Assembly (NCBI GenBank): GCA_963642995.1
Contig: CAVIIZ010000002.1
Span: forward strand, 75,610 to 139,609
Source of the DNA: a bacterium
Lineage (GTDB): Bacteria; Actinomycetota; Coriobacteriia; Coriobacteriales; QAMH01
Reading direction: 5' to 3'
DNA length: 64,000 nt
Position numbers and translations under genes: made by a program. Position 1 is the first letter of the stretch; each line of letters begins with the position of its first letter. Under the pieces are notes generated by a model. It saw only the letters and a list, made by a program, of their open reading frames with translations, was not told where the DNA came from and ran no database searches. This document shows, in pieces, positions 1 through 64,000 of this stretch.

Positions 1-260
1 GCCGTGCCGGTTTCCCGTGCGGCGTCTCGCAAGCCGCGCCGCGCGGCCGCTCCCCTTGCGGCGTCTCGCAGGACCTGCCGCGCCTTTCGCCGTTCAGTCG
101 CGCGCAAGGTGTCGGCTGGGTGAAAATGATGACGGGTGGTAAACGATTCACCATTTGAACGGGTGCCCCGCGCACAATGAGCGCGCGAAAGGCGGCGCGT
201 GCGCAGGCACGCGTTTTTCTTGGCCTGCACGTGCGCGGACCGCGGCGCGAGCAGGCCCGC

Positions 261-1412
261 ATGAGAGAAGGGCGCGAGGGGGACGGCGGTTTTCAGAAGG
301 TGGCCTACGAGTTCTACGACATATTGGGCGTGTCCCGCGACGCAGACGACCGGGAGATAAAGAAGGCGTTTCGCCGCAAGGCGCGCGAGCTTCATCCGGA
401 CGTGAACAAGGCGCCGGACGCCGAGGAGCGCTTCAAGGAGCTCAACGAGGCCTACGACGTCTTGAGCGACCCGCAGAAGAAGGCCCTCTACGACCGCTAC
501 GGCACGGCCGAGGCGACGGGCGGTTTCGGCGGCGGCTACCAAAACGTCGACATGAGCGACATATTCGGCGGCATGGGCGACATCTTCTCCAGCTTCTTCG
601 GCGGCATGGGCGGCTCGCGCGGCCCGCAAGCCCGCCGCGAGGGGCGCGACATGGGCATAGGCCTGCGCCTCACGCTCGAGGAGGCTGCCGTCGGGGTGAA
701 GAAGGAAGTCGTCTACGACCGCCTGGCGCCTTGCGAGGAGTGCGGCGGCACGGGCAGCGCCGACGGCGGCTCGATGAGCAGCTGCAAGACCTGCGGCGGC
801 AGCGGGCGCGTGGTAAGCGTCCAGCACACCTTCCTGGGCGACATGCAGACGGCCAGCACCTGCCCGGAGTGCGGCGGCACGGGCTCGACGGTGGAAAACC
901 CCTGCCAGGAATGCGGGGGCCAGGGACGCGTGCCCGACCGCGAGCGCCTGACCATCGAGATCCCGCCCGGCATCAAAGACGGCCAGCAGGTCCGCGCGGC
1001 CGGCCGCGGCGAAGCCGGCATGAACGGCGCGGCGGCAGGCGACCTCATCGCCACGGTGCGCCTCGAGCAGCACAAGTACTTCGAGCGCGACGGCGACCAC
1101 CTGCACACGCGCGCCAACGTCTCCATAGCGCAGGCCGCCCTCGGCGCGACCATCACGGTGGAGGGCATCATCGACGGAGAAAAGATCGAAGTCGAGGTTC
1201 CGGCCGGCTGCCAGCCCGACCAGATGCTGCGGGTGAAGGGCCACGGCATGCCGCGCCTGCGCAAGCCCGCCAAACGCGGCGACCTCTTCGTGCACGTCAC
1301 GGTCGTCGTGCCCGCGAAGCTCTCGCGCAAGGCGCGCGAGCTGCTCGGCGCCCTCGACGAGGAGCTGGGCCATGCCGACTCCGAGAAGCGCGCCCCGCTC
1401 TCGCGCCGCTAG
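261..1412 (+). CDS. dnaJ: Molecular chaperone DnaJ
   Basis: Track ORF 177..1412. J-domain YDILGV...HPD, G/F-rich linker, four zinc-finger repeats CEECGGTG/CKTCGGSG/CPECGGTG/CQECGGQG. Start ambiguous (ATG 177, ATG 261 or GTG 300). Confidence 0.95.
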   Translation: MREGREGDGGFQKVAYEFYDILGVSRDADDREIKKAFRRKARELHPDVNKAPDAEERFKELNEAYDVLSDPQKKALYDRYGTAEATGGFGGGYQNVDMSDIFGGMGDIFSSFFGGMGGSRGPQARREGRDMGIGLRLTLEEAAVGVKKEVVYDRLAPCEECGGTGSADGGSMSSCKTCGGSGRVVSVQHTFLGDMQTASTCPECGGTGSTVENPCQECGGQGRVPDRERLTIEIPPGIKDGQQVRAAGRGEAGMNGAAAGDLIATVRLEQHKYFERDGDHLHTRANVSIAQAALGATITVEGIIDGEKIEVEVPAGCQPDQMLRVKGHGMPRLRKPAKRGDLFVHVTVVVPAKLSRKARELLGALDEELGHADSEKRAPLSRR

Positions 1413-1561
1413 AGGGGGCGGCATGCTTGCCGGGCGTGAAGATTTTCACCAATTCGCCACTGAACGAAGGCGTGCTACGTGGTATCATCCCTTTTCGTGT
1501 GTTTGAAGGATGCGGCGCGCGGCAGGCAGCCGGCGTCGTCTAGGAAAGGCAAACGATAGAG

Positions 1562-1741
1562 ATGGCAGTACCCAAGCGCAAGACCGGCCGAATCCGCACG
1601 CATCAGCGTCGCTCGGAAAACGACAAGGTGGCCACGCCGGCACGTTCCGTGTGCCCGCAATGCGGCGAGGTCAAGCTCCCGCACCGCGTGTGCCCCTCAT
1701 GCGGCTACTACAAGGGCAAGGAGGTCGTCGAGATCGGCTAG
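1562..1741 (+). CDS. rpmF: 50S ribosomal protein L32 (zinc-ribbon form)
   Basis: Read by hand; 59 codons, below the ORF-track cutoff. MAVPKRKTGRIRTHQRRSENDK... with CPQCG and CPSCG pairs. ATG at 1562, TAG at 1739-1741. Sits directly upstream of plsX, as in many bacteria. Confidence 0.9.
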   Translation: MAVPKRKTGRIRTHQRRSENDKVATPARSVCPQCGEVKLPHRVCPSCGYYKGKEVVEIG

Positions 1742-1836
1742 GCGCGCCTTGTGCCTGCCGTTTTCGCGGCTGAAGAGAAAGCCGGCTTTTCCCTGGAGAA
1801 AGGCCGGCTTTCTTGTATGAGAAGAGGCTTGAGAAG

Positions 1837-2922
1837 ATGCCGAACCTGAGAATCGCCGTCGACGCGTTCGGCGGAGACGACGCGCCCGACGTGGTTTTGG
1901 CGGGCGTGGACGAGGCCCTTGCCGCGCGCGAGGGCCTCGAGGTCGTGCTGTGCGGCCTTCCCGAGACGGTCGAGCCCTTCGCCGCCTCGCGCCCGCGCGT
2001 CGTCGCCCGGCCCTGCTCGGAGATTGTCGGCATGGGCGAGCATGGGGCGCGGGCCGTGCGCAAAAAGCGCGACTCCTCGATCGCCGTCGGCTGCAAGCTG
2101 GTGAAAGAGGGGAAAGCGCAGGGCTTTTTCTCGGCCGGCTCGACCGGTGCGTGCATGGCGGCGGCCACCTTGCTCATGGGGCGCCTGCCCAAGGTGAAGC
2201 GCCCGGCCATCGCCACGGTCATCCCCTCGCCCGCGGGCAAGTGCGTCATGTGCGACGTGGGCGCGAACGCCGATTGCAAGCCGGAGTACCTCGTGCAGTT
2301 CGCCTTGATGGGCTCCGTGTACGCGCAGATTGTTCTCGGAGTGGAGCATCCCCGCATAGGCCTGCTCAACATCGGCGCAGAAGAAGAGAAGGGCTCCGAG
2401 TTTGCGCAAACCTGCCACAAGCTGCTGAAAGAGCAGGTCGCGGGCTTTGCGGGCAACGCAGAGGGCCGCGATGTGGCACTTGGACGCTTCGACGTCATAG
2501 TCACCGACGGCTTCACCGGAAACGTCGCGTTGAAGGCCTTCGAGGGCGTGGGCAAGGCGCTGTTCTCCGCGCTCAGAGACGCGATGACGGACAGCCTGAG
2601 GCACAAGCTCGGCGCCGCTCTCGTGCGCGACGGCCTGATGGGCCTGAAGACCTCCGTCTCGCCCGACGAATACGGCGGCGCCCAGCTGCTCGGGGTGCGG
2701 GGGGTGTGCCTGATAGGCCATGGCTCGGCAAACGCGCATGCCATCGCAAGCGGCATCCTCGCCACCGCCGACGCCGTGGCGTTGTCCATGCCCGAGCGCA
2801 TCTCGAAAGAGATCGCCTCGCATTCCATCGCCATGGCAGGCGCCGCGCAGTCCGCAGCACCGGTCGGGGCGCCGCATGCCTGCACGCCGCCTGCCGCTGC
2901 ATCCCACGACGAAAGAGGGTAG
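1837..2922 (+). CDS. plsX: Phosphate acyltransferase PlsX
   Basis: Track ORF 1813..2922. MPNLRIAVDAFGGDDAP N-terminus typical of PlsX. AGAGG-like RBS before ATG 1837. Confidence 0.92.
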   Translation: MPNLRIAVDAFGGDDAPDVVLAGVDEALAAREGLEVVLCGLPETVEPFAASRPRVVARPCSEIVGMGEHGARAVRKKRDSSIAVGCKLVKEGKAQGFFSAGSTGACMAAATLLMGRLPKVKRPAIATVIPSPAGKCVMCDVGANADCKPEYLVQFALMGSVYAQIVLGVEHPRIGLLNIGAEEEKGSEFAQTCHKLLKEQVAGFAGNAEGRDVALGRFDVIVTDGFTGNVALKAFEGVGKALFSALRDAMTDSLRHKLGAALVRDGLMGLKTSVSPDEYGGAQLLGVRGVCLIGHGSANAHAIASGILATADAVALSMPERISKEIASHSIAMAGAAQSAAPVGAPHACTPPAAASHDERG

Positions 2923-2926
2923 CGCC

Positions 2927-3658
2927 ATGACCCCTGCCGAGCGCCCGTGCCGTCCCAAGACCTTCGTCTCCCATCCGGACGTGGTGTCTCGCGCGGAGAA
3001 GATGCTGGGATACAGCTTCCGCGACAAGAGCATGCTCGAATCCGCCCTCACGCACCCGTCCGCGGCCATGCGCACGGCCACCACCTTCAACTACGAGCGC
3101 CTGGAGTTCTTGGGCGATTCGGTCTTGGGGTTCATCGTGGCCGACGAGGTCTTCTGCCGTTTCGAGGACCTGGAGGAAGGCGGCCTCACGCGTGTGAAGG
3201 TCTCGCTTGTCTCCGGCAGCTCGCTTTCGCGTGTGGCAGACGCCCTCGGCATCGGCGACCTGATCATCTTCGGCGAAAGCGAGGCGGGCACGCACGGGCG
3301 CGGCCTGCACTCGGCGCTCGAAAACGTCTACGAGGCCCTCGTGGCCGCCCTCTACCTGGACGGCGGGCTGGAAGCCGCGCGCGCATGGGTGCTCGACACC
3401 TTGGGGCCGCACATCGACCGCGATGCCGCCGCCGAGCCGGAAAACCCCAAGTCCACCCTGCAGGAGCGCTTGCAGGCCAAGGGGCAGGCGCCTGCCTACC
3501 GCATCGTGGGCGAGAGCGGCCCTCCGCATGCGCGCACTTTCAAAGCCGCCGTCTCCGTGGACGGCGAGGAGCTGGCCTGCGGCGAGGGACGCTCCAAGAA
3601 GGCCGCCGAGGCCGCAGCGGCCGCTGCCGCCATCGCCCGCCTCGGCTTCATGTCCTGA
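2927..3658 (+). CDS. rnc: Ribonuclease III
   Basis: In-frame ATG 2927 within track ORF 2720..3658. RNase III signature ERLEFLGDSVL plus a C-terminal dsRBD (KSTLQERLQ...). Confidence 0.93.
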   Translation: MTPAERPCRPKTFVSHPDVVSRAEKMLGYSFRDKSMLESALTHPSAAMRTATTFNYERLEFLGDSVLGFIVADEVFCRFEDLEEGGLTRVKVSLVSGSSLSRVADALGIGDLIIFGESEAGTHGRGLHSALENVYEALVAALYLDGGLEAARAWVLDTLGPHIDRDAAAEPENPKSTLQERLQAKGQAPAYRIVGESGPPHARTFKAAVSVDGEELACGEGRSKKAAEAAAAAAAIARLGFMS

Positions 3659-3715
3659 CGTGCTGTTCGTGGTACCATTTCGGGGTTTGTGCAACGACGT
3701 GTCCAAGGGGCTTTC

Positions 3716-6700
3716 GTGTACCTCAAATCTCTTGTCTTGAAGGGTTTCAAATCGTTTGCGGACCGCTCGGCCTTGCGCTTGGAGCCGGGTCTTACGGTGG
3801 TCGTGGGCCCCAACGGCTCGGGCAAGTCCAACATCTCGGACGCGGTCTTGTGGGTTTTGGGCGAGCAGAGCGCCAAGCACCTGCGCGGGTCGTCGATGGA
3901 AGACGTCATATTCGCGGGCAGCTCGGCCAGGCAGGCCGTCGGCTTGGCCGAGGTCGACCTCGTGCTCGACAACTCCGACGGCACCCTGCCGCTCGATTTC
4001 ACCGAAGTCGTCGTCACGCGCCGCATGTACCGCAACGGCGAGAGCGAGTACCTGATCAACGGCAGCCCCTCGCGGCGCATGGACGTCATCGACATCTTGA
4101 ACGACTCGGGGCTCGGCCGCGACGCGCACTCCATCATCAGCCAGGGCTCGCTGCAAAACGTGCTGCAGGGCCGCCCCGAGGACCGCCGCGTGCTGGTGGA
4201 GGAGGCCGCGGGCATCTTGAAGCACAAGATGCGCAAGGACCGTGCCGCCCGCAAGCTGAAGAACATGGACGCCGAGCTTGCGCGCGTGCACGATATCGCC
4301 GCCGAGATAGAACGGCAGCTGAAGCCGCTGGAGCGCCAGGCCTCGCGCGCGCAGCAATACGAGCACCTCTCCGGCGACCTGAAGGAGGTGGAGCTGACGC
4401 TTGCGGTGGACGACCTGCGCCAGCTCCAGAGCCGCTGGAAGGAGATAGGCCGCGAGGAAAAGGAGGCGGACTCGCTTGTGGAGATGGCGAAGTTCCGCCT
4501 CGACGAGAAGAAGCGTGAGCTGGAGAAATACCAGCGCCTGCTCGAGGAGAAGGGGCTGTTCGTGGGCGATTTGGCCGAGCAGCGCCGCCGCAGCCAGCTC
4601 GTGTTGGAGCGCCTGGACTCGGGGATGCTGCTCTTGGAGGAAAAGGGGCGCAACATGGTCTCGCGCCTCTCCGAGCTGCGCCAGTCCATACACCGCGCCG
4701 ACACGCGCCTGTCCGAGGCGTCCGCGCAGCTTCGCGCGGGCGAAGACGAGCGCCGCGACGCGATAGCCCGCCGCGACGAGTTGCACGCGCAGCTCTCCGA
4801 GCTGCAAAAGGAGTCCGAGGGCATGCGCCGTGCGCGCAAGGAGGCCGACGAGCAGGTGGCGCGCCTGGCCTCGTCGGTGCGCGCCAAGGAAAAGGCCGTC
4901 GATGCGGCCAACCTGCGCGGGATGAAGGCCGCCGAGACCCTGGGCACCGCCGACGTCGAAGACGGGCTGCTCGTCTCGCGCGGCGAGCAGATAGAAGAAT
5001 CGCTTGCCGCCACGCGCACGACCCTTGCCGCACGGCGCTCCCGTGCCGAGCAGCTCGAAGGCGAGCTGGCGAAGCTCTCGCGCGAGTCCAAGCTCGCCAA
5101 GTCCGACATAGAAAAGCGCCTGCGCCTGCTCGAAGACGTTCGCTCCAAGCGCGACGCCGCCCGCGACGCGCTGGCGGGCCTTCGCGCCGAGCTGAAGGGC
5201 CTCGAGGAGGTGGACCGCGCCTTCGACGAGGCCAGCCCGCTGCTCACCTGGACGCTCGACCACCGCGACGACCTGACGGGCATCGTCACCCCGCTCTCGG
5301 AGATATTCACCGCTCCCGAGCACCTCGAAAAGCTCGTCGAGCACCTTTTGGGCGCAGATCTCTTCGGGCTCATGACCCAAGACGTGCATGCGGCGGCGGT
5401 CGTGGCCGAGCGCATACTGTCGTCCGGCGTGACGGGCGGGGAGATATCGCTCGTGCCGGCAGACGGGCGCGAGAACGCGAAGAGGCGCCGTGCGCGCGCA
5501 GGAGAGCACCTGCTCGACCAGCTGGACTACGATGCGGCCTACGCGCAGGTGGCCGACGACCTCCTGGGCGACGTCTACGTGGTGCCCTCGGTGAAAGACG
5601 CGATCGAGGCGCGCGAAGAAGACGACACGGGCGCGCGCTTCGTCACCGACGAGGGCGTGGTCGTGTGGCCGGACGGCAAGATCACCATCGGCGCGCAGCT
5701 GGCCGACACCGAAGGCGTGCTCGGACGCAAGCGCCGCATGAACGTGCTGCGCGAGGAAGACCCGGCCCGCGAGGCGCAGCTCGGAGAGGCGGAGCTGGCC
5801 GTCTCGGCCGCAGAAGACGCGTTGCAGGCGGCCCAGGCCGACGAGTTCGAGCTGGCCCAGCGAAGCGCCCAGGCATCCGGGGAGCTGGAGTCGCTGCACG
5901 AGGAGACGGGGCGACTGGAGCACAACATCACCGCGCTCATGGCCGAGGCCGAGCAGGTGAAGCGCCGTCGCGAGAAGATCGTCGAAGACACCGCCGCCTC
6001 GCGCGAGCTGGTGGCCTCTCTGGAAGAGGAGAAGGCCTCCTACGAGGCCGAGAAGGCCGAGCTGGAAGAGGAGCTGGCCGCCGTGCGCGAGAAGCGCGAG
6101 TCGCTTTTCGAACAGGAAAGCGCCTGCACGTCGCGGGTCTCGGCGGCGAACGTGGAGCTTGCCACCGTGCGCGAGCGCGCCCTGCACCTGGCCAACCAGA
6201 TAGACTCGCTGAAAAGCGAGGTGCGCAACCTGCGCGGGTCGCTGGCCGTCTCGTGCGATACCGAGCGCAGCCTGGAGATCTTGCGCCTGCGCGTCGAGCC
6301 CCTGCACGCCGTCTTCACCGAGCTGCACGACGGCGTGGCCGCCCAGGCCCAGATCCTGCGCGACCAAGCCCGCCTCGAGCAGGCAGGCCAGGGCGATTTG
6401 CGCACCACGATCGAGGAGGCGCGAAAGGCCGTCGAGAGCGCGCAGGCGCAAGTGGACGGCTCAACCGAGGCGCTCTCGCAGGTGCGCGTGGATCGTGGCA
6501 AGCTGGAGGTGCAGGTCGAGGCCGCCGTCTCGTCGATCACCGAAGAGCATGGCGTGCTTCTCGACATCGCCTTGCAGATGCCCGCGCCGAACGACCGTCC
6601 CGCGCTCGAGCGCAAAGGCGACAAGCTGCGCAACCGCATCGCGCACCTGGGCGCGGTCAACCCCGTGGCCGTCGAGGAGTACCGCGCGCTGAAGGAGCGG

Positions 6701-7306
6701 CGCGACTTCATCGCCACCCAGACCGACGACTTGGACGGCGCGCGCAAGTCGCTCGAGCGCATCGTCGCGGCCATCGACCGCAAGATGCGCAACCGCTTCG
6801 TGGAGACCTTCAACGCGGTCAACGCCAACTTCTCCGAGATCTTCGCGACGCTGTTTCCGGGCGGGCGCGGCAACCTCACGCTCACAGACCCCGACAACCC
6901 CGAGGAAAGCGGCATAGAGGTGCACGCGCAGCCCAAGGGCAAGGCCGTGCGCAAGCAGTCGCTGCTCTCCGGCGGCGAGCAGTCCCTCGTGGCCATGGCG
7001 CTGTTGTTTGCCACCTACCGCGTGCGCTCGACGCCGTTCTACATCCTCGACGAGGTCGAGGCGGCGCTCGACGACACGAACCTGCGCCGCCTTTTGGCCT
7101 ATCTCGACGGCATACGGGAGACCACCCAGTTCATCATGATCTCGCACCAGCGCCGCACCATGGAGATGGCCGACTTGCTCTACGGCGTCTCGATGCGAAA
7201 CGACGGCGTGTCAAAGCTGGTAAGCCAACGTCTCGACCAGGCCCTGCGCCAGGCGCACGAGGCGCAGGTCCTGCCCGAGGTGGACTCGTTTTCGGGCGCG
7301 AGGTAG
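3716..7306 (+). CDS. smc: Chromosome segregation protein SMC
   Basis: Track ORF 3689..7306. N-terminus (V)YLKSLVLKGFKSF, Walker A GPNGSGKSN, long coiled coils, hinge, LSGGE signature and Walker B FYILDEVEAALD. GTG 3716 is the likely start. Confidence 0.95.
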   Translation: MYLKSLVLKGFKSFADRSALRLEPGLTVVVGPNGSGKSNISDAVLWVLGEQSAKHLRGSSMEDVIFAGSSARQAVGLAEVDLVLDNSDGTLPLDFTEVVVTRRMYRNGESEYLINGSPSRRMDVIDILNDSGLGRDAHSIISQGSLQNVLQGRPEDRRVLVEEAAGILKHKMRKDRAARKLKNMDAELARVHDIAAEIERQLKPLERQASRAQQYEHLSGDLKEVELTLAVDDLRQLQSRWKEIGREEKEADSLVEMAKFRLDEKKRELEKYQRLLEEKGLFVGDLAEQRRRSQLVLERLDSGMLLLEEKGRNMVSRLSELRQSIHRADTRLSEASAQLRAGEDERRDAIARRDELHAQLSELQKESEGMRRARKEADEQVARLASSVRAKEKAVDAANLRGMKAAETLGTADVEDGLLVSRGEQIEESLAATRTTLAARRSRAEQLEGELAKLSRESKLAKSDIEKRLRLLEDVRSKRDAARDALAGLRAELKGLEEVDRAFDEASPLLTWTLDHRDDLTGIVTPLSEIFTAPEHLEKLVEHLLGADLFGLMTQDVHAAAVVAERILSSGVTGGEISLVPADGRENAKRRRARAGEHLLDQLDYDAAYAQVADDLLGDVYVVPSVKDAIEAREEDDTGARFVTDEGVVVWPDGKITIGAQLADTEGVLGRKRRMNVLREEDPAREAQLGEAELAVSAAEDALQAAQADEFELAQRSAQASGELESLHEETGRLEHNITALMAEAEQVKRRREKIVEDTAASRELVASLEEEKASYEAEKAELEEELAAVREKRESLFEQESACTSRVSAANVELATVRERALHLANQIDSLKSEVRNLRGSLAVSCDTERSLEILRLRVEPLHAVFTELHDGVAAQAQILRDQARLEQAGQGDLRTTIEEARKAVESAQAQVDGSTEALSQVRVDRGKLEVQVEAAVSSITEEHGVLLDIALQMPAPNDRPALERKGDKLRNRIAHLGAVNPVAVEEYRALKERRDFIATQTDDLDGARKSLERIVAAIDRKMRNRFVETFNAVNANFSEIFATLFPGGRGNLTLTDPDNPEESGIEVHAQPKGKAVRKQSLLSGGEQSLVAMALLFATYRVRSTPFYILDEVEAALDDTNLRRLLAYLDGIRETTQFIMISHQRRTMEMADLLYGVSMRNDGVSKLVSQRLDQALRQAHEAQVLPEVDSFSGAR

Positions 7307-7327
7307 AAGGCGGGAAAAGGAGCGGAC

Positions 7328-8305
7328 ATGGGATTTCGCGACAGAATCCAGCGCAGCCGCGAGCGCTTCTCGGAGCGCATGAACATCATCTTGCGGCGCG
7401 GCCCCAAGCTCGACGAGGAGTTTTGGGACAATTTGGAGGAGACCCTCATCGCAAGCGACATGGGCGCGCTTGCGGCAGACGCGGCGGTGGAGGAGCTGCG
7501 CGATCTGGCGCGGCGGCGCGCGCTGCCGGACGCCTGGGCGGTGCTCGACTTGCTGGCCGAGCAGGTGGCGGGGCTTTTCGCGCCCTGCGAGACCGACCCC
7601 TTCACCGCAAACCCCTCCTGCGTGCTGTTCGTGGGGATAAACGGCGCGGGCAAGACGACCACGGTGGGCAAGCTGGCAAAACAGGCCCACGAAGCCGGGC
7701 GGCACGTGCTCATAGGCAGCGCCGACACCTTCCGCGCGGCGGCCATCGAGCAGCTCGACGAGTGGGGACGGCGCAGCGGCGTGGAGGTGGTGAAGCGCGA
7801 GCGCGGCGCGGATCCGGCCAGCGTGTGCTACGACGTGATAGAGCGCGGCGAGGCCTGCGGCGCCGACCTGCTGCTCGTCGACACGAGCGGGCGTCTGCAC
7901 ACCTCCGACGAGTTGATGCGCGAGCTGGAGAAGGTGGTCTCGGTCACGCGCAAGCGCGCGAAGATGCCGGTCTGCTGCGTGCTGGTCATCGACGCCACCT
8001 GCGGCCAAAACGGCCTCGTGCAGGCGCGGGAATTCGACCGCGTGCTCGATTTGGACGGCATCGTCATGACAAAGCTCGACGGCACGGCGAAAGGCGGCAT
8101 CGCCGTGGCCGCAAGCCACGAGCTGGGGCTGCCCATCCTTCGCGTGGGGGTGGGCGAGGGCATCGACGACCTGCGCCCCTTCGACGCGCTGGAATACGCC
8201 GAGGCTCTGTTCGGCGAGATGCGCGAGGGCGGCGAAGACGGCGAGGGCACGGCCGGCGGGCACGGCAGCGCAGGAGACGCGCACGCCGGCGCATCCGGCT
8301 GGTAG
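7328..8305 (+). CDS. ftsY: Signal recognition particle receptor FtsY
   Basis: NG domain with GINGAGKTTT, DTSGRLH and TKLDGTAKGG motifs. Confidence 0.95.
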   Translation: MGFRDRIQRSRERFSERMNIILRRGPKLDEEFWDNLEETLIASDMGALAADAAVEELRDLARRRALPDAWAVLDLLAEQVAGLFAPCETDPFTANPSCVLFVGINGAGKTTTVGKLAKQAHEAGRHVLIGSADTFRAAAIEQLDEWGRRSGVEVVKRERGADPASVCYDVIERGEACGADLLLVDTSGRLHTSDELMRELEKVVSVTRKRAKMPVCCVLVIDATCGQNGLVQAREFDRVLDLDGIVMTKLDGTAKGGIAVAASHELGLPILRVGVGEGIDDLRPFDALEYAEALFGEMREGGEDGEGTAGGHGSAGDAHAGASGW

Positions 8306-8392
8306 AGGCGAGCGCTGCATCAGGCGGCACGCGGCAGCAGACGCTCGATGGGAGCGCGAGGCGCCGCGATCTAGACGAAGAAGGGGGCGCGC

Positions 8393-9784
<1,392 letters not shown>

Positions 9785-9907
9785 GGCGCGCCGCCGCGGG
9801 GCGCCCGCGATGCGTGCCCGGCGCGCTTGCAAGACCCGGGCATCCCCCGGCGCCGTGCGCGCCCGTCTCGGCGCGCACGAGGACACGAAAAGGCATGGGA
9901 GGAAGAG

Positions 9908-10924
9908 ATGACGGCAGACGGCACGGTCACGATGGCGCACGGCAGCGGCGGGACGATGATGCGCGACATCATCGAGGAGATGTTCTTCTCGGCGTATGCC
10001 GGCGAGAGCCTCTCGGCGGGAGACGACGCGGCGAGCTTGCCCGTGCAAGGCGGGCGCATCGCCTTTTCCACCGACACCTTCGTGGTCACGCCGCATTTCT
10101 TCCCCGGTGGCGACATCGGGCATCTGGCCGTATGCGGCACGGTGAACGACGTGGCCACCGCCGGCGCCGACCCGAAGTGGCTGTCCGTGGCCTTCGTGCT
10201 CGAGGAGGGCTATCCGCTGGCCGATTTGGAGCGCATCTGCGCCTCGATCGCGCAGACGGCCGCCGAGGCCGGCGTGGAGGTGGTCACGGGCGATACCAAG
10301 GTGGTCAACCGCGGCCACGGCGACGGCGTCTACATCAACACGGCGGGCGTGGGCATGCTGCGCGAGGGGGTGCAGCTGTCGGGGCGCCTCATGCGCCCGG
10401 GCGACAAGGTGCTCGTTTCCGGCTCTATCGGCGATCACGGCATCGCCATCGTCTCCACCCGCGAGGAGCTGGCGTTTTCCACGACGGTGGCCTCGGATGC
10501 CGCCCCCTTGAACCACCTCGTCGCCGGCGTGCTCGACGCGTGCCCCGAGGGCAGCGTGCGGGCTTTCCGCGACCCGACGCGCGGCGGCCTTGCCTCGACC
10601 TTGAACGAGTTCGCCCAGATGGCGGGCGTCGACATGCGCATCGACGAGGAGGCCGTGCCCGTGCACGAGCAGGTGCGCGGCGCATGCGAGATGCTGGGAT
10701 ACGACGTGTTCCAGGTGGCCAACGAGGGAAAGATGGTCTGCGTCGTCGCGCCCGAGGCGGCAGACGCGGCGCTTCGCGCAATGCGCGAGGACCGCTACGG
10801 CGCCGAGGCCGCCATCGTGGGCGAGGTCGTGGAAGGCGACGGGCGCGTCTTCTTGCGCACCTCCTTCGGTTCGGAGCGCATCCTCGACATGCTCGTGGGC
10901 GAGCAGCTGCCGCGCATCTGCTGA
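9908..10924 (+). CDS. hypE: [NiFe]-hydrogenase maturation protein HypE
   Basis: In-frame ATG 9908 (RBS GGGAGGAAGAG) within ORF 9827..10924. PurM-like fold motifs. Protein ends with the diagnostic HypE C-terminus ...EQLPRIC. Confidence 0.9.
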   Translation: MTADGTVTMAHGSGGTMMRDIIEEMFFSAYAGESLSAGDDAASLPVQGGRIAFSTDTFVVTPHFFPGGDIGHLAVCGTVNDVATAGADPKWLSVAFVLEEGYPLADLERICASIAQTAAEAGVEVVTGDTKVVNRGHGDGVYINTAGVGMLREGVQLSGRLMRPGDKVLVSGSIGDHGIAIVSTREELAFSTTVASDAAPLNHLVAGVLDACPEGSVRAFRDPTRGGLASTLNEFAQMAGVDMRIDEEAVPVHEQVRGACEMLGYDVFQVANEGKMVCVVAPEAADAALRAMREDRYGAEAAIVGEVVEGDGRVFLRTSFGSERILDMLVGEQLPRIC

Positions 10925-11149
10925 GGACGCGTTTCGAGGCGCTTTTCCCAGGGCCATGGCGACGAACGCGTATTCCGCCACCGACAACGGGCGACGGCAC
11001 GCTGGCCACTTCCGTTTCCTACGACGTGCAGCCTTGCGCCTTCGCGAACAAGACGGCGGACAAGAAGCTGACCGTCTCGAAGAGAGGGGGGGGTCGACCA
11101 CCTTGCGGCGGGCTTTTCAGGAAGCATGCTGTGAAACGCGCTTCTTGGG

Positions 11150-11938
11150 TCAGCCTTTTTCCGCGGCGCTTTGCGTGCTGTCTTGTTTGGCGAGCGCCGC
11201 GTCGGCCTTGTCCTTGTCGCGCGTCCAGCGGGCGTACAGCGTCATGTCGTGGTCTACCTCGAGGGGGAAGGTGATCTGCGTCTGGTAGGTCGTGTCCGTG
11301 TACCATCCGGCGAAATAGCGCCCCGAAATGGTAGGCTCGCGCGGCGCCATGATGAGCGTGCCCGTCTTCACCTCCTGGGACTCGACCAGCGAACCGCCGT
11401 TCGTCTCGTAGGAAACCGTGTAGCGCACGTTCGATTCCGCGACGAGACGCGAGTTCTGCACCCAGACATAGCCTACCCCCGCAAGCGCGGCCAGCAAGAC
11501 GAGCACGACGAGCCCGACGAGCACTTTGCTGCCCGTGCGCATCCCTGTGCGCGCCTCGACGGGCGCGGGCTCGGCGTATGCGGGCTGCGGGGCGTCCATG
11601 TAGGGGAGGGGCTCGAAGGGTTGCCGTTCTTGCGCGCAAAAGGCGGCGTCTGCGGAGAAGGCGGGCAAGTCGGCCGGCGCGAAGGGGTCGTCCACATCAT
11701 CCGGGGCGTCTGCCTCGTCCACGTCATCTGCAACGTCTGCCGCGTCCAATGTGGGGATGAGATCCGCGCGCAGTCTCGCTGCAGCTCGCGTTTCTGCGAT
11801 GCCCGCAGCGGCCGCGTCGCCGGCGCCCGTCTCGTCGAAACGGGCGCCCGCGCCCGCGCAGTCCTCGGCCGGCTCGCCGCACACGGGGCATCCCAAAGCG
11901 CCCGGCGCGAGCGCGGCTCCGCAGCGTCTGCAGTTCAT
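11150..11938 (-). CDS. Zinc-ribbon / single-TM protein with an extracellular Listeria-Bacteroides (Flg_new-type) repeat
   Basis: MNCRRCGAAL...CPVCG zinc ribbon, acidic low-complexity linker, TM VLVGLVVLVLLAALAGVGYVWV. C-terminal YTVSYETNGG...FAGWYTD...TLYARW repeat. RBS AGGCGAGG follows the aconitase stop. Confidence 0.75.
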   Translation of the reverse strand: MNCRRCGAALAPGALGCPVCGEPAEDCAGAGARFDETGAGDAAAAGIAETRAAARLRADLIPTLDAADVADDVDEADAPDDVDDPFAPADLPAFSADAAFCAQERQPFEPLPYMDAPQPAYAEPAPVEARTGMRTGSKVLVGLVVLVLLAALAGVGYVWVQNSRLVAESNVRYTVSYETNGGSLVESQEVKTGTLIMAPREPTISGRYFAGWYTDTTYQTQITFPLEVDHDMTLYARWTRDKDKADAALAKQDSTQSAAEKG

Positions 11939-11951
11939 CGGCACCTCGCCT

Positions 11952-14264
11952 TCAGCGCTGTTTCGCGCGGTTGTAGTTGATCAGGCAGCCCGCCATGACG
12001 ATTTTTCGCTCCTCGGCAGTCATGGGCGCGATGGAAAGGCCGATGCGCACGGGCGCGGCGGATGCATCGCCGCCTCTCACGACCCATGCCTCGATGCTTT
12101 CCAGCGCGTCCGTGTCGAGCGCCTTGCGAATCCCGGGCACGAAGACCCAGTCGCCCACTTCGAGCAGCGCCAGGTCGCCTGCGTAGTGCAGGGGCAGCAT
12201 GCCCCAGTTCATGCAGTTCGAGCGGTAGCGCTTCGTCGCGTATTCGGAGACTATGTTGGCAAGTCCTCCCAGCACGCGCTGGCAGCTGGCCGCCTGCTCG
12301 CGTGCCGAGCCGTCGCCCGGGCGCCTGGCGTAGATGGTGCTGCCCACCTCGACCTCGCCGGCCTCCACGCCCGCATAGCCCTCGACGCCGCGCACCGCGC
12401 GCAGCACCTCGTCCAGCTCCACGGGCAGCTGGCCGGCCTGCCGCGCCTGCTCCAGCTCCCGCACTTCCTTTGCCCGTGCGACGTATCCCGGGTCGCGGCG
12501 CGAGAGGGTGAACTCGGCGAGCCCCAGCGGGTTGGAGCGATAGCTCGACGTCTCGCCGGAGGGAATCAGCTCGTCGGTGGTGGTCACCTCGTCTTCGATC
12601 TTCGAGCACAGCTTCAGCAGCACATGCTCGCCCAGCGGCTCCTGCTTCGGCCAGTCCTTGATGTTGGGCCCGTAGCGCAGCTCGTGGGAAGGGCGCGCGT
12701 CCCCGAAGCCGCGGTAGACGCGTGCGCGGTAGGAGCTGTCGTCGAAGGTGTAGTCGTCGGGCAGGCCCTCGAAGGCGCCCTCGAGCTCGGCGGCGCTCGT
12801 CAGCTTGCCGCCTGCCGCCGCCGTGGCCGCGATCGAGCGCGCGTCCATGAGCGCGACGGCCGCCATCTGCCCGTCTCCCGGTTTCGAGCCCTCGCGGTTG
12901 GGGAAGTTGCGCGTGGCGTGCCGCACGGACAAGGCGTTGTTGGCCGGGGTGTCGCCCGCGCCGAAGCAAGGCCCGCAAAACGCCGTGCGCACGATGGCGC
13001 CCGCGTCCATGAGGTCGGCCAGGCACCCCCGGCGGTCCAGTTCGGTGAAGACCGGCTGGCTGGCGGGGTAGACCGACAGGTAGAACTCGCCGGCGCCGCA
13101 GCTTTCGCCCTTCAGGGCGCTCGCGGCGGCGATGATGTTTGACCAGGTGCCGCCCGCGCAACCCGCGATCACGCCCTGCTGCACCTGCAGGCGCCCGTCG
13201 TCTCCCACCTTGTCGCGCAAGGTGAAGGCGGCGCGGCCTTCTGCCACCTCGGCGGCGCGCCTTTCTGTTTCATGCAAGATATCGTCGAGGTTTTCATAGA
13301 GCTCGTCGATCTCGTAGGCGTTGGAGGGGTGGAAGGGCATGGCGACCATGGGCTTCACCGTCGAGAGGTCCACCTCGACGCAGCCGTCGTAATAGGCCAG
13401 GGGAGCCGGGTCGAGCTGCTCGAACTCCTCGCCGCGCCCGTGCGTCTCCAGCCAAGACCTGGTCTGCCCGTCGGTGCGCCACACCGACGACAGGCAGGTC
13501 GTCTCCGTGGTCATCACGTCGATGCCGTTGCGGTAGTCGCACGAAAGCGCGCCCACGCCCGGCCCCACGAACTCCATGACCTTGTTCTTCACGTAGCCGC
13601 ACCCGTAGACCGCCCTGATGATGGAAAGCGCCACGTCCATAGGGCCTACCCAGGGCTTGGGCGCCCCCTTCAGGTAGACGGCCACGACCTCGGGGCTTTC
13701 CACGTCCCAGGTGTCGCCCAGCAGCTGCTTGTCCAGCTCGCCGCCGCCCTCGCCCACGGCCATGGCGCCCAGCGCGCCGTAGCGGGTGTGGCTGTCCGAT
13801 CCCAAGATCATCTTGCCCGGCGCGGCGAACTTTTCGCGCATGAACTGGTGTATGACGGCGATGTGGGGCGGGACGTAGATGCCGCCGTACTTCACCGCGG
13901 CCGAAAGCCCGAAGAGATGGTCGTCGTCGTTGATGGTGCCGCCCACCGCGCACAGCGAGTTGTGGCAGCAGGTGAGCACGTAGGGCAGGGGGAAGCGCTC
14001 CATGCCGGAGGCCCGCGCCGTCTGGATGATGCCCACGTAGGTGATGTCGTGGCTGGCCATCGCGTCGAATTTCACGCGCACGATGCCGTCCGAGCCGTCG
14101 CCTGCGTCATGGGCGGCCAGTGTCCGGTGCGCGATCGTGCCCGTCCGCGCCCGCTTCTCGTCTGCCTCGCCGCCGGCAAGCGCCTGTACGCGGGCGCTGT
14201 CCGCCGCCTCGACAAGCTCTGTGCCCCCCACCAGGTAGACGCCTGCGTCGTGCAATGTGACCAT
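11952..14264 (-). CDS. Aconitate hydratase (approx. 770-aa aconitase-family enzyme with swivel domain)
   Basis: ATG 14264 with RBS GAGAGGAA. The track ORF extends spuriously to 14594. Aconitase motifs GSDSHT, CGPCFG and TRNFPNREG. Confidence 0.9.
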
Positions 14265-14401
14265 CGGGTTTTCCTCTCGCCTTGAATTCGCGGATCGCCG
14301 TGAAACGCCGTCATGTCTCCTGCAAGTATACCCGCCCTGCGGCCGCGCTCGCGGCGGTTGTCGCCGAAGGCGGAAACGGCATGCGCGCGCCGTATGCGGG
14401 A

Positions 14402-14410
14402 TGCTAAGAT
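14402..14410 (+). promoter_or_regulatory. Candidate extended -10 promoter element (TGCTAAGAT)
   Basis: TGn-TAAGAT sits about 30 nt upstream of ATG 14440, which has RBS GAGGAGG. Sequence pattern only. Confidence 0.3.
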
Positions 14411-14439
14411 AGCGCGTCGCGAAAGACGAGGAGGCAGAG

Positions 14440-15798
14440 ATGGCCGGACATCCCGGAAAAGAAAACGAGACGACGGAGAACGGCGCCGCTTCGGGCAAGG
14501 ACGTGAAAAACGGCGCGGCGCCCGAAGGGGGGCATGAGGCCCGTTCCCAGGCGAAGGCCGGGGAAAAACGCCCCGTCGTGGACAACGAGGGCAAGCTGCG
14601 CTTCGAGGTCGAGGGCCGCGACCCGAACGACCACGAGTTCGGCTACCTGAAGCACCGCCGCGACGAGCGTCTGGCGTTTCGCTGGAAGGACATGAGCCGC
14701 TGGCAGCACAAGCGCATGGTGCTCTCGCTCGTCTTGGTCATCGGCTTGGGGCTCGCCTTCCTCGCGGCCGCCTGCGCGCATGTCTACATCGCCAACCAGG
14801 CGAGCGCGAAATCCTGGGACGACTACATGGGCGCGCAGGCCGCCGCGCAAAACCAGCAGCGCTACGACGAGCTCGCGGCGTCCGGGCGCATGGACGGCGC
14901 GACCCATGTGCGCTGCGCGGTCTATCTCTCGCAGGTCCATTCCATCGACATGGCAGACTCCTCCTACCAGGTCTCCGTCATCGCGGGCTACCGCTGGACG
15001 GGCGACGCCTCCTACGACTTCTCGCAACCCGGCACCGTCACCTTCTACCGCGGCGTGGTCAACCAGACCTCCGTCATGGACGAGTCGCACGAGGGCGCAA
15101 CGAACTACCAGCTGGTAAAGTACGTCGTCACCATCACCAAGGACTACGACACCACCTGCTTTCCGCTGGGCAAGCACCTCATGCGCATCATCCTCGAGCC
15201 CGGCCAAGGCGTCGACAAGCTCGTCTTCGAGCCCGATGCCGAGGCCTCCGGAGCCAACCGCGACCTCGACGTCAGCGGCTTCAACCTGACGAACTACGGC
15301 GTCACCCGCGTCGTCTACGAGTTCGACCACGACCTGCTCAACCCCTCCACCGATTCCTTCGGCGACGAGAAGAACTACAAGACCGAGGTCATGGCGGCGT
15401 TCACCATGGAGCGCGCCGACGTCGGCATGTACTTCGAGTGCTTCATCGCCTTGTTCGGCACGCTGGCGTGGATCGTCTTGTGCCTCTACATCTGCACCTA
15501 CCGTCGCATCGACCCGCTCACGATGATCTCGGCGGCGTTCTTCGGCGCGGTCTCCAACGTGCTCGCAGGGGCCGCCAAGGTGCCCTTGTCGCTGTCGTTT
15601 GGCCTGCTCATCTACGGCAATCTCTTCGGCATCGCCCTCATCATCGCGGGCACCGCCATCGTCATATCCATCAACACGCTGCGAAAGGACATCGGCAGCC
15701 GCGCGTTCGCGCATTACTACGGCCGCCTCATGATGAAGGTGTTCATCGTCATGGCGGTGCTGGGCAACATCGCGCTGCCGTTGTGCGCGGTGCTCTAG
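14440..15798 (+). CDS. Pentameric ligand-gated ion channel (pLGIC)-like membrane protein with an extra N-terminal region
   Basis: ECD-like pattern [33 protein letters not shown] ... [14 protein letters not shown]. Four C-terminal TM segments with a pLGIC-like M2-M3 stretch ([15 protein letters not shown]). Also an N-terminal ~90-aa charged region plus a TM anchor. Confidence 0.6.
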
Positions 15799-15849
15799 GC
15801 GCGCGGGCGCTTTCACGATGAACGCGGCGCGCGCCTTCGGAGGTCGGCC

Positions 15850-16830
15850 ATGAGCCGTTTCGCCATTGGTGTGATATCCGCCCTGGTCGGCGCCCTGTTC
15901 TGGGGTTTTTCCGGCACCTGCGCGCAGTTCCTGAACACGGGCTACGACATCTCGCCGCTGTTTGTCGTGCTCGTGCGCAACGCCGGCGCCGCCCTCCTGT
16001 TCGCCGTCCCGCTCTTCTCCCGCAGGGCGCAGGTGGCCGAGATGGCGGCAGACCGCTCGTGCTGGCCACGGTTTCTCCTGTTCTCCATCGTGGGCGTGCT
16101 CATGTGCGAGACGGTCTACATCGTCGCGATCGCCTACACGAACGCGGGCACGGCCACGGTCTTGCAGTCGCTCAACGTCGTCTTCGTGCTCGTCTACGTG
16201 TGCGTGCGCGCGCGCCGCCTGCCGCGCCTGTTCGAGTGCCTGGGGGTTGTCCTCGCGCTCGTGGCCACCGTCTTGATTGCCACGAAAGGCGACCTGTCCT
16301 CGTTGTCCATCCCGCTTGCCGGGCTGGTCTTCGGCTTGATGGACGCCCTTGCCGTGGCCGTCTACGTGCTCGCCCCCAAGCCCCTGTTCGAGCGCTGGTC
16401 GAGCATGCCCGTCGTCTGCGCGGGGATGATCGTCTCGGGAGCCGCCATCGTCTGCGTCTGGTGCGTCGGGTGCGCGCTCTCGCCGGCGTTTCCGGGCATT
16501 GCGTGGTTGTTTTCCGTGCCCAAACTCGACGCCGCCGGCGTGGCCGCCCTTCTCGCGATGCTTTTCGTGGGGACCTTCGCGGCCTTCGGACTCTATCTTT
16601 ACGGCGTGTCCATCGTGGGCGGGGTCAACGGCAGCTTGCTGGGGTCTGCCGAGCCTCTCGCCGCCTCGGTTCTGGCCACGTGCTGGCTGGGCACGGTTTT
16701 TTCCTGGGCGGACTGGGTCGGGCTCGTCTTGATGGTGGCGACCATATTCCTCGTGGCCTTGCAGCCGAGCGAATCCGAGGGCCTCCGCCGCCGAAGCCGG
16801 ATGCGCGGGTGCGAAAAAGAAGGAAACTGA
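15850..16830 (+). CDS. EamA/DMT-family transporter
   Basis: Ten-TM hydrophobic protein with duplicated EamA-like halves. RBS GGAGG. Confidence 0.8.
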   Translation: MSRFAIGVISALVGALFWGFSGTCAQFLNTGYDISPLFVVLVRNAGAALLFAVPLFSRRAQVAEMAADRSCWPRFLLFSIVGVLMCETVYIVAIAYTNAGTATVLQSLNVVFVLVYVCVRARRLPRLFECLGVVLALVATVLIATKGDLSSLSIPLAGLVFGLMDALAVAVYVLAPKPLFERWSSMPVVCAGMIVSGAAIVCVWCVGCALSPAFPGIAWLFSVPKLDAAGVAALLAMLFVGTFAAFGLYLYGVSIVGGVNGSLLGSAEPLAASVLATCWLGTVFSWADWVGLVLMVATIFLVALQPSESEGLRRRSRMRGCEKEGN

Positions 16831-16844
16831 GAGGGGATTTCACC

Positions 16845-17264
16845 ATGTACGAACTCGAGACGTCTGCCACCTTCGACGCGGCGCATTTCCTGTCCGACTA
16901 CCACGGCAAGTGCGAGAACCTGCACGGGCATTGCTGGAGGGTCGTCGTGCGCATCGCCGCCGAGGAGCTGGGGGATGCGGGCGAGCGCCGCGGCATGGTG
17001 CGCGATTTCGCCGAGTTCAAAGCCATAGTGCGCGAGGAGGTCGCGGCCTTCGACCACACCTTTCTCGTCGAGGAGGGCACTTTGCGCCCCGCGACCGTGG
17101 AAGCGCTCGAGGCCGAGGGCTTCACCTTGACGGTGCTGCCGTTTCGCACGACGGCCGAAAACCTCGCCCGCTGCCTGTCCGATCGCCTTTTCGCGCGCGG
17201 CTTGCCCGTGCAAAGCGTCGAATGCGACGAGACGGCCGCCAACCGGGCGCTCTATCGGCCTTGA
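16845..17264 (+). CDS. queD: 6-carboxy-5,6,7,8-tetrahydropterin synthase QueD
   Basis: ATG 16845 (RBS GAGAGGGG) inside track ORF 16059..17264. MYELETSATFDAAHFL...CENLHGHCW motif typical of QueD/PTPS. Confidence 0.9.
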   Translation: MYELETSATFDAAHFLSDYHGKCENLHGHCWRVVVRIAAEELGDAGERRGMVRDFAEFKAIVREEVAAFDHTFLVEEGTLRPATVEALEAEGFTLTVLPFRTTAENLARCLSDRLFARGLPVQSVECDETAANRALYRP

Positions 17265-17374
17265 TACGGGGATTTGCGAAACCCCGCGTCCGCGCATGCA
17301 CCACGTGCGGGTAAACTACATGGGTGTTTCGTCGGATGCTTTTCGGGACGGGAAGAAGAGAAAAGAGGCATGCA

Positions 17375-20215
17375 ATGCAAAAACATCGCCTGAAGCGCGC
17401 GAAGACAGCAGCACGCGCATCTGCGGATGCGGCGGCCAAGAGGAAGGCCGGCGCCTTCGACATCTCCATGGCCGCCTGCCTGAGCGCCTGCCTTGCCTTC
17501 TCCATCCCGGCAAGCGCCCTTGCGAGCTCGTCTCCCGAAGGCGGCTGCGGCGGCGCGGACGCCGGGAGCATCGCGGCCTCTTGGAGCGAGACGGCCGCCG
17601 CAGCCTGCAACGACAAGAGCATCCAGGCATATGCCAACGTGGCCGGCTCCGCGGACGCGAACCTGCTTTTGCCCGCCTCGCCGTCCGAGCAGACGGCCCT
17701 TGCCGCCGGCGACAGGTTCGACTTGCGCGACCCGAACGGCGACGGGGACCGCTCCGACAGCGTCGTCACCTCCGTGAAGCTGCAAAACCCCTGGAGCAGC
17801 TGCTGGAGCTTTTCTGTCATCGCGGCGTGCGAGACGAGCATCCTGTCCGAGACGGGCGCGACTTACGAGGAAACCGGCATGGACCTCTCGGAGCTCCAGC
17901 TGGCGGGTTCCGTCTACAAGAAGGGCGGCGTTCCGAAATCCGTCGACCCCGTGCAGGCGGGCGAGGGCTATCAGAACAGCTCCCAAGACCCCAACGACGG
18001 CCTCGCCAACGGCGGCATCCTCAACTACGCCTCGACCATGTTCGCATCGGGCATAGGCCCTCTCTACGAGGAGACCGTGCCCTACGCGAACAAGGGCGTG
18101 GCAGGATCTGGCGACGATGCGCCGATCGTCATGTGCGCGGCCGTCTACAACGAGGTGGATCCCTCCACCGGCCTGAACAAGGCGGCCTACGTCAACCTCA
18201 CCGAAGAGCAGGTGAAGGGCATAGAAGACCAAATCGCGGCACACGACGGCTCCTGCGAGTACAAGTTCATCTCGAGGGTGTGCTATTCCGGCAACTACAC
18301 GGATGCAGACGGAAACAAGGTCTGCACCGATTGGACCGTCCCCGACGAGCTGTACACGAGCTCTTTGTACAACCTGGAAAACGGCAACATCTTGCCCGAG
18401 ACGAGGATTCTCGCCGCAGACGGCACGTGCACGGGCACGGACCTAGACGCCGTGAAGAGCATACAAGGCGAGTTGAAGGCGGGCAGGGGAGTCTCCGTCT
18501 GCCTTTGCTCGGACCAGTCCAAACCCGACCAGGACAGCGGCCAGGCCCTCTACATCAACACGAAGAACTGGGCGCACTACACGTACGAGACGGCCTCCGT
18601 GAACCACGGCGTCACCATCGTCGGCTACGACAACTCCTACAGCAAGGACAACTTCGGCGGCGGGGACGCGGGCAAGCAGCCCCAAGGCGACGGCGCGTGG
18701 CTGGTCAAGAACAGCTGGGGCTCTTCCACCGAGACCTTTCCCAACAAGGGCTATTGGGGCATAGAGGAAAACGGGGAGAACACGGGCTATTTCTGGCTGT
18801 CCTACTACGACAAGTCCGTCACCATGTTCGAGTCCTTCGACTTCGACACGAGCGCAGACGACGGCGACAGCGAGTACTACATCGACCAATACGACTACCT
18901 TCCCCAGGCCACCGCGCTGCCCAGCGTCTCCGACACCCCCGTCGCCATGGCAAACATCTTCACCGCGACGCAAGACATCTCGCTTTCCACCGTGTCGTGC
19001 GCGACGTACAAGCCGAACACGAAGGTGAGATACGAGGTCTACCTGCTCGACGACGAGGCCGGCAGCCCTGCAGACCCCGACCACGCCAAGCTCGCGTGCA
19101 CCACGGAGGCCACCTACGCCTACGGCGGCTACCACCGCACGAGGCTCGACGGCGCCGACTGGGTCGCCATGCGCGAGGGACAGCGCTATTCGGTGGTCAC
19201 CACCCAGCAATGCCTCGACGACGGGAAGTACTACGCCGGCGTCTCCGTCAACGCGAAGGTGAAGCCGACGGACGCGCAGGTCGCCAAGTACCGCGAGGAC
19301 ACGAAGACGGCGACCAGGGAGAAGTACTACAACATGTACTACCTGCCCGCCGTGAACCTGCTCTTGTCGATGGACGACCCGGACACGGGCGAGAAGTACA
19401 CGAGGGAAAAGGCGGAAAAACTCGCCGACGAGGAAGTGCGCAAGATCTTGGACACCGCCTCGATGGCCAAGGTCATGGAAAAAGAAGTGGACGCGGCGGT
19501 GGACGTGTACGCGAACACCTATTTCCAGGCGGTGGTAAACGAGGGCGAGAGCTGGACGGGCGCGGCGAAGTCCGGCGGCGACGCCTCGCAGCCCGCGTCG
19601 CAGGCCATGACATGGGAGGACTGGACGACGGAGGTGAAAGCCCCCATCGAAGAGCAGTACAAGCAGGCAGGCCAAGACATCGTCGCCGACAACGCGCCGG
19701 TCAAGGCGTTCGCGAAGATGAAGAGCTGGGCCAGCGTCGCCGAGCTCGAGAGGCTCTCGCAGGCGCTTGCCGCGGCGTCGGAGGCGCTTTCGACGGCAAA
19801 GACGAGCGTCGACGGCAGCGACGTGGACGCCTCGCAGAAATGGATGACGCAAGACGCGCGCGACGCGCTCGGCGCAGCCGTCGAGGAGGGCGCGGCGACG
19901 CTTGCCCTTGCCGGCGGGGACTACCGGACCGACCTGGCAAATACGACGCCCGATTCGGAGACTGTGAACGCGGCGGCAGAAAAGCTCGCCTTCCAGACCT
20001 TTGACGGGACGATGCAGCAGGAAAAGGCGCAGCAGGAGAAAAGCGTGAACACGGGCGCGGCGGACGCCGACAAGGCCGGCAAGGCGGCGGGCCAAGACTC
20101 GGACACCGGCGACGAGACGGCGGTGCTTCTCGCCGTGCTTGCATGCGCCATATGCGCCGCCGCCCTGATCGCCGTCATGGCCGGCTGCGCGCGCCGCTGC
20201 TCGCGCAGGAAATAG
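17375..20215 (+). CDS. Secreted, cell-surface-anchored papain-family (C1) cysteine peptidase, 947 aa
   Basis: Signal-like N-terminus. Catalytic motifs QNPWSSCWSFS (Cys), VNHGVTIVGYD (His) and WLVKNSWG (Asn). Long helical C-terminal half. C-terminal TM plus a basic tail (RRCSRRK). Confidence 0.8.
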   Translation: MQKHRLKRAKTAARASADAAAKRKAGAFDISMAACLSACLAFSIPASALASSSPEGGCGGADAGSIAASWSETAAAACNDKSIQAYANVAGSADANLLLPASPSEQTALAAGDRFDLRDPNGDGDRSDSVVTSVKLQNPWSSCWSFSVIAACETSILSETGATYEETGMDLSELQLAGSVYKKGGVPKSVDPVQAGEGYQNSSQDPNDGLANGGILNYASTMFASGIGPLYEETVPYANKGVAGSGDDAPIVMCAAVYNEVDPSTGLNKAAYVNLTEEQVKGIEDQIAAHDGSCEYKFISRVCYSGNYTDADGNKVCTDWTVPDELYTSSLYNLENGNILPETRILAADGTCTGTDLDAVKSIQGELKAGRGVSVCLCSDQSKPDQDSGQALYINTKNWAHYTYETASVNHGVTIVGYDNSYSKDNFGGGDAGKQPQGDGAWLVKNSWGSSTETFPNKGYWGIEENGENTGYFWLSYYDKSVTMFESFDFDTSADDGDSEYYIDQYDYLPQATALPSVSDTPVAMANIFTATQDISLSTVSCATYKPNTKVRYEVYLLDDEAGSPADPDHAKLACTTEATYAYGGYHRTRLDGADWVAMREGQRYSVVTTQQCLDDGKYYAGVSVNAKVKPTDAQVAKYREDTKTATREKYYNMYYLPAVNLLLSMDDPDTGEKYTREKAEKLADEEVRKILDTASMAKVMEKEVDAAVDVYANTYFQAVVNEGESWTGAAKSGGDASQPASQAMTWEDWTTEVKAPIEEQYKQAGQDIVADNAPVKAFAKMKSWASVAELERLSQALAAASEALSTAKTSVDGSDVDASQKWMTQDARDALGAAVEEGAATLALAGGDYRTDLANTTPDSETVNAAAEKLAFQTFDGTMQQEKAQQEKSVNTGAADADKAGKAAGQDSDTGDETAVLLAVLACAICAAALIAVMAGCARRCSRRK

Positions 20216-20305
20216 CGCGCCGCACGGAGTGGACGGACTCGGCGCCTTTCCGAAGCGCCTCGCACTCCTTCGGGCGGGCGCGTTTCGGGCAGGTGGCATG
20301 CCCCT

Positions 20306-21190
20306 TCAGGCGATGCGCACTTCCTGGTTCTTCACGCTCACGCGCGAGTGCGCCGCGACGCTTTTGGTAAGAAACGCGCTGCCGCCGATCACGGAGCCGG
20401 CGCCCACGACGGTCTCGCCGCCTAGCACGCTGGCATTGGAGTAGATGACGACGCCGTCCTCGATGGTGGGATGGCGCTTCACGCCCTTGAGCTTCTGGCC
20501 GCCGCGCGTGGAGGTGGCCCCCAACGTGACGCCCTGGTAGACGATCACGTGCTTTCCGATGACGCAGGTCTCGCCGATCACGACGCCTGCCGCGTGGTCG
20601 ATGAAGAAGTACTCGTCGATTTTCGCGCCCGGGTTGATGTCGACGCCCGTGATGGTGTGGGCGTACTCGCTCATGATGCGCGGCACGAGCGGCACGTCGT
20701 GGACGTAGAACTCGTGGGCGATGCGGTAGACGAACACGGCGAAGAAGCCGGGGTAGGAAAAGATTATCTCCTCTTTGCTCTGCGCTGCCGGGTCGCCGTC
20801 GAAAGCGGCCTGCACGTCGGTCATCAAGACGCGCTGCAGCTCGGGCAGCTTGTAGAAGAAATCCGAGCAGGTCTCGCGCACCGCTTCTTCAATCTCTGCC
20901 GCGCTCTTCTCGCCGCCGTCGCGAAACATGAACGCCGCCGTGAGCTCGCGGTGCAGGTCGCGCTCGATCTGCGAGAGCATGTCGCCGATGAAGTACTGCG
21001 GGCCGGCTCCCGTGGGCACCTCGTCGCCGAAGTAGCGCGGAAACATCAGGCGGCGCAGCTTGTCCACGATGCCCACCACGCCGCTGCGGCTGGGGAAGTG
21101 CCAGTCGGGGTCGGTGAAGAAGATCTCGTCGATGTCGTAGTAGTTCTTCTCTATCCCCTCGACGATCTCGTCGAGCTTCTCGTTGAACAT
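20306..21190 (-). CDS. cysE: Serine O-acetyltransferase (long form)
   Basis: ATG 21190 with RBS AAAGGAG. Left-handed beta-helix hexapeptide repeats in the C-terminal half ([11 protein letters not shown]...VYQGVTLG). Confidence 0.85.
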
Positions 21191-21537
21191 GGGCGCTCCT
21201 TTTCGTGCGGTTTCGGCCGTCGTGGGCACCTCGCTGCCGGCAGACGGCGAGGCGGCGTTTCGCTTTGCGCGATTCTAGCGTGAAAGGCGCGCGCGTGCGC
21301 AGTGGACGCGTTGTGCTGCCAGGTTCGATTCGGGCATGGTCGCCTTGCAGGAAGGAGCAGCCCCCATCAATTCAGCGCCGACAAAAGGGCGAGTTTCACT
21401 TGTTCGGCTCCGTCCGTTCGCGTACACTACCCCTTGCCGTCTCCCGGCGGCATGGTAAAGCGACATCTCGGGCTTGGCCGCCCGTCTTGTCGTGTGAAGG
21501 CTCCGCGTTTCGGGGCATTATGGAAAGGCGTTTGCAC

Positions 21538-21741
21538 ATGGCTGAAGGTACGGTTAAGTGGTTCAACCCCGACAAGGGCTACGGCTTCATCTCCCGCGAG
21601 GACGGCGACGACCTGTTCGTCCACTTCTCCGAGATCAAGATGGACGGCTTCAAGACGCTCGACGAAGGCGACCAGGTCACCTTCGACGTCACGACTGGCC
21701 AAAACGGCAAGCTGCAGGCCAGCAACGTGGTGAAGGCCTAG
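21538..21741 (+). CDS. cspA: Cold-shock protein (CspA family)
   Basis: [31 protein letters not shown] with RNP1 and RNP2 motifs. 67 aa, inside track ORF 21205..21741. Confidence 0.95.
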
Positions 21742-21773
21742 CGCATACGACCTCTCATACACGCTCGTGAAAA

Positions 21774-21808
21774 GCCCCGCGCCGCATCCGAAGGCGCGGG
21801 GCTTTTTT
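21774..21808 (+). terminator. Rho-independent terminator after cspA
   Basis: 10-bp GC stem GCCCCGCGCC / GGCGCGGGGC, 9-nt loop, followed by TTTTTT. Confidence 0.85.
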
Positions 21809-21934
21809 CACGTCGCCTCCTTTTTCGGGCATGCGTCTCGCCGCTATGGGGAAGATGCAAATATCTGTGTACACCATCTTTTTTCTGCGTTAGAATAGCG
21901 GTCGTCAACGAGCAGGAGACGAGAGGCACGCTAT

Positions 21935-23029
21935 ATGGGTTTCGAGGACGAGGCGTCGCGGGCGCGCGCCGCGCAAGACGCAGGCCGCGGGTCGGCCGCC
22001 GGACAGGCTTCCGAAAAAGGTTCGCAACCGGCATCGGAACAGCCCCCCACGCGTCGCGTCGAGCAAAAGCAGCTCACGACGTTTCGCGAGTTCATGCAGA
22101 TGCTCTTGCCGCTGCCCGTCATGTTCATAGCGCTCGGGATGACGGTCGGCTTGCCCAACGTCTACCCCATGGACTACGTGGAGCAGTTCTACCCGCCCTT
22201 CCTCATAGTCTCGATGGTCTGCTACGGCGTCTCCATCGTCGTCGCGTGCTTTGTCCCGAAACTGCGCAACCTCATGGTCAAGTACTGCTATTTGCTGGCC
22301 GCCATCTACGCCATCATCGAGCTGATCGACGTGCTCACGCTGAAAACCGGCGTCATGCTCTTGCCGTTTGCCCCCAGCCCCGACCGCGTGCTCGAGGCCG
22401 TCCCCACCAACATAGAGCAGTACGTGAACAACCTCGCCGCCTCCATGGTCTTGCTCGCCGAGGGCATCGCGGCAGGTCTTGTCACCGGCCTTGTCACCGG
22501 GCTGCTCATGGGCTGGTCCAAGATAGCCAACTACTGGTTTTCCCCGCTCCTGAAGTTCATAGGGCCCGTGCCGTCTGCCGCATGGCTGCCCATCGCGGTC
22601 GTGCTCATGCCCACCTCGCATCTGGCGGGCGTGCTGCTCATCGCCGTGGCCATATGGTTTCCGCTCGCGCTCATGCTCTCGTCTGCCATACGCTCCACCG
22701 ACAAGCGCAAGATAGAGGCGGCGCGCACGATGGGGGCAAGCGAGACCTACATCTTGTTTCACGTGGCCGTGCCGGCTGCCGTGCCCCAGATATTCGACGC
22801 GCTGTTCATGGGGCTGTCCGCCAGCTTCGGCGCCCTCATCGTCTCCGAGCAGCTCGGCGTGAAGGCAGGTCTTGGCTGGTACATCAACTGGGCGCAGGCC
22901 TGGGGCGAGTACTACAAGGTGTTTGCCACGGTCGGCGTCTTCATCATCATCTTCTATATACTCATCAGCCTGCTCTTCAAATTGCGCGACCGCGTGATGA
23001 AGTGGCAGAAGTCCGTGATCAGGTGGTAG
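21935..23029 (+). CDS. ABC transporter permease (nitrate/sulfonate/taurine NitT-TauT family)
   Basis: BPD_transp_1-type permease with a ~60-aa disordered N-terminus. Followed by the cognate ATPase and an NMT1-type binding protein. Start uncertain. Confidence 0.85.
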   Translation: MGFEDEASRARAAQDAGRGSAAGQASEKGSQPASEQPPTRRVEQKQLTTFREFMQMLLPLPVMFIALGMTVGLPNVYPMDYVEQFYPPFLIVSMVCYGVSIVVACFVPKLRNLMVKYCYLLAAIYAIIELIDVLTLKTGVMLLPFAPSPDRVLEAVPTNIEQYVNNLAASMVLLAEGIAAGLVTGLVTGLLMGWSKIANYWFSPLLKFIGPVPSAAWLPIAVVLMPTSHLAGVLLIAVAIWFPLALMLSSAIRSTDKRKIEAARTMGASETYILFHVAVPAAVPQIFDALFMGLSASFGALIVSEQLGVKAGLGWYINWAQAWGEYYKVFATVGVFIIIFYILISLLFKLRDRVMKWQKSVIRW

Positions 23030-23033
23030 GACG

Positions 23034-23906
23034 ATGGCAAGGAAACACGCGATAGACGACAAGCCCGACGCGCCCCTGTTCGAGTCGACCGGCGCCCACG
23101 AGCTGGTCGCGACAGACATCACCCAGACCTTCCTCGACGGCGACGCGGAGGTCTGGGCGCTCGACCGCTTCTCGCTTTCGGTGAAAGGCGCCGAGATAGT
23201 CGGCATCATCGGTCCTTCCGGCTGCGGCAAATCCACCTTCTTGCGCATGCTCGCGGGTCTGGACGCCCCGTTGTCCGGCACCATCACCTTTGATGGCAAG
23301 CTCATAGAAGGCCCGGACCGGGCCCGCGCGATGGTCTTCCAAAACGCGAACCTCTTCGAGTGGCTCACCGTCGAGGAAAACATCGCCTTCGGTTTGAAGG
23401 CCGTGAAGGAATACGACGAGAAGAGCTACAAGATTCCCCGTCTGGTGAAGATGATGGGCCTCGAGGGCTTCGAGGATTCCTATCCCCCGCAGATATCGGG
23501 CGGGATGGCCAGCAGGTGCGGCCTTGCGCGGACCTTCGTCATGAACCCGGGTCTCATCTGCTTCGACGAGCCGCTCTCGGCCCTCGACGCCTTCACCCGC
23601 TCGGCGCTCCAAGACGAGATAGTGAAGATGCAGCAACTCGCCCACATGTCGATGGTCATCGTCACGCACGACATCGAGGAGGCGGTCTATCTGTGCGACC
23701 GCGTCGTCGTCATGTCGGCGCGCCCCGGCAAGTTCGTGGGCGAGCTTTCCATCGACTTGCCGCATCCGCGAAACCGCGTCTCGCCGGAGTTCGTGGAAAA
23801 ACGCTCGCAGCTGCTTGACTTGCTGCACCACGGAGGCCCGCTCACGGAATTCGAGGAGCGGCAGGCTGCGCGCGCAGGCGATGCGCACGACACGCACGGC
23901 ACGTAA
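23034..23906 (+). CDS. ABC transporter ATP-binding protein (TauB/SsuB-like)
   Basis: Walker A GPSGCGKST, signature ISGGMASR, Walker B LICFDEP. Confidence 0.9.
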   Translation: MARKHAIDDKPDAPLFESTGAHELVATDITQTFLDGDAEVWALDRFSLSVKGAEIVGIIGPSGCGKSTFLRMLAGLDAPLSGTITFDGKLIEGPDRARAMVFQNANLFEWLTVEENIAFGLKAVKEYDEKSYKIPRLVKMMGLEGFEDSYPPQISGGMASRCGLARTFVMNPGLICFDEPLSALDAFTRSALQDEIVKMQQLAHMSMVIVTHDIEEAVYLCDRVVVMSARPGKFVGELSIDLPHPRNRVSPEFVEKRSQLLDLLHHGGPLTEFEERQAARAGDAHDTHGT

Positions 23907-24022
23907 AGGAGACATCGCTTCTTTGTCGTTTGAAGGGGCGTCTCGATAGTTGGGGGCCGACAGGCGCGCGTTTTCGGTGCCTTCGGTCGAAAAGGGAAAG
24001 GTACAAAGGAAAGGTGAATGCA

Positions 24023-25093
24023 ATGAGGAAAGTTTCACGGCGCGATTTCGTGAAGGCGTCCGGCGTCGTCGCCGGCGGCGCGATGGCGATGGGGCTTGCG
24101 GGCTGCAACTCCAACAACAACTCGAGCAACAGCTCCTCGAGCAGCAGCTCCTCGACCACCTCGTCGAGCTCCTCTTCGACGAGCAAGGCGATTTTGGGCT
24201 ATTGGGGCGGCACCTGCGAGATGCCCATCTACGTCGGCTACGAGAAGGGCTTCTTCAAGGAGGCCGGCCTCGACGTCGAGATCATGAAGGTCACCGAAGA
24301 CGTCGCGCCGCTCATGGCCAACGGCCAGCTCGACTGCTTCGAGCTGACGCCGGACAAGTTCAAGCCGATGGAGCAGGGCCTGGAGTGCGTCATCATCGAC
24401 TCGCTGCACTACGGCTGCCAGCAGGGCGTGGCCTCTGCGGCTTCCGGCATCAAGACGGCCGCCGACCTCGAGGGCAAGAAGGTCGCCGCCGAGGTGGGCT
24501 CGATCGCGCAGATCATGCTCTCCGGCCTGATGGTCGACGCGGGCAAAGACCCCAACAAGGTCAACTGGGTCAGCTACAAGAACGCCCAGATGGACGGCGC
24601 GCTTGCCTCCGGCGAGATCGACGCCTTCGCGGCCTACGACCCCTGGCCGGACATCTCCTTGGACAAAGACTCCACGCGCACGCGCTTTTGGTCGTGGACC
24701 TTCGACGACGGCATCAAGGACATCCTGTGCTGCTTCGTGGGCCTGTCCACCAAGAAGCTCAAAGAGGATCCGGACGTGGGCAAGAAGCTGTGCGAGGGCT
24801 TCAAGAAGTCGGCCGACTGGATCCGCTCCAACGTCTCGGACGCGTGCGGCCTGGCCATCGAGAAGGGCTATGTGCCGGTGAACACCGACTCCGGCTTCAC
24901 CCGCGAGATGATGGAGAAAGAGGTCGAGGCCTACCGCTTCGTCTCCGGCGACAAAAACGAGATCGACAAGTCCTTCAAGTACATCTGGGAGTCCGTCAAC
25001 AAGGCCGGCGCCATGGAAAACGCGCCGTCGAACGTGGATTCCTACATCATGGGCGACCTCTACAACAAGATGGTGAACTACCAGGGCGCCTAG
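24023..25093 (+). CDS. ABC substrate-binding lipoprotein (NMT1/THI5-like), Tat-type signal
   Basis: ATG 24023 (RBS AAGGAAAGG). SRRDFVKASGVVAGGAMAMGLAGC twin-arginine plus lipobox. Ser/Asn/Thr-rich linker, then an NMT1-like domain. Confidence 0.85.
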   Translation: MRKVSRRDFVKASGVVAGGAMAMGLAGCNSNNNSSNSSSSSSSSTTSSSSSSTSKAILGYWGGTCEMPIYVGYEKGFFKEAGLDVEIMKVTEDVAPLMANGQLDCFELTPDKFKPMEQGLECVIIDSLHYGCQQGVASAASGIKTAADLEGKKVAAEVGSIAQIMLSGLMVDAGKDPNKVNWVSYKNAQMDGALASGEIDAFAAYDPWPDISLDKDSTRTRFWSWTFDDGIKDILCCFVGLSTKKLKEDPDVGKKLCEGFKKSADWIRSNVSDACGLAIEKGYVPVNTDSGFTREMMEKEVEAYRFVSGDKNEIDKSFKYIWESVNKAGAMENAPSNVDSYIMGDLYNKMVNYQGA

Positions 25094-25267
25094 GGTCTTT
25101 CTCGCCTGCGGGCGAATGCCTGGCGCTGCTCGAGCTCGCATAGCGCCAGTCGGGGAGGGGCGGCGCGTCTTGTCGGTGCGCTGCCCCTCTTCTCTCGAAG
25201 GGCGCTTTTGTCCGTCCTTCAAAGCACGTCGCATCCGGGCGGCGTGAACCTCGAGGGGGGGGCTTCG

Positions 25268-26473
25268 GTGAAAGAACTCGTGTTGCACAGCCTGAAGATG
25301 CGCAAGGTTTCCACCGTCTCGGTCGTCTTGTCCGTGATGCTGTCCGTGACGGTGTTTCTCGCGCTGGGGCTGACGTATGCCGGCGTGCAGGCGGGCGTGG
25401 CCACCTCACTTGCCCGCGGCGGCGCCGACCTGCTCGTCGTCCCCTCGAGCGCCGCCTCCGAGATATCGGACAGCTCGCTTCTGTTCACCGGGGCACCTGC
25501 GGCGATCTATTGCGACGAGGGCGTCTACGAGAAGGTGAAGGCCGCCGACGGGGTGAAACGCGCGACCTGCCAGTTCTACAGCCAGTCGTTGAACCAGCCG
25601 TGCTGCTCCGACGACGGCATGACGCGCGTCATCGGCGTGGACTTCTCCACCGACTGGACGGTGCAGCCCTTCACCGCCTACGACCTCTCCAAGGGCCTTG
25701 CAGACGACGAGATAATCGTCGGCTCCGGCGCCACGGGCACGGTGGGGGAGACGGTGAAGCTTTTGGGCCGCGACTTCAAGGTGGTCGACCGGCTGGCGGC
25801 ATCCGGCACGGACCTGGACTCCTCGCTTCTGCTGAACCTGGACGTGGCCCGCGAGCTGTCGAAGCAGGCGCAGGGGCTGTCGTATCTGTGGGAGAAATAC
25901 GGCCAACCCGATGCTCTGATCTCGTGCGTGCTCGTCGAGATGCAAGACGGCGCGGACGTGACGCGCCTGTCCACCATCATAGAAAACGCGGGAGATGTGA
26001 AGGTCATACAACGCAGCAACGTCGTGGAAAGCTCGCAAGAACAGTTGAGCGCCGTCTTCACGGTGCTGCTCGCAGCGGGCATGGCGATGCTCGTCGTCAC
26101 CCTCGTGCAGCTGTTCGCGCGCTTTTTCTCGTGCGTGTGGGACCGCAAAAGCGAGCTCGCCCTCTACCGTGCGCTCGGGGCCTCGGCATCCCAGGTGCGC
26201 CGCCTGATACTCGGCGAGGTGGCCGTCATCACGGGCGCGGGACTCGTTCTGGGATTTGCAGCGGGCGCGGGCGTCTACGCGTGGCTCGTCTCGCTGCTCT
26301 CCCAAACCAGCTCGTTTCCCTTCATCGCGCCGGGCACCCTTGCGGTTGCCGGGATCGCCGGCGGCATAATCGTGTTGTTTGCCGTGCTCGCCGCCGCCTC
26401 GGTGGCCGCGCCCCTGCGCCAGATCGGCCGCCTCGACCCGTCTCTTGCCATGCAGCAAGGCGACATCGACTAG
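25268..26473 (+). CDS. ABC transporter permease, FtsX/MacB-like
   Basis: GTG 25268 preceded by GAGGGGGGGG (track ORF starts at 25208). TM1, a large extracytoplasmic domain, then three C-terminal TMs (FtsX domain). Confidence 0.85.
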   Translation: MKELVLHSLKMRKVSTVSVVLSVMLSVTVFLALGLTYAGVQAGVATSLARGGADLLVVPSSAASEISDSSLLFTGAPAAIYCDEGVYEKVKAADGVKRATCQFYSQSLNQPCCSDDGMTRVIGVDFSTDWTVQPFTAYDLSKGLADDEIIVGSGATGTVGETVKLLGRDFKVVDRLAASGTDLDSSLLLNLDVARELSKQAQGLSYLWEKYGQPDALISCVLVEMQDGADVTRLSTIIENAGDVKVIQRSNVVESSQEQLSAVFTVLLAAGMAMLVVTLVQLFARFFSCVWDRKSELALYRALGASASQVRRLILGEVAVITGAGLVLGFAAGAGVYAWLVSLLSQTSSFPFIAPGTLAVAGIAGGIIVLFAVLAAASVAAPLRQIGRLDPSLAMQQGDID

Positions 26474-26491
26474 AAAGGCAGGGCACATCCC

Positions 26492-27160
26492 ATGCAATGC
26501 CCCACGATTTCGGCGCACGCCATCTCCAAGTCCTATGGCGACGTGGAGATACTGCGCGACACCACCTTCACGGCGCGCCCCGGCGAGTCCATCGCGTTCG
26601 TCTCGCCGTCGGGCTCCGGCAAGTCCACGCTGCTGTCCATGCTCGGCCTCATCCTCACCCCCACAAGCGGCGAGATATCGGTGGGAGATGCGGCCACGAG
26701 CGGCATGTCGGATGCGGAGCGCTCTGCCCTGCGGGGCGCCACGGTGGGTTTCGTTTTCCAGCACACCCAGCTCATAGGCTCGCTGCGCGCATGGGAAAAC
26801 GTCACGGTGCCCGCGCGTTTCGCCGCGTCGCGCAACGCCGCGAAAGACGAGGAGCGCGCCCGCGGCCTGCTCGGGCGTTTCGGCCTGGCCGAGCGCGCCG
26901 AGCACTATCCCTTCCAGCTGTCCATAGGGCAAAAGCGCCGCGTGGCGCTTGCGCGCGCCCTGATGCTCGAGCCGCCCGTGCTCATCGCCGACGAGCCGAC
27001 CAACGATTTGGACAGCGCGTCTGCCGACAGCGTGACGGCCGCCTTGTTCGAGCATGTGGAGCGCGGGGGGATATTGATGTTTGCCACGCACGACGCATCG
27101 TTGTCCGCACGGGCCGACAGGGTGTTTCGCCTGCGCGACAAATGCTTCGAAGAACGCTAG
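26492..27160 (+). CDS. ABC transporter ATP-binding protein (MacB/LolD-like)
   Basis: Walker A SPSGSGKST, signature LSIGQKRR, Walker B VLIADEPT. Confidence 0.9.
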   Translation: MQCPTISAHAISKSYGDVEILRDTTFTARPGESIAFVSPSGSGKSTLLSMLGLILTPTSGEISVGDAATSGMSDAERSALRGATVGFVFQHTQLIGSLRAWENVTVPARFAASRNAAKDEERARGLLGRFGLAERAEHYPFQLSIGQKRRVALARALMLEPPVLIADEPTNDLDSASADSVTAALFEHVERGGILMFATHDASLSARADRVFRLRDKCFEER

Positions 27161-27277
27161 GATAGGAAAGCGCGCACGCAAGCGGGGCGCGCGAAACCCG
27201 TCGGGCGTGTCCGGAAAGGTGTGCAACCGGATGCGACGCGCCACGAGAAGGGCAACAGGAAAAGAAAGGAGCTCGCT

Positions 27278-27715
27278 GTGAACGAGAAGACATGGAAGAT
27301 ACTTTGCCTGGTGGAGATCTGCGCGCTGATGGCCGCGGCGCTGATAGCCACGTTCATGGGAGGTTGCACGAAGGAGATCGAGTGCACGTCGGGCAGTGTT
27401 CCCATGAAGTGCCACTGGACGTTTCTGGCGGTGCCGCTCATCTGCTTTCCCGGTGCATGGGCAGCTTTTGCAGCGGCGTTGTCCGGCGAGAAGAAGGCCC
27501 GGCGGATGGCCGCGCTCTCCGCACTCGTCGCGGCGCTGTGCGCCCTGCTGTGCATCTGGGCCGTCATCGGCATATGCACGGGGGCGGGCTCGCACGGCTG
27601 CACGCCCACCGCGATCGCGACGAGCGTGGCGCTGGGGCTGTCCGCGGTGCTTGCCTGTGTCTTGATGGCGAAGGCAGACCCGAAGGCGGCGGAAGCGCCC
27701 AAGATGAAGCTGTAG
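27278..27715 (+). CDS. Small Cys-containing integral membrane protein, DUF4418-like
   Basis: GTG 27278 with RBS AAAGGAG. Four hydrophobic segments and an MKCHWT motif. The family assignment is from memory of DUF4418 genes next to FtsX-type ABC systems. Confidence 0.6.
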   Translation: MNEKTWKILCLVEICALMAAALIATFMGGCTKEIECTSGSVPMKCHWTFLAVPLICFPGAWAAFAAALSGEKKARRMAALSALVAALCALLCIWAVIGICTGAGSHGCTPTAIATSVALGLSAVLACVLMAKADPKAAEAPKMKL

Positions 27716-27752
27716 GCACCGCACGGGAAAGCGCGGGCGCGCGAGCATGCGA

Positions 27753-27810
27753 AACGCCTGCGGCCATCTCCCTTTCCTCATGGGGGAGACGGCCGCAGGC
27801 GTTCTTTTCG
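27753..27810 (+). terminator. Long-stem terminator after the DUF4418-like gene
   Basis: 20-bp arms AACGCCTGCGGCCATCTCCC / GGGAGACGGCCGCAGGCGTT with one A-C mismatch, followed by CTTTTC. Confidence 0.7.
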
Positions 27811-27898
27811 CGCCGCCTCGCCCTTCAGCGCCGCTTCCCGGTATCCGAAAGCTTTTCGCCACCCGGGGTTTTCTCGTGCCCTTCCGCCGTCGGCGGTT

Positions 27899-28708
27899 TC
27901 ACTTCTTCACCCGGCGAAACACCGCGATGCTGCAAAGTGCCGCCGCGACTGCCCAGGCGAGCAGCGCAAGCAAGGTGGTCGCAAGCTCTCCGGAACCCGC
28001 GTCGGTCAAGGCGTGGACCAAGGATCCCGGCAAGGCGTCGGAAATCTTGGACACCACGCCGGCGGTGGCGTCGGGCAGCGAGATGCAGGCGAGCGAGAGC
28101 AGCATCGCGCCGATGGCGTCGAGGGCGAAATAGACGACGAGCCCCAATCCGACGCGCCTGAGCATCGTGCCGATGGAAAAGCACAAAACCGCGGTGAACG
28201 CGCATTTCACCATGGACAAGGCAAATCCCGAGGCCAGCTCTGCGGCATCGACGCCGCCGAAGGGGTTTTCCTGAAAAGGCGCCGCCGCCAGGAAGAAGGC
28301 GATGTAGCCGATGGCGCCCGCGCAGATCGTGAGCAGGCTCCATGCGGCAAGCCTTGCCGCATACAGGCGCAGCCGGTTCGGGACGACGGAAAGCGTCGCC
28401 AGGACGCAACCGTCCTCGTGCTCGCGGGCAACGGAGCACACCGTGTAGACGCCTAGCAGGAAGTAGGACATGGATAGAAAGCCGTTTGCCGCCGCCACCT
28501 GCGACGGCGCGCTTTCCGGGAGCTGGGAGGAGGCGAAGACGAAGCTGAAATAGGACAGTCCGCTCGCAAGGAGCAAGATGAGGAGGACCTTGGGCGTTCT
28601 CTTGTGCACGAGGCGTGCGAGCTCTGCTGCCGCAACGCCGGAAAAGGCCTGCGGCGCGTCTGCGGATTTGGTGAAGGCCTGCGGCAGGTTGCATGCGGCG
28701 TCACTCAT
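27899..28708 (-). CDS. ABC-2 type transporter permease
   Basis: Six-TM hydrophobic protein. Its start overlaps the stop of the upstream ATPase gene (28701-28708). Confidence 0.8.
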   Translation of the reverse strand: MSDAACNLPQAFTKSADAPQAFSGVAAAELARLVHKRTPKVLLILLLASGLSYFSFVFASSQLPESAPSQVAAANGFLSMSYFLLGVYTVCSVAREHEDGCVLATLSVVPNRLRLYAARLAAWSLLTICAGAIGYIAFFLAAAPFQENPFGGVDAAELASGFALSMVKCAFTAVLCFSIGTMLRRVGLGLVVYFALDAIGAMLLSLACISLPDATAGVVSKISDALPGSLVHALTDAGSGELATTLLALLAWAVAAALCSIAVFRRVKK

Positions 28709-29591
28709 TTTCGTCCCCCTTCGTCTCCATGAACAGCTCCTCGAGGTTCATCCGCTTGGCCTCGAGATGGTCTAGCGTCAATCCGCTGCCGTACGCCAAG
28801 GCGCCCACCTCGGCAGGCGGCATCCCGTTCACGAAAAGCGTCTCGCCCTCGAGCTTGCACGGCGCGCCGACGTCCGAGACGAGCTTTGCCACCTCGTGCA
28901 CCTGCGCGCTTCTCACGACGACGACCAGCCCGCGCCGCCCGCCCCGCTCCAGTTCCTCTATCGAGCCATCGCGGGCCACCCGGCCGTTTTGGATGATGAT
29001 CACCCTGCTCGCGACCTTTTCCAGCTCGCTCATTATGTGGCTGGAGATGAATACGGTCTTGCCCCTATCGGCCAGCGCCGAGAACACGCCGCGCACCTGG
29101 CGGATGGCCTCGACGTCGAGTCCGTTGATGGGCTCGTCGAACATCAGGTTGTCCGGGTCGCCCACGAGCGCGGCCGCGATGCCGAGGCGCTGCTTCATCC
29201 CGAGCGAGTATTCGGAGATGAGTTTTCTGCCCGCGCCGGCCAGGCCCACGTAGTCGAGCGCGCCGTCCACGTCCGCGTCCCGTATCCCCGAGGCGCGATA
29301 TACATAGGACAGGAAATCCGCGCCGCGCATCTTCTGGGGCATGAACTCCGGCCCCAGGCAGCACCCGAGCGTCTTGGCGGGGTTTGCCGCCTGCGAAAAC
29401 GGCTTTCCATCCACCAACGCGGCGCCTGAAGTGGCCGCCTCGAGCCCCATGATTATCTTCATGGTGGTCGATTTGCCCGCGCCGTTAGGGCCTACGAAGC
29501 CGGTGATGGTGCCCGGCTCCACGCGAAAGCTCAGGTCGTCGAGAACCGTCTTCTTGCCGTAGGTCTTGCAAAGCGATTGAACTTCGATCAC
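28701..29591 (-). CDS. ABC transporter ATP-binding protein (ABC-2 / daunorubicin-resistance type)
   Basis: (V)IEVQSLCKTYGKK, Walker A GPNGAGKST, signature YSLGMKQR, Walker B LMFDEP. GTG 29591 has RBS GGGAAAGGCGAGG; the alternative start is ATG 29612. The track ORF runs to 29786. Confidence 0.88.
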   Translation of the reverse strand: MIEVQSLCKTYGKKTVLDDLSFRVEPGTITGFVGPNGAGKSTTMKIIMGLEAATSGAALVDGKPFSQAANPAKTLGCCLGPEFMPQKMRGADFLSYVYRASGIRDADVDGALDYVGLAGAGRKLISEYSLGMKQRLGIAAALVGDPDNLMFDEPINGLDVEAIRQVRGVFSALADRGKTVFISSHIMSELEKVASRVIIIQNGRVARDGSIEELERGGRRGLVVVVRSAQVHEVAKLVSDVGAPCKLEGETLFVNGMPPAEVGALAYGSGLTLDHLEAKRMNLEELFMETKGDENE

Positions 29592-29732
29592 GGCCTCGCC
29601 TTTCCCGCGCATGGATGTCGCCGCCCCTGCTGCGCCTGCGTGCGATTTCGAGATTATAGCCCGACCGGGCCGGATGCGCCCGTCGGCGACACCGGCTGCG
29701 CGTGATGACGACGCAGCCCTCTTGCCCGGATC

Positions 29733-29741
29733 TGGTAGAAT
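29733..29741 (+). promoter_or_regulatory. Candidate extended -10 promoter element (TGGTAGAAT)
   Basis: TGn-TAGAAT in the divergent intergenic region upstream of the 429-aa orphan gene. Pattern only. Confidence 0.3.
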
Positions 29742-29795
29742 AGAGTGCGCTTGGCGAGTTCCATGACTCGGGCCCGGGAGGGCCAATCATTTTCG

Positions 29796-29835
29796 GAAGG
29801 CATCTCCGGCTCGTTTCGGAGATGCCTTCTTTGTC
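29796..29835 (+). terminator. Terminator-like hairpin in the leader of the orphan gene
   Basis: Perfect 13-bp stem GAAGGCATCTCCG / CGGAGATGCCTTC, 8-nt loop, followed by TTTGT. No plus-strand gene lies upstream. Confidence 0.5.
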
Positions 29836-29922
29836 GGGATACGATAAGGGGAGAGCTGTAGCGCGGCGGCAGCCGGGCGGCGGCTTTCACCGACAGTTTC
29901 ACCCGATGCGAGAGGACGGGAA

Positions 29923-31212
29923 ATGGAGCAGGTATCGCTTTTGTTCGAAATCTCTCCGAATGACAAGAGATTCCCGATGTACACATGGTTTCCCGACTGG
30001 TTTGCGACAAAGCGCCTTCCGCAATTCGACGTCCATCTCTTCAACTACGAGGCCTTCCTCGCGGGCGAGGAGCTGGTGTGCGAGCCCGCGCCGAAACACG
30101 ACATGCCGGCGCTGCTGCGCTGCCACTCGACGAACAGGGAAAACTACGAGCGGCTGGCCAAGAAGCTGCTCTCGCTTGGATACCGGCTGATCACGGACAG
30201 CTGGCGAGCGCTTGAAGAACCGCGTTTCCATTTCAGGTGCTTCAAGGGGTTCACGGATGAAAAATACAAGATGCGCACCGTCAACGTTGGGGCCAGTTTC
30301 GGAACCGGCGCATCTCAGACGCATCCCCCCTCGATTTACATCACGAGAGACGATGACGGTTATCTGGGTACTCGAGAAGCAGATTGGTTTGCGTTGGGCT
30401 GGCACACGTCGCGAAAGGGAGAAGAGCTTGCCGAACGTTTCGCGCAAGCCAAAGGAGACAGGTTTTCCGGAGAGGCCTTCTTCGAGGAATACGTGCCTCG
30501 CTTCGAATATGAAAGTGTGCCCGTCGTGTGGCGTGCCTTCTACTTCGAGGGAAGACCCATTTTCAAGGCTCCCGTGGCGCCGAAGGCACCGAAAGGATTT
30601 CCGGAACCGCCGGAGGAAATAGTGAACGCGTTCCGGAAGGCGTGCTCGAACATTTTCTACGCTTGCGATTTCATGCTCGCAAAGGGCGGCAGCTGGCTGT
30701 GCAGCAGATTTTTCGACGGGCAGATGAGCGAAGGGCCTGCGCGGAGAGAGGACTCCATAGCTTTCTACGAGGCGCTTGCCCGGGCAGTGGAGGAAGCGCC
30801 GCGGATTCCCGATTGGATATGGTGTTTGACGGCAGAGGTTCGAGACGAGAACAAGACGGGGGTCGAGAAACGTGTCGTGCACGGGACGCGCCATTTCGCT
30901 CCGCACACCAAGGTGTTCCTGCATCCGCCCAACTGGGACGAGCGGGTCGGCGCCATCGGCATCCCGCGCTATTCGGATAAACGCGTCCGCATCGTCGTCG
31001 ATGTCAGGAAGCTCGAGCATTTCGCCCTCGAGAAGGTGAACGACCGGGAAATCGTCTGCGCCATGCTCCATCCCTACAACACGTGGCCGTTCACCAAAAT
31101 GGCTCCCATCGAGGTGGGCCGCGGCACCTGGGGCCAAAGCGAAAGTTCCAAACGGGAGATCGAAGACTGCGTGAAGTGGCTGAATTCGCTCAATCCGGAT
31201 GGCAAGCGGTGA
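29923..31212 (+). CDS. Hypothetical 429-aa protein; weak ATP-grasp (R2K-clade-like) resemblance in the N-terminal two thirds, unknown C-terminal domain
   Basis: ATG with RBS GAGAGGA and a clean 429-codon ORF in a lower-GC stretch. Segments VVWRAFYFEGRPI and ACDFMLAKGGSWLCSRFFDGQMSE recall ATP-grasp C-terminal strands. This rests on memory, not alignment. Confidence 0.6.
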   Translation: MEQVSLLFEISPNDKRFPMYTWFPDWFATKRLPQFDVHLFNYEAFLAGEELVCEPAPKHDMPALLRCHSTNRENYERLAKKLLSLGYRLITDSWRALEEPRFHFRCFKGFTDEKYKMRTVNVGASFGTGASQTHPPSIYITRDDDGYLGTREADWFALGWHTSRKGEELAERFAQAKGDRFSGEAFFEEYVPRFEYESVPVVWRAFYFEGRPIFKAPVAPKAPKGFPEPPEEIVNAFRKACSNIFYACDFMLAKGGSWLCSRFFDGQMSEGPARREDSIAFYEALARAVEEAPRIPDWIWCLTAEVRDENKTGVEKRVVHGTRHFAPHTKVFLHPPNWDERVGAIGIPRYSDKRVRIVVDVRKLEHFALEKVNDREIVCAMLHPYNTWPFTKMAPIEVGRGTWGQSESSKREIEDCVKWLNSLNPDGKR

Positions 31213-31426
31213 TCGTAGCCGCTTTTGTTCGGATCCGTCCGTGCCGAAAGGGCGCCATGGGACGCAAGCATGCCCGCCGCCTGCGTTTTCGCCTTTATTT
31301 CCATGTCAGCAAGCCTGTGCAGCGCAAGGATGCGAGGAGGCAAACCGCCATGTGCTCCTTGCATGCGTTTCTTGCCGGGCAGTGTCGCAGCCCTTTCTCC
31401 TAAGGGGGGGGCGCGCGGGCGGCGGG

Positions 31427-31432
31427 TATACT
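31427..31432 (+). promoter_or_regulatory. Candidate -10 box (TATACT) upstream of the DUF1847 gene
   Basis: A TATACT hexamer 145 nt upstream of ATG 31577. Pattern only. Confidence 0.25.
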
Positions 31433-31576
31433 GGAAGCGCTGGTTTTCCCTTTGGGTTGAAACGGCGGGTGCGCGATGTCGTTCGATGCGGTCTACAAGC
31501 AGATCGGCGAGTTTTTTCGCCGATGCGCTGGGCACGGCTCGCGCGCGCGGATGAAGCAGGCGCGAGAGGGGCGGAC

Positions 31577-32260
31577 ATGAACGGAGACGATGGTTTCAGG
31601 ACGCAAGCGGCGGCAGAGCCGGGATGCGAGCATTGCGGCGTCGCGGCATGCGAGCATCCGGGACGCACGGCGCCGACCTTTTGCCCCGAGCAGGGCATAT
31701 CCGACGAAACGCGCAGCCGCGTCCGCAGCCTCTACGACGAGCCCGAAAACAGGCGCATCATGGAGGCGGCCGCCAGGGTGAGCGCCGGCACGGCGAACTC
31801 GACGCGCGTGCAAGACACGATAAAGTTCGCCTCGTACATGGGCGCCTCGCGCATCGGCATCGCGGCCTGCACCGCCATGTTGAAGGAAACCGCCGTCCTC
31901 GCCCGGCTTTTGCGCCGCGCCGGGTTTTCGGTGGTGGCGCTCGGCTGCAAGCTTCAGGAAAACCGCGCGCCCGACCTCGGCATAGACCCCGCCTGCGGCG
32001 TCGGCGACTGCGTCATCTGCAACCCGATCATGCAGGCGCTCCTGCTCAACGAGGCTAAATGCGATTTGAACATCCTCATGGGGATATGCGTCGGACACGA
32101 CGCGCTGTTCGCGAAGTACTCGGATGCGCCCGCCGTCACCTTGGTGGCCAAGGACTTCCTTGCGGCGAACAACCCCTGCGCCGTGCTCTACACCGCCGAT
32201 TCGGTCTACAAATCCAAGCTGGACGCGACCATCGACGAGGTGGCGGGCGCCCGTTCTTGA
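31577..32260 (+). CDS. Cys-rich putative metal-binding protein, DUF1847-like
   Basis: ATG 31577 with RBS GAGAGGGG, inside track ORF 31199..32260. CEHCGVAACEH, CGVGDCVICNP and MGICVGHD motifs. Family call from memory. Confidence 0.65.
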   Translation: MNGDDGFRTQAAAEPGCEHCGVAACEHPGRTAPTFCPEQGISDETRSRVRSLYDEPENRRIMEAAARVSAGTANSTRVQDTIKFASYMGASRIGIAACTAMLKETAVLARLLRRAGFSVVALGCKLQENRAPDLGIDPACGVGDCVICNPIMQALLLNEAKCDLNILMGICVGHDALFAKYSDAPAVTLVAKDFLAANNPCAVLYTADSVYKSKLDATIDEVAGARS

Positions 32261-32428
32261 AACCGATGCGCCCTGCTCGACGGTTGCGGTGTGCAATGGC
32301 TTTGAAAAGCCAGGAAAAGGGTGTCGCGCTCTCGAACTCGGACACGGCGAAGGAGAGGGGCATGACGCTTTGTCTGCCGGTCTACTCCGCCGTGTTCTTG
32401 TGCGTTGCGGCGTCTGCGCGGGTGTGCT

Positions 32429-32989
32429 CTAACGGCGCTTGCAGCAGCGGTCGTGGCCGCCGTGGCCGTTATGGTGGCCGTGGGCATGTCCGTGCTTGTG
32501 CCCGCAGCCGCGTCCGTGCCCGTGGCCTTTGCGCCCTTTGCGGCCCTTCTTGTGCTTGCCCTTGGCGCCCAGCTCCTTGCATTGCACGACGATCTTGTCC
32601 GCGATGGTCTGGAGCTGCTCCATCTCCTCGTCGGAGAGCGTCTCGAGGATCTTTTCGGCGGCCGCTTCGTGCGCCTTGCAGCGCTTCTCGGCGATCTCCT
32701 CGCCCGTGTCCGTGAGCTTCACCAGATAGGTCTTCTTCTCCTGGGCGCTCTCGATCGTGGCGTAGCCGTTGCGCTGCGCCTTGCGCACGATGTCCTTCAG
32801 CTTCGCGCGGTCGTACCCCAGCGCCTCGACCAGCTCGCGCGAGCTCATCTTCCCGCCGTGGCGGTGGAGCACCTTCAGCAGCGCGCCCTGGCCTTTCTTG
32901 TAGCTTTTCGGACCTGCCACGCGAAAGGCGCGGTTGCTCAGGTCGGCGGCCTTGCCCAGTTTCTTCAATGTCTTGAGTTGCGTGCTCAT
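32429..32989 (-). CDS. MarR-family winged-helix regulator with a His/Gly/Lys/Cys-rich C-terminal tail
   Basis: ATG 32989 with RBS AGAGGAGAG. wHTH core SSRELVEALGYDRAKLKDIVRKAQRNGYA. Tail GHGHGRGCGHKHGHAHGHHNGHGGHDRCCKRR. Confidence 0.85.
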   Translation of the reverse strand: MSTQLKTLKKLGKAADLSNRAFRVAGPKSYKKGQGALLKVLHRHGGKMSSRELVEALGYDRAKLKDIVRKAQRNGYATIESAQEKKTYLVKLTDTGEEIAEKRCKAHEAAAEKILETLSDEEMEQLQTIADKIVVQCKELGAKGKHKKGRKGRKGHGHGRGCGHKHGHAHGHHNGHGGHDRCCKRR

Positions 32990-33001
32990 GGTTTCTCTCC
33001 T

Positions 33002-33100
33002 CTTTATCTGAAAAATTGATAGCGAAGACACTGTACGCCGTCTTTATCGAAAAATGTGGCAATTTAGGCGCTTTCCACATTATCGCTATAAATGATAAAG
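33002..33100. promoter_or_regulatory. AT-rich promoter/operator region with repeated CTTTATC / GATAAAG and ATAGCGA / TCGCTAT half-sites
   Basis: CTTTATC at 33002 and 33042, GATAAAG at 33094, GATAGCGA at 33018, TCGCTAT at 33083. Also AATGTGG-N15-CCACATT. One hand-counted line is 38% GC. Lies immediately upstream of the MarR gene. Confidence 0.55.
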
Positions 33101-33144
33101 ATGCGTTCCGAAGAATAATCCCGACTGAAAAGCGAGAGGGCGCA

Positions 33145-33450
33145 TCAGACGAGGGGCGCGTAGTCTTGCGTTTGGTGAAAGATGTGGGCGACGACGACTT
33201 TCTCGCCGTCGAAGCGGTGCAGCGCGACATAGCGGTTCACCAGCATAGGGCGAGAGCCCATCTCCGCAAGTTGGGGTATGTGCGAGAGAGGGCGGATTTC
33301 GGGCATCTCGCACACGAGGTCGAGTTGGCGGCCGAATTCGTCCATGAACCCCGTCGCAGCCGCCGGACTCGCAAGGACGCCGGCCAGATACTCGACTATA
33401 GAGCGGTACTCGAGCTGGGCGCTTGGGAGAATGATTCTAGGATAGGCCAT
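33145..33450 (-). CDS. Type II toxin, RelE/ParE family
   Basis: ATG 33450 within ORF 33145..33558. 101 aa, MAYPRIILPSAQLEYRSIVEYL...VVVAHIFHQTQDY. Overlaps the antitoxin gene by 14 nt. Confidence 0.8.
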   Translation of the reverse strand: MAYPRIILPSAQLEYRSIVEYLAGVLASPAAATGFMDEFGRQLDLVCEMPEIRPLSHIPQLAEMGSRPMLVNRYVALHRFDGEKVVVAHIFHQTQDYAPLV

Positions 33451-33706
33451 ATTCGGCTCGTATCTTCGCCGCGAACTCGTCATAGTCTGCGCCGGCGCCG
33501 GATTTCTCCTCGCGTTCGGCGACGAGCATACGCGAGAACAAGCGTGTTTTTGCGGCATCTTCCTGCATCGCGCGATAGCGGTCCGCGCTCATGCAATAGA
33601 TGGCCTCGCGCCCGTTTCTCGTGACCGTCACTTCATCTTCGCGCTCGACGAGCTCCACAAACGATGCCGTGCTCTTCATGTCGCGTACGGGAACACATGT
33701 CGGCAT
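33437..33706 (-). CDS. Type II antitoxin, Phd/YefM family
   Basis: ATG 33706. 89 aa, VPVRDMKSTASFVELVEREDEVTVTRNGREAIYCMSADRY pattern. Lies upstream of and overlaps the toxin gene. Confidence 0.75.
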   Translation of the reverse strand: MPTCVPVRDMKSTASFVELVEREDEVTVTRNGREAIYCMSADRYRAMQEDAAKTRLFSRMLVAEREEKSGAGADYDEFAAKIRAEYGLS

Positions 33707-33728
33707 GGGGTTCCTCCTCCGCTGCGGT

Positions 33729-33757
33729 GGCGCAATGTTGCAATGCCGCATTGCGCC
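33729..33757. promoter_or_regulatory. Inverted repeat (candidate TA operator)
   Basis: GGCGCAATG-N11-CATTGCGCC, 23 nt upstream of the antitoxin start. Confidence 0.5.
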
Positions 33758-33899
33758 GATGCCGTAATGCGGCCTTATTGTACCGCGTTTTACCCTAGAA
33801 GCGGAAATAGATGAAAGGGTTGAAGGAGCCGGAGATCACGCCTGCCACCGAGGCGACGAGCAACGCGGCGAGCGCGAGGTCGCAAAGCAGGGCATGAAA

Positions 33900-33942
33900 G
33901 AAGGCGCGCCGTTCCTTTGCAGGAAGGCGCGCCTTCTCTTTT
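33900..33942 (-). terminator. Hairpin downstream of vsr
   Basis: Arms GAAGGCGCGCCGTTCC / GGAAGGCGCGCCTTC with a 6-nt loop. T-rich on both flanks (CTTTC on the minus strand, TCTTTT on the plus strand). Confidence 0.55.
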
Positions 33943-33950
33943 AGACGTGT

Positions 33951-34409
33951 TCAATCGATGCTGACGAAGGCGTACTCGAGGGCGTCGTGAAGCGCACGGG
34001 CGGTTTGCTCGACGCGGTCGCGCTTCAGCTCGCATTCCCAGACGACGACCACCTGCCAGCCGTCTGACTCGAGTTTTTCGCGCACAGCCTCGTCACGCGC
34101 CTTGTTGCGGGCGAACTTGGCTGTCCAGTACTCGCCGTTTCTCGCGGGCGTGCTCGCGTACTTGCACCCCTCGTGATGGTGCCAAAAGCAGCCGTTCACG
34201 AAGATGGCGATCTTGCGTCCGGGATAGGCGATGTCGGGGTGCCCCGGCGCCTTCTTCCAATCGCAGCGATACCCCGGCCAGCCGAAGGAGCGCAGCATGG
34301 CCCGCACGGCCTTCTCCGGCGAGGTGTCGCGGCGCTTGTTGCCCTGCATGGACTTGCGCGTGGCTGCCGAGACCTCGCCGAACTCGTATTTCGCCGTCGT
34401 CTTTCCCAT
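33951..34409 (-). CDS. vsr: Very short patch repair endonuclease Vsr
   Basis: ATG 34409. RRDTSPEKAVRAML..., PGHPDIAYPGRKIAIFVNGCFWHHHEGC, and GWQVVVVWECEL, all typical of Vsr. Confidence 0.9.
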   Translation of the reverse strand: MGKTTAKYEFGEVSAATRKSMQGNKRRDTSPEKAVRAMLRSFGWPGYRCDWKKAPGHPDIAYPGRKIAIFVNGCFWHHHEGCKYASTPARNGEYWTAKFARNKARDEAVREKLESDGWQVVVVWECELKRDRVEQTARALHDALEYAFVSID

Positions 34410-34482
34410 GTGAGGAGATGATACACGCCGCCTCCGCGCCACACCTGATGCGCCGCACCTGTCCAGGAACAATGCGCGCGAT

Positions 34483-34507
34483 TTTCACAAGTGAAGCCTT
34501 TGTGAAA
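34483..34507. promoter_or_regulatory. Perfect inverted repeat in the DAHP synthase upstream region
   Basis: TTTCACAA-N9-TTGTGAAA, about 185 nt upstream of ATG 34692. Confidence 0.4.
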
Positions 34508-34691
34508 GCGCGTCGAACTTCCCCGGGCCTTCCCGGGAACCCCCTCGCGGCCTTCTCGTAGTGATAGGATGCACCGACGCGCGCTGCGCATGCCCTTGCC
34601 GGCGACACGCGGCTGCCCGCATGCCCGCATCACGGCGCGCGGCGCGTTTTTTTCGAGAGAAGAGACGACCCCTGACACGACGGAGGCACCG

Positions 34692-35723
34692 ATGCCCACG
34701 ATGAACTTCAAGCGCCGCCTGCCCATCCCGCAAGAGATCCGCGCCGAGCTGCCGCTTTCGCCTGCCCTCGAGCGCGCCAAGGAGGGCTTCGACCGACGCG
34801 TCGTGGACGTGCTTTCCGGGAGAAGCGGCAAGAAGCTGCTCGTCGTAGGGCCGTGCTCGGCAGACCGCGAGGACTCGGTGCTCGACTATATGACGCGCTT
34901 GGCCGCGCTGGCAGAGGAGGTGGCCGACAAGTTCGTCGTCATCGGCCGCGTCTACACGAACAAGCCCCGCACGCGCGGCACCGGCTACAAGGGCCTGCTG
35001 CACCAGCCCGACCCGACCGGGCAGCCGGACCTGCTCGCGGGGATCAAGGCCATACGCCGCATGCACCTGCGCGTCATCGAGGAAACGGGCATATTCACCG
35101 CCGACGAGATGCTCTATCCGGAAAACTACCGCTTTCTCTACGACCTGCTGGCCTACACGGCCGTGGGCGCGCGCAGCGTCGAAAACCAGGAGCACCGCCA
35201 AGTGGCCAGCGGCATCGAGGTGCCCGTGGGGATGAAGAACCCGACGGGGGGCTCGACATCGGTCATGCTCAACGCGGTCTATGCCGCGCAGGCAGAGCAG
35301 GACTTCATCTACCGCAACTGGGAGGTCCACAGCACGGGCAACCCCTACGCGCACGCCATCCTGCGCGGCTACAAGGGCCTCGACGACGTGAACTACCCCA
35401 ACTACCACTACGAGTACCTGGAGCGCCTCGCGGCCGTCTACACGGGCGACGAGTACGCCAACCCCGCCGTCGTGATCGACTGCAACCACGACAATTCGGG
35501 CAAACGCCCGCTCGAGCAGGGGCGCATCTGCCACGAGGTGCTCGACTCCTGCATGCGCAACGCCGACGTCGCGGCGCTGTTCAAGGGCTTCATGCTGGAA
35601 AGCTACATCGAAGACGGGGCGCAGCCGGTCGGCGGCGGGACATACGGCATGTCCATCACCGATGCGTGCCTGGGTTGGGACAAGACCTGCGCGCTCGTGC
35701 GCGAGCTGGCCGAGCGGCTGTAG
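34692..35723 (+). CDS. 3-deoxy-7-phosphoheptulonate (DAHP) synthase, class I
   Basis: ATG 34692 with RBS GGAGG. LLVVGPCSADRED...RVYTNKPRTRGTGYKGLLHQPDP resembles the AroG/F/H type. Confidence 0.9.
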   Translation: MPTMNFKRRLPIPQEIRAELPLSPALERAKEGFDRRVVDVLSGRSGKKLLVVGPCSADREDSVLDYMTRLAALAEEVADKFVVIGRVYTNKPRTRGTGYKGLLHQPDPTGQPDLLAGIKAIRRMHLRVIEETGIFTADEMLYPENYRFLYDLLAYTAVGARSVENQEHRQVASGIEVPVGMKNPTGGSTSVMLNAVYAAQAEQDFIYRNWEVHSTGNPYAHAILRGYKGLDDVNYPNYHYEYLERLAAVYTGDEYANPAVVIDCNHDNSGKRPLEQGRICHEVLDSCMRNADVAALFKGFMLESYIEDGAQPVGGGTYGMSITDACLGWDKTCALVRELAERL

Positions 35724-35756
35724 GGAAGGGGAAAGCCGAAGCAAGCGCATCGCCGC

Positions 35757-35780
35757 AAGACGGCATGGCCGCCGTCTTTT
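35757..35780 (+). terminator. Rho-independent terminator after the DAHP synthase gene
   Basis: AAGACGGC-atggcc-GCCGTCTT followed by TTTT. Confidence 0.7.
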
Positions 35781-35905
35781 CAAAAAGGAGCCGTCGCGGC
35801 ATCCATGAACCGCATCGACCGGCTAGAAGCTGCATGGTGGCGCGCAGCGAATTCGACCTGCGGCGTAAATGAAAAGCAGGCCGTTTTGCGACCTGCGGAA
35901 AAAGC

Positions 35906-35982
<77 letters not shown>

Positions 35983-36038
35983 AGCCTGTTCGACACGCGC
36001 CGTCTCGACGAGGCGCGCGAAGAGGAATGTTAGCACAA

Positions 36039-36065
36039 GGCGTGCCGGAGCACGCCAGTTTTTTT
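36039..36065 (+). terminator. Orphan plus-strand terminator-like hairpin abutting the IS end
   Basis: GGCGTGC-cgga-GCACGCC followed by AG and TTTTTTT. The T-run touches the left inverted repeat of the IS remnant. Confidence 0.5.
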
Positions 36066-36764
36066 GGAGGCTTCGTGAGTTTGTGAGGGTAGGGGTCACG
36101 CCTCTGTCCTCCCTTGAAGCATCGGCTTGAGATCCGAGCATCTGAGCATGACGAGCGCGATGAGGTTGTCGATGTTCCTGAAGCCGTAGCCCTGCCTGAC
36201 CGCCACCTTGATTTTGTTGTTGACGGCCTCGACGCGGGCACAGATGCCGTCCGCGGTGTGCCAGTCGACGCGCAAGAACGCCGCGAGGGCGCTCCTGCAC
36301 ATGTGCAGCGCCAGCCAGGCGACCTCGTCCTCGAACGCCGAGGTGAAGCGACTCGAGACGCAGCGCGCCCACGGCACGGCCTCGGTGCGGACCCCGTGCT
36401 CGGGGCACTCCACGCGCAGCGGCGCGTGCTCCATATAGCAGCGCGACGCTCCGAGGTCGAGCGTGCGCCAGCGCCGCGCCGGGAGACGGTCGTAAGGCCG
36501 GCAGCGCCTACCGCAGGCGGGGCACCTGGGCGCCGCCTTCCTGGGTCTGGCGCGCACGATTACGTCGCCGTGTTCCTCACGGGCCGACTCGACGACGGCT
36601 CCGGCGAGTCCGAGGCATTTCTTTAGTAGATTGATTCTCATGGCGGCGTCCTTTGCTGGTTGCTTTTTTCTTGGTCGAAAAACAACCCTACGCGAAAGGC
36701 GCCGCCACTGCTATCTATGCATGTTCAGGAATCCGGGCACCCACACAAACCCACGAAGAGCCCC
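36066..36764 (-). mobile_element. Internally deleted ISL3-family insertion sequence (about 0.7 kb) with both terminal inverted repeats
   Basis: Left end GGAGGCTTCGTGAGTTTGTGAGGGT. The reverse complement of the right end is GGGGCTCTTCGTGGGTTTGTGTGGGTG (imperfect IRs of GGCTCTTCG type). T-runs flank both ends, a possible target duplication. Confidence 0.8.
36096..36641 (-). pseudogene. ISL3 transposase remnant: N-terminal zinc-finger/HTH fused in frame to the last ~45 aa, DDE core missing
   Basis: 181 aa. CPACGRRCRPYDR...WRTLDLGASRC...VECPEHGVRTEAVPWARCVSSRFTSAFEDEVAWLA jumps directly to the family C-terminus NNKIKVAVRQGYGFRNIDNLIALVMLRC. Confidence 0.8.
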
Positions 36765-36802
36765 TTTTTTCTTCAAGATGCAAAAACTGCAGAGGGAAAA
36801 GG

Positions 36803-37747
36803 CTATTCGGCGAAGCCGAGCATGCGCACCTCGCACTCGAGCTCCACTCCGCAGCGCGCGTGCACGGCCTCTTGCACGTCGCGTATGCAGCGGCGTATGT
36901 CGGCTGCCGTCGCGGACCCGTTGTTCACGATGAAGCCCGCGTGCTTGCGGCTGACCTGCGCCGCGCCCACGCTGTGCCCCTGCATCCCGGCGTCGCAGAC
37001 GAGCTTGCCCGCGAAATGGCCTTGCGGGCGCTTGAAGGTGGAGCCGGCGCTCTTCTTGTCGAGGGGCTGCTTGTCGCGACGACGGGCTGCCAGCTCGCGC
37101 ATCCTGTCCTCTATGGCGCGGCGATCGTCCGGTTGCAGGGCAAGCTCGGCGCAGACGGCGACGAGGCCGCGGCGCGCGATGGCGCTCGTCCTGTAGCCCC
37201 AGCCCGCCTCCTCGCAGTCCAGCTCGACCATTTGGCCGTCGGCCGGATCCAGGCAGGTGACGCGCGTGCACACGTCCTTGAACTCGCCGCCGTAGGCGCC
37301 GGCGTTCATGGCAGCCGCCCCGCCGATGCTGCCCGGTATGCCGTGGAGGAACTCCAACCCCGCCAGCGAGGCCTCGCAGGCAGCCTGCGCCACCTGCCTG
37401 TCGGACGCGCCCGCCTGCGCGACGACGCGCCCGCTTGCGGCGTCGACTTGCACGTCGGAGAGGCGGTTGCCGATGTGGATGACGAGCGCCGCCAGCCCCT
37501 CGTCGGCGACGAGCAGGTTGCTGCCGCGCCCGAGCACGTGCCAGGCGATGCCCTCCTCTTTCGCGAAGGCAAGCGCCGCCGCGACGTCGGCTGCAGAGCA
37601 CGCTTCGACAAACAGCGCCGCCGGGCCGCCCACCGCAAAGCTCGTGTGGGCGCTCATGGGCTCGTCGAGGAGGAGGGCGCTGCTTTCAAGGCGCCCGCGC
37701 AGCCCGCGGGCAAGCTCGTCGCGCGATGCCGTGTTCACTTTCGCCAT
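36803..37747 (-). CDS. murB: UDP-N-acetylenolpyruvoylglucosamine reductase MurB
   Basis: In-frame ATG 37747 within ORF 36803..38338. FAD-binding LGRGSNLLV, GIPGSIGGAAAMNAGAYG and GSTFKRP motifs. Overlaps the thiD stop. Confidence 0.92.
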   Translation of the reverse strand: MAKVNTASRDELARGLRGRLESSALLLDEPMSAHTSFAVGGPAALFVEACSAADVAAALAFAKEEGIAWHVLGRGSNLLVADEGLAALVIHIGNRLSDVQVDAASGRVVAQAGASDRQVAQAACEASLAGLEFLHGIPGSIGGAAAMNAGAYGGEFKDVCTRVTCLDPADGQMVELDCEEAGWGYRTSAIARRGLVAVCAELALQPDDRRAIEDRMRELAARRRDKQPLDKKSAGSTFKRPQGHFAGKLVCDAGMQGHSVGAAQVSRKHAGFIVNNGSATAADIRRCIRDVQEAVHARCGVELECEVRMLGFAE

Positions 37748-38574
37748 CCCTCCTCGGCGGCGGCCTTCCTGTAGGCCTCGATGCTGGCCTTGTGCGGCCA
37801 CATGTGGCCTATGGGGCCGGCGCCCGCGCCGAGGCCGGGAGCTGCGAGCAAGGCGCCCGTCACGTAGTCTTTCGCAAGCCGCGCAGCCCGGTAGACCGCC
37901 CGACCCTCGGCCAGCCAGCACGCGATGGCAGACGAGAGCGTGCAACCGGTGCCATGCGCGTCGCGCGTCTCTACGTGCGGGGTGCGGAACCAGAAGACGG
38001 CGCCGCCCGGTCCTGCGAGCACGTCGTTTGCCGAGGCGCGGCGGTGCCCGCCTTTCACGAGCGCCCAGCGCGGCCCCAGCTCGAGCAGCTCCAGCGCGGC
38101 GGCCTCCTGCTCGGGCTCGCTGTTGATGGGATGCCCCAGCAGCTTTTCTGCTTCGGGCAGGTTCGGGGTGGCGAGCTCTGCGACGGGCAGCAGGTGCGTG
38201 CGCAGCGCCGAGACCGTCTCGTCGTCGCTTAGGGTGCTGCCGCTCGTTGCCACCATGACGGGGTCGACCACGACGTGCAGCGCCCCGCGGCGCTTGAGCG
38301 TCTTGGCGACGACGCGCACGTTGTCCGCGCACCCGCATGCGCCCACCTTCACCGCGGCGGGGAAGATGTCGGAAAACACGGCGTCGAGCTGTTTTTCCAC
38401 AAGACCCGCCCCGACGCTTGCCATGGCCGTCACGCCCGTCGTGTTTTGCGCGGTGAGGGCGGTGAGGGCCGTCTGGGCGAACAGGCCGTGCGCCTCGATG
38501 GTCTTGATGTCTGCCTGTATGCCCGCCGCGCCGCCGCTGTCCGATGCGGCTATGCTCAAGACCGATTTCACCAC
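37735..38574 (-). CDS. thiD: Hydroxymethylpyrimidine/phosphomethylpyrimidine kinase ThiD
   Basis: (V)VKSVLSIAASDSGGAAGIQADIKT, GTGCTLSSAIA. GTG 38574/38571 is preceded by GAAAGGGGG. The track ORF extends to 38661. Confidence 0.9.
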   Translation of the reverse strand: MVKSVLSIAASDSGGAAGIQADIKTIEAHGLFAQTALTALTAQNTTGVTAMASVGAGLVEKQLDAVFSDIFPAAVKVGACGCADNVRVVAKTLKRRGALHVVVDPVMVATSGSTLSDDETVSALRTHLLPVAELATPNLPEAEKLLGHPINSEPEQEAAALELLELGPRWALVKGGHRRASANDVLAGPGGAVFWFRTPHVETRDAHGTGCTLSSAIACWLAEGRAVYRAARLAKDYVTGALLAAPGLGAGAGPIGHMWPHKASIEAYRKAAAEEGWRK

Positions 38575-38736
38575 AGGCCCCCTTTCTTTTTTCGTGAAAG
38601 CCCTTCTCTCAATCATACCCGATGGCGCACGGCGTGTGGATGTTGCGTGACATGTGGGCATGCTGCATCATGGGGGCGCGCGGATTCGTTTATCGTGGAC
38701 GGGAACGGACTTCAAAACGTCGAGGTGAAGCAACCT

Positions 38737-40176
38737 ATGGAACGCAAGAACGCCTGGAAAGAGTACAGCGACGCGGATGTCTCGCAGCTCGAGCGTCTGG
38801 GGCACGAGTACATCGACTTCATCAGCGAGAACAAGACCGAGCGCGAGTGCGTCGCAGCCGCCATCGCGCGCGCGCAGGCATCCGGCTACATGTCCTTGGA
38901 AGAGGCACGACGCTCGGGCAAGCCGCTGAGCGCCGGCTCGAAGATATGGGCGGCCACGCACGGCAAGGCGCTCGTCCTCGTGCACGTGGGCAGCCGCCCG
39001 CTCGAAGACGGCTTGAACATACTCGGCGCGCACATCGACTCGCCGCGCCTGGACCTGAAGCAAAACCCCCTCTACGAGGGCGGCGACCTCGCCTTTTTCG
39101 ACACGCACTACTATGGCGGCATCAAGAAGTACCAGTGGGTGACCATGCCGCTTGCCCTGCACGGCGCGATAGCGAAAACCGACGGCACCATCGTGCCCGT
39201 CGTCGTGGGCGAAGACGCCGGCGACCCGGTCTTCTGCATCACCGACCTGCTGCCGCATCTGGGCGCCGAGCAGATGAAGAAGGAAGGCGCGAAGGTGGTG
39301 GAAGGCGAGGCGCTCGACGTGCTCGTGGGCAGCCGGCCGCTGATCGTCGAAGGCGCCGACGCGGCCACGTTCGAGCCCGCAGACGACGCGCCGGACTGGG
39401 AGAAGGGCGCGGTGAAAAACCCCGTGGCCTCTTTCGTCTTGAAGATACTCGAAAGCATCTACGACATCGAGGAGGAGGACTTCATCTCCGCCGAGATCGA
39501 GGTGGTGCCCGCCGGACGCGCGCGCGACTTGGGATTCGACCGCTCGATGGTGCTGGGGTACGGCCAAGACGACCGCGTGTGCGCCTACACGAGCCTCGAC
39601 GCGCAGCTCTCCATCGACGAGGCGACGCGCTGCGCGGTCACCTTGCTCGTGGACAAGGAGGAGATCGGCTCGGTGGGCGCGACGGGCATGCATTCCAATT
39701 TCTTCGAAAACGTCATGGCCGAAATCCTCCAGCTGGCCGGCGTCACCGACCCTCTCGCGTTGCGCCGCATGCTGCAAAACTCGCGCATGCTCTCCTCGGA
39801 CGTGTCGGCGGGTTTCGACCCGGCTTACGCGAACGTCTTCGAGGCGAGAAACTGCGCCTATCTGGGACGCGGCCTCGTGTTCAACAAGTACACGGGCGCG
39901 CGCGGCAAGTCGGGCAGCAACGACGCGAGCGCCGAGTACGTGGCACGCCTGCGCGCCGTGATGAACGAGGCCGGCGTCGCATGGCAGACGGCCGAGCTGG
40001 GCAAGGTGGATGCGGGCGGCGGCGGGACCATCGCCTACATCCCCGCGAAATACGACATGGACGTGATCGACTCGGGCGTGCCCGTGCTGTCCATGCACGC
40101 GCCCTGGGAGGTCACGAGCAAAGCCGACATCTACGAGGCCCGCTGCGGCTACGAGGCGTTTTTGCTGCACGCGTAA
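38737..40176 (+). CDS. M18-family aminopeptidase
   Basis: ATG 38737 with RBS GAGGTGAAG, inside ORF 38275..40176. LNILGAHIDSPRLDLK, HYYGGIKKYQW and DKEEIGS motifs. Confidence 0.85.
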   Translation: MERKNAWKEYSDADVSQLERLGHEYIDFISENKTERECVAAAIARAQASGYMSLEEARRSGKPLSAGSKIWAATHGKALVLVHVGSRPLEDGLNILGAHIDSPRLDLKQNPLYEGGDLAFFDTHYYGGIKKYQWVTMPLALHGAIAKTDGTIVPVVVGEDAGDPVFCITDLLPHLGAEQMKKEGAKVVEGEALDVLVGSRPLIVEGADAATFEPADDAPDWEKGAVKNPVASFVLKILESIYDIEEEDFISAEIEVVPAGRARDLGFDRSMVLGYGQDDRVCAYTSLDAQLSIDEATRCAVTLLVDKEEIGSVGATGMHSNFFENVMAEILQLAGVTDPLALRRMLQNSRMLSSDVSAGFDPAYANVFEARNCAYLGRGLVFNKYTGARGKSGSNDASAEYVARLRAVMNEAGVAWQTAELGKVDAGGGGTIAYIPAKYDMDVIDSGVPVLSMHAPWEVTSKADIYEARCGYEAFLLHA

Positions 40177-40206
40177 GCGGCAGGCCGCGTGGGAGAAGGA
40201 GGGGCC

Positions 40207-40905
40207 ATGCCAGGCGGGCGCGTAGAGGATCCGGGCAAGACGACGGTCTTTTCGCATGCTGAGGGCAGCGCGGACGAAACGCAGGTGCTGCAGGCGGGCG
40301 CGGATCTGCCCCGGGTGCCGGGGGCGGGGTGGACGCAGGCAACGGGCGCCGATGAGACGCAAGTGCTCGGCGCCGATGCGACTCAAGTTCTGGAAGCCGA
40401 GAAGACACGCGCCTTCGCGCCTGCGCCGGATGCGGCCTTCTCCCCGCGCGGCCACATCCCCGAGCAGGCCGTGCATCCCCAGATGATGCCGGATGCGGCC
40501 TTCGAGCCGAGGGGCGCGGCCTACAGCAGCCCGTCGGCCACCTCGGTGATGCCCGCCGAGCTGATCGCCGAGCGCCGCCGCCACAACCAAAAGGGCGCGC
40601 AGAAGGGCGCGCGCTTTGCCGCAGGCTCGTTTGCGCAAGACCCGCCGCCCCAGGCCCTGCAGGAGTGGGACCGGCCCGCATATGCCCCTCAACAGGAGTA
40701 CGCGCAGCCCGCGCCCAAGAAGAAGCGCCATGGATGCCTCGTGGCCTTCATCACCGTGCTGGTCGTCGGCATCATCCTCGGAGCGGCGGCCCTGTTCGCG
40801 CTCGATTATGCCGTGCAGCAGACGGGCGTGCCCAAAGGAGAGATTCTCTCGCGCATCGCCGAGCCGGTCCGAGATTTCATCAGCAGCCTCAAGGGCAAGG
40901 GGTAG
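40207..40905 (+). CDS. Hypothetical single-pass membrane protein with a repeated (D/E)-T-Q-V-L motif
   Basis: ATG 40207 with RBS GGAGAAGGAGGGG. Three TQVL motifs within 40 aa plus a related KTTVF motif, and duplicated PDAAF(S/E)PRG. TM CLVAFITVLVVGIILGAAALFAL near the C-terminus. Confidence 0.7.
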   Translation: MPGGRVEDPGKTTVFSHAEGSADETQVLQAGADLPRVPGAGWTQATGADETQVLGADATQVLEAEKTRAFAPAPDAAFSPRGHIPEQAVHPQMMPDAAFEPRGAAYSSPSATSVMPAELIAERRRHNQKGAQKGARFAAGSFAQDPPPQALQEWDRPAYAPQQEYAQPAPKKKRHGCLVAFITVLVVGIILGAAALFALDYAVQQTGVPKGEILSRIAEPVRDFISSLKGKG

Positions 40906-40977
40906 GCGGCGCGCAGACGGGACGGCTCGGGAAAACCCCCGGCCGCTTGAAAAACCCGCCCTGCGCCCGATCCCTTC

Positions 40978-41748
40978 TCAGCCCCGCAGGCGCGCCGCGA
41001 GCCTGGCCACGGCATCCGGCAGCTCGCGTGCGTCGTGCACGACGATGGTGGCAGGGTCCAGCTCCTCCGGCTTGCCGAACCCGTAGGCGCATCCGATGGA
41101 CAGCAGGTCGTTTTGCGTGGCGACGCCCAGGTCGTGGAAGCGGTCGCCGATCATGATGAACTGCTCGTGCAGGCTTTTTCCAAGATCGCAAAGCGCCGGC
41201 GCGGCCTCTTCGGAAAAGACCAGGCTCTTTGCCTTCCAGCCGTAGTCCTCGGCGCAGTAGTAATGCGAGAACCAGCGGTCGAGGCCCAGCAGCTCGCGGA
41301 AGAGCTCCATGTAGTCGTGATGGCAGTTGGAGAGAAACACCGGCTCGTATCCTCGCGCACGGAAAAGGTCGAGCGCCTCGGGTATGCCGGGGTAGAACTT
41401 CGCGCCGCCTTCCCGCGCGCGCCGCCGCATCCCGGCGCCCACCACGCGTGCGGCCTCCTCCCGCCATTGCGCCGGCAGCTCGGGGGCGAAGTTGCTCCAC
41501 ATCTCGACGGTGGAATACCCCAGCCAATACCCTATCTCGCGCGCGTCGGCCGGCGCGTCGGGCACGTCCTGGCCTTGCCCGCGCAGCCATTGCAGCCCCT
41601 CGCGAAAGGCGGGGACGTAGATCTCGTCGGTCTTGTGCAAGGTCCCGTCGAAATCGAAGAGCAGCTTCAGGCGGCCGCGCGCATCGTCTGCGCAGGCCTC
41701 CCGTACGGCCGTCTCCTTCGGATGCGTCTCGTCTGCGGCGCCGGGCAT
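40978..41748 (-). CDS. HAD-superfamily hydrolase
   Basis: Motif I LLFDFDGTLH and motif IV IGDRFHDL. The start lies 7 nt after the ribH stop, with the RBS inside the end of ribH. Confidence 0.85.
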   Translation of the reverse strand: MPGAADETHPKETAVREACADDARGRLKLLFDFDGTLHKTDEIYVPAFREGLQWLRGQGQDVPDAPADAREIGYWLGYSTVEMWSNFAPELPAQWREEAARVVGAGMRRRAREGGAKFYPGIPEALDLFRARGYEPVFLSNCHHDYMELFRELLGLDRWFSHYYCAEDYGWKAKSLVFSEEAAPALCDLGKSLHEQFIMIGDRFHDLGVATQNDLLSIGCAYGFGKPEELDPATIVVHDARELPDAVARLAARLRG

Positions 41749-41755
41749 ACGACCC

Positions 41756-42226
41756 TCATCCTTCCATCTCTCGCAGCAGGTTCACCATCTCGATGGCGCC
41801 TTGTGCGCATTCGGCGCCCTTGTTGCCCGCCTTCGAGCCGGCGCGCTCGACGGCCTGCTCGATGTTTTCCGTGGTGAGCACGCCGAACATGACGGGCACG
41901 CCGCTTTCGAGCGACGCGGCCGCGATGCCCTTGCTCGTCTCGTTGACGACGGCCTCGTAGTGGCTCGTCGCCCCGCGTATGACGCTGCCGAGCGCGATGA
42001 CGGCGTCGTAGCGCCCGGAGCCGGCCATCTTCTTTGCCACGAGGGGCACCTCGAAGGCGCCGGGCACCCAGGCCACGTCCACCATCTCCTCGGCCACGTC
42101 GCGCCGGCGCAGCCCGTCGAGGCAGCCCTCCAGCAGCTTGCCCGTGATGAACTCGTTGAAACGGCTGCAGACGACGCCCACGCGTATGTCGCCTGCGCTG
42201 TAGAGATCGCCTTCGTAGACTGTCAT
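41756..42226 (-). CDS. ribH: 6,7-dimethyl-8-ribityllumazine synthase
   Basis: ATG 42226 with [51 protein letters not shown]. Confidence 0.93.
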
Positions 42227-42302
42227 GTCGCGCCTTCTTTCCTGTCCGTTTTCTCGGGGCTTGCCCACCGTTCATTGTATCGGTTCGAGCGGGCGGCCCG
42301 CC

Positions 42303-43505
42303 CTAGAGCATGTGTCCCATTTTCTCGCGCTTGGTCTGCAGGTACCCCCGGTCGAACTCGGTCGCGGGCATGCGGATGGGCACGCGCTCGACGATCTGCA
42401 GGCCGAAATCGGCCAGCTGGTAGACCTTGTCGGGGTTGTTCGTGAGCAACCGCATGGTCTTCACCCCGAGGTCTGCCAGGATCTGCGCGCCCACGTAGTA
42501 CTCGCGCTCGTCGGCGGCAAACCCCAGCGCCTCGTTTGCCTCGACCGTGTCCATGCCCCGTTCCTGCAGCTCGTAGGTCCGAAGCTTGTTCACCAGCCCG
42601 ATACCGCGGCCTTCCTGGCGCATGTAGAGCACGACGCCGCGCCCCTCTTCCTCCACTTGCGCCATCGCGGCGGAAAGCTGCTCGCCGCAATCGCAGCGCA
42701 GCGAGGCGAACACGTCGCCTGTCAGGCACTCGGAATGCACGCGCACGAGCACGTCGCGGCCGTCGCCCACCTCGCCTTTCACCAACGCGACGTGGTGCTC
42801 GCCGGTGAGGCGGTTCACGTAGGCGTGCGCGCGAAACTCGCCGAACTTCGTGGGCAGGGCGGGGGAGGCCTTGCAGGAGACGAGCTTGTCGTGGCGCTTG
42901 CGCCAATGCGCGATCTGGGCGATCGAGACCACCTTCACGCCCCATTTCCCCGCGTGCGCGAGCAGCTCGCTCGTGCGCATCATGGTGCCGTCGTCGCGCA
43001 TGATCTCGCAGCACAGCCCCGCCTCCTTCAGCCCGGCGATGCGAAGCAAGTCGACGGTGGCCTCGGTGTGCCCGTCGCGCTCGAGCACGCCGCCCGGACG
43101 CGCGAGCAGGGGAAACATGTGCCCCGGGCGCCTGAAGTCGGTGGGCTTCGCATCTTCGTCCACGCACTTCATCGCCGTGACGGAGCGTTCCGCCGCGCTG
43201 ATGCCCGTCGTGGTGGAGACATGGTCGATGGACACGGTGAAGGCCGTCTCGTGGTTGTCGGTGTTTTCCGAGACCATCTGGGGCAGCTGGAGCCTCTGCA
43301 CGTATTCGAGCGACATGGGCATGCACACGAGCCCCTTCGCCCGGCTGGCCATGAAGTTGATGTTCTCGCAGGTGGCGTGCTCTGCCGCGCAGATCAGGTC
43401 GCCCTCGTTTTCTCGGTCCGGGTCGTCGATGGCCATGATGATGCGGCCCGCGCGCAGCTCCTCGCATATCTCGGGGATGCCGCTGTATCCGTTCGGTATG
43501 TCCAT
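42303..43505 (-). CDS. ribBA: Bifunctional 3,4-dihydroxy-2-butanone-4-phosphate synthase / GTP cyclohydrolase II
   Basis: DRENEGDL and HTEATVDL (RibB half). [20 protein letters not shown] (RibA half). Confidence 0.93.
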
Positions 43506-43526
43506 GCCGTGCGTGCTCTCCTCGTC

Positions 43527-44210
43527 TCAGATGAAGCCGTTGTCTGCGAGAAACGCGAGGTCGAGGGAGCGGACGCCGGCGGCATCACCGCCTGCGGAGC
43601 CGTCCGCGCGTCCTCCTGCGCGCGGTGCGCCCAGCAGCTTCTCGACGTATTTCGCGAGCAGGTCGCATTCTATATTCACCGCGTCCCCCGGCCGCCGCCG
43701 TTGCAAAACCGTAGTCTCCAAGGTGTGCGGAATGCACGAGACGGCAAAGCCGCCCCCGTCTGCGCGCGCGACGGTGAGGCTCGTGCCGTCCACGGCCACA
43801 GATCCCTTCTCCACGATGTAGCGCGAGAGCTCAGGCGGCACGGAGATGGAAAACCACACGGCCTGCCCGTCGCGCCTCACGTCCTCGACGCGCCCCGTGG
43901 CGTCGATGTGGCCGGTGACGATGTGGCCGCCCATGCGCGAGGCGGGAGCGAGGGCGCGCTCGAGGTTCACCGCGTCGCCCGGCATGCAGGCGCAAAACGA
44001 CGAGCGTTTCAAGGTCTCGTTCATGACGTCGGCGCAAAAAACGTCCGCGCCCTTTGCCGCGACGGTCAGGCACACGCCGTTTGCGCAGATGGAGTCGCCC
44101 ACCTGCGTGCCCTCCAAGACCTTGGCGGCCGCGATCTCGATGCGCGCGCCGTCTGCGCCCCTCGCCAGGCGCGCGATCTTTCCCATCTCCTCGACGATGC
44201 CGGTGAACAT
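43527..44210 (-). CDS. ribE: Riboflavin synthase (alpha chain)
   Basis: MFTGIVEEMG..., duplicated lumazine-binding halves (GDSICANGVCLTV / GSVAVDGTSLTV). The start abuts the ribD stop. Confidence 0.93.
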   Translation of the reverse strand: MFTGIVEEMGKIARLARGADGARIEIAAAKVLEGTQVGDSICANGVCLTVAAKGADVFCADVMNETLKRSSFCACMPGDAVNLERALAPASRMGGHIVTGHIDATGRVEDVRRDGQAVWFSISVPPELSRYIVEKGSVAVDGTSLTVARADGGGFAVSCIPHTLETTVLQRRRPGDAVNIECDLLAKYVEKLLGAPRAGGRADGSAGGDAAGVRSLDLAFLADNGFI

Positions 44211-45383
44211 CTAGCAGGCCACCTTCCCCTCGACGAGCAGGTCCGACCCGAGGAAGCTGCGGCGCACGTCGGAAAGCCGCAGCGCCTCTTGCGGCGAGCG
44301 CGCGCCCAAGCCCCCCACAGGGCCGGGCGCTTCCTGCCCCCCGAAGAGCTTCGGGGCGATGTAGGCCTGCACCGCGTGCACGAGGCGCGCATCGAGCATG
44401 GAGCCCGAGAGGGAAGGCCCGCCCTCCAGCAAGATGGAGTCGATGTCGGCCGCCCCGAGCATCTCCATGAGCGCGCGCAGATCCACCTTGCCCGCGCCGT
44501 CGTCCGGCACCTGCACGACGATGCAGCCTGCGGATTCGAGGACGAGCCGGGTCGTCGTGTCCGCATGGACGCATGCGATGACGGTGCGCACCTCGCGGGC
44601 GGTCTGGACGATCTTGGAGCGCAGCGGGATGCGCAGACGCGAGTCGCAGACGATGCGGACCGGGTCGCGGCCGCCCGGCATGCGGCAGGTGAGCTGCGGG
44701 TCGTCTGCGATGACGGTGCCTATGCCCGCCATGACCGCCGACAGGCGGTTGCGCGTGGCGTGCACGTGCGCGCGGGCCGCCTCGCCGCTGACCCAGCGCG
44801 ACAGCCCGGTGCGGCATGCGACGCGCCCGTCGAGCGTCATGGCGTATTTCATCACGACGTAGGGCATGTGCGTCGTGATGAAATGGAAGTAGGGGGCGTT
44901 CACGGCGTCGCATTCCCCTTTCAGCACGCCTGTGTCCACGCGGATGCGGGCGCCGCGCAGCAGCTCGACGCTTTTCGCCGCCGCCTGCGCATGGGGGTCG
45001 TCGCTTCCGATGACGACGCGGGAGACGCCCGCCCGCACGAGCGCGTCGGTGCACGGGGGCTGCTTGCCCGTGTGCGAGCAGGGGGTGAGGGTGACGTAGG
45101 CGCACGCGCCGCGCGGGTCGATCCCGTTTCGCAGGCAATCGTCGAGGGCGGCGCGCTCGGCATGCCTGTCGCCGTAGCGGGCGTGCCAGCCCTCCGCGAC
45201 GATCGTGCCGTCTTTCACGAGCACGCAGCCGACCAGGGGGTTGGGCGCGACATGGCCCGCCCCGCGCAAGGCAAGCTCCAGGGCCTTGCGCATGTAGCGC
45301 GCGTCGCTGAAACCCCGCTCGTCCACCGTTTCCCCCCCTCGCCGTCTCGCCGCGCCCGCTTTTCGGGGGCGTTGCGAGGACAT
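44211..45383 (-). CDS. ribD: Bifunctional diaminohydroxyphosphoribosylaminopyrimidine deaminase / 5-amino-6-(5-phosphoribosylamino)uracil reductase
   Basis: Deaminase zinc motifs HAERAAL and PCSHTGKQPPC, with a reductase C-terminal half. Start ATG 45383 (alternative 45404); the track ORF runs to 45584. Confidence 0.92.
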   Translation of the reverse strand: MSSQRPRKAGAARRRGGETVDERGFSDARYMRKALELALRGAGHVAPNPLVGCVLVKDGTIVAEGWHARYGDRHAERAALDDCLRNGIDPRGACAYVTLTPCSHTGKQPPCTDALVRAGVSRVVIGSDDPHAQAAAKSVELLRGARIRVDTGVLKGECDAVNAPYFHFITTHMPYVVMKYAMTLDGRVACRTGLSRWVSGEAARAHVHATRNRLSAVMAGIGTVIADDPQLTCRMPGGRDPVRIVCDSRLRIPLRSKIVQTAREVRTVIACVHADTTTRLVLESAGCIVVQVPDDGAGKVDLRALMEMLGAADIDSILLEGGPSLSGSMLDARLVHAVQAYIAPKLFGGQEAPGPVGGLGARSPQEALRLSDVRRSFLGSDLLVEGKVAC

Positions 45384-45399
45384 GCTCCTCTTGCCGTCT

Positions 45400-45570
45400 C
45401 GCATGCACTTTGCCACATCGCGCGGGGCAGATGCGGCGGCCCGCCGGAAAAAACCGAATTTCACCGCAAGGCCGCCGGCTCGCCGGCGCGTGGCGCCTTT
45501 GGACGGCCCGCGCCTCTCCACGCGCCGATATTCACGGCATCGGCACATTTTCCCACGCCCGCTTACCGTA
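45400..45570 (-). promoter_or_regulatory. Candidate FMN riboswitch (RFN element) in the ribD leader
   Basis: A leader of about 200 nt precedes the rib operon. The minus-strand transcript contains GCGGUGAAAUUCGG, GCCGGCGAGCCGGCGG and GCGGGCGUGGGAAAAUGUGCCGAUGCCG, resembling RFN core segments. The hand match to the consensus is imperfect. Confidence 0.5.
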
Positions 45571-45678
45571 TAGTCTTGCGCCAAATCCGCAGCATGCGCA
45601 TATCGCGGTTTTCACCTTCGTCTCGGCAGGCGGACGTGGATGCGCCGCGGCGCACGTCGCTCGTGAAAGGAGTTTGGT

Positions 45679-48036
45679 GTGGAGAGCCTTGCAACAGCGC
45701 TCGTGGCGTTTCTCGTCTTCTTCCCGATGCTCGTGGCGCTCGTCATGCTGGCGGCCCGCAAAGAGGGCGCGCGCACCGTGCTCGCGGTCGCCGGAGCGGT
45801 TCTCGTGGCCGCGGCCTCCATCCTCGTGGCCGCGCTCTTCGGGCTTTCGGGCAGCATGCAGATGAGCGTGGACGCAACCGCCGCCAAGGCGCTCAACATC
45901 GCGGCCCTGGCAGTCGACGTCGTCTTGGGCCTCTACATCATGGGCAAGGCGGCACGTCATGGACGCGCCCTGGTCTTCGTCTTGGCCCTGGCGCAGACGG
46001 CGCTCGTGGTGTGGTTCGAGCTGTGCGTCGCCGAGAGCGTCTCGGTCTCGCACGCGCTCTACATCGACGGCCTGTCCGTGATCATGGCGCTCATCATCGG
46101 CATCGTGGGCAGCGGCATCGCGGTCTACGCCCTCGGCTACATGCGCGACCACCACGACGGGCGCCACCCCGGCGTGGCCGACCGCCGCCCCGTTTTCTTC
46201 GCGGTCGTCTTCGCCTTTCTCGGCGCGATGTTTGCCATCGTCTTCTCCAACAACCTCGCCTGGATGTTTTGCGCCTGGGAGATCACCACGGTGTGCTCGT
46301 TTGCGCTCATCGGCTACGACAAGACGAAGACGGCCACCGACAACGCGTTTCGCCAGATCCTCCTCAACATGGTGGGCGGCCTGGCGTTTGCCGTCGCCTT
46401 GGTGTGGATCGCCGAGGTCTACGACGTGCTCGAGCTCGACCAGTTCATCGCCCAGTCCGCCCAGGCGCTTGCTTCGGGCTCGGGCAACGAGCCCATCGCC
46501 TACATGCCCGTGCTGCTCCTCTCGCTTGCGGCTTTCACCAAAGCGGCGCAGTTCCCCTTCCACAGCTGGCTGCTCGGCGCGATGGTGGCGCCCACGCCCA
46601 CCTCTGCGCTGCTGCATTCCTCCACGATGGTGAAGGCGGGCGTCTTCCTGCTGGTGAAGCTCGCGCCGTGTCTGGGCGCGAACATCCCCGGCTACCTGGT
46701 CATGACCGTCGGCATCGCCACCTTCCTCTTCGCCGCGCTGGCCGCCGTCAGCCAGTCCAACGCCAAGCGCGTGCTGGCCTACTCCACCATCTCCAACCTG
46801 GGGCTGATCGTCGCGTGCGCGGGCGTGGGCACGGACGGCGCGGTGTGGGCGGCCATCTTCCTCATCATCTTCCACGCCGTCGCGAAGTCCCTGCTCTTCT
46901 TGGCCGTGGGCACCGCCGAGCACAGGATCGGCAGCCGCGACATCGAGGACATGGACCTGCTTTTCGAGCGCATGCCGCGCCTGGCGCGCCTGATGTCGAT
47001 CGGCATCATGGGCATGTTCATCGCGCCTTTCGGCATGCTGGTGTCGAAATGGGCGGCCCTGCAATCGTTTGCCGAGGCCTCCAACATCGTCTTGCTGCTG
47101 GTGCTGGCCTTCGGCTCGGCAGCCACCTTCATGTTCTGGGCGAAGTGGCTGGGCAAGCTCTTGGCCGTCTCGACGGGCGAGGCGCGCGACCTCGAGAAAG
47201 GGGTGCATTCGAGCGAATGGGCCTCGCTTGCCCTCATGTGCGTGCTCACCGTCGGATGCTGCATCGCGTTTCCGCTCATCTCGCAGGTCGTCGTCGTGCC
47301 CTATCTGGAGGGGGTCTTCACCGAGGTGGGCCGCGACATCTCCGCAGGCGACCTGTGGATAATGTCGATCATCGCGCTCGTGGTCGCGGTGGTCTTTCTC
47401 GGCGCCTCGTTTTCCACGAAGAAAAAGCAGGTGCCGGTCTATATGGCGGGCGCGGCCTGCGAAGACGAGCCCCGCAGCTTCCACGGCTCTTTCGGCGCGC
47501 CTGTCGCCTCCGCGCAGCGCAACTGGTACATGCGCGACCTCTTCGACGAGAAGAAGACCGCGCTCGCGGGCAGCATCGTCGCCCTCGTCCTCATGGTGGG
47601 CGCCTTCGGCTTCGTCGGCCAGGCCACGCTCGAGTCCAAGGAGAGCATCGAGGAATATGCCGTAGAACATGCCGTCTACGTGGGCAGCGAGTGGGAGGAA
47701 GCCGGCATCAGCTTCACCACCTTCGACAGCTACTACCAGCAATACATCCCCAGCTACGAGCAGTACAAAAGCGAGTACGCGGCCATGGGCATCGCAGACG
47801 CCGGGACCTTCATGGATTTCGTCTACGAGCAGCTCTCGCAATCGTATTCGTCGTCTAGCTCCTCGTCGTCCGGATCCGATGCATCCGGATCCTCAGACTC
47901 TTCTGCCGCCTCCGACACATCCGGCTCTTCCGACTCGTCTGCCTCGGCGGATTCGTCGGGCTCGTCGTCGGCGCAGCAAGGCTCCGCGTCGGGCAATGCC
48001 GCCGATGGTTCCGCGAACGCGAAAGGAGGCGAGTAG
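45679..48036 (+). CDS. echA: Ech-type [NiFe]-hydrogenase membrane subunit (NuoL/antiporter-like) with a C-terminal extension
   Basis: GTG 45679 with RBS GAAAGGAG. Multi-TM proton-conducting transporter motifs (KAAQFPFHSWL, STISNLG). The last ~140 aa are non-membrane and end in a Ser/Asp/Gly-rich tail. Confidence 0.88.
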   Translation: MESLATALVAFLVFFPMLVALVMLAARKEGARTVLAVAGAVLVAAASILVAALFGLSGSMQMSVDATAAKALNIAALAVDVVLGLYIMGKAARHGRALVFVLALAQTALVVWFELCVAESVSVSHALYIDGLSVIMALIIGIVGSGIAVYALGYMRDHHDGRHPGVADRRPVFFAVVFAFLGAMFAIVFSNNLAWMFCAWEITTVCSFALIGYDKTKTATDNAFRQILLNMVGGLAFAVALVWIAEVYDVLELDQFIAQSAQALASGSGNEPIAYMPVLLLSLAAFTKAAQFPFHSWLLGAMVAPTPTSALLHSSTMVKAGVFLLVKLAPCLGANIPGYLVMTVGIATFLFAALAAVSQSNAKRVLAYSTISNLGLIVACAGVGTDGAVWAAIFLIIFHAVAKSLLFLAVGTAEHRIGSRDIEDMDLLFERMPRLARLMSIGIMGMFIAPFGMLVSKWAALQSFAEASNIVLLLVLAFGSAATFMFWAKWLGKLLAVSTGEARDLEKGVHSSEWASLALMCVLTVGCCIAFPLISQVVVVPYLEGVFTEVGRDISAGDLWIMSIIALVVAVVFLGASFSTKKKQVPVYMAGAACEDEPRSFHGSFGAPVASAQRNWYMRDLFDEKKTALAGSIVALVLMVGAFGFVGQATLESKESIEEYAVEHAVYVGSEWEEAGISFTTFDSYYQQYIPSYEQYKSEYAAMGIADAGTFMDFVYEQLSQSYSSSSSSSSGSDASGSSDSSAASDTSGSSDSSASADSSGSSSAQQGSASGNAADGSANAKGGE

Positions 48037-48039
48037 CCC

Positions 48040-48939
48040 ATGCAGATCAGCATCATCGGGATGAACGTGTCGGTGCTCTCGTTTGTCGGGATGGCCGCCT
48101 TCCTCTTGCTCGCGGGCGTGCTGGGCTGCCTGCTGGCCGGCCTCGACCGCAAGTTCAGCGCGCGTATGCAAGGACGCGTGGGGCCCAAGGTCTTGCAGCC
48201 CCTGTGGGACGTGCGCAAGCTGCGGGGCAAGGAAGACGCCACGGTCAACGGCGCGCAAGACCTCTACGTGCGCCTCTACTTCCTCTTCGTCCTGCTCGCG
48301 GGCATGGCCTTTTTCGCCGGCGCCAATTTCCTCGTGTGCGTCTTCATCCTCACGCTGGCCGAGCTCTTCTTGATCGTCGCGGCCTACGCGTCGCGCTCGC
48401 CGTATGCCGAGATAGGCGCCGAGCGCGAGACGGTGCAGGTGATGGCCTACGAGCCCATGGTCTTGCTCGTGGCCGTCGGCATCTACATGGCCTGCGGCTC
48501 GTTTCGCGTGCAAGACGCCGTCGCGGCCGACCTGCCGCTCGTGGCCTACCTGCCGTTTCTGTTCATCGGCTTTCTCTATGTGCTCACGATCAAGCTGCGC
48601 AAGTCGCCCTTCGACATATCCATGGCCGAGCACGCGCACCAAGAGATCGTGCGCGGGCTTTCCACGGAGTTCTCCGGCAAGACGCTTGCGCTCGTGGAGA
48701 TCGCGCACTGGTACGAGACGGTGCTCTTCCTCGGGTGGACGGCCATGTTCGTCATCTGGCAGGGCAGCCCCGTCTCCATCGCCGTCGCCGTGGCGGTGGC
48801 GCTGGTCGTGTGGCTGTTCGAGATATGGGTCGACAACAGCTTCGCCCGCGTGAAGTGGCAGAGCATGCTCAAGACGGCGTGGTGGGCCGCCCTGGCCGCC
48901 GGCGCCGTGAACATCGTCTATCTCATGGTCTTTTTCTAA
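48040..48939 (+). CDS. echB: Ech hydrogenase membrane subunit (NuoH/HycD-like)
   Basis: LDRKFSARMQGRVGP motif typical of the NuoH/HycD/EchB family, 8 TM segments. RBS GGAGG, 3-nt gap after echA. Confidence 0.9.
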   Translation: MQISIIGMNVSVLSFVGMAAFLLLAGVLGCLLAGLDRKFSARMQGRVGPKVLQPLWDVRKLRGKEDATVNGAQDLYVRLYFLFVLLAGMAFFAGANFLVCVFILTLAELFLIVAAYASRSPYAEIGAERETVQVMAYEPMVLLVAVGIYMACGSFRVQDAVAADLPLVAYLPFLFIGFLYVLTIKLRKSPFDISMAEHAHQEIVRGLSTEFSGKTLALVEIAHWYETVLFLGWTAMFVIWQGSPVSIAVAVAVALVVWLFEIWVDNSFARVKWQSMLKTAWWAALAAGAVNIVYLMVFF

Positions 48940-48952
48940 AGGAGGCGCATCT

Positions 48953-49504
48953 GTGGGCACGAAATCGTATGCGGGCAAATCGCCTTGGGTCATCCACTAC
49001 GACGGGTCGAGCTGCAACGGCTGCGACATCGAGGTGCTGGCCGCGCTCACGCCGCTCTACGACGCAGAGCGCTTCGGCGTGGTGAACACGGGCAATCCCA
49101 AACACGCCGACATCCTCGTGGTCACGGGCGGCGTCAACGAGCAGAACGCGCCTGTCGTGCGCCAGATCTACGAGCAGATGCTCGAGCCGAAGGTGGTCGT
49201 GGCCTGCGGGGCATGCGCCTGCGGCGGCGGCGTCTACGTCGAGTGCTACAACGTGCGCGGCGGCACGGCCACGGCGGGCATACCCGTGGACGCCTACGTG
49301 CCGGGATGCGCCGTGCGGCCGGAGTCGGTGCTCGACGCGGTGCTCGCCGGGGTGAAGCTGCTCGACGAGAAGGCCGCGAAGATGGGCCGCGAGGCAGGCG
49401 AGAAACGCCGCGACATGCCGGCGAAGCCCGATGAGGACGCGCGGGCAGACGAGGGCGCGGACACGGCGGATGCGGACATGGAGGAAAAGGAGGCGGGGGC
49501 ATGA
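48953..49504 (+). CDS. echC: Ech hydrogenase small subunit (NuoB-like, [4Fe-4S])
   Basis: GTG with RBS AAGGAGG. Cys ligands in SCNGCD, ACGACACGGG and PGCAVRP. Acidic C-terminal tail. Confidence 0.9.
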   Translation: MGTKSYAGKSPWVIHYDGSSCNGCDIEVLAALTPLYDAERFGVVNTGNPKHADILVVTGGVNEQNAPVVRQIYEQMLEPKVVVACGACACGGGVYVECYNVRGGTATAGIPVDAYVPGCAVRPESVLDAVLAGVKLLDEKAAKMGREAGEKRRDMPAKPDEDARADEGADTADADMEEKEAGA

Positions 49505-50121
49505 CGGCAGGCGAGGAGCAGGTGAAGGACACGACGGCAAGCGCGCGGGACGCGGCGGATGCGACGGGCGCGGCGGACGCGCAGAAGGCAGGCGCCGTGC
49601 GCACGCTGGAGAGCACCACCCCCAACAGCTACGAGGAACTGGCCGCAGACGAGCTGGCGGCGCGTGTGGCCGCATGCAAGGAACAGGGCTTTCGCTTCAT
49701 CCAGATGTGCGCGACCACCGCAGACGACGGTGTGGAGCTGCTCTACTCGTTTTCCGACCCCGACCCGCATGTGCGCGACATCGTCTCGTTCATCTTGCGC
49801 GTTGAAGACGGCGCCTGCGTGCCGTCCATCTCCGGAGACTACCCCGAGGCCTTCGTCAACGAAAACGAGGCGCACGACCTGTTCGGCGTCCGCTTCGAGG
49901 GACTTTCCTTGGACTACGAGGGCAAGTTCTACACGCTGCCCGTCTCCTACCCGATGAACCCGCGGGCGGCGCAGGCGCAAGCATCTGCCGAGGCCTGCGT
50001 CAAGCCGGGCGCGGACACGGGTTGCGGTGAAGGCGCATCCGCGGGCGCCGGCGGCGAAGAGACGGGCAAAGGCGAGGCCGCAGGCGCAGACGCAGGGCGA
50101 GAGGAGGGCGGCAATGAGTAA
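49501..50121 (+). CDS. echD: Ech hydrogenase subunit (NuoC/30-kDa-like)
   Basis: ATGA overlap with echC. Core FRFIQMCATTADDGVELLYSF...EAHDLFGVRFEG, flanked by low-complexity N- and C-terminal extensions. Confidence 0.85.
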   Translation: MTAGEEQVKDTTASARDAADATGAADAQKAGAVRTLESTTPNSYEELAADELAARVAACKEQGFRFIQMCATTADDGVELLYSFSDPDPHVRDIVSFILRVEDGACVPSISGDYPEAFVNENEAHDLFGVRFEGLSLDYEGKFYTLPVSYPMNPRAAQAQASAEACVKPGADTGCGEGASAGAGGEETGKGEAAGADAGREEGGNE

Positions 50122-51202
50122 ACGCACCGTCATCCCCTTCGGCCCGCAGCATCCCGTCTTGCCCGAGCCGTTGCACTTGGACCTCGTGCTCGACGACGAG
50201 AAGGTCGTCGAGGCGCTGCCACGCATCGGCTACGTGCACCGCGGGTTGGAAAAACTCGTGGAAAAGCGCGACTACAAGATGTTCGTCTACGTCGTCGAGC
50301 GCATATGCGGCATATGCTCCTACGGCCACTCGCTGGGATACGCGCAATGCGTCGAGCAGCTTCTGGACGTGCGGGTGCCGCCGCGCGCCGAGTACCTGCG
50401 CGTCATCTTCCACGAGCTCTCGCGCGTGCACAACCACCTGCTGTGGCTGGGTCTTCTGGCCGATGCCTTCGGCTTCGAGTCGCTGTTCATGCACTCGTGG
50501 CGCCTGCGCGAGCGCGTCCTCGACATATTCGAGGAATGCACGGGCGGCCGCGTCATCTTCTCGGCAAACGACGTGGGCGGTTTTCGCCAAGACGTCGACG
50601 ACGCCACCCTGAAGGGGATGGTCGTCGTGCTGCGCCGCCTTGAAGAGGACTACCGCGCCCTCTACAAGACCTTCCTCATGGACACGAGCGTGAGAAGCCG
50701 CCTCGACGGCGTCGCGCCCATCTCCGAAGAGCAAGCCGCCGAGTACTCGATGGTGGGTCCTTTCGCCCGCGCCTCCGGGCTGCTCGTAGACGAGCGCCTG
50801 CACGGCGTCGGCGCCTACGGGGCGCTTGCGGCCTTCGAGCCGGTGCTCTCGGTCGTGGGCGATTGCTACGCCCGCTGCGTCGTGCGCGCAAAAGAGCTGT
50901 TCCAGTCCATCGACATCATCGCCGAACTGGTGGACAAGGTGCCGGGTGGCGAGGTGGCGGTGAAGGTGAAGGGCAATCCGGAGGCCGGCGCGCGCTCGAT
51001 GGTCACCATCGAGCAGCCACGCGGCCAGGCCTTCTACTACGCGGCGGGCAACGGCACGAAGTTTCTGGAACGCATGCGCGTGCGCACGCCGACGGCGCAG
51101 AACATGCAAGGCCTCGTCGCCTCGCTTGCGGGCTGCGACCTGGCCGACGTGCCCATGATCATATTGACCATCGACCCGTGCATCAGCTGCACGGAGCGCT
51201 AG
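50114..51202 (+). CDS. echE: Ech [NiFe]-hydrogenase large (catalytic) subunit (NuoD-like)
   Basis: ATG 50114, overlapping echD by 8 nt. N-terminal Ni-Fe ligand motif RICGICSYGHS. C-terminal motif DPCISCTER, which is also the end of the protein. Confidence 0.93.
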   Translation: MSKRTVIPFGPQHPVLPEPLHLDLVLDDEKVVEALPRIGYVHRGLEKLVEKRDYKMFVYVVERICGICSYGHSLGYAQCVEQLLDVRVPPRAEYLRVIFHELSRVHNHLLWLGLLADAFGFESLFMHSWRLRERVLDIFEECTGGRVIFSANDVGGFRQDVDDATLKGMVVVLRRLEEDYRALYKTFLMDTSVRSRLDGVAPISEEQAAEYSMVGPFARASGLLVDERLHGVGAYGALAAFEPVLSVVGDCYARCVVRAKELFQSIDIIAELVDKVPGGEVAVKVKGNPEAGARSMVTIEQPRGQAFYYAAGNGTKFLERMRVRTPTAQNMQGLVASLAGCDLADVPMIILTIDPCISCTER

Positions 51203-51218
51203 GAAAGGGACGGCGAGC

Positions 51219-51704
51219 ATGGGATTGTTCAAGTTCGGGGCCACGACGCTGGGCAGCTTGTTCTCGAAGCCCGCCACGCGCAAGTACCCCTACGAGAGGC
51301 GCGGGCCGTATGCGCGCACGCGCGGGCGCATCGAGATGGAGGACATGAAGGCCTGCATCCTGTGCGGCCTGTGCTCCACGCGCTGCCCGGCGTTGTGCAT
51401 AGAGGTGGACAAGCAGGCCGAGACCTGGACATATTGGCCTTACAAGTGCATCGCCTGCGATTCGTGCGTGCGCGCCTGCCCCAAGGGCGTGCTGTCCATG
51501 CGCCCCGAGCATGCGCCCGCCACGACGGACATGGAGTCCGTGGTGTGCGAGAAACCGCCGCTTTCGCCTGAAGAGCAAGCCGAGAAAGAGCGCAAGGAAG
51601 CCGAGCGCGCGGCAAAGGTCGCCGCCGCCAAGGCGAAGAAGGCCGCCGCTTCCGCCGGAAAGCCCGGCGGCGCGCAGGCCTGCGGCGACGGCGACGCGGA
51701 GTAG
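51219..51704 (+). CDS. echF: Ech hydrogenase 2x[4Fe-4S] ferredoxin-like subunit (NuoI/HycF-like)
   Basis: CILCGLCSTRCP and CIACDSCVRACP clusters. Lys/Ala/Glu-rich C-terminal tail. Confidence 0.9.
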   Translation: MGLFKFGATTLGSLFSKPATRKYPYERRGPYARTRGRIEMEDMKACILCGLCSTRCPALCIEVDKQAETWTYWPYKCIACDSCVRACPKGVLSMRPEHAPATTDMESVVCEKPPLSPEEQAEKERKEAERAAKVAAAKAKKAAASAGKPGGAQACGDGDAE

Positions 51705-51707
51705 CCC

Positions 51708-52352
51708 ATGGCGGGAATGCTCGACGCTCAAAACTACCCGGACGAGCTGGTCAGCGACAAGGTCCTGACAGGGCCCAACGTCGTCACCTTCGTCCGGCTG
51801 CTCCTCATACCGTTGTTCTTGTGGCTTTTGTTCGGGGCGCGCCAGGAGTTCGCGGCTCTCGTCGTGTTCGCCATCGCGTCGTGCACGGACTGGGTGGACG
51901 GCCAGCTCGCGCGCCGCACAGGCCAGGTCTCGAAGCTGGGCAAGCTCTTGGACCCGCTCGTGGACCGTTTCCTGCTCGCGGCAGGCGTCATCGCCATCGT
52001 GGTGCTGGGCCGCCTGCCCGTGTGGGTGCTCGTCTACATCGTCGCCCGCGACTTGCTCCTGCTCGCCGAGGGGCGCTTCATGCTCGCGCGGGTGGGCGAG
52101 GTGCCCCCCGTGGTCTACCTGGGCAAGTTCGCGACCGCGTTTCTCATGTGCGGCTTCTGCCTGCTGTTGCTCGGGCTTCCGCAGGTTCCGGGACTGGGGC
52201 TTGCCGGCGCGCCTTCATGGCTGCCGGGTTTCGGGACGCAGCCCGCCTTGCTCGGCATATGGTTCGTCTACGCGGGACTGGTCTGCTCTGTTTCCGTGTT
52301 CTTCGTCTACCAGGTGAACGGCTGGCGCCTGTTGAAGAAGAAGGGGACTTGA
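51708..52352 (+). CDS. CDP-alcohol phosphatidyltransferase (PgsA-like)
   Basis: Complete signature D-x2-DG-x2-AR-x8-G-x3-D-x3-D in TDWVDGQLARRTGQVSKLGKLLDPLVD. Six TM segments. Starts 3 nt after the echF stop. Confidence 0.88.
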   Translation: MAGMLDAQNYPDELVSDKVLTGPNVVTFVRLLLIPLFLWLLFGARQEFAALVVFAIASCTDWVDGQLARRTGQVSKLGKLLDPLVDRFLLAAGVIAIVVLGRLPVWVLVYIVARDLLLLAEGRFMLARVGEVPPVVYLGKFATAFLMCGFCLLLLGLPQVPGLGLAGAPSWLPGFGTQPALLGIWFVYAGLVCSVSVFFVYQVNGWRLLKKKGT

Positions 52353-52393
52353 AAGGCGAGGAGCCTTGCCGTCGAGGAGGGGGAGGAAGATCC

Positions 52394-54043
52394 ATGTCTG
52401 CGAGTTTGCGTGAAGTCCTCGAAAGCGGCGAATTCGTCGTCACCTGCGAGTGCATCCCGGGACGAGGCGCATTCGAGGAGGCGGTAGAGCTCTCTTTGGA
52501 CAACGCGCGCGCCATCTGGGCGGGCGGGCGCGTGCATGCCATCAGCCTATGCGACAACCCCGGCGGCAACCCGGCGCTTTCAGCCGACGCGGCCGCCGTC
52601 GAGCTTGCCCGCGACGGGGTGGAGTGCCTCGTCCACTTCTCCGCCAAAGACCGCAGCCGCGACCAGGCGCTCGCCCAGCTCTACGCCTTGGAGCGCGCGG
52701 GGCTGCACAACGTCTTGTGCATGACGGGGGACTATCCGCAAAGCGGCTGGCAGGGTCTCTCGCGCCCGGTCTTCGACTTGGACAGCGTGCAGCTCGTGGC
52801 GCTGGCGCATGCGATGAACGAGGGGCTGGAAGTGCCCGCGCATGGCCGGGCATCGCACGAGAGGCCCTGCTCGTTTCTCGTCGGCGCGGTGGCAAACCCC
52901 TTCAAATACCGTGCCGGCGAACTCCACCCCCAATACCTGAAGCTGGAAAAGAAGATCTGCGCCGGCGCCGAGTTTGTGGTCAGCCAGCTGGGATACGACG
53001 CGCGCAAGATGGAAGAGCTCGTGCGCTACGTGCGCGGGCACGGATACGACACGCCGCTTCTCGCCAACGTCTTCGTGGCCAGCCGTTTTGTCGCAGGCCT
53101 CATGCGCGCCGGCACGATTGCGGGAGCGCATGCAAGCGACGCTTTCCTCGCGGCCCTAGACGCCGAGTCGGCGCTGCCCGACAAGGGCGCGGCGGCGCGT
53201 GTCGAGCGGGCGGCGGCGCAGGTGGCCCTCGCCCGAGAGCTGGGCTATGCCGGCGTGCACCTGGGGGGCTTCGGCGTGGACGCGCCCGGCGTGGCGGCCA
53301 TACTCGAGCGCGCCGCAGAGCTTGCAGGAGACGTGCGCCCGCTGGCCGCCCGCCTCGATTTCGGAGAGGAAGGCGGCTGCTATCTGTATCCGCGCGCAGA
53401 AGGCGCCGCCGCGCCCGGCGCGCGTGGCGAGGAGGGAAAGCCCGTTGCAGCAAGAGAGAAAGCGCCCGCCGGCGCGCCGGCGCGGGATGCGGCGCCGCTT
53501 GCCGACGAGGTGCCCGGACGCGCCCTCTTCAAACGCTGGCGCATCTCGCGTTTCTTCCATGCCCTCATGCTCACGAAGGACAAAGGGCTCTATGGCCTCC
53601 TCGCCAAGCGAATGGACAAGAAGGAGAGAAAGCACGGGCGCGCTTTCGCTCACGGCGTCGAGCACGGGGTGAAGGCGGCGCTCTACGGTTGCAAGGACTG
53701 CGGCGACTGCGGGCTGGAAACCTGCCTGTTCTCCTGCCCCATGGCCGCGTGTCCAAAAAACCAGCGCAACGGGCCGTGCGGTGGCAGCGACGACGGGTTT
53801 TGCGAGGTGGGGGGGCGCGAAGAGGGGCGCTATTGCATCTGGTACCTCGCCTGGCACAGGGCGCGCGCGGCGGGCGGGGAGAAACTGCTCTCCTCGTTCA
53901 TCACCCCGCCAAACGATTGGGCCTTGCGCAACACGAGCGCCTGGAGCAACTACACGCACGCCCGCGACGCCAACGCGCATCGCCTGCCCGTCTCGATAGG
54001 CGATGCGCGCCTCGCCTCTGACGGGCGCTGTGTAAAATCCTGA
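52394..54043 (+). CDS. metF: Methylenetetrahydrofolate reductase fused to a Cys-rich MetV-like (MTHFR C-terminal) domain
   Basis: ATG 52394 with RBS GGGAGGAAGA, inside ORF 51821..54043. MetF barrel ([28 protein letters not shown]), an Ala/Pro/Gly linker, then [40 protein letters not shown]. Confidence 0.88.
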
Positions 54044-54087
54044 GGCGCCATGTTTTCGCGAGACGCGCGACGAGAGGGGAGAGCACG

Positions 54088-55752
54088 GTGAAAAGCGACA
54101 TCGAGATAGCGCAGGAGGCGACCCTGCAGCCCATCGAGCAGGTGGCGGCCGCCTGCGGCATCGCGGAAAAAGACCTCACCTGCTACGGGCGCCACAAGGC
54201 AAAAGTCGCGCTGTCGGCCCTTCGCGAGATGCCGGCGCCCGGCAAGCTCGTGCTCGTCACGGCCATCAACCCCACGCCCGCAGGCGAGGGCAAGACCACC
54301 ACCACGGTAGGGCTCGCAGACGGCCTGCGCCGCATAGGCAAAAACGCCGTCATCGCCTTGCGCGAGCCGTCGCTAGGGCCGGTGTTCGGGGTGAAGGGCG
54401 GCGCCGCCGGCGGCGGGTACGCGCAGGTCGTGCCCATGGAAGACATCAACTTGCACTTCACCGGCGATTTCCACGCCATAGGCGCGGCGGCAAACCTCCT
54501 GGCCGCCATGCTCGACAACCACATCCAGCAGGGAAACGAGCTTTCCATCGACCCCAAGCAGATAGTCTGGAAGCGCGCGGTGGACATGAACGACCGCCAG
54601 CTGCGCCACATCGTGGACGGCCTGGGCGGCGCCAAGCAGGGCGTGCCGCGCGAAGACGCCTTCCAGATCACGGTCGCCTCCGAGGTCATGGCCATCTTCT
54701 GCCTGGCCACCTCCATCGCCGACCTCAAAGAGCGCCTCTCGCGCATCGTCGTGGCCTACACCTACGACGGCGCACCCGTGACGGCGCGCGACCTGAAGGC
54801 GCACGGCGCCATGTGCGCGCTGCTCAAAGACGCCCTTTCGCCCAATCTCGTGCAGACGCTCGAGGGCACGCCCGCATTCGTGCACGGAGGGCCGTTTGCC
54901 AACATCGCGCACGGCTGCAACTCCGTCATGGCCACGCGCGCCGCGATGAAGTTCGGCGACTACGCCATCACCGAGGCGGGCTTCGGCGCGGACCTGGGCG
55001 CGGAGAAGTTTTTCGACATCAAGTGCCGACTTGCCGGCCTCGTGCCCGATGCCGTGGTCGTCGTGGCCACGGTGCGCGCGCTCAAGCACCACGGGGGCGC
55101 CGCGCTTTCCGCGCTCGCCGACGAGGACCTGGACGCGTTGCAGGCGGGCCTGCCGAACCTCTTGCAACACGTGCAAAACATACGCGAGGTCTACGGGCTG
55201 CCCTGCGTCGTCGCCGTGAACGCCTTTCCCACCGACACGGACGGAGAGCTTGCCCTGGTCGAGGGGAAATGCCGCGAGCTGGGGGTCGAGGCGGTCCGCT
55301 CCACCGTGTGGGCAGACGGCGGCGCCGGCGGGCGAGAGCTGGCGCAACGCGTGGTCGATCTGTGCGAGGCCGACAAGCGCTTCACGTTCTCCCACGAGCT
55401 GGACGGCTCCATCGAGGAGAAGGTGGGGGCAATCGCCGAGCGCGTCTACCATGCCGACGGCGCCGTCTTCACGCCGGCGGCGAAAGCGCAGGCCGCACGT
55501 CTCGAGGAGCTGGGGTTTGCCGGCCTTCCCGTGTGCATCGCCAAGACCCAGTACTCGTTTTCCGACGACGCGTCGCTGCTGGGCGCGCCGCGCGGGTTTT
55601 CCATCACGGTGCGCGAGCTGGCCGTCTCGGCCGGCGCCGGCTTCATCGTGGCCTTGACCGGCGACATCTTGACCATGCCGGGCCTGCCCGAGCACCCGAG
55701 CGCCGAAAAGATCGACGTGGACGCCTCGGGGCGCATCACGGGGCTTTTCTAG
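54088..55752 (+). CDS. fhs: Formate--tetrahydrofolate ligase
   Basis: GTG start with [24 protein letters not shown]..., P-loop [16 protein letters not shown]-terminal ...[13 protein letters not shown]. Confidence 0.95.
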
Positions 55753-55771
55753 ACGGGCGGAGGCGACGGCC

Positions 55772-56416
55772 ATGGCTGAGGACACGCGCGTGTTCAAAGA
55801 CTGCAGCTGCCACGAGTTCGTGGAGGCCCTGGGCAGCGCTTCGCCCGTCCCCTCGGGCGGCGGGGCGGCGGCGCTTGTCGGCGGCATCGCGGCGGCGCTG
55901 GCCTCGATGGCGGCCTCGCTTGCGGAGAAGCGCCACGGGGGGGCGCAGGGAAAAGAGCTCGCCTCGGCCTGCGCGCGCCTGAGGCGGCTGCAAGAGCGCC
56001 TCTTGCGGTGCATAGACGACGACGCGCGGGCTTTCCTGCCGCTGTCGGCCGCCTACAAGATGCCGAAGGACACCCCGGAACGCCGAGCTGCGCGCGCCGA
56101 GGCGATGGAGAGCCGCCTGCGTGCCTGCGCCGAGGTCCCGCTTTCCATGATGCGCGCCTGCGCCGAGGTTCTGGAAATGCTTCCCGGCCTTTTGGAGCCC
56201 GCCGGCCCGCTGCTTGCAAGCGATGTGGGATCTGCGGCGGTCCTGTGCCGCGCAGCCGCGCAATCGGCGGCGCTGTCGTTGCGCGCGAACACGTCGATGA
56301 TGGCCGGCCGCGACGTCGCCCGCGCGCTCGAGGACGAGGCAGACGCGCTGCTCGAAGCATGTGGAAACACGGCGCATGCGGTTTACCTGGACGCGGAGGG
56401 GAGGCTGCGCACATGA
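55772..56416 (+). CDS. fchA: Methenyl-THF cyclohydrolase / cyclodeaminase-domain protein (FchA-like)
   Basis: FVEALGSASPVPSGGGAAALVGGIAAALASM, typical of the FTCD_C/FchA family. Confidence 0.85.
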   Translation: MAEDTRVFKDCSCHEFVEALGSASPVPSGGGAAALVGGIAAALASMAASLAEKRHGGAQGKELASACARLRRLQERLLRCIDDDARAFLPLSAAYKMPKDTPERRAARAEAMESRLRACAEVPLSMMRACAEVLEMLPGLLEPAGPLLASDVGSAAVLCRAAAQSAALSLRANTSMMAGRDVARALEDEADALLEACGNTAHAVYLDAEGRLRT

Positions 56417-57273
56417 ATGAGGAGACGCTTTCGGGAAAGCCGGTCGCCGAAAAGCTCGACGCCGCCACGCGCGAGGCCTCCGATGCGCTCGGGGCACGCG
56501 GCGTTTTCCCGACCCTCGCCGTCGTGCGCGTGGGCGAGGACGGGGCCGCCGTCTCCTACGAGCGCTCGATCGTCAAGCGCGGGAAGGCCTGCGGCGTCGA
56601 CGTGAGAAGCGTCGCGCTTGCCGCCGACGCGGGCATGCCCGAGTTGCTCGCGCGCATAGAAGAGCTTTCCGCCGACCCCTGCGTGCACGGCGTCATGCTC
56701 TTTCGCCCCCTGCCGCCCGCGCTCGACGAGCAGGCCGCTTGCGAGGCCATCGCGCCCGCCAAAGACGTGGACGGCTGCACGCGCGCGTCCCTTGCAGGCG
56801 TTTTCGCCGGATCCGCCGAAGGCTTTGCCCCGGCCACGGCTGCCGCCTGCATCGCCGTTGCCGACCATTACGGCGTCGACCTGGCGGGAAAGCGCATCCT
56901 CGTCGTCGGCCGCAGCCTCGTGGTGGGCCGCCCCCTCGCCATGCTCTTGCTCGCCCGCGACGCCACCGTCACGCTCGCGCACTCGAAGTCCGTCGACGCC
57001 GCGGCGCTTTCCCGCGGATCCGACGTCGTCGTGGCCGCCGCAGGCCATGCCGGCCTCGTGGACGCGGACTGGCTGCGGCCCGGCCAGACGGTCCTCGACG
57101 TCGGGGTGAACGTGGGCGCGGACGGAAAGCTGTGCGGGGACGTGGACGCGGACGCCGCGCGGGCGGCAGGCGTCGCCTTCACCCCGGTCCCGGGCGGCGT
57201 CGGAGCCGTCACCACGAGCGTGCTGCTCTCGCATGTGGCAGATGCCGCCGGGCGCCTCTCGCGGGCGGGCTGA
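56413..57273 (+). CDS. folD: Bifunctional methylene-THF dehydrogenase / methenyl-THF cyclohydrolase
   Basis: ATG 56413 (ATGA overlap with fchA) inside ORF 56008..57273. LAVVRVGEDGAAVSYERS, VVGRSLVVGRPLAMLL, PVPGGVGAVT. Confidence 0.92.
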   Translation: MNEETLSGKPVAEKLDAATREASDALGARGVFPTLAVVRVGEDGAAVSYERSIVKRGKACGVDVRSVALAADAGMPELLARIEELSADPCVHGVMLFRPLPPALDEQAACEAIAPAKDVDGCTRASLAGVFAGSAEGFAPATAAACIAVADHYGVDLAGKRILVVGRSLVVGRPLAMLLLARDATVTLAHSKSVDAAALSRGSDVVVAAAGHAGLVDADWLRPGQTVLDVGVNVGADGKLCGDVDADAARAAGVAFTPVPGGVGAVTTSVLLSHVADAAGRLSRAG

Positions 57274-57470
57274 AGCCTCTTTCGGCACGCGCCCCATGGC
57301 GCATGTGCCCTTTGAAAGGAATTCCGGAAGGGCGCGATGCGTCCGCCGCGCGTGCGCTACCATCTCTTGCCGCGAGGCGCCCGCCTCCTCGCGCCCGCGG
57401 CTCGCAACGCCTCGGGCGCGCTGCGTGCCGCGCGCCGCATGTCGCGTGCTTTTTCGTTAGGAGCATTTTC

Positions 57471-58190
57471 ATGGAAACGACCATATTGCTCGCGCTGCAG
57501 TCCATGCGCGTGGACGGCCTCACGCAGCTTCTCGCGCTCGTGTCCGCGCTGGGAAACCAGGCCTTCGTGTGGCTTCTCATAGGGTTCGTGTGCCTGTTCA
57601 TCTCGGAAAAACGCGAGGAGGGCATCTGCATCTTCCTCGCCGTCGCCGTCGTCTTCGTCGTGAGCGAGGTCGGGATAGAGCACCTTGTCGCCCGCGTGCG
57701 CCCTTGCGACGCCGGCATAGGCGTGAGCGCGGTGGTGGGCGTGAGCCACAACGGCTACTCCTTTCCCAGCGGGCACGCGGCCAGCTCCTTTGCCTGCGCG
57801 ATCGTCATCGCGATGATGTCGCACTCGCGCCGAGGCGGGGTGTGCGCGGTGCTGTTCGCGCTGCTGGTCGCGTTCTCGCGCCTGTATCTGGGCGTCCACT
57901 ATCCCACCGATGTGGCAGGCGGCGCCATCATCGGCGCCGCCTGCGGCCTGGCCGTCGTGGGGATATGGCGCCTCTTCTTGGGATCTGCGCTCATGGGGCT
58001 TTTCGCGAAGCTGGAAAGGGCGGGCGGCAGTGCGCGCGCCGGCCATGCGGGCAAGGGCACCCCCACGGCGCGCCACCTCGAAGGAAAGCCGCCGCGTCCG
58101 GGCGACGCGCGCGCCTCCAGGGAAACGGCGCATGCGAGGACACGGCAAAAGGGCGCGCACACCCGCACCACCCCGAGACGACGCGATTAG
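57471..58190 (+). CDS. PAP2-family phosphatase (undecaprenyl-diphosphatase-like) with a basic C-terminal tail
   Basis: ATG 57471 with RBS AGGAG. PAP2 motifs RVRP, PSGHA and SRLYLGVHYPTDV. Confidence 0.85.
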   Translation: METTILLALQSMRVDGLTQLLALVSALGNQAFVWLLIGFVCLFISEKREEGICIFLAVAVVFVVSEVGIEHLVARVRPCDAGIGVSAVVGVSHNGYSFPSGHAASSFACAIVIAMMSHSRRGGVCAVLFALLVAFSRLYLGVHYPTDVAGGAIIGAACGLAVVGIWRLFLGSALMGLFAKLERAGGSARAGHAGKGTPTARHLEGKPPRPGDARASRETAHARTRQKGAHTRTTPRRRD

Positions 58191-58200
58191 GAGAAAGCAC

Positions 58201-58476
58201 ATGGAAAAACAGGAAGCACAAGCGCAGATAGAGCGGCACCGCGCCCGCATCGACGAGTTGGACGCGCAGCTGCTCGCGTTGATGAACGAGCGCTCGGAGG
58301 AGTCGCTTGCCATACGCGCCCTGAAGCCGGCGGCCGGCGCGCGGCTTTTCGACGCGGCGCGCGAGGAGCGCATCCTCGCCCGCCTCGACGAGCTGAACGA
58401 AGGGCCCATGGCAAACGCCGACGTGCGCAAGATCTACGCCACCTTGCTCGAGGTGATGAAAGAGGTGAAGGCGTGA
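58201..58476 (+). CDS. Chorismate mutase (AroQ class, 91 aa)
   Basis: ATG 58201 with RBS AGGAG. RIDELDAQLLALMNERSEESLAIRALK...REERILARL pattern. Confidence 0.85.
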   Translation: MEKQEAQAQIERHRARIDELDAQLLALMNERSEESLAIRALKPAAGARLFDAAREERILARLDELNEGPMANADVRKIYATLLEVMKEVKA

Positions 58477-60806
58477 GCTGCATCGACCTTGCAGGACTCA
58501 ACGACGCGCAGCGCCGCGCGGTGGAATGCGTGGACGGGCCTTTGCTCGTGTTGGCCGGCGCGGGTTCCGGCAAGACGCGCGTGCTCACCTACCGCATCGC
58601 GCATCTCGTGGGCGATTGCGGCGTGCAGCCGTGGCAGATACTGGCCGTCACCTTCACCAACAAGGCGGCCAAGGAGATGCGCGCGCGGCTGGCCGCCCTG
58701 GCAGGCCCCATGCGCGGGATGTGGGTGTGCACCTTCCACAGCATGTGCGTGCGCATCCTGCGCGAGCATGCCGACAAGATAGGCTACACGCGCGAGTTCA
58801 CCATATACGATGCCGACGACGCGAAGCGGCTGGTGAAAGACATCGTCGCCGAGCTGAACCTCGACGCCAAGCGCTTTCCTCCCCAACGTTTCTCCAACCG
58901 CATCTCGCAGGCGAAAAACGAGCTGAAGGGCGCGGGCGACTTCTCGGCTTCGGCGGGCAGGGGCTTCGAGGATTCCATGACGGCGCGCGTCTTCACCATG
59001 TACCAGGAGCGCCTCGTGCGCGCCAACGCCATGGACTTCGACGACCTGCTCTACAACACCTGGTTTCTGCTGGAGCGCTTCCCGGACGTCGCGCGCGCCT
59101 ACCAGGAGCGCTTCACCCACATACTCGTCGACGAGTACCAAGACACGAACCGCGCCCAATACGCCATCACCCAGCGCCTGGCCGCCGGGCACGGCAACCT
59201 CATGGTGGTAGGCGACGACGACCAGTCCATCTACTCGTGGCGCGGCGCCGACATACGCAACATCCTCGATTTCGAGCGCGACTGGCCGGACGCGACCACG
59301 GTGAAGCTCGAGGAGAACTACCGCTCGACGCAGACCATACTCGACGCGGCCAACGCCGTGATCGCGCACAACGCCAACCGCAAGGACAAGAAGCTGTTCA
59401 CGGGCGGCGGGCGAGGCGAGGCCATCGCGTGCTACTGCGCAAGCGACGAGCGCGACGAGGGGCGCTGGATCGCCGGCGAGATAGAGCGCCTGCACGACGA
59501 AGGCGCCTCCTACGACGACATGGCCGTCTTCTACCGCACGAACGCGCAAAGCCGCACTCTGGAGGACATGTTCTTGCGCGCCGGCGTGCCGTATCGGCTG
59601 GTGGGGGGCACGCGCTTTTTCGACCGCGCCGAGATACGCGACGTGATGGCGTACCTGAAATGCGCGGTCAACCCCGCCGACGACATCTCTGCCCTGCGCG
59701 TGATCAACACGCCGCGGCGCGGCATCGGCAAATCCACGGTCGAGCGCATCACGGCCACGGCCCGCGTCATGGGCGTCCCGTTTCTGCAGGCCGCCCGCGA
59801 GGAGGCCGCAGACCCGCAATGCCGTGCGGCGACGAGGCGGGGCATACAGTCCTTCCTCGACGTCGTGGACGGGGCGTCGCGTCTGCAAGGCCCGCTTTCC
59901 GATGTGGTGCAGACCATCGTGGAGCGCTCCGGGCTCGTCTCGGCGCTGGAGGCGCAGCGAAGCGACGAGGCGCAAGGGCGCATCGAGAACATCCGCGAGT
60001 TCTTCGGCGTGACAAGCGACTACGTGCGCGACGTCGAGCTGCGCGCCGAAGAGGAAGCGCCGGCGCAGGCCGCGCCCGAAGCGGGAGAGGGAGCCGGTGG
60101 CGCCGGCGAGCCGGGCTTGGTCGATTTCATGGAATGGCTCAGCTTGCGCACCGACCTCGACGCCCTCGACGACGCCGACGGGTCTGCCGTCACCTTCATG
60201 ACCATCCACTCCGCAAAGGGCCTGGAGTTTCCCGTGGTCTTCGCCGCCGGCATGGAAGAGGGCGTATTCCCCCACACCACGAGCCTGGTAGAAGACGGGG
60301 TGGAAGAGGAGCGCCGGCTTGCCTATGTCGCCATCACGCGCGCGCGCGAGCGCCTCTACCTCACCTACGCGCAATCGAGGCGCCTGTTCAACGCGACGCA
60401 GAACAACCCCCGCTCGCGCTTCGTCGACGAGATTCCGGGGGCGCTCGTCTGCTTCAAGGGCATAGGCAGCGCCGGCATGTCGGGCACCGGCTGGGACAAG
60501 CGCGGCGACCGTCGCGGCATCGCCGGCTCGGGGCGCGGCGAGGAGATGTACGGCGGGCGCGTGTTCGGGCGCATCGGGCATGCGGGCGCGTCGGGCGAAC
60601 GCGAAAGGCGCCGCGACGGCACGGACGCGCCGAAAGCCGCGGCGGCGGGCGAGACCTTTGCCGCAGGCGACAAGGTGGACCACAAGACGTTCGGCCCGGG
60701 CACCGTCATCGCCGCAGACGGCGACAAGCTCACCATCAGGTTCGCGAGGACGGGCAAGGTGAAAAAGCTCCTGCAGGGGTATGCGCCCATCGTGAAGGTG
60801 GGCTAG
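58473..60806 (+). CDS. pcrA: ATP-dependent DNA helicase PcrA/UvrD
   Basis: GTG start overlapping the chorismate mutase stop. LNDAQRRAVE, GAGSGKTRVL, VDEYQDTN, TIHSAKGLEF, YVAITRARERL. Confidence 0.95.
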   Translation: MSCIDLAGLNDAQRRAVECVDGPLLVLAGAGSGKTRVLTYRIAHLVGDCGVQPWQILAVTFTNKAAKEMRARLAALAGPMRGMWVCTFHSMCVRILREHADKIGYTREFTIYDADDAKRLVKDIVAELNLDAKRFPPQRFSNRISQAKNELKGAGDFSASAGRGFEDSMTARVFTMYQERLVRANAMDFDDLLYNTWFLLERFPDVARAYQERFTHILVDEYQDTNRAQYAITQRLAAGHGNLMVVGDDDQSIYSWRGADIRNILDFERDWPDATTVKLEENYRSTQTILDAANAVIAHNANRKDKKLFTGGGRGEAIACYCASDERDEGRWIAGEIERLHDEGASYDDMAVFYRTNAQSRTLEDMFLRAGVPYRLVGGTRFFDRAEIRDVMAYLKCAVNPADDISALRVINTPRRGIGKSTVERITATARVMGVPFLQAAREEAADPQCRAATRRGIQSFLDVVDGASRLQGPLSDVVQTIVERSGLVSALEAQRSDEAQGRIENIREFFGVTSDYVRDVELRAEEEAPAQAAPEAGEGAGGAGEPGLVDFMEWLSLRTDLDALDDADGSAVTFMTIHSAKGLEFPVVFAAGMEEGVFPHTTSLVEDGVEEERRLAYVAITRARERLYLTYAQSRRLFNATQNNPRSRFVDEIPGALVCFKGIGSAGMSGTGWDKRGDRRGIAGSGRGEEMYGGRVFGRIGHAGASGERERRRDGTDAPKAAAAGETFAAGDKVDHKTFGPGTVIAADGDKLTIRFARTGKVKKLLQGYAPIVKVG

Positions 60807-60874
60807 ATTTCGCCTGTCTCCGCATCTGCCCGCAGCGGCAGGCGACATCGCGGCGCATCCTGCGCACGGCGCGC

Positions 60875-60880
60875 TATACT
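60875..60880 (+). promoter_or_regulatory. Candidate -10 box (TATACT) upstream of ppaC
   Basis: TATACT 83 nt upstream of ATG 60963. Pattern only. Confidence 0.25.
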
Positions 60881-60962
60881 AGACGGCGCTTTGCTTGAAA
60901 ACGAGGGCGGAGAAGGCGTTCAGGTGCGCCACGCCCTTTTCACGGTGAAAGGAAATTTCGAC

Positions 60963-61892
60963 ATGGCACAGATTCACGTGGTCGGCCACAAGAACCCCGA
61001 CAACGACTCCATCATGGCGGCCTGGGCGATCGCGCGCCTGAAAAACGCGGTCGACCCCGACAACGAGTACGTGGCCTGCCGCCAAGGCGAGCTGCCCGCC
61101 GAATCGGCGCTGGTGTTCGAAGAGCAAGGCCTCGAGGCTCCTGCGCTGAAGACCTCCCTGGCAGCAGGCGAGAAGGTCTTTCTCGTGGATCACAACGAAA
61201 AGGGCCAGACCATCGACGGCCTCGACGGCGCCGAGCTCGTGGGCATCGTCGACCACCACCGCATCGCCGACATCTCGACGGCCTCGCCCATCTTCTTCGT
61301 CAACCTGCCCTGGGGCTCGACGGCCACCATCGCCGCCCATCTCTTCGAGGCCTACGGCATCGAGGTGGACAAGCCCTGCGCGGCCGCGCTCCTGTCCGCC
61401 ATCCTCACCGACACCGTCATCTTGAAAAGCCCGACGACCACCGACGTCGACCGCTCGACGGCCGAAAAGCTCGCGCAGGCCGCGGGCGTGGACGTCGTCG
61501 AATACGGCATGCGCCTGTTCAAGAGCCGTGGAGGCGACGAGGACGTCTGCGAGGCCGAGATATGCGGACGCGACGCCAAGGAGTTCAACTTCGGCGGCAG
61601 GAAGGTGTGGGTCGCGCAATACGAGACGACCGACATCGAGGGGCTGCGCGCGCGAGAGGACGCGATCGCCGCGCAGGTGGGCAAGGTCTGCGCAGACGGC
61701 GGCTTCGACGCGGCCCTGATGCTTCTCACCGACATCTTGCAAGAGGGCAGCGATTTTCTCGGCGCAGGCGACGTGTCCTTCATCGAGGAGGCCTTTTCCA
61801 TCGACCTGTCCGCCGGCGCCGTCTGGATGCCCGGCGTGATGAGCCGCAAGAAGCAGGTCGCCGCCGTGCTCATCGAGAAGGCGGGAAACTAG
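60963..61892 (+). CDS. ppaC: Manganese-dependent inorganic pyrophosphatase (family II, DHH/DHHA2)
   Basis: HVVGHKNPDNDSI, LVDHNE, VDHHRI, and C-terminal SRKKQ. Confidence 0.92.
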   Translation: MAQIHVVGHKNPDNDSIMAAWAIARLKNAVDPDNEYVACRQGELPAESALVFEEQGLEAPALKTSLAAGEKVFLVDHNEKGQTIDGLDGAELVGIVDHHRIADISTASPIFFVNLPWGSTATIAAHLFEAYGIEVDKPCAAALLSAILTDTVILKSPTTTDVDRSTAEKLAQAAGVDVVEYGMRLFKSRGGDEDVCEAEICGRDAKEFNFGGRKVWVAQYETTDIEGLRAREDAIAAQVGKVCADGGFDAALMLLTDILQEGSDFLGAGDVSFIEEAFSIDLSAGAVWMPGVMSRKKQVAAVLIEKAGN

Positions 61893-61895
61893 CGC

Positions 61896-63542
61896 ATGCC
61901 AAACAGCGCGGACAACCTCCTCTACGGCAACGCCGAGCGGCACGCGAACAGGCGCGAGGGCTGGCGCAAGTTCCTCTCCTCGGGCACCGTCGGCGCCGTC
62001 ATCATGGTGCTCGCGGCCGTCGCCGCCCTCGTCTTGGCCAACTCGCCTGCCTACGAGGCCTACGAGAACCTGCTCAAGTTCGACCTCGGCGTCACCTTCT
62101 CGGGCTTCGGATTCGAGTTCTACCTGGGCCTGCCGCTCGAGGAGTGGGTGAACAACGTGTTCATGACGCTTTTCTTCTTGTGCGTCGGCCTCGAGATCAA
62201 GTACGAGATGTTCGTAGGCGAGCTGCACGATGTGCGCAAGGCCGCCCTTCCCATCATCGCCGCCTGCGGCGGCGTGGCCATGCCCATCATCATCTACAGC
62301 TGCTTCAACTTCGGCACCGAGCACGCGCACGGCTTCGGCATCCCCATGGCCACCGACATCGCGTTCTCGCTGGCCGTGCTGTCGCTGGTGGGCCGCGGCA
62401 TCCCGAAGGGCATCACGGTTTTCCTGCAGACGCTTGCCATCGCCGACGACATCATGGCCATCGTCGTGATCGCCTTGTTCTACGGTGAAAGCCCCGATCT
62501 CGTGTATCTGGCCTGCGCCGCCGGCGTGGTCGTCATCCTCGTGCTGCTCAACCTCGCGCACGTCTACTCGCTTGCGCCCTACCTGCTGCTGGGCGTCGTG
62601 CTGTGGGCATGCGTGTTCCTCTCCGGCATAGAGGCCACCATCGCAGGCGTGGTGCTCGCCTTCACCATCCCGACGAAATCGCACATCAACCCCCGCGTCT
62701 TCGGAAAGTGGACCATCGCGAAGGTCTTGGAGGCGCGCGACCGCTACATCCCGGGCGAGCCGATCTTGGGCCAAGACGAGTTCGCGCGCACCACGCGCGT
62801 GATCAGCCGGGTCTCCCGCCGCGTCGAGGCGCCCCTCACGCGTCTGGATTCGGCGCTGTCGCCTTGGTCGAACTTCGTCATCTTGCCGGTATTCGCCTTC
62901 TTCAACGCCGGGGTGCACCTGGCAGGCGTCGACCCCGTCGCCGTCGTGTCCGACCGCGTCACGCTCGGCGTGTTCTTCGGGCTGCTCGTGGGCAAGCCCG
63001 TGGGCATCTTCCTGGCCAGCTTCATCTGCATCAAGACGCGTCTCACGCCCATGCCCTCCGGCTGCACCTTCAAGCACGTGCTGGGAGCCGGCATGCTCGG
63101 CGGCATCGGCTTCACCATGGCCATCTACGTGGCAAACCTCTCCTTCACCGGAGCCGACGTGGCCACGGTCACGGGGATGGCCAAGGCAGCCATCCTGTCG
63201 GCTTCGACGGCGTCCGGCGTGATCGGCGTCCTCTTCATGAAAGGCGTCATCGCAAGCGCCTCCCGCCGCGGCGCGGTCTTCGCAGACGAGCCGAGCGTCA
63301 GCCAAGAGGTGGCCGAAGACATCGAGGAGCTTGCCGACATCTCCGACGGCGAGACCCTAGACGACGAGGAGGGGCTGGTCTTGACGAACAGGCTGGGCGC
63401 GGTCTCCGACGAGGAGCTGATAAAGAGCTTCATGGAGGCGGCCGGCAAGGAGGCGAGCGTCTCGGAAGCAGCGGGCGGAAAAGCCGCCGGCGCGGCATCT
63501 GCCGGAAAAGACGGGCGCCGGGGCGCGGCGGGCAAGGTCTAG
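61896..63542 (+). CDS. nhaA: Na+/H+ antiporter NhaA with an acidic C-terminal extension
   Basis: NhaA motifs FFLCVGLEIKYE, GIPMATDIAF and FLQTLAIADD. About 130 extra C-terminal residues, rich in Asp/Glu then Ala/Gly/Lys. Confidence 0.9.
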   Translation: MPNSADNLLYGNAERHANRREGWRKFLSSGTVGAVIMVLAAVAALVLANSPAYEAYENLLKFDLGVTFSGFGFEFYLGLPLEEWVNNVFMTLFFLCVGLEIKYEMFVGELHDVRKAALPIIAACGGVAMPIIIYSCFNFGTEHAHGFGIPMATDIAFSLAVLSLVGRGIPKGITVFLQTLAIADDIMAIVVIALFYGESPDLVYLACAAGVVVILVLLNLAHVYSLAPYLLLGVVLWACVFLSGIEATIAGVVLAFTIPTKSHINPRVFGKWTIAKVLEARDRYIPGEPILGQDEFARTTRVISRVSRRVEAPLTRLDSALSPWSNFVILPVFAFFNAGVHLAGVDPVAVVSDRVTLGVFFGLLVGKPVGIFLASFICIKTRLTPMPSGCTFKHVLGAGMLGGIGFTMAIYVANLSFTGADVATVTGMAKAAILSASTASGVIGVLFMKGVIASASRRGAVFADEPSVSQEVAEDIEELADISDGETLDDEEGLVLTNRLGAVSDEELIKSFMEAAGKEASVSEAAGGKAAGAASAGKDGRRGAAGKV

Positions 63543-64000
63543 ATGGAGTCCACGCTCGTTTACCAGAACCACGGCGTCGAAGGCGTCCTCATCGCCGCGG
63601 CCGTCATCGTGGCGGCGACGCTTGCCATAGCCGAGCTGCTCGCGCGCCTGACCGGCCGCGCCATCACGCGCGCCTCGAACGGCGCGGTGGGCGGCACCAT
63701 CTTCTCCAACATCATCCGCGCCTGCATCTGGGTGACGGGGCTGTGCCTGCTCTTGCGCATCTGCTTTTCCATCGACGCCTCCGTCTTGTGGGGCGCGCTC
63801 GGCATCGGCGGCATCGCGGTGTCGCTGGGCCTGCAAAACACCGTGTCGAATCTGATCGGCGGGCTGCAGGTCTCGCTCTCGCGCGACGTCTGCATAGGGG
63901 ACTGGGTGCAGGTGGGCTCCGTGGAAGGCGAGGTGAAGGACATCACCTGGCGCTACATGCGCGTCACCGATGAAAACGGCTGCGACTCCTTCGTGCCCAA
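63543..64000 (+). CDS. Mechanosensitive ion channel (MscS family), 5' partial at the window edge
   Basis: Read by hand; absent from the track because there is no stop in the window. ATG 63543 abuts the nhaA stop. TM helices, then GIGGIAVSLGLQNTVSNLIGGLQVSLSRDVCIGDWVQV, typical of the MscS pore and beta domain. Confidence 0.8.
   Translation, partial: MESTLVYQNHGVEGVLIAAAVIVAATLAIAELLARLTGRAITRASNGAVGGTIFSNIIRACIWVTGLCLLLRICFSIDASVLWGALGIGGIAVSLGLQNTVSNLIGGLQVSLSRDVCIGDWVQVGSVEGEVKDITWRYMRVTDENGCDSFVP

Follow-up and report, generated by a model that had tools for sequence, protein, structure and literature searches.

A predicted Ech-type [NiFe]-hydrogenase gene set contiguous with a methyl-branch C1-tetrahydrofolate gene set in one clade of Coriobacteriia

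The anabolic energy-converting hydrogenases, such as Eha, Ehb and the Ech of methanogens, provide reduced ferredoxin from H2 for biosynthesis. In acetogens, the MetFV-type methylene-tetrahydrofolate (THF) reductase is encoded by two separate genes, metV and then metF. To reduce methylene-THF, purified MetFV of T. kivui required reduced ferredoxin or viologen and did not accept NAD(P)H, and methyl-THF did not drive ferredoxin reduction (PMC8578170). As a counterpoint, Öppinger et al. considered free ferredoxin energetically poor as a physiological donor (PMC8760232). For T. kivui, a complex of Ech and MetFV coupled to the membrane is hypothetical (Öppinger et al., 2021; Katsyv et al., 2021), and the idea was based on energetic considerations and on the MetV-like FeS proteins of the ech1 cluster.

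The window analyzed here is a 64-kb stretch of DNA, in which 11 co-directional genes occupy the + strand at 45679-57273: echABCDEF, a CDP-alcohol phosphatidyltransferase gene, metF::metV, fhs, fchA and folD, all of them backed by Pfam/NCBIfam matches (Table 1). These matches confirmed the coordinates, strand and identities given to all 11 genes in the first-pass annotation, whose gap and overlap values also came out identical on recomputation (3, 13, -4, -8, 16, 3, 41, 44, 19 and -4 nt, from 5' to 3'). The Coriobacteriia host proposed there agrees with the source names of the homologues. Genes for CODH/ACS, formate dehydrogenase (FDH), Hdr/Mvh or Rnf did not turn up when the remainder of the window was scanned with Pfam, as had been stated before, and no methyltransferase genes were found within the 64 kb. 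An ORF in another frame (52450-54021) in the mechanical ORF list had zero family matches and was rejected as a gene.

Table 1. Features of the ech-metFV block and its flanks.
Feature	Coordinates	Strand	Description and support
ribD/echA divergent intergenic region	45327..45678	.	ribD on - strand, riboflavin operon; block conservation
echA	45679..48036	+	NuoL/Mrp-antiporter-like membrane subunit, 785 aa; PF00361 2.2e-51 + PF00662 (Proton_antipo_M/N)
echB	48040..48939	+	NuoH-like membrane subunit; PF00146 (NADHdh) 1.8e-43
echC	48953..49504	+	NuoB-like hydrogenase small subunit, proximal [4Fe-4S]; PF01058 (Oxidored_q6) 1e-27
echD	49501..50121	+	NuoC-like; PF00329 (Complex1_30kDa) 3.5e-08, 34.5 bits vs cut-off 22.5
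echE	50114..51202	+	[NiFe]-hydrogenase large subunit, 362 aa; PF00374 (NiFeSe_Hases) + PF00346 (Complex1_49kDa)
echF	51219..51704	+	NuoI-like 2x[4Fe-4S] ferredoxin-type subunit; Fer4_7 + related families
CDP-alcohol phosphatidyltransferase	51708..52352	+	PgsA/ClsA type; PF01066 (CDP-OH_P_transf) 8.7e-38
Junction of two ancestral units	52353..52393	+	41-nt spacer, ribosome-binding site, small hairpin without U-tract
metF::metV	52394..54043	+	Fused methylene-THF reductase, 549 aa; PF02219 (aa 5-290) + PF12225 (aa 419-509)
fhs	54088..55752	+	Formate-tetrahydrofolate ligase; PF01268 7.7e-264; NCBIfam PRK13505 896 bits vs cut-off 652
fchA	55772..56416	+	Methenyl-THF cyclohydrolase, FTCD_C; PF04961 5.5e-48
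folD	56413..57273	+	Methylene-THF dehydrogenase/cyclohydrolase; PF02882 1.6e-47 + PF00763 9.2e-28
Post-folD structured gap	57274..57470	+	197 nt; likely end of transcription unit

Judged from its gene set, subunit order and motifs, the hydrogenase is assigned to the Ech type. The original assignment to this type is borne out by six subunits A-F with separate NuoC- and NuoD-like subunits, by the L1/L2 motifs and by the lack of an adjacent FDH or CODH gene; such a partner is absent beside ech both in the window and in six further ech loci of Coriobacteriia. Both [NiFe] CxxC motifs are kept in EchE: RICGICSYGH (L1, aa 63) and DPCISCTER (L2, aa 354-362), the latter forming the C-terminus. Its best solved relatives are MbhL (6cfw, 232 bits) and HycE (7z0s, 205 bits), and homologues with 65-73% identity carry the JGI name "ech hydrogenase subunit E." Cysteines of EchC are found at positions 21, 24, 85/88/90 and 119, while EchF contains CxxCxxCxxxC twice (aa 46 and 77). 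EchA, which is 89% identical to the orthologue in locus L001, has a C-terminal tail rich in Ser/Ala/Gly/Asp.

The phosphatidyltransferase scored under the NCBIfam cut-offs for both ClsA (131.5 bits against 240) and pgsA (99.4 bits against 109.1), and its motif DxxDGxxARx8GxxxDxxxD is intact (aa 61-86). In MetF::MetV, an N-terminal MTHFR TIM barrel is followed by a linker of low complexity (~aa 330-385) and then, at the C-terminus, by a Cys-rich MetV-type domain, in which eight Cys (433, 436, 439, 448, 453, 462, 470, and 481) are invariant in an alignment of 24 sequences. The sequence is far from canonical MetF (E ~1e-7 against PDB MetF) and includes no NAD(P)H-binding module. Its AlphaFold model (pTM 0.82, barrel pLDDT >90) matched T. 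thermophilus MetF in Foldseek (E 1.4e-13, target-normalized TM-score [TMt] 0.81). No MetV-type structure has been solved, and the fused form appears to have no characterized member. Fhs had a family score of 876 bits, and the NCBIfam score of FchA (126 bits) was under the cut-off of 275.

The ribD/echA intergenic region is probably the site of the ech promoter and 5' leader. The start of ribD was placed at ~45326 by reference to an orthologue of 371 aa in L086. Long blocks of this region are 100% identical across the window, L001, L086, and L087; TATAGT, a promoter-like element, occurs once on the + strand of the 64 kb, at 45569-45574 (110 nt 5' of echA), and GTATAGT-like elements are found at comparable distance 5' of echA in L083 and L085. 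No Rfam family, including the FMN riboswitch, matched the region even at E<=1. A scan of 14 kb identified 14 terminator-like sites, compared to 9.0 +/- 3.3 in shuffles, with none in the intergenic gaps of the cluster. The operon-like spacing without intergenic terminator described in the first-pass annotation is upheld. The first convincing + strand terminator-like hairpin is found at 57429-57448, followed by CTTTTTCGTT, inside the gap between folD and the next gene, a PAP2 phosphatase gene starting at 57471; the fold energy of 57255-57470 is -105 kcal/mol. The weak hairpin noted earlier at 57284-57313 was recovered and is weaker than that at 57429-57448. Candidate internal -10 elements were also noticed (TATGGT at 52258 and TAAAAT at 54033).

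Comparison of gene neighborhoods indicates that the block consists of two ancestral units, echABCDEF with the phosphatidyltransferase gene as its last member, as in relatives, and metFV-fhs-fchA-folD. The ech-phosphatidyltransferase linkage occurs in four of five other Coriobacteriia lineages, Xiamenia among them. Loci L083, L084 (Xiamenia), L085, and L093 have the echF-phosphatidyltransferase order without metFV; the order is not found in L091. In L093, ech and the phosphatidyltransferase gene are followed by a VanW...FHA block and PAP2, and the C1 cassette of the window occupies the VanW...FHA position. Xiamenia has indolepyruvate/2-oxoacid:ferredoxin oxidoreductase genes at ~5 kb downstream of ech, which fits a general part for Ech in ferredoxin metabolism. 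The metFV-fhs-fchA-folD unit is kept across Coriobacteriia, often beside corrinoid methyl-transfer genes, folE or B12-sensing regulators, and fhs is next after metFV in 41 of the 60 loci with enough downstream DNA. Genes for a B12-binding protein, Pterin_bind methyltransferase, RACo or DUF2284 were found near metFV in 48 of 80 loci and for GTP cyclohydrolase I in 11 of 80; some relatives have a LysR::B12-binding regulator beside metFV.

Joining of the two units is confined to the clade of the window itself, which covers at least four species and several metagenome contigs. Among 80 species-level MetFV loci, ech or the phosphatidyltransferase gene was upstream in three, all of this clade. The same holds for the junction, and for the phosphatidyltransferase gene upstream of metFV, in the other-species loci with enough upstream DNA (3/70 each), and for ech itself in loci with >=7 kb of upstream DNA (1/42). 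The junction is absent in the nearest outgroups (55-60% MetFV identity). Within the clade it is retained down to 78% MetFV identity, and its length of 41-47 nt and ribosome-binding site GAGGAGGGGGAGGAAG are kept in L001-L003 and L086-L088. The junction hairpin (52353-52367, AAGGC-GAGGA-GCCTT) differs in L001 by one compensatory pair (AAGAC-GAAGG-GTCTT), and no T-run lies 3' of it. Thus, of the single C1 module proposed in the first-pass annotation, the co-directional, tight and terminator-free block stands, but it comprises two separately conserved units set head to tail; the conservation of the adjacency in relatives, set there as a test, holds within one genus-level clade and fails in the rest of the class.

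We give about even odds to an operon fusion by which a ferredoxin:H2 module and an MTHFR pathway of the ferredoxin type are expressed together. Two operons, each conserved by itself, would have been brought head to tail in an ancestor of a single genus of gut Coriobacteriia, one for an ion-translocating, ferredoxin-linked [NiFe]-hydrogenase of the Ech type with six subunits, together with a phospholipid synthase, the other for the interconversion of formate and methyl-THF via an FeS/flavin MetFV-type reductase without NAD(P)H module. Because the 41-nt junction has a ribosome-binding site and no terminator, the 11 genes may be transcribed mainly from the promoter 5' of echA; a promoter inside the phosphatidyltransferase gene, in its 3' end, may also be present. 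The functional link would be reduced ferredoxin with no dedicated complex, Ech equilibrating H2 with ferredoxin while spending or gaining ion-motive force and MetFV accepting electrons at the ferredoxin level. Against this reading speak the phosphatidyltransferase gene between echF and metFV, owing to which the adjacency is not subunit-to-subunit, the candidate internal -10 elements and the energetic argument against free ferredoxin as donor (PMC8760232).

Flux would most likely be reductive and largely anabolic, which is the least secure step of the proposal. H2 and ion-motive force would yield reduced ferredoxin through Ech, formate and ATP would yield formyl-THF through Fhs, FchA and FolD would convert formyl-THF to methylene-THF with NAD(P)H, and MetFV would form methyl-THF that feeds methionine and corrinoid methyl transfer. 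The reductive direction is suggested since a natural carrier has been shown in vitro only for MetFV's ferredoxin-dependent reduction of methylene-THF, and since the metFV unit of relatives is linked to folE, B12-sensing LysR regulators and methyl-THF:corrinoid methyltransferase parts. An anabolic role leaves the separate FchA and the RACo-type activators of relatives unexplained; both are commoner in high-flux or catabolic C1 systems.

It is also possible, if rather doubtful, that a rearrangement set a housekeeping C1-folate operon behind a housekeeping ech operon without functional meaning, each unit keeping its own promoter and physiology. In that case, 2-oxoacid oxidoreductases would rely on Ech to dispose of or supply ferredoxin, and purine, thymidylate and methionine synthesis would draw on the C1 genes. 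That both units are conserved yet unlinked in the rest of the class, in neighborhoods that differ among lineages, is consistent with such juxtaposition, as are the L093 backbone and the candidate -10 element at 52258. Same-strand gaps of <50 nt strongly predict co-transcription, however, and the spacing at this junction, its strong ribosome-binding site and its lack of a terminator are kept to 78% protein identity; the ferredoxin dependence of both enzyme systems also makes co-expression plausibly useful.

It is improbable, in our estimate, that MetFV docks on the Ech peripheral arm as a dedicated respiratory module, with electrons passing directly between the [NiFe] site/FeS chain and methylene/methyl-THF. 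Such a module could pump ions during H2-dependent methylene-THF reduction, or oxidize methyl-THF to H2 driven by ion influx, with methyl groups from corrinoid demethylases converted to formate and ATP via FolD, FchA and Fhs. Just such a complex has been postulated for MetVF-type acetogens, T. kivui among them, and also covers methyl oxidation through reverse electron transport (PMC8760232; PMC8578170), and the ech1 cluster of T. kivui encodes MetV-like FeS proteins (PMC4320612). The stability of the terminator-free block in at least four species, the linkage of metFV in relatives with a corrinoid protein, methyl-THF:corrinoid methyltransferase and RACo activator, and a formate transporter near the cluster in L005 point the same way. 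Yet 67 of the 70 other-species loci with enough upstream DNA lack the linkage, of which no independent recurrence was seen among Dehalococcoidia, Peptococcaceae, or Deltaproteobacteria loci. Moreover, the ech set lacks any additional or MetV-like subunit, a docking domain specific to the clade was not noticed, metFV is set off from echF by a lipid-synthesis gene, methyltransferase genes are missing from the window, and Ech2 of T. kivui, when purified, was not part of a supercomplex with MetFV (PMC10986591).

The joining of the two operons is a lineage-restricted but real hint at a possible link between hydrogen/ferredoxin and the MetFV reductase, itself poorly understood, and the operon fusion favored here bears on the Ech-MetFV hypothesis for acetogens without demonstrating it. 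Like the group 4e Ech of Methanosarcina barkeri and Thermoanaerobacter species, the hydrogenase has the echABCDEF order of NuoL-, NuoH-, NuoB-, NuoC-, NuoD-, and NuoI-like subunits, a large subunit of ~360 aa with both CxxC Ni-Fe motifs and no C-terminal extension, a single antiporter-like subunit and no adjacent FDH/CODH partner gene. Unlike them, it is actinobacterial (Coriobacteriia), with low-complexity tails on EchA, EchC, EchD, and EchF, and its operon has the phosphatidyltransferase as a conserved seventh gene. Under the preferred reading, its use of ion-motive force and H2 to reduce ferredoxin for biosynthetic reduction would resemble that of Eha/Ehb and methanogen Ech, an analogy of function only; Eha and Ehb have far larger sets of subunits.

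The reductase shares with type II MetVF (C. ljungdahlii, T. kivui, E. callanderi, and C. formicoaceticum) the MetF TIM barrel and Cys-rich MetV FeS domain (PF12225), the absence of an NAD(P)H-binding module and the lack of adjacent rnfC2 or hdrABC-mvhD, but is one polypeptide, MetF N-terminal and MetV C-terminal, with a ~55-aa linker. The four activities of the acetogen cluster fhs-fchA-folD-metV-metF (T. kivui, A. woodii, and C. ljungdahlii) are present, including a separate FchA beside FolD, whereas metFV comes first, no acs/cooS, cooC, acsE or gcvH/lpdA follows, and the relatives have a corrinoid protein, Pterin_bind methyltransferase, RACo, folE or B12-sensing regulators. Both enzyme systems of the hypothetical T. 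kivui complex are also shared. The metFV genes of T. kivui lie in the Wood-Ljungdahl pathway cluster, near but not adjoining ech2; here the ech set has no internal MetV-like protein, no CODH/ACS is known, the linkage is limited to one clade, and the ech and metFV sets of the window are contiguous.

The ORF listing and the family scans bore out the eleven plus-strand genes that the first-pass annotation had placed at 45679-57273, and the gaps it had reported between them (3, 13, -4, -8, 16, 3, 41, 44, 19, and -4 nt) were identical on recomputation. The first six genes, echABCDEF, encode homologs of NuoL/H/B/C/D/I, all of which have Pfam and NCBIfam matches. EchA is NuoL-like, EchB NuoH-like, EchC NuoB-like, and EchD NuoC-like (34.5 bits, which exceeds the Pfam cut-off); EchE matched NiFeSe_Hases and Complex1_49kDa, its NCBIfam matches being of the NuoD/FpoD type only and all under the cut-offs, and EchF is a 2x[4Fe-4S] protein. 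These are followed by a CDP-alcohol phosphatidyltransferase gene, the fused methylene-tetrahydrofolate (THF) reductase gene metF::metV (metFV), fhs (876 bits), fchA (FTCD_C family), and, as the last gene of the set, folD. ORF 52450-54021 was rejected as a gene, as it lies in the wrong frame and has no family match; the real metFV occupies 52394-54043 and shares its frame with ORF 51821-54043. As noted in the first-pass annotation, no terminator lies between the genes of the cluster: a consensus terminator scan placed no site in any intergenic gap, and its total of 14 sites was unremarkable compared to 9.0 ± 3.3 in shuffles. The first good plus-strand terminator candidate is at 57429-57448, followed by a T-run, within the strongly structured 197-nt gap 3' of folD.

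The cluster is bounded at its 5' side by a divergent riboflavin operon (ribD, ribE, ribBA, ribH, and a HAD hydrolase gene) and is followed by genes for a PAP2-family phosphatase and a chorismate mutase. Since some PAP2 enzymes are PGP phosphatases, this gene and the PgsA-like one could be a phosphatidylglycerol pathway pair. In L086 and L088, two loci of the same clade, folD is followed by an additional minus-strand gene of 255 aa that the window does not have. Horizontal transfer of one half of the cluster was considered and rejected, as the nearest relatives of both halves are Coriobacteriia; GC content differs slightly (0.65-0.70). The remainder of the window has housekeeping and transport genes, and scans of it confirmed that CODH/ACS, formate dehydrogenase (FDH), Hdr/Mvh, and Rnf genes are absent. 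Corrinoid methyltransferase components (B12-binding, Pterin_bind, RACo, and DUF2284) and hyp maturation genes were also sought in the 64-kb window, and none was found. Two other regions of the window are mentioned in passing. The stretch at 30000-36700, with a GC content of 0.60-0.62 compared to about 0.67, contains several ORFs without family matches in addition to the features listed in the table, and may be an integrated island. A 966-aa protein encoded at 17315-20215, with a papain-like Peptidase_C1 fragment and a lectin-like domain, is probably a secreted or surface protease.

Positions of individual features in the window and in homologous loci (L-numbers) from other genomes or contigs
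Feature	Locus	Position	Strand	Context
CDP-alcohol phosphatidyltransferase, PgsA/ClsA type	window	51708-52352		after echF; catalytic motif intact
Phosphatidyltransferase copy	L083	11580-12221		after echF
Phosphatidyltransferase copy	L084 (Xiamenia)	11599-12297		after echF
Phosphatidyltransferase copy	L085	11583-12257		after echF
Phosphatidyltransferase copy	L093	10591-11232		after echF
PAP2-family phosphatase	window	57471-58160	as cluster	directly 3' of cluster
Chorismate mutase	window	58201-58473	as cluster	abuts pcrA (PcrA)
DUF1847 protein	window	31199-32260		low-GC region 30000-36700
Vsr mismatch endonuclease	window	33951-34472		low-GC region 30000-36700
tRNA	window	35909-35982	-	sole tRNA in the window
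ISL3 transposase fragment	window	36096-36641		adjoins the tRNA
LysR::B12-binding regulator	L025	6666-8222	-	upstream of metFV
FocA-type formate/nitrite transporter	L005 (Raoultibacter MAG)	2970-3818		few kb 5' of corrinoid-protein and metFV cluster

The proposal that these genes include an Ech-type hydrogenase set is supported by their architecture, the Ni-Fe ligands, and the FeS motifs of EchC and EchF. EchE contains RICGICSYGH at aa 63 and DPCISCTER at aa 354-362, the arginine being its last residue, and both motifs align with those of MbhL and HycE. Thus, EchE has both pairs of Ni-Fe ligands and lacks a C-terminal extension. The Cys residues of EchC at 21, 24, 85/88/90, and 119 are those expected for the proximal cluster, and EchF has two CxxCxxCxxxC motifs (CILCGLCSTRC and CIACDSCVRAC). 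The echABCDEF order is also found in six other Coriobacteriia loci, and EchE homologs of exactly 362 aa with 65-77% identity are widespread in the class, including cultured Xiamenia xianingshaonis, so Ech is common in Coriobacteriia and not peculiar to this locus. About 5 kb 3' of ech in the Xiamenia locus (L084, 16733-19067) are genes for an indolepyruvate/2-oxoacid:ferredoxin oxidoreductase, an AMP-binding ligase, and an ACT protein, neighbors that hint at ferredoxin turnover in amino-acid fermentation as the normal service of Ech. Low-complexity tails are found at the C-termini of EchA, EchC, and EchF and at the N-terminus of EchD. The EchA tail (window ~47780-48036) is about 90 aa long and rich in Ser/Ala/Gly/Asp, those of EchC and EchF are acidic or Ala-rich, and lengths vary widely among relatives (EchD 132-235 aa, EchF 117-167 aa).

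MetFV is one polypeptide of 549 aa with MetF at its N-terminus (PF02219, 1.8e-15, aa 5-290) and a MetV-type "MTHFR C-terminal" domain at its C-terminus (PF12225, 3.9e-22, aa 419-509). Across an alignment of 24 sequences, eight Cys residues in the C-terminal domain do not vary, a number sufficient for two [4Fe-4S] clusters. The AlphaFold model has a confident TIM barrel (residues 1-320, pLDDT >90) and a disordered linker of Ala/Pro/Gly/Glu; the Cys-rich domain was modeled poorly, as is expected when the clusters are missing from the prediction. By Foldseek, the barrel matched the Thermus and Escherichia coli MetF proteins with target-normalized TM-scores of about 0.8 (0.81 for T. thermophilus MetF). 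Neither a solved structure of any MetV-type protein nor an NCBIfam equivalog covering MetFV was found. The best 120 homologs of MetFV are all fused (510-620 aa), and the named ones among them are from Coriobacteriia, Coriobacteriales, or Eggerthellaceae; remoter fused forms are from Dehalococcoidia, Peptococcaceae, and Deltaproteobacteria MAGs. One homolog of 876 aa (P0086) has MTHFR, MetV-C, and FTCD_C (FchA) domains in a single polypeptide, and is either a further within-pathway fusion or a gene-calling artifact on a 6.5-kb contig. The metFV gene of L087, another locus of the window's clade, looks like a pseudogene split into two ORFs, but the break is caused by 103 consecutive N in the linker and not by a frameshift.

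Conservation of the ech-metFV adjacency was assessed by searching one genome per GTDB species with an alignment of MetFV sequences, which yielded 80 loci, each with up to 10 kb of flanking sequence on either side, and synteny was scored by tblastn using the window's proteins. ech and/or the phosphatidyltransferase gene was found upstream of metFV only in L001, L002, and L003 (85, 82, and 78% MetFV identity), which are filed under unrelated Firmicutes names and are evidently mislabeled bins of the window's clade. L001 has the full arrangement from ribD through pcrA and is the only one with ech upstream among the 42 loci with at least 7 kb of upstream sequence; the phosphatidyltransferase gene is upstream in 3 of the 70 loci with at least 700 nt, all three being of this clade. 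The same eleven genes are present in three more metagenome/MAG contigs of the clade, and 16 contigs bear that EchE. In the nearest outgroups the junction is absent: metFV is preceded by 307 nt of AT-rich non-coding DNA in L004 (60% identity), by a 2-hydroxyacid dehydrogenase gene in L089 (57%), and by a divergent gene in L090 (55%). The AT-rich DNA of L004 (1-307) carries repeated ACACGGGTGTTCG(C/T)CATAA(A/T)AA motifs, possibly forming an array of operators. Conversely, metFV is present at none of the ech loci of five other lineages (L083, L084, L085, L091, and L093). The adjacency is therefore conserved within the window's genus but not beyond it.

Each half of the cluster is conserved on its own. 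fhs follows metFV in 41 of the 60 loci with enough downstream DNA, and the phosphatidyltransferase gene is immediately 3' of echF in four of the five other lineages, namely L083, L084, L085, and L093, where it is followed by VanW/G5, peptidase S11, GCV_T, and FHA genes. In the fifth, the termite-gut lineage L091, transaldolase and rho genes follow echF and no phosphatidyltransferase gene is there. This separate conservation identifies echABCDEF plus the phosphatidyltransferase gene and metFV-fhs-fchA-folD as ancestral units that were joined by the window's clade, and it argues against a dedicated H2-C1 module of ancient origin; a single H2/ferredoxin-coupled C1 module had been suggested in the first-pass annotation. 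In L093, a PAP2 gene whose product is 42% identical to that of the window lies ~7 kb 3' of the phosphatidyltransferase gene, a position from which it may tentatively be supposed that the C1 cassette sits where the VanW...FHA block used to be. The phosphatidyltransferase is a putative phosphatidylglycerol-phosphate or cardiolipin synthase, and its linkage to ech may reflect a lipid requirement of the hydrogenase complex. In a gut Coriobacteriia MAG (L037, 1550-11737), two copies of metFV-fhs-fchA-folD are arranged head to head as an inverted duplication; the palindrome is either genuine or an artifact of assembly.

The two units are separated by a spacer of 41 nt in the window; in relatives, where the ribosome-binding site GAGGAGGGGGAGGAAG is also conserved, it measures 41-47 nt. 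A 5-bp hairpin at 52353-52367, with one compensatory change in L001, has no U-tract. Within the divergent ribD-echA intergenic region (45327-45678), long blocks are 100% identical across species of the clade and could be an operator or leader for either operon; an FMN riboswitch on the minus strand was dismissed, as there was no Rfam match at gathering score or E<=1. The sole plus-strand TATAGT of the 64-kb window lies in this region, 110 nt 5' of echA. GTATAGT-like elements are also found 5' of echA in L083 and L085, and a TATAGT-like -10 element and a ribosome-binding site are the only upstream motifs common to Coriobacteriia ech operons. Within 300 nt 5' of the other ten genes, the only -10-like hexamers are TATGGT at 52258 (metFV) and TAAAAT at 54033 (fhs). 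A sigma-70 scan gave one site, inside echF, with 0.9 expected, and is uninformative for a high-GC actinobacterium. Read-through from the ech promoter into the C1 genes would be the simplest expectation from these features, and an internal promoter in the cluster is possible.

All the Wood-Ljungdahl pathway's methyl-branch enzymes that had been recognized (Fhs, FchA, FolD, and MetF) are present. Neither the 64-kb window nor the 10-kb flanks of the relatives contain CODH/ACS, CFeSP, AcsE, or formate dehydrogenase. On present evidence, the cluster should not be labeled a Wood-Ljungdahl pathway, and nothing here shows acetogenesis. In 48 of the 80 loci, metFV has one or more of the following neighbors: a B12-binding protein, a methyltransferase of the Pterin_bind family (methyl-THF:corrinoid type), a reductive activator of the RACo type, and DUF2284. 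GTP cyclohydrolase I is found in eleven of the 80. These neighbors suggest that the C1 unit is tied to methyl-corrinoid/methyl-THF exchange. In rumen Eggerthellaceae the "B12-binding" match belongs to a regulator of the LysR type that has B12-binding_2 and B12-binding domains fused to it and is divergent from metFV (L025, with similar minus-strand matches in L015, L018, L019, L021, L026, L027, L036, and L066); this regulator is apparently a transcription factor that senses cobalamin and acts on the C1 operon. The B12-responsive regulation and the position beside folate synthesis fit a biosynthetic role in split, MetH-like methionine synthesis, and the RACo-type activators and separate FchA fit a catabolic one in demethylation. 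No substrate-specific (MT-I) methyltransferase was found in the few relatives' loci annotated. The FocA-type transporter gene of L005 is consistent with formate being consumed or produced by the pathway. Within the window's clade, none of the corrinoid, RACo, or folE-type neighbors of the relatives lies within 64 kb.

The physiological electron donor of MetVF-type reductases has been debated for decades, and at present a connection of the enzyme with Ech or Rnf is hypothesized (PMC8760232). Purified MetFV/MetVF enzymes use reduced ferredoxin or viologens only, and Thermoanaerobacter kivui MetFV does not reduce ferredoxin with methyl-THF (PMC8578170). The T. kivui ech1 cluster encodes MetV-like FeS proteins (PMC4320612), and no MetFV was present in a preparation of purified T. 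kivui Ech2 (PMC10986591). The cluster described here combines a complete Ech-type hydrogenase with a complete route from formate to methyl-THF, the last enzyme of which, MetFV, has an FeS-cluster domain and no pyridine-nucleotide module. The most economical reading, to which we give roughly an even chance, is that a ferredoxin:H2 module and a C1 reduction dependent on ferredoxin are expressed together: Ech would use H2 and ion-motive force to produce reduced ferredoxin, formate would be imported as the C1 source, and the ferredoxin would be consumed by the C1 reduction pathway. MetF::MetV might instead be docked on Ech, the two acting as an H2:methylene-THF oxidoreductase that translocates ions or, running backward, as a methyl-THF:H+ oxidoreductase driven by the gradient. 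The terminator-free block shared by the two gene sets would be in keeping with such a complex, but the cross-lineage recurrence of the linkage that is expected for a supercomplex was not seen; the linkage is restricted to one clade, and we consider docking improbable. That the two units were brought together by a purely neutral rearrangement is a possibility we regard as less likely than not, though a good deal likelier than docking; they are conserved apart in other lineages, and the joined order is kept across the window's clade.

Full-text searching of the literature found no description of ech-metFV linkage or of fused MetFV in Coriobacteriia. The ech/C1 operon fusion, the uncharacterized fused form of MetF::MetV, and the conserved ech-phosphatidyltransferase linkage are the new elements. 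Every component belongs to a known family and the adjacency is confined to one genus; the cluster is no surprise but gives a worthwhile lead. With its terminator-free block and single-polypeptide reductase, it offers a simple and tractable natural test case for the Ech-MetFV question. If docking were true, the operon fusion would provide the first genetic trace in nature of the Ech-MetFV respiratory complex, which is postulated for Ech-type acetogens but was never found, and in the reverse direction demethylating gut bacteria would oxidize methyl groups to formate and H2, with ATP gained at Fhs. If coupling proceeds only via free ferredoxin, the findings still document Ech as a conserved core feature of gut Coriobacteriia, a conserved fused MetFV and Fhs-FchA-FolD unit tied to B12/corrinoid methyl-transfer genes, and a genetic link of Ech to a phospholipid synthase gene.

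Among solved structures, which include none of a 4e (Ech) or 4c (Coo) enzyme, the nearest relatives of EchE are Pyrococcus MbhL (4d, 232 bits) and E. coli HycE (4a, 205 bits), and its homologs at 65-73% identity carry the JGI/IMG name "ech hydrogenase subunit E." In 4a HycE the NuoC-like and NuoD-like parts are not separate subunits, whereas the hydrogenase of the window has separate NuoC-like and NuoD-like subunits. 4b and 4d hydrogenases are Mrp-linked, in contrast to the single antiporter-like subunit found here. Given this architecture of six genes, A to F, the homolog names, and the lack of FDH or CODH genes beside ech in the window and in the six other Coriobacteriia ech loci, we infer that the hydrogenase is probably of the Ech type (4e), a group characterized by H2 evolution from ferredoxin coupled to ion translocation. 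For the reductase, an rnfC2 partner gene marks type III and hdrABC-mvhD type IV MTHFRs, and the window and the annotated relatives L081, L089, and L090 have neither of these NAD(P)H-input partners. Type II enzymes are further characterized by an FMN cofactor and by activity that depends on reduced ferredoxin or viologen and not on NAD(P)H. The enzyme shares with type II MetVF the MetF barrel, the MetV Cys domain, and the lack of an NAD(P)H partner gene, and is predicted to work like it. Type II MetVF consists, however, of two subunits encoded by metV and then metF, whereas the enzyme described here is a single fused chain, and it is therefore treated as a fused variant and not as a canonical type II enzyme.
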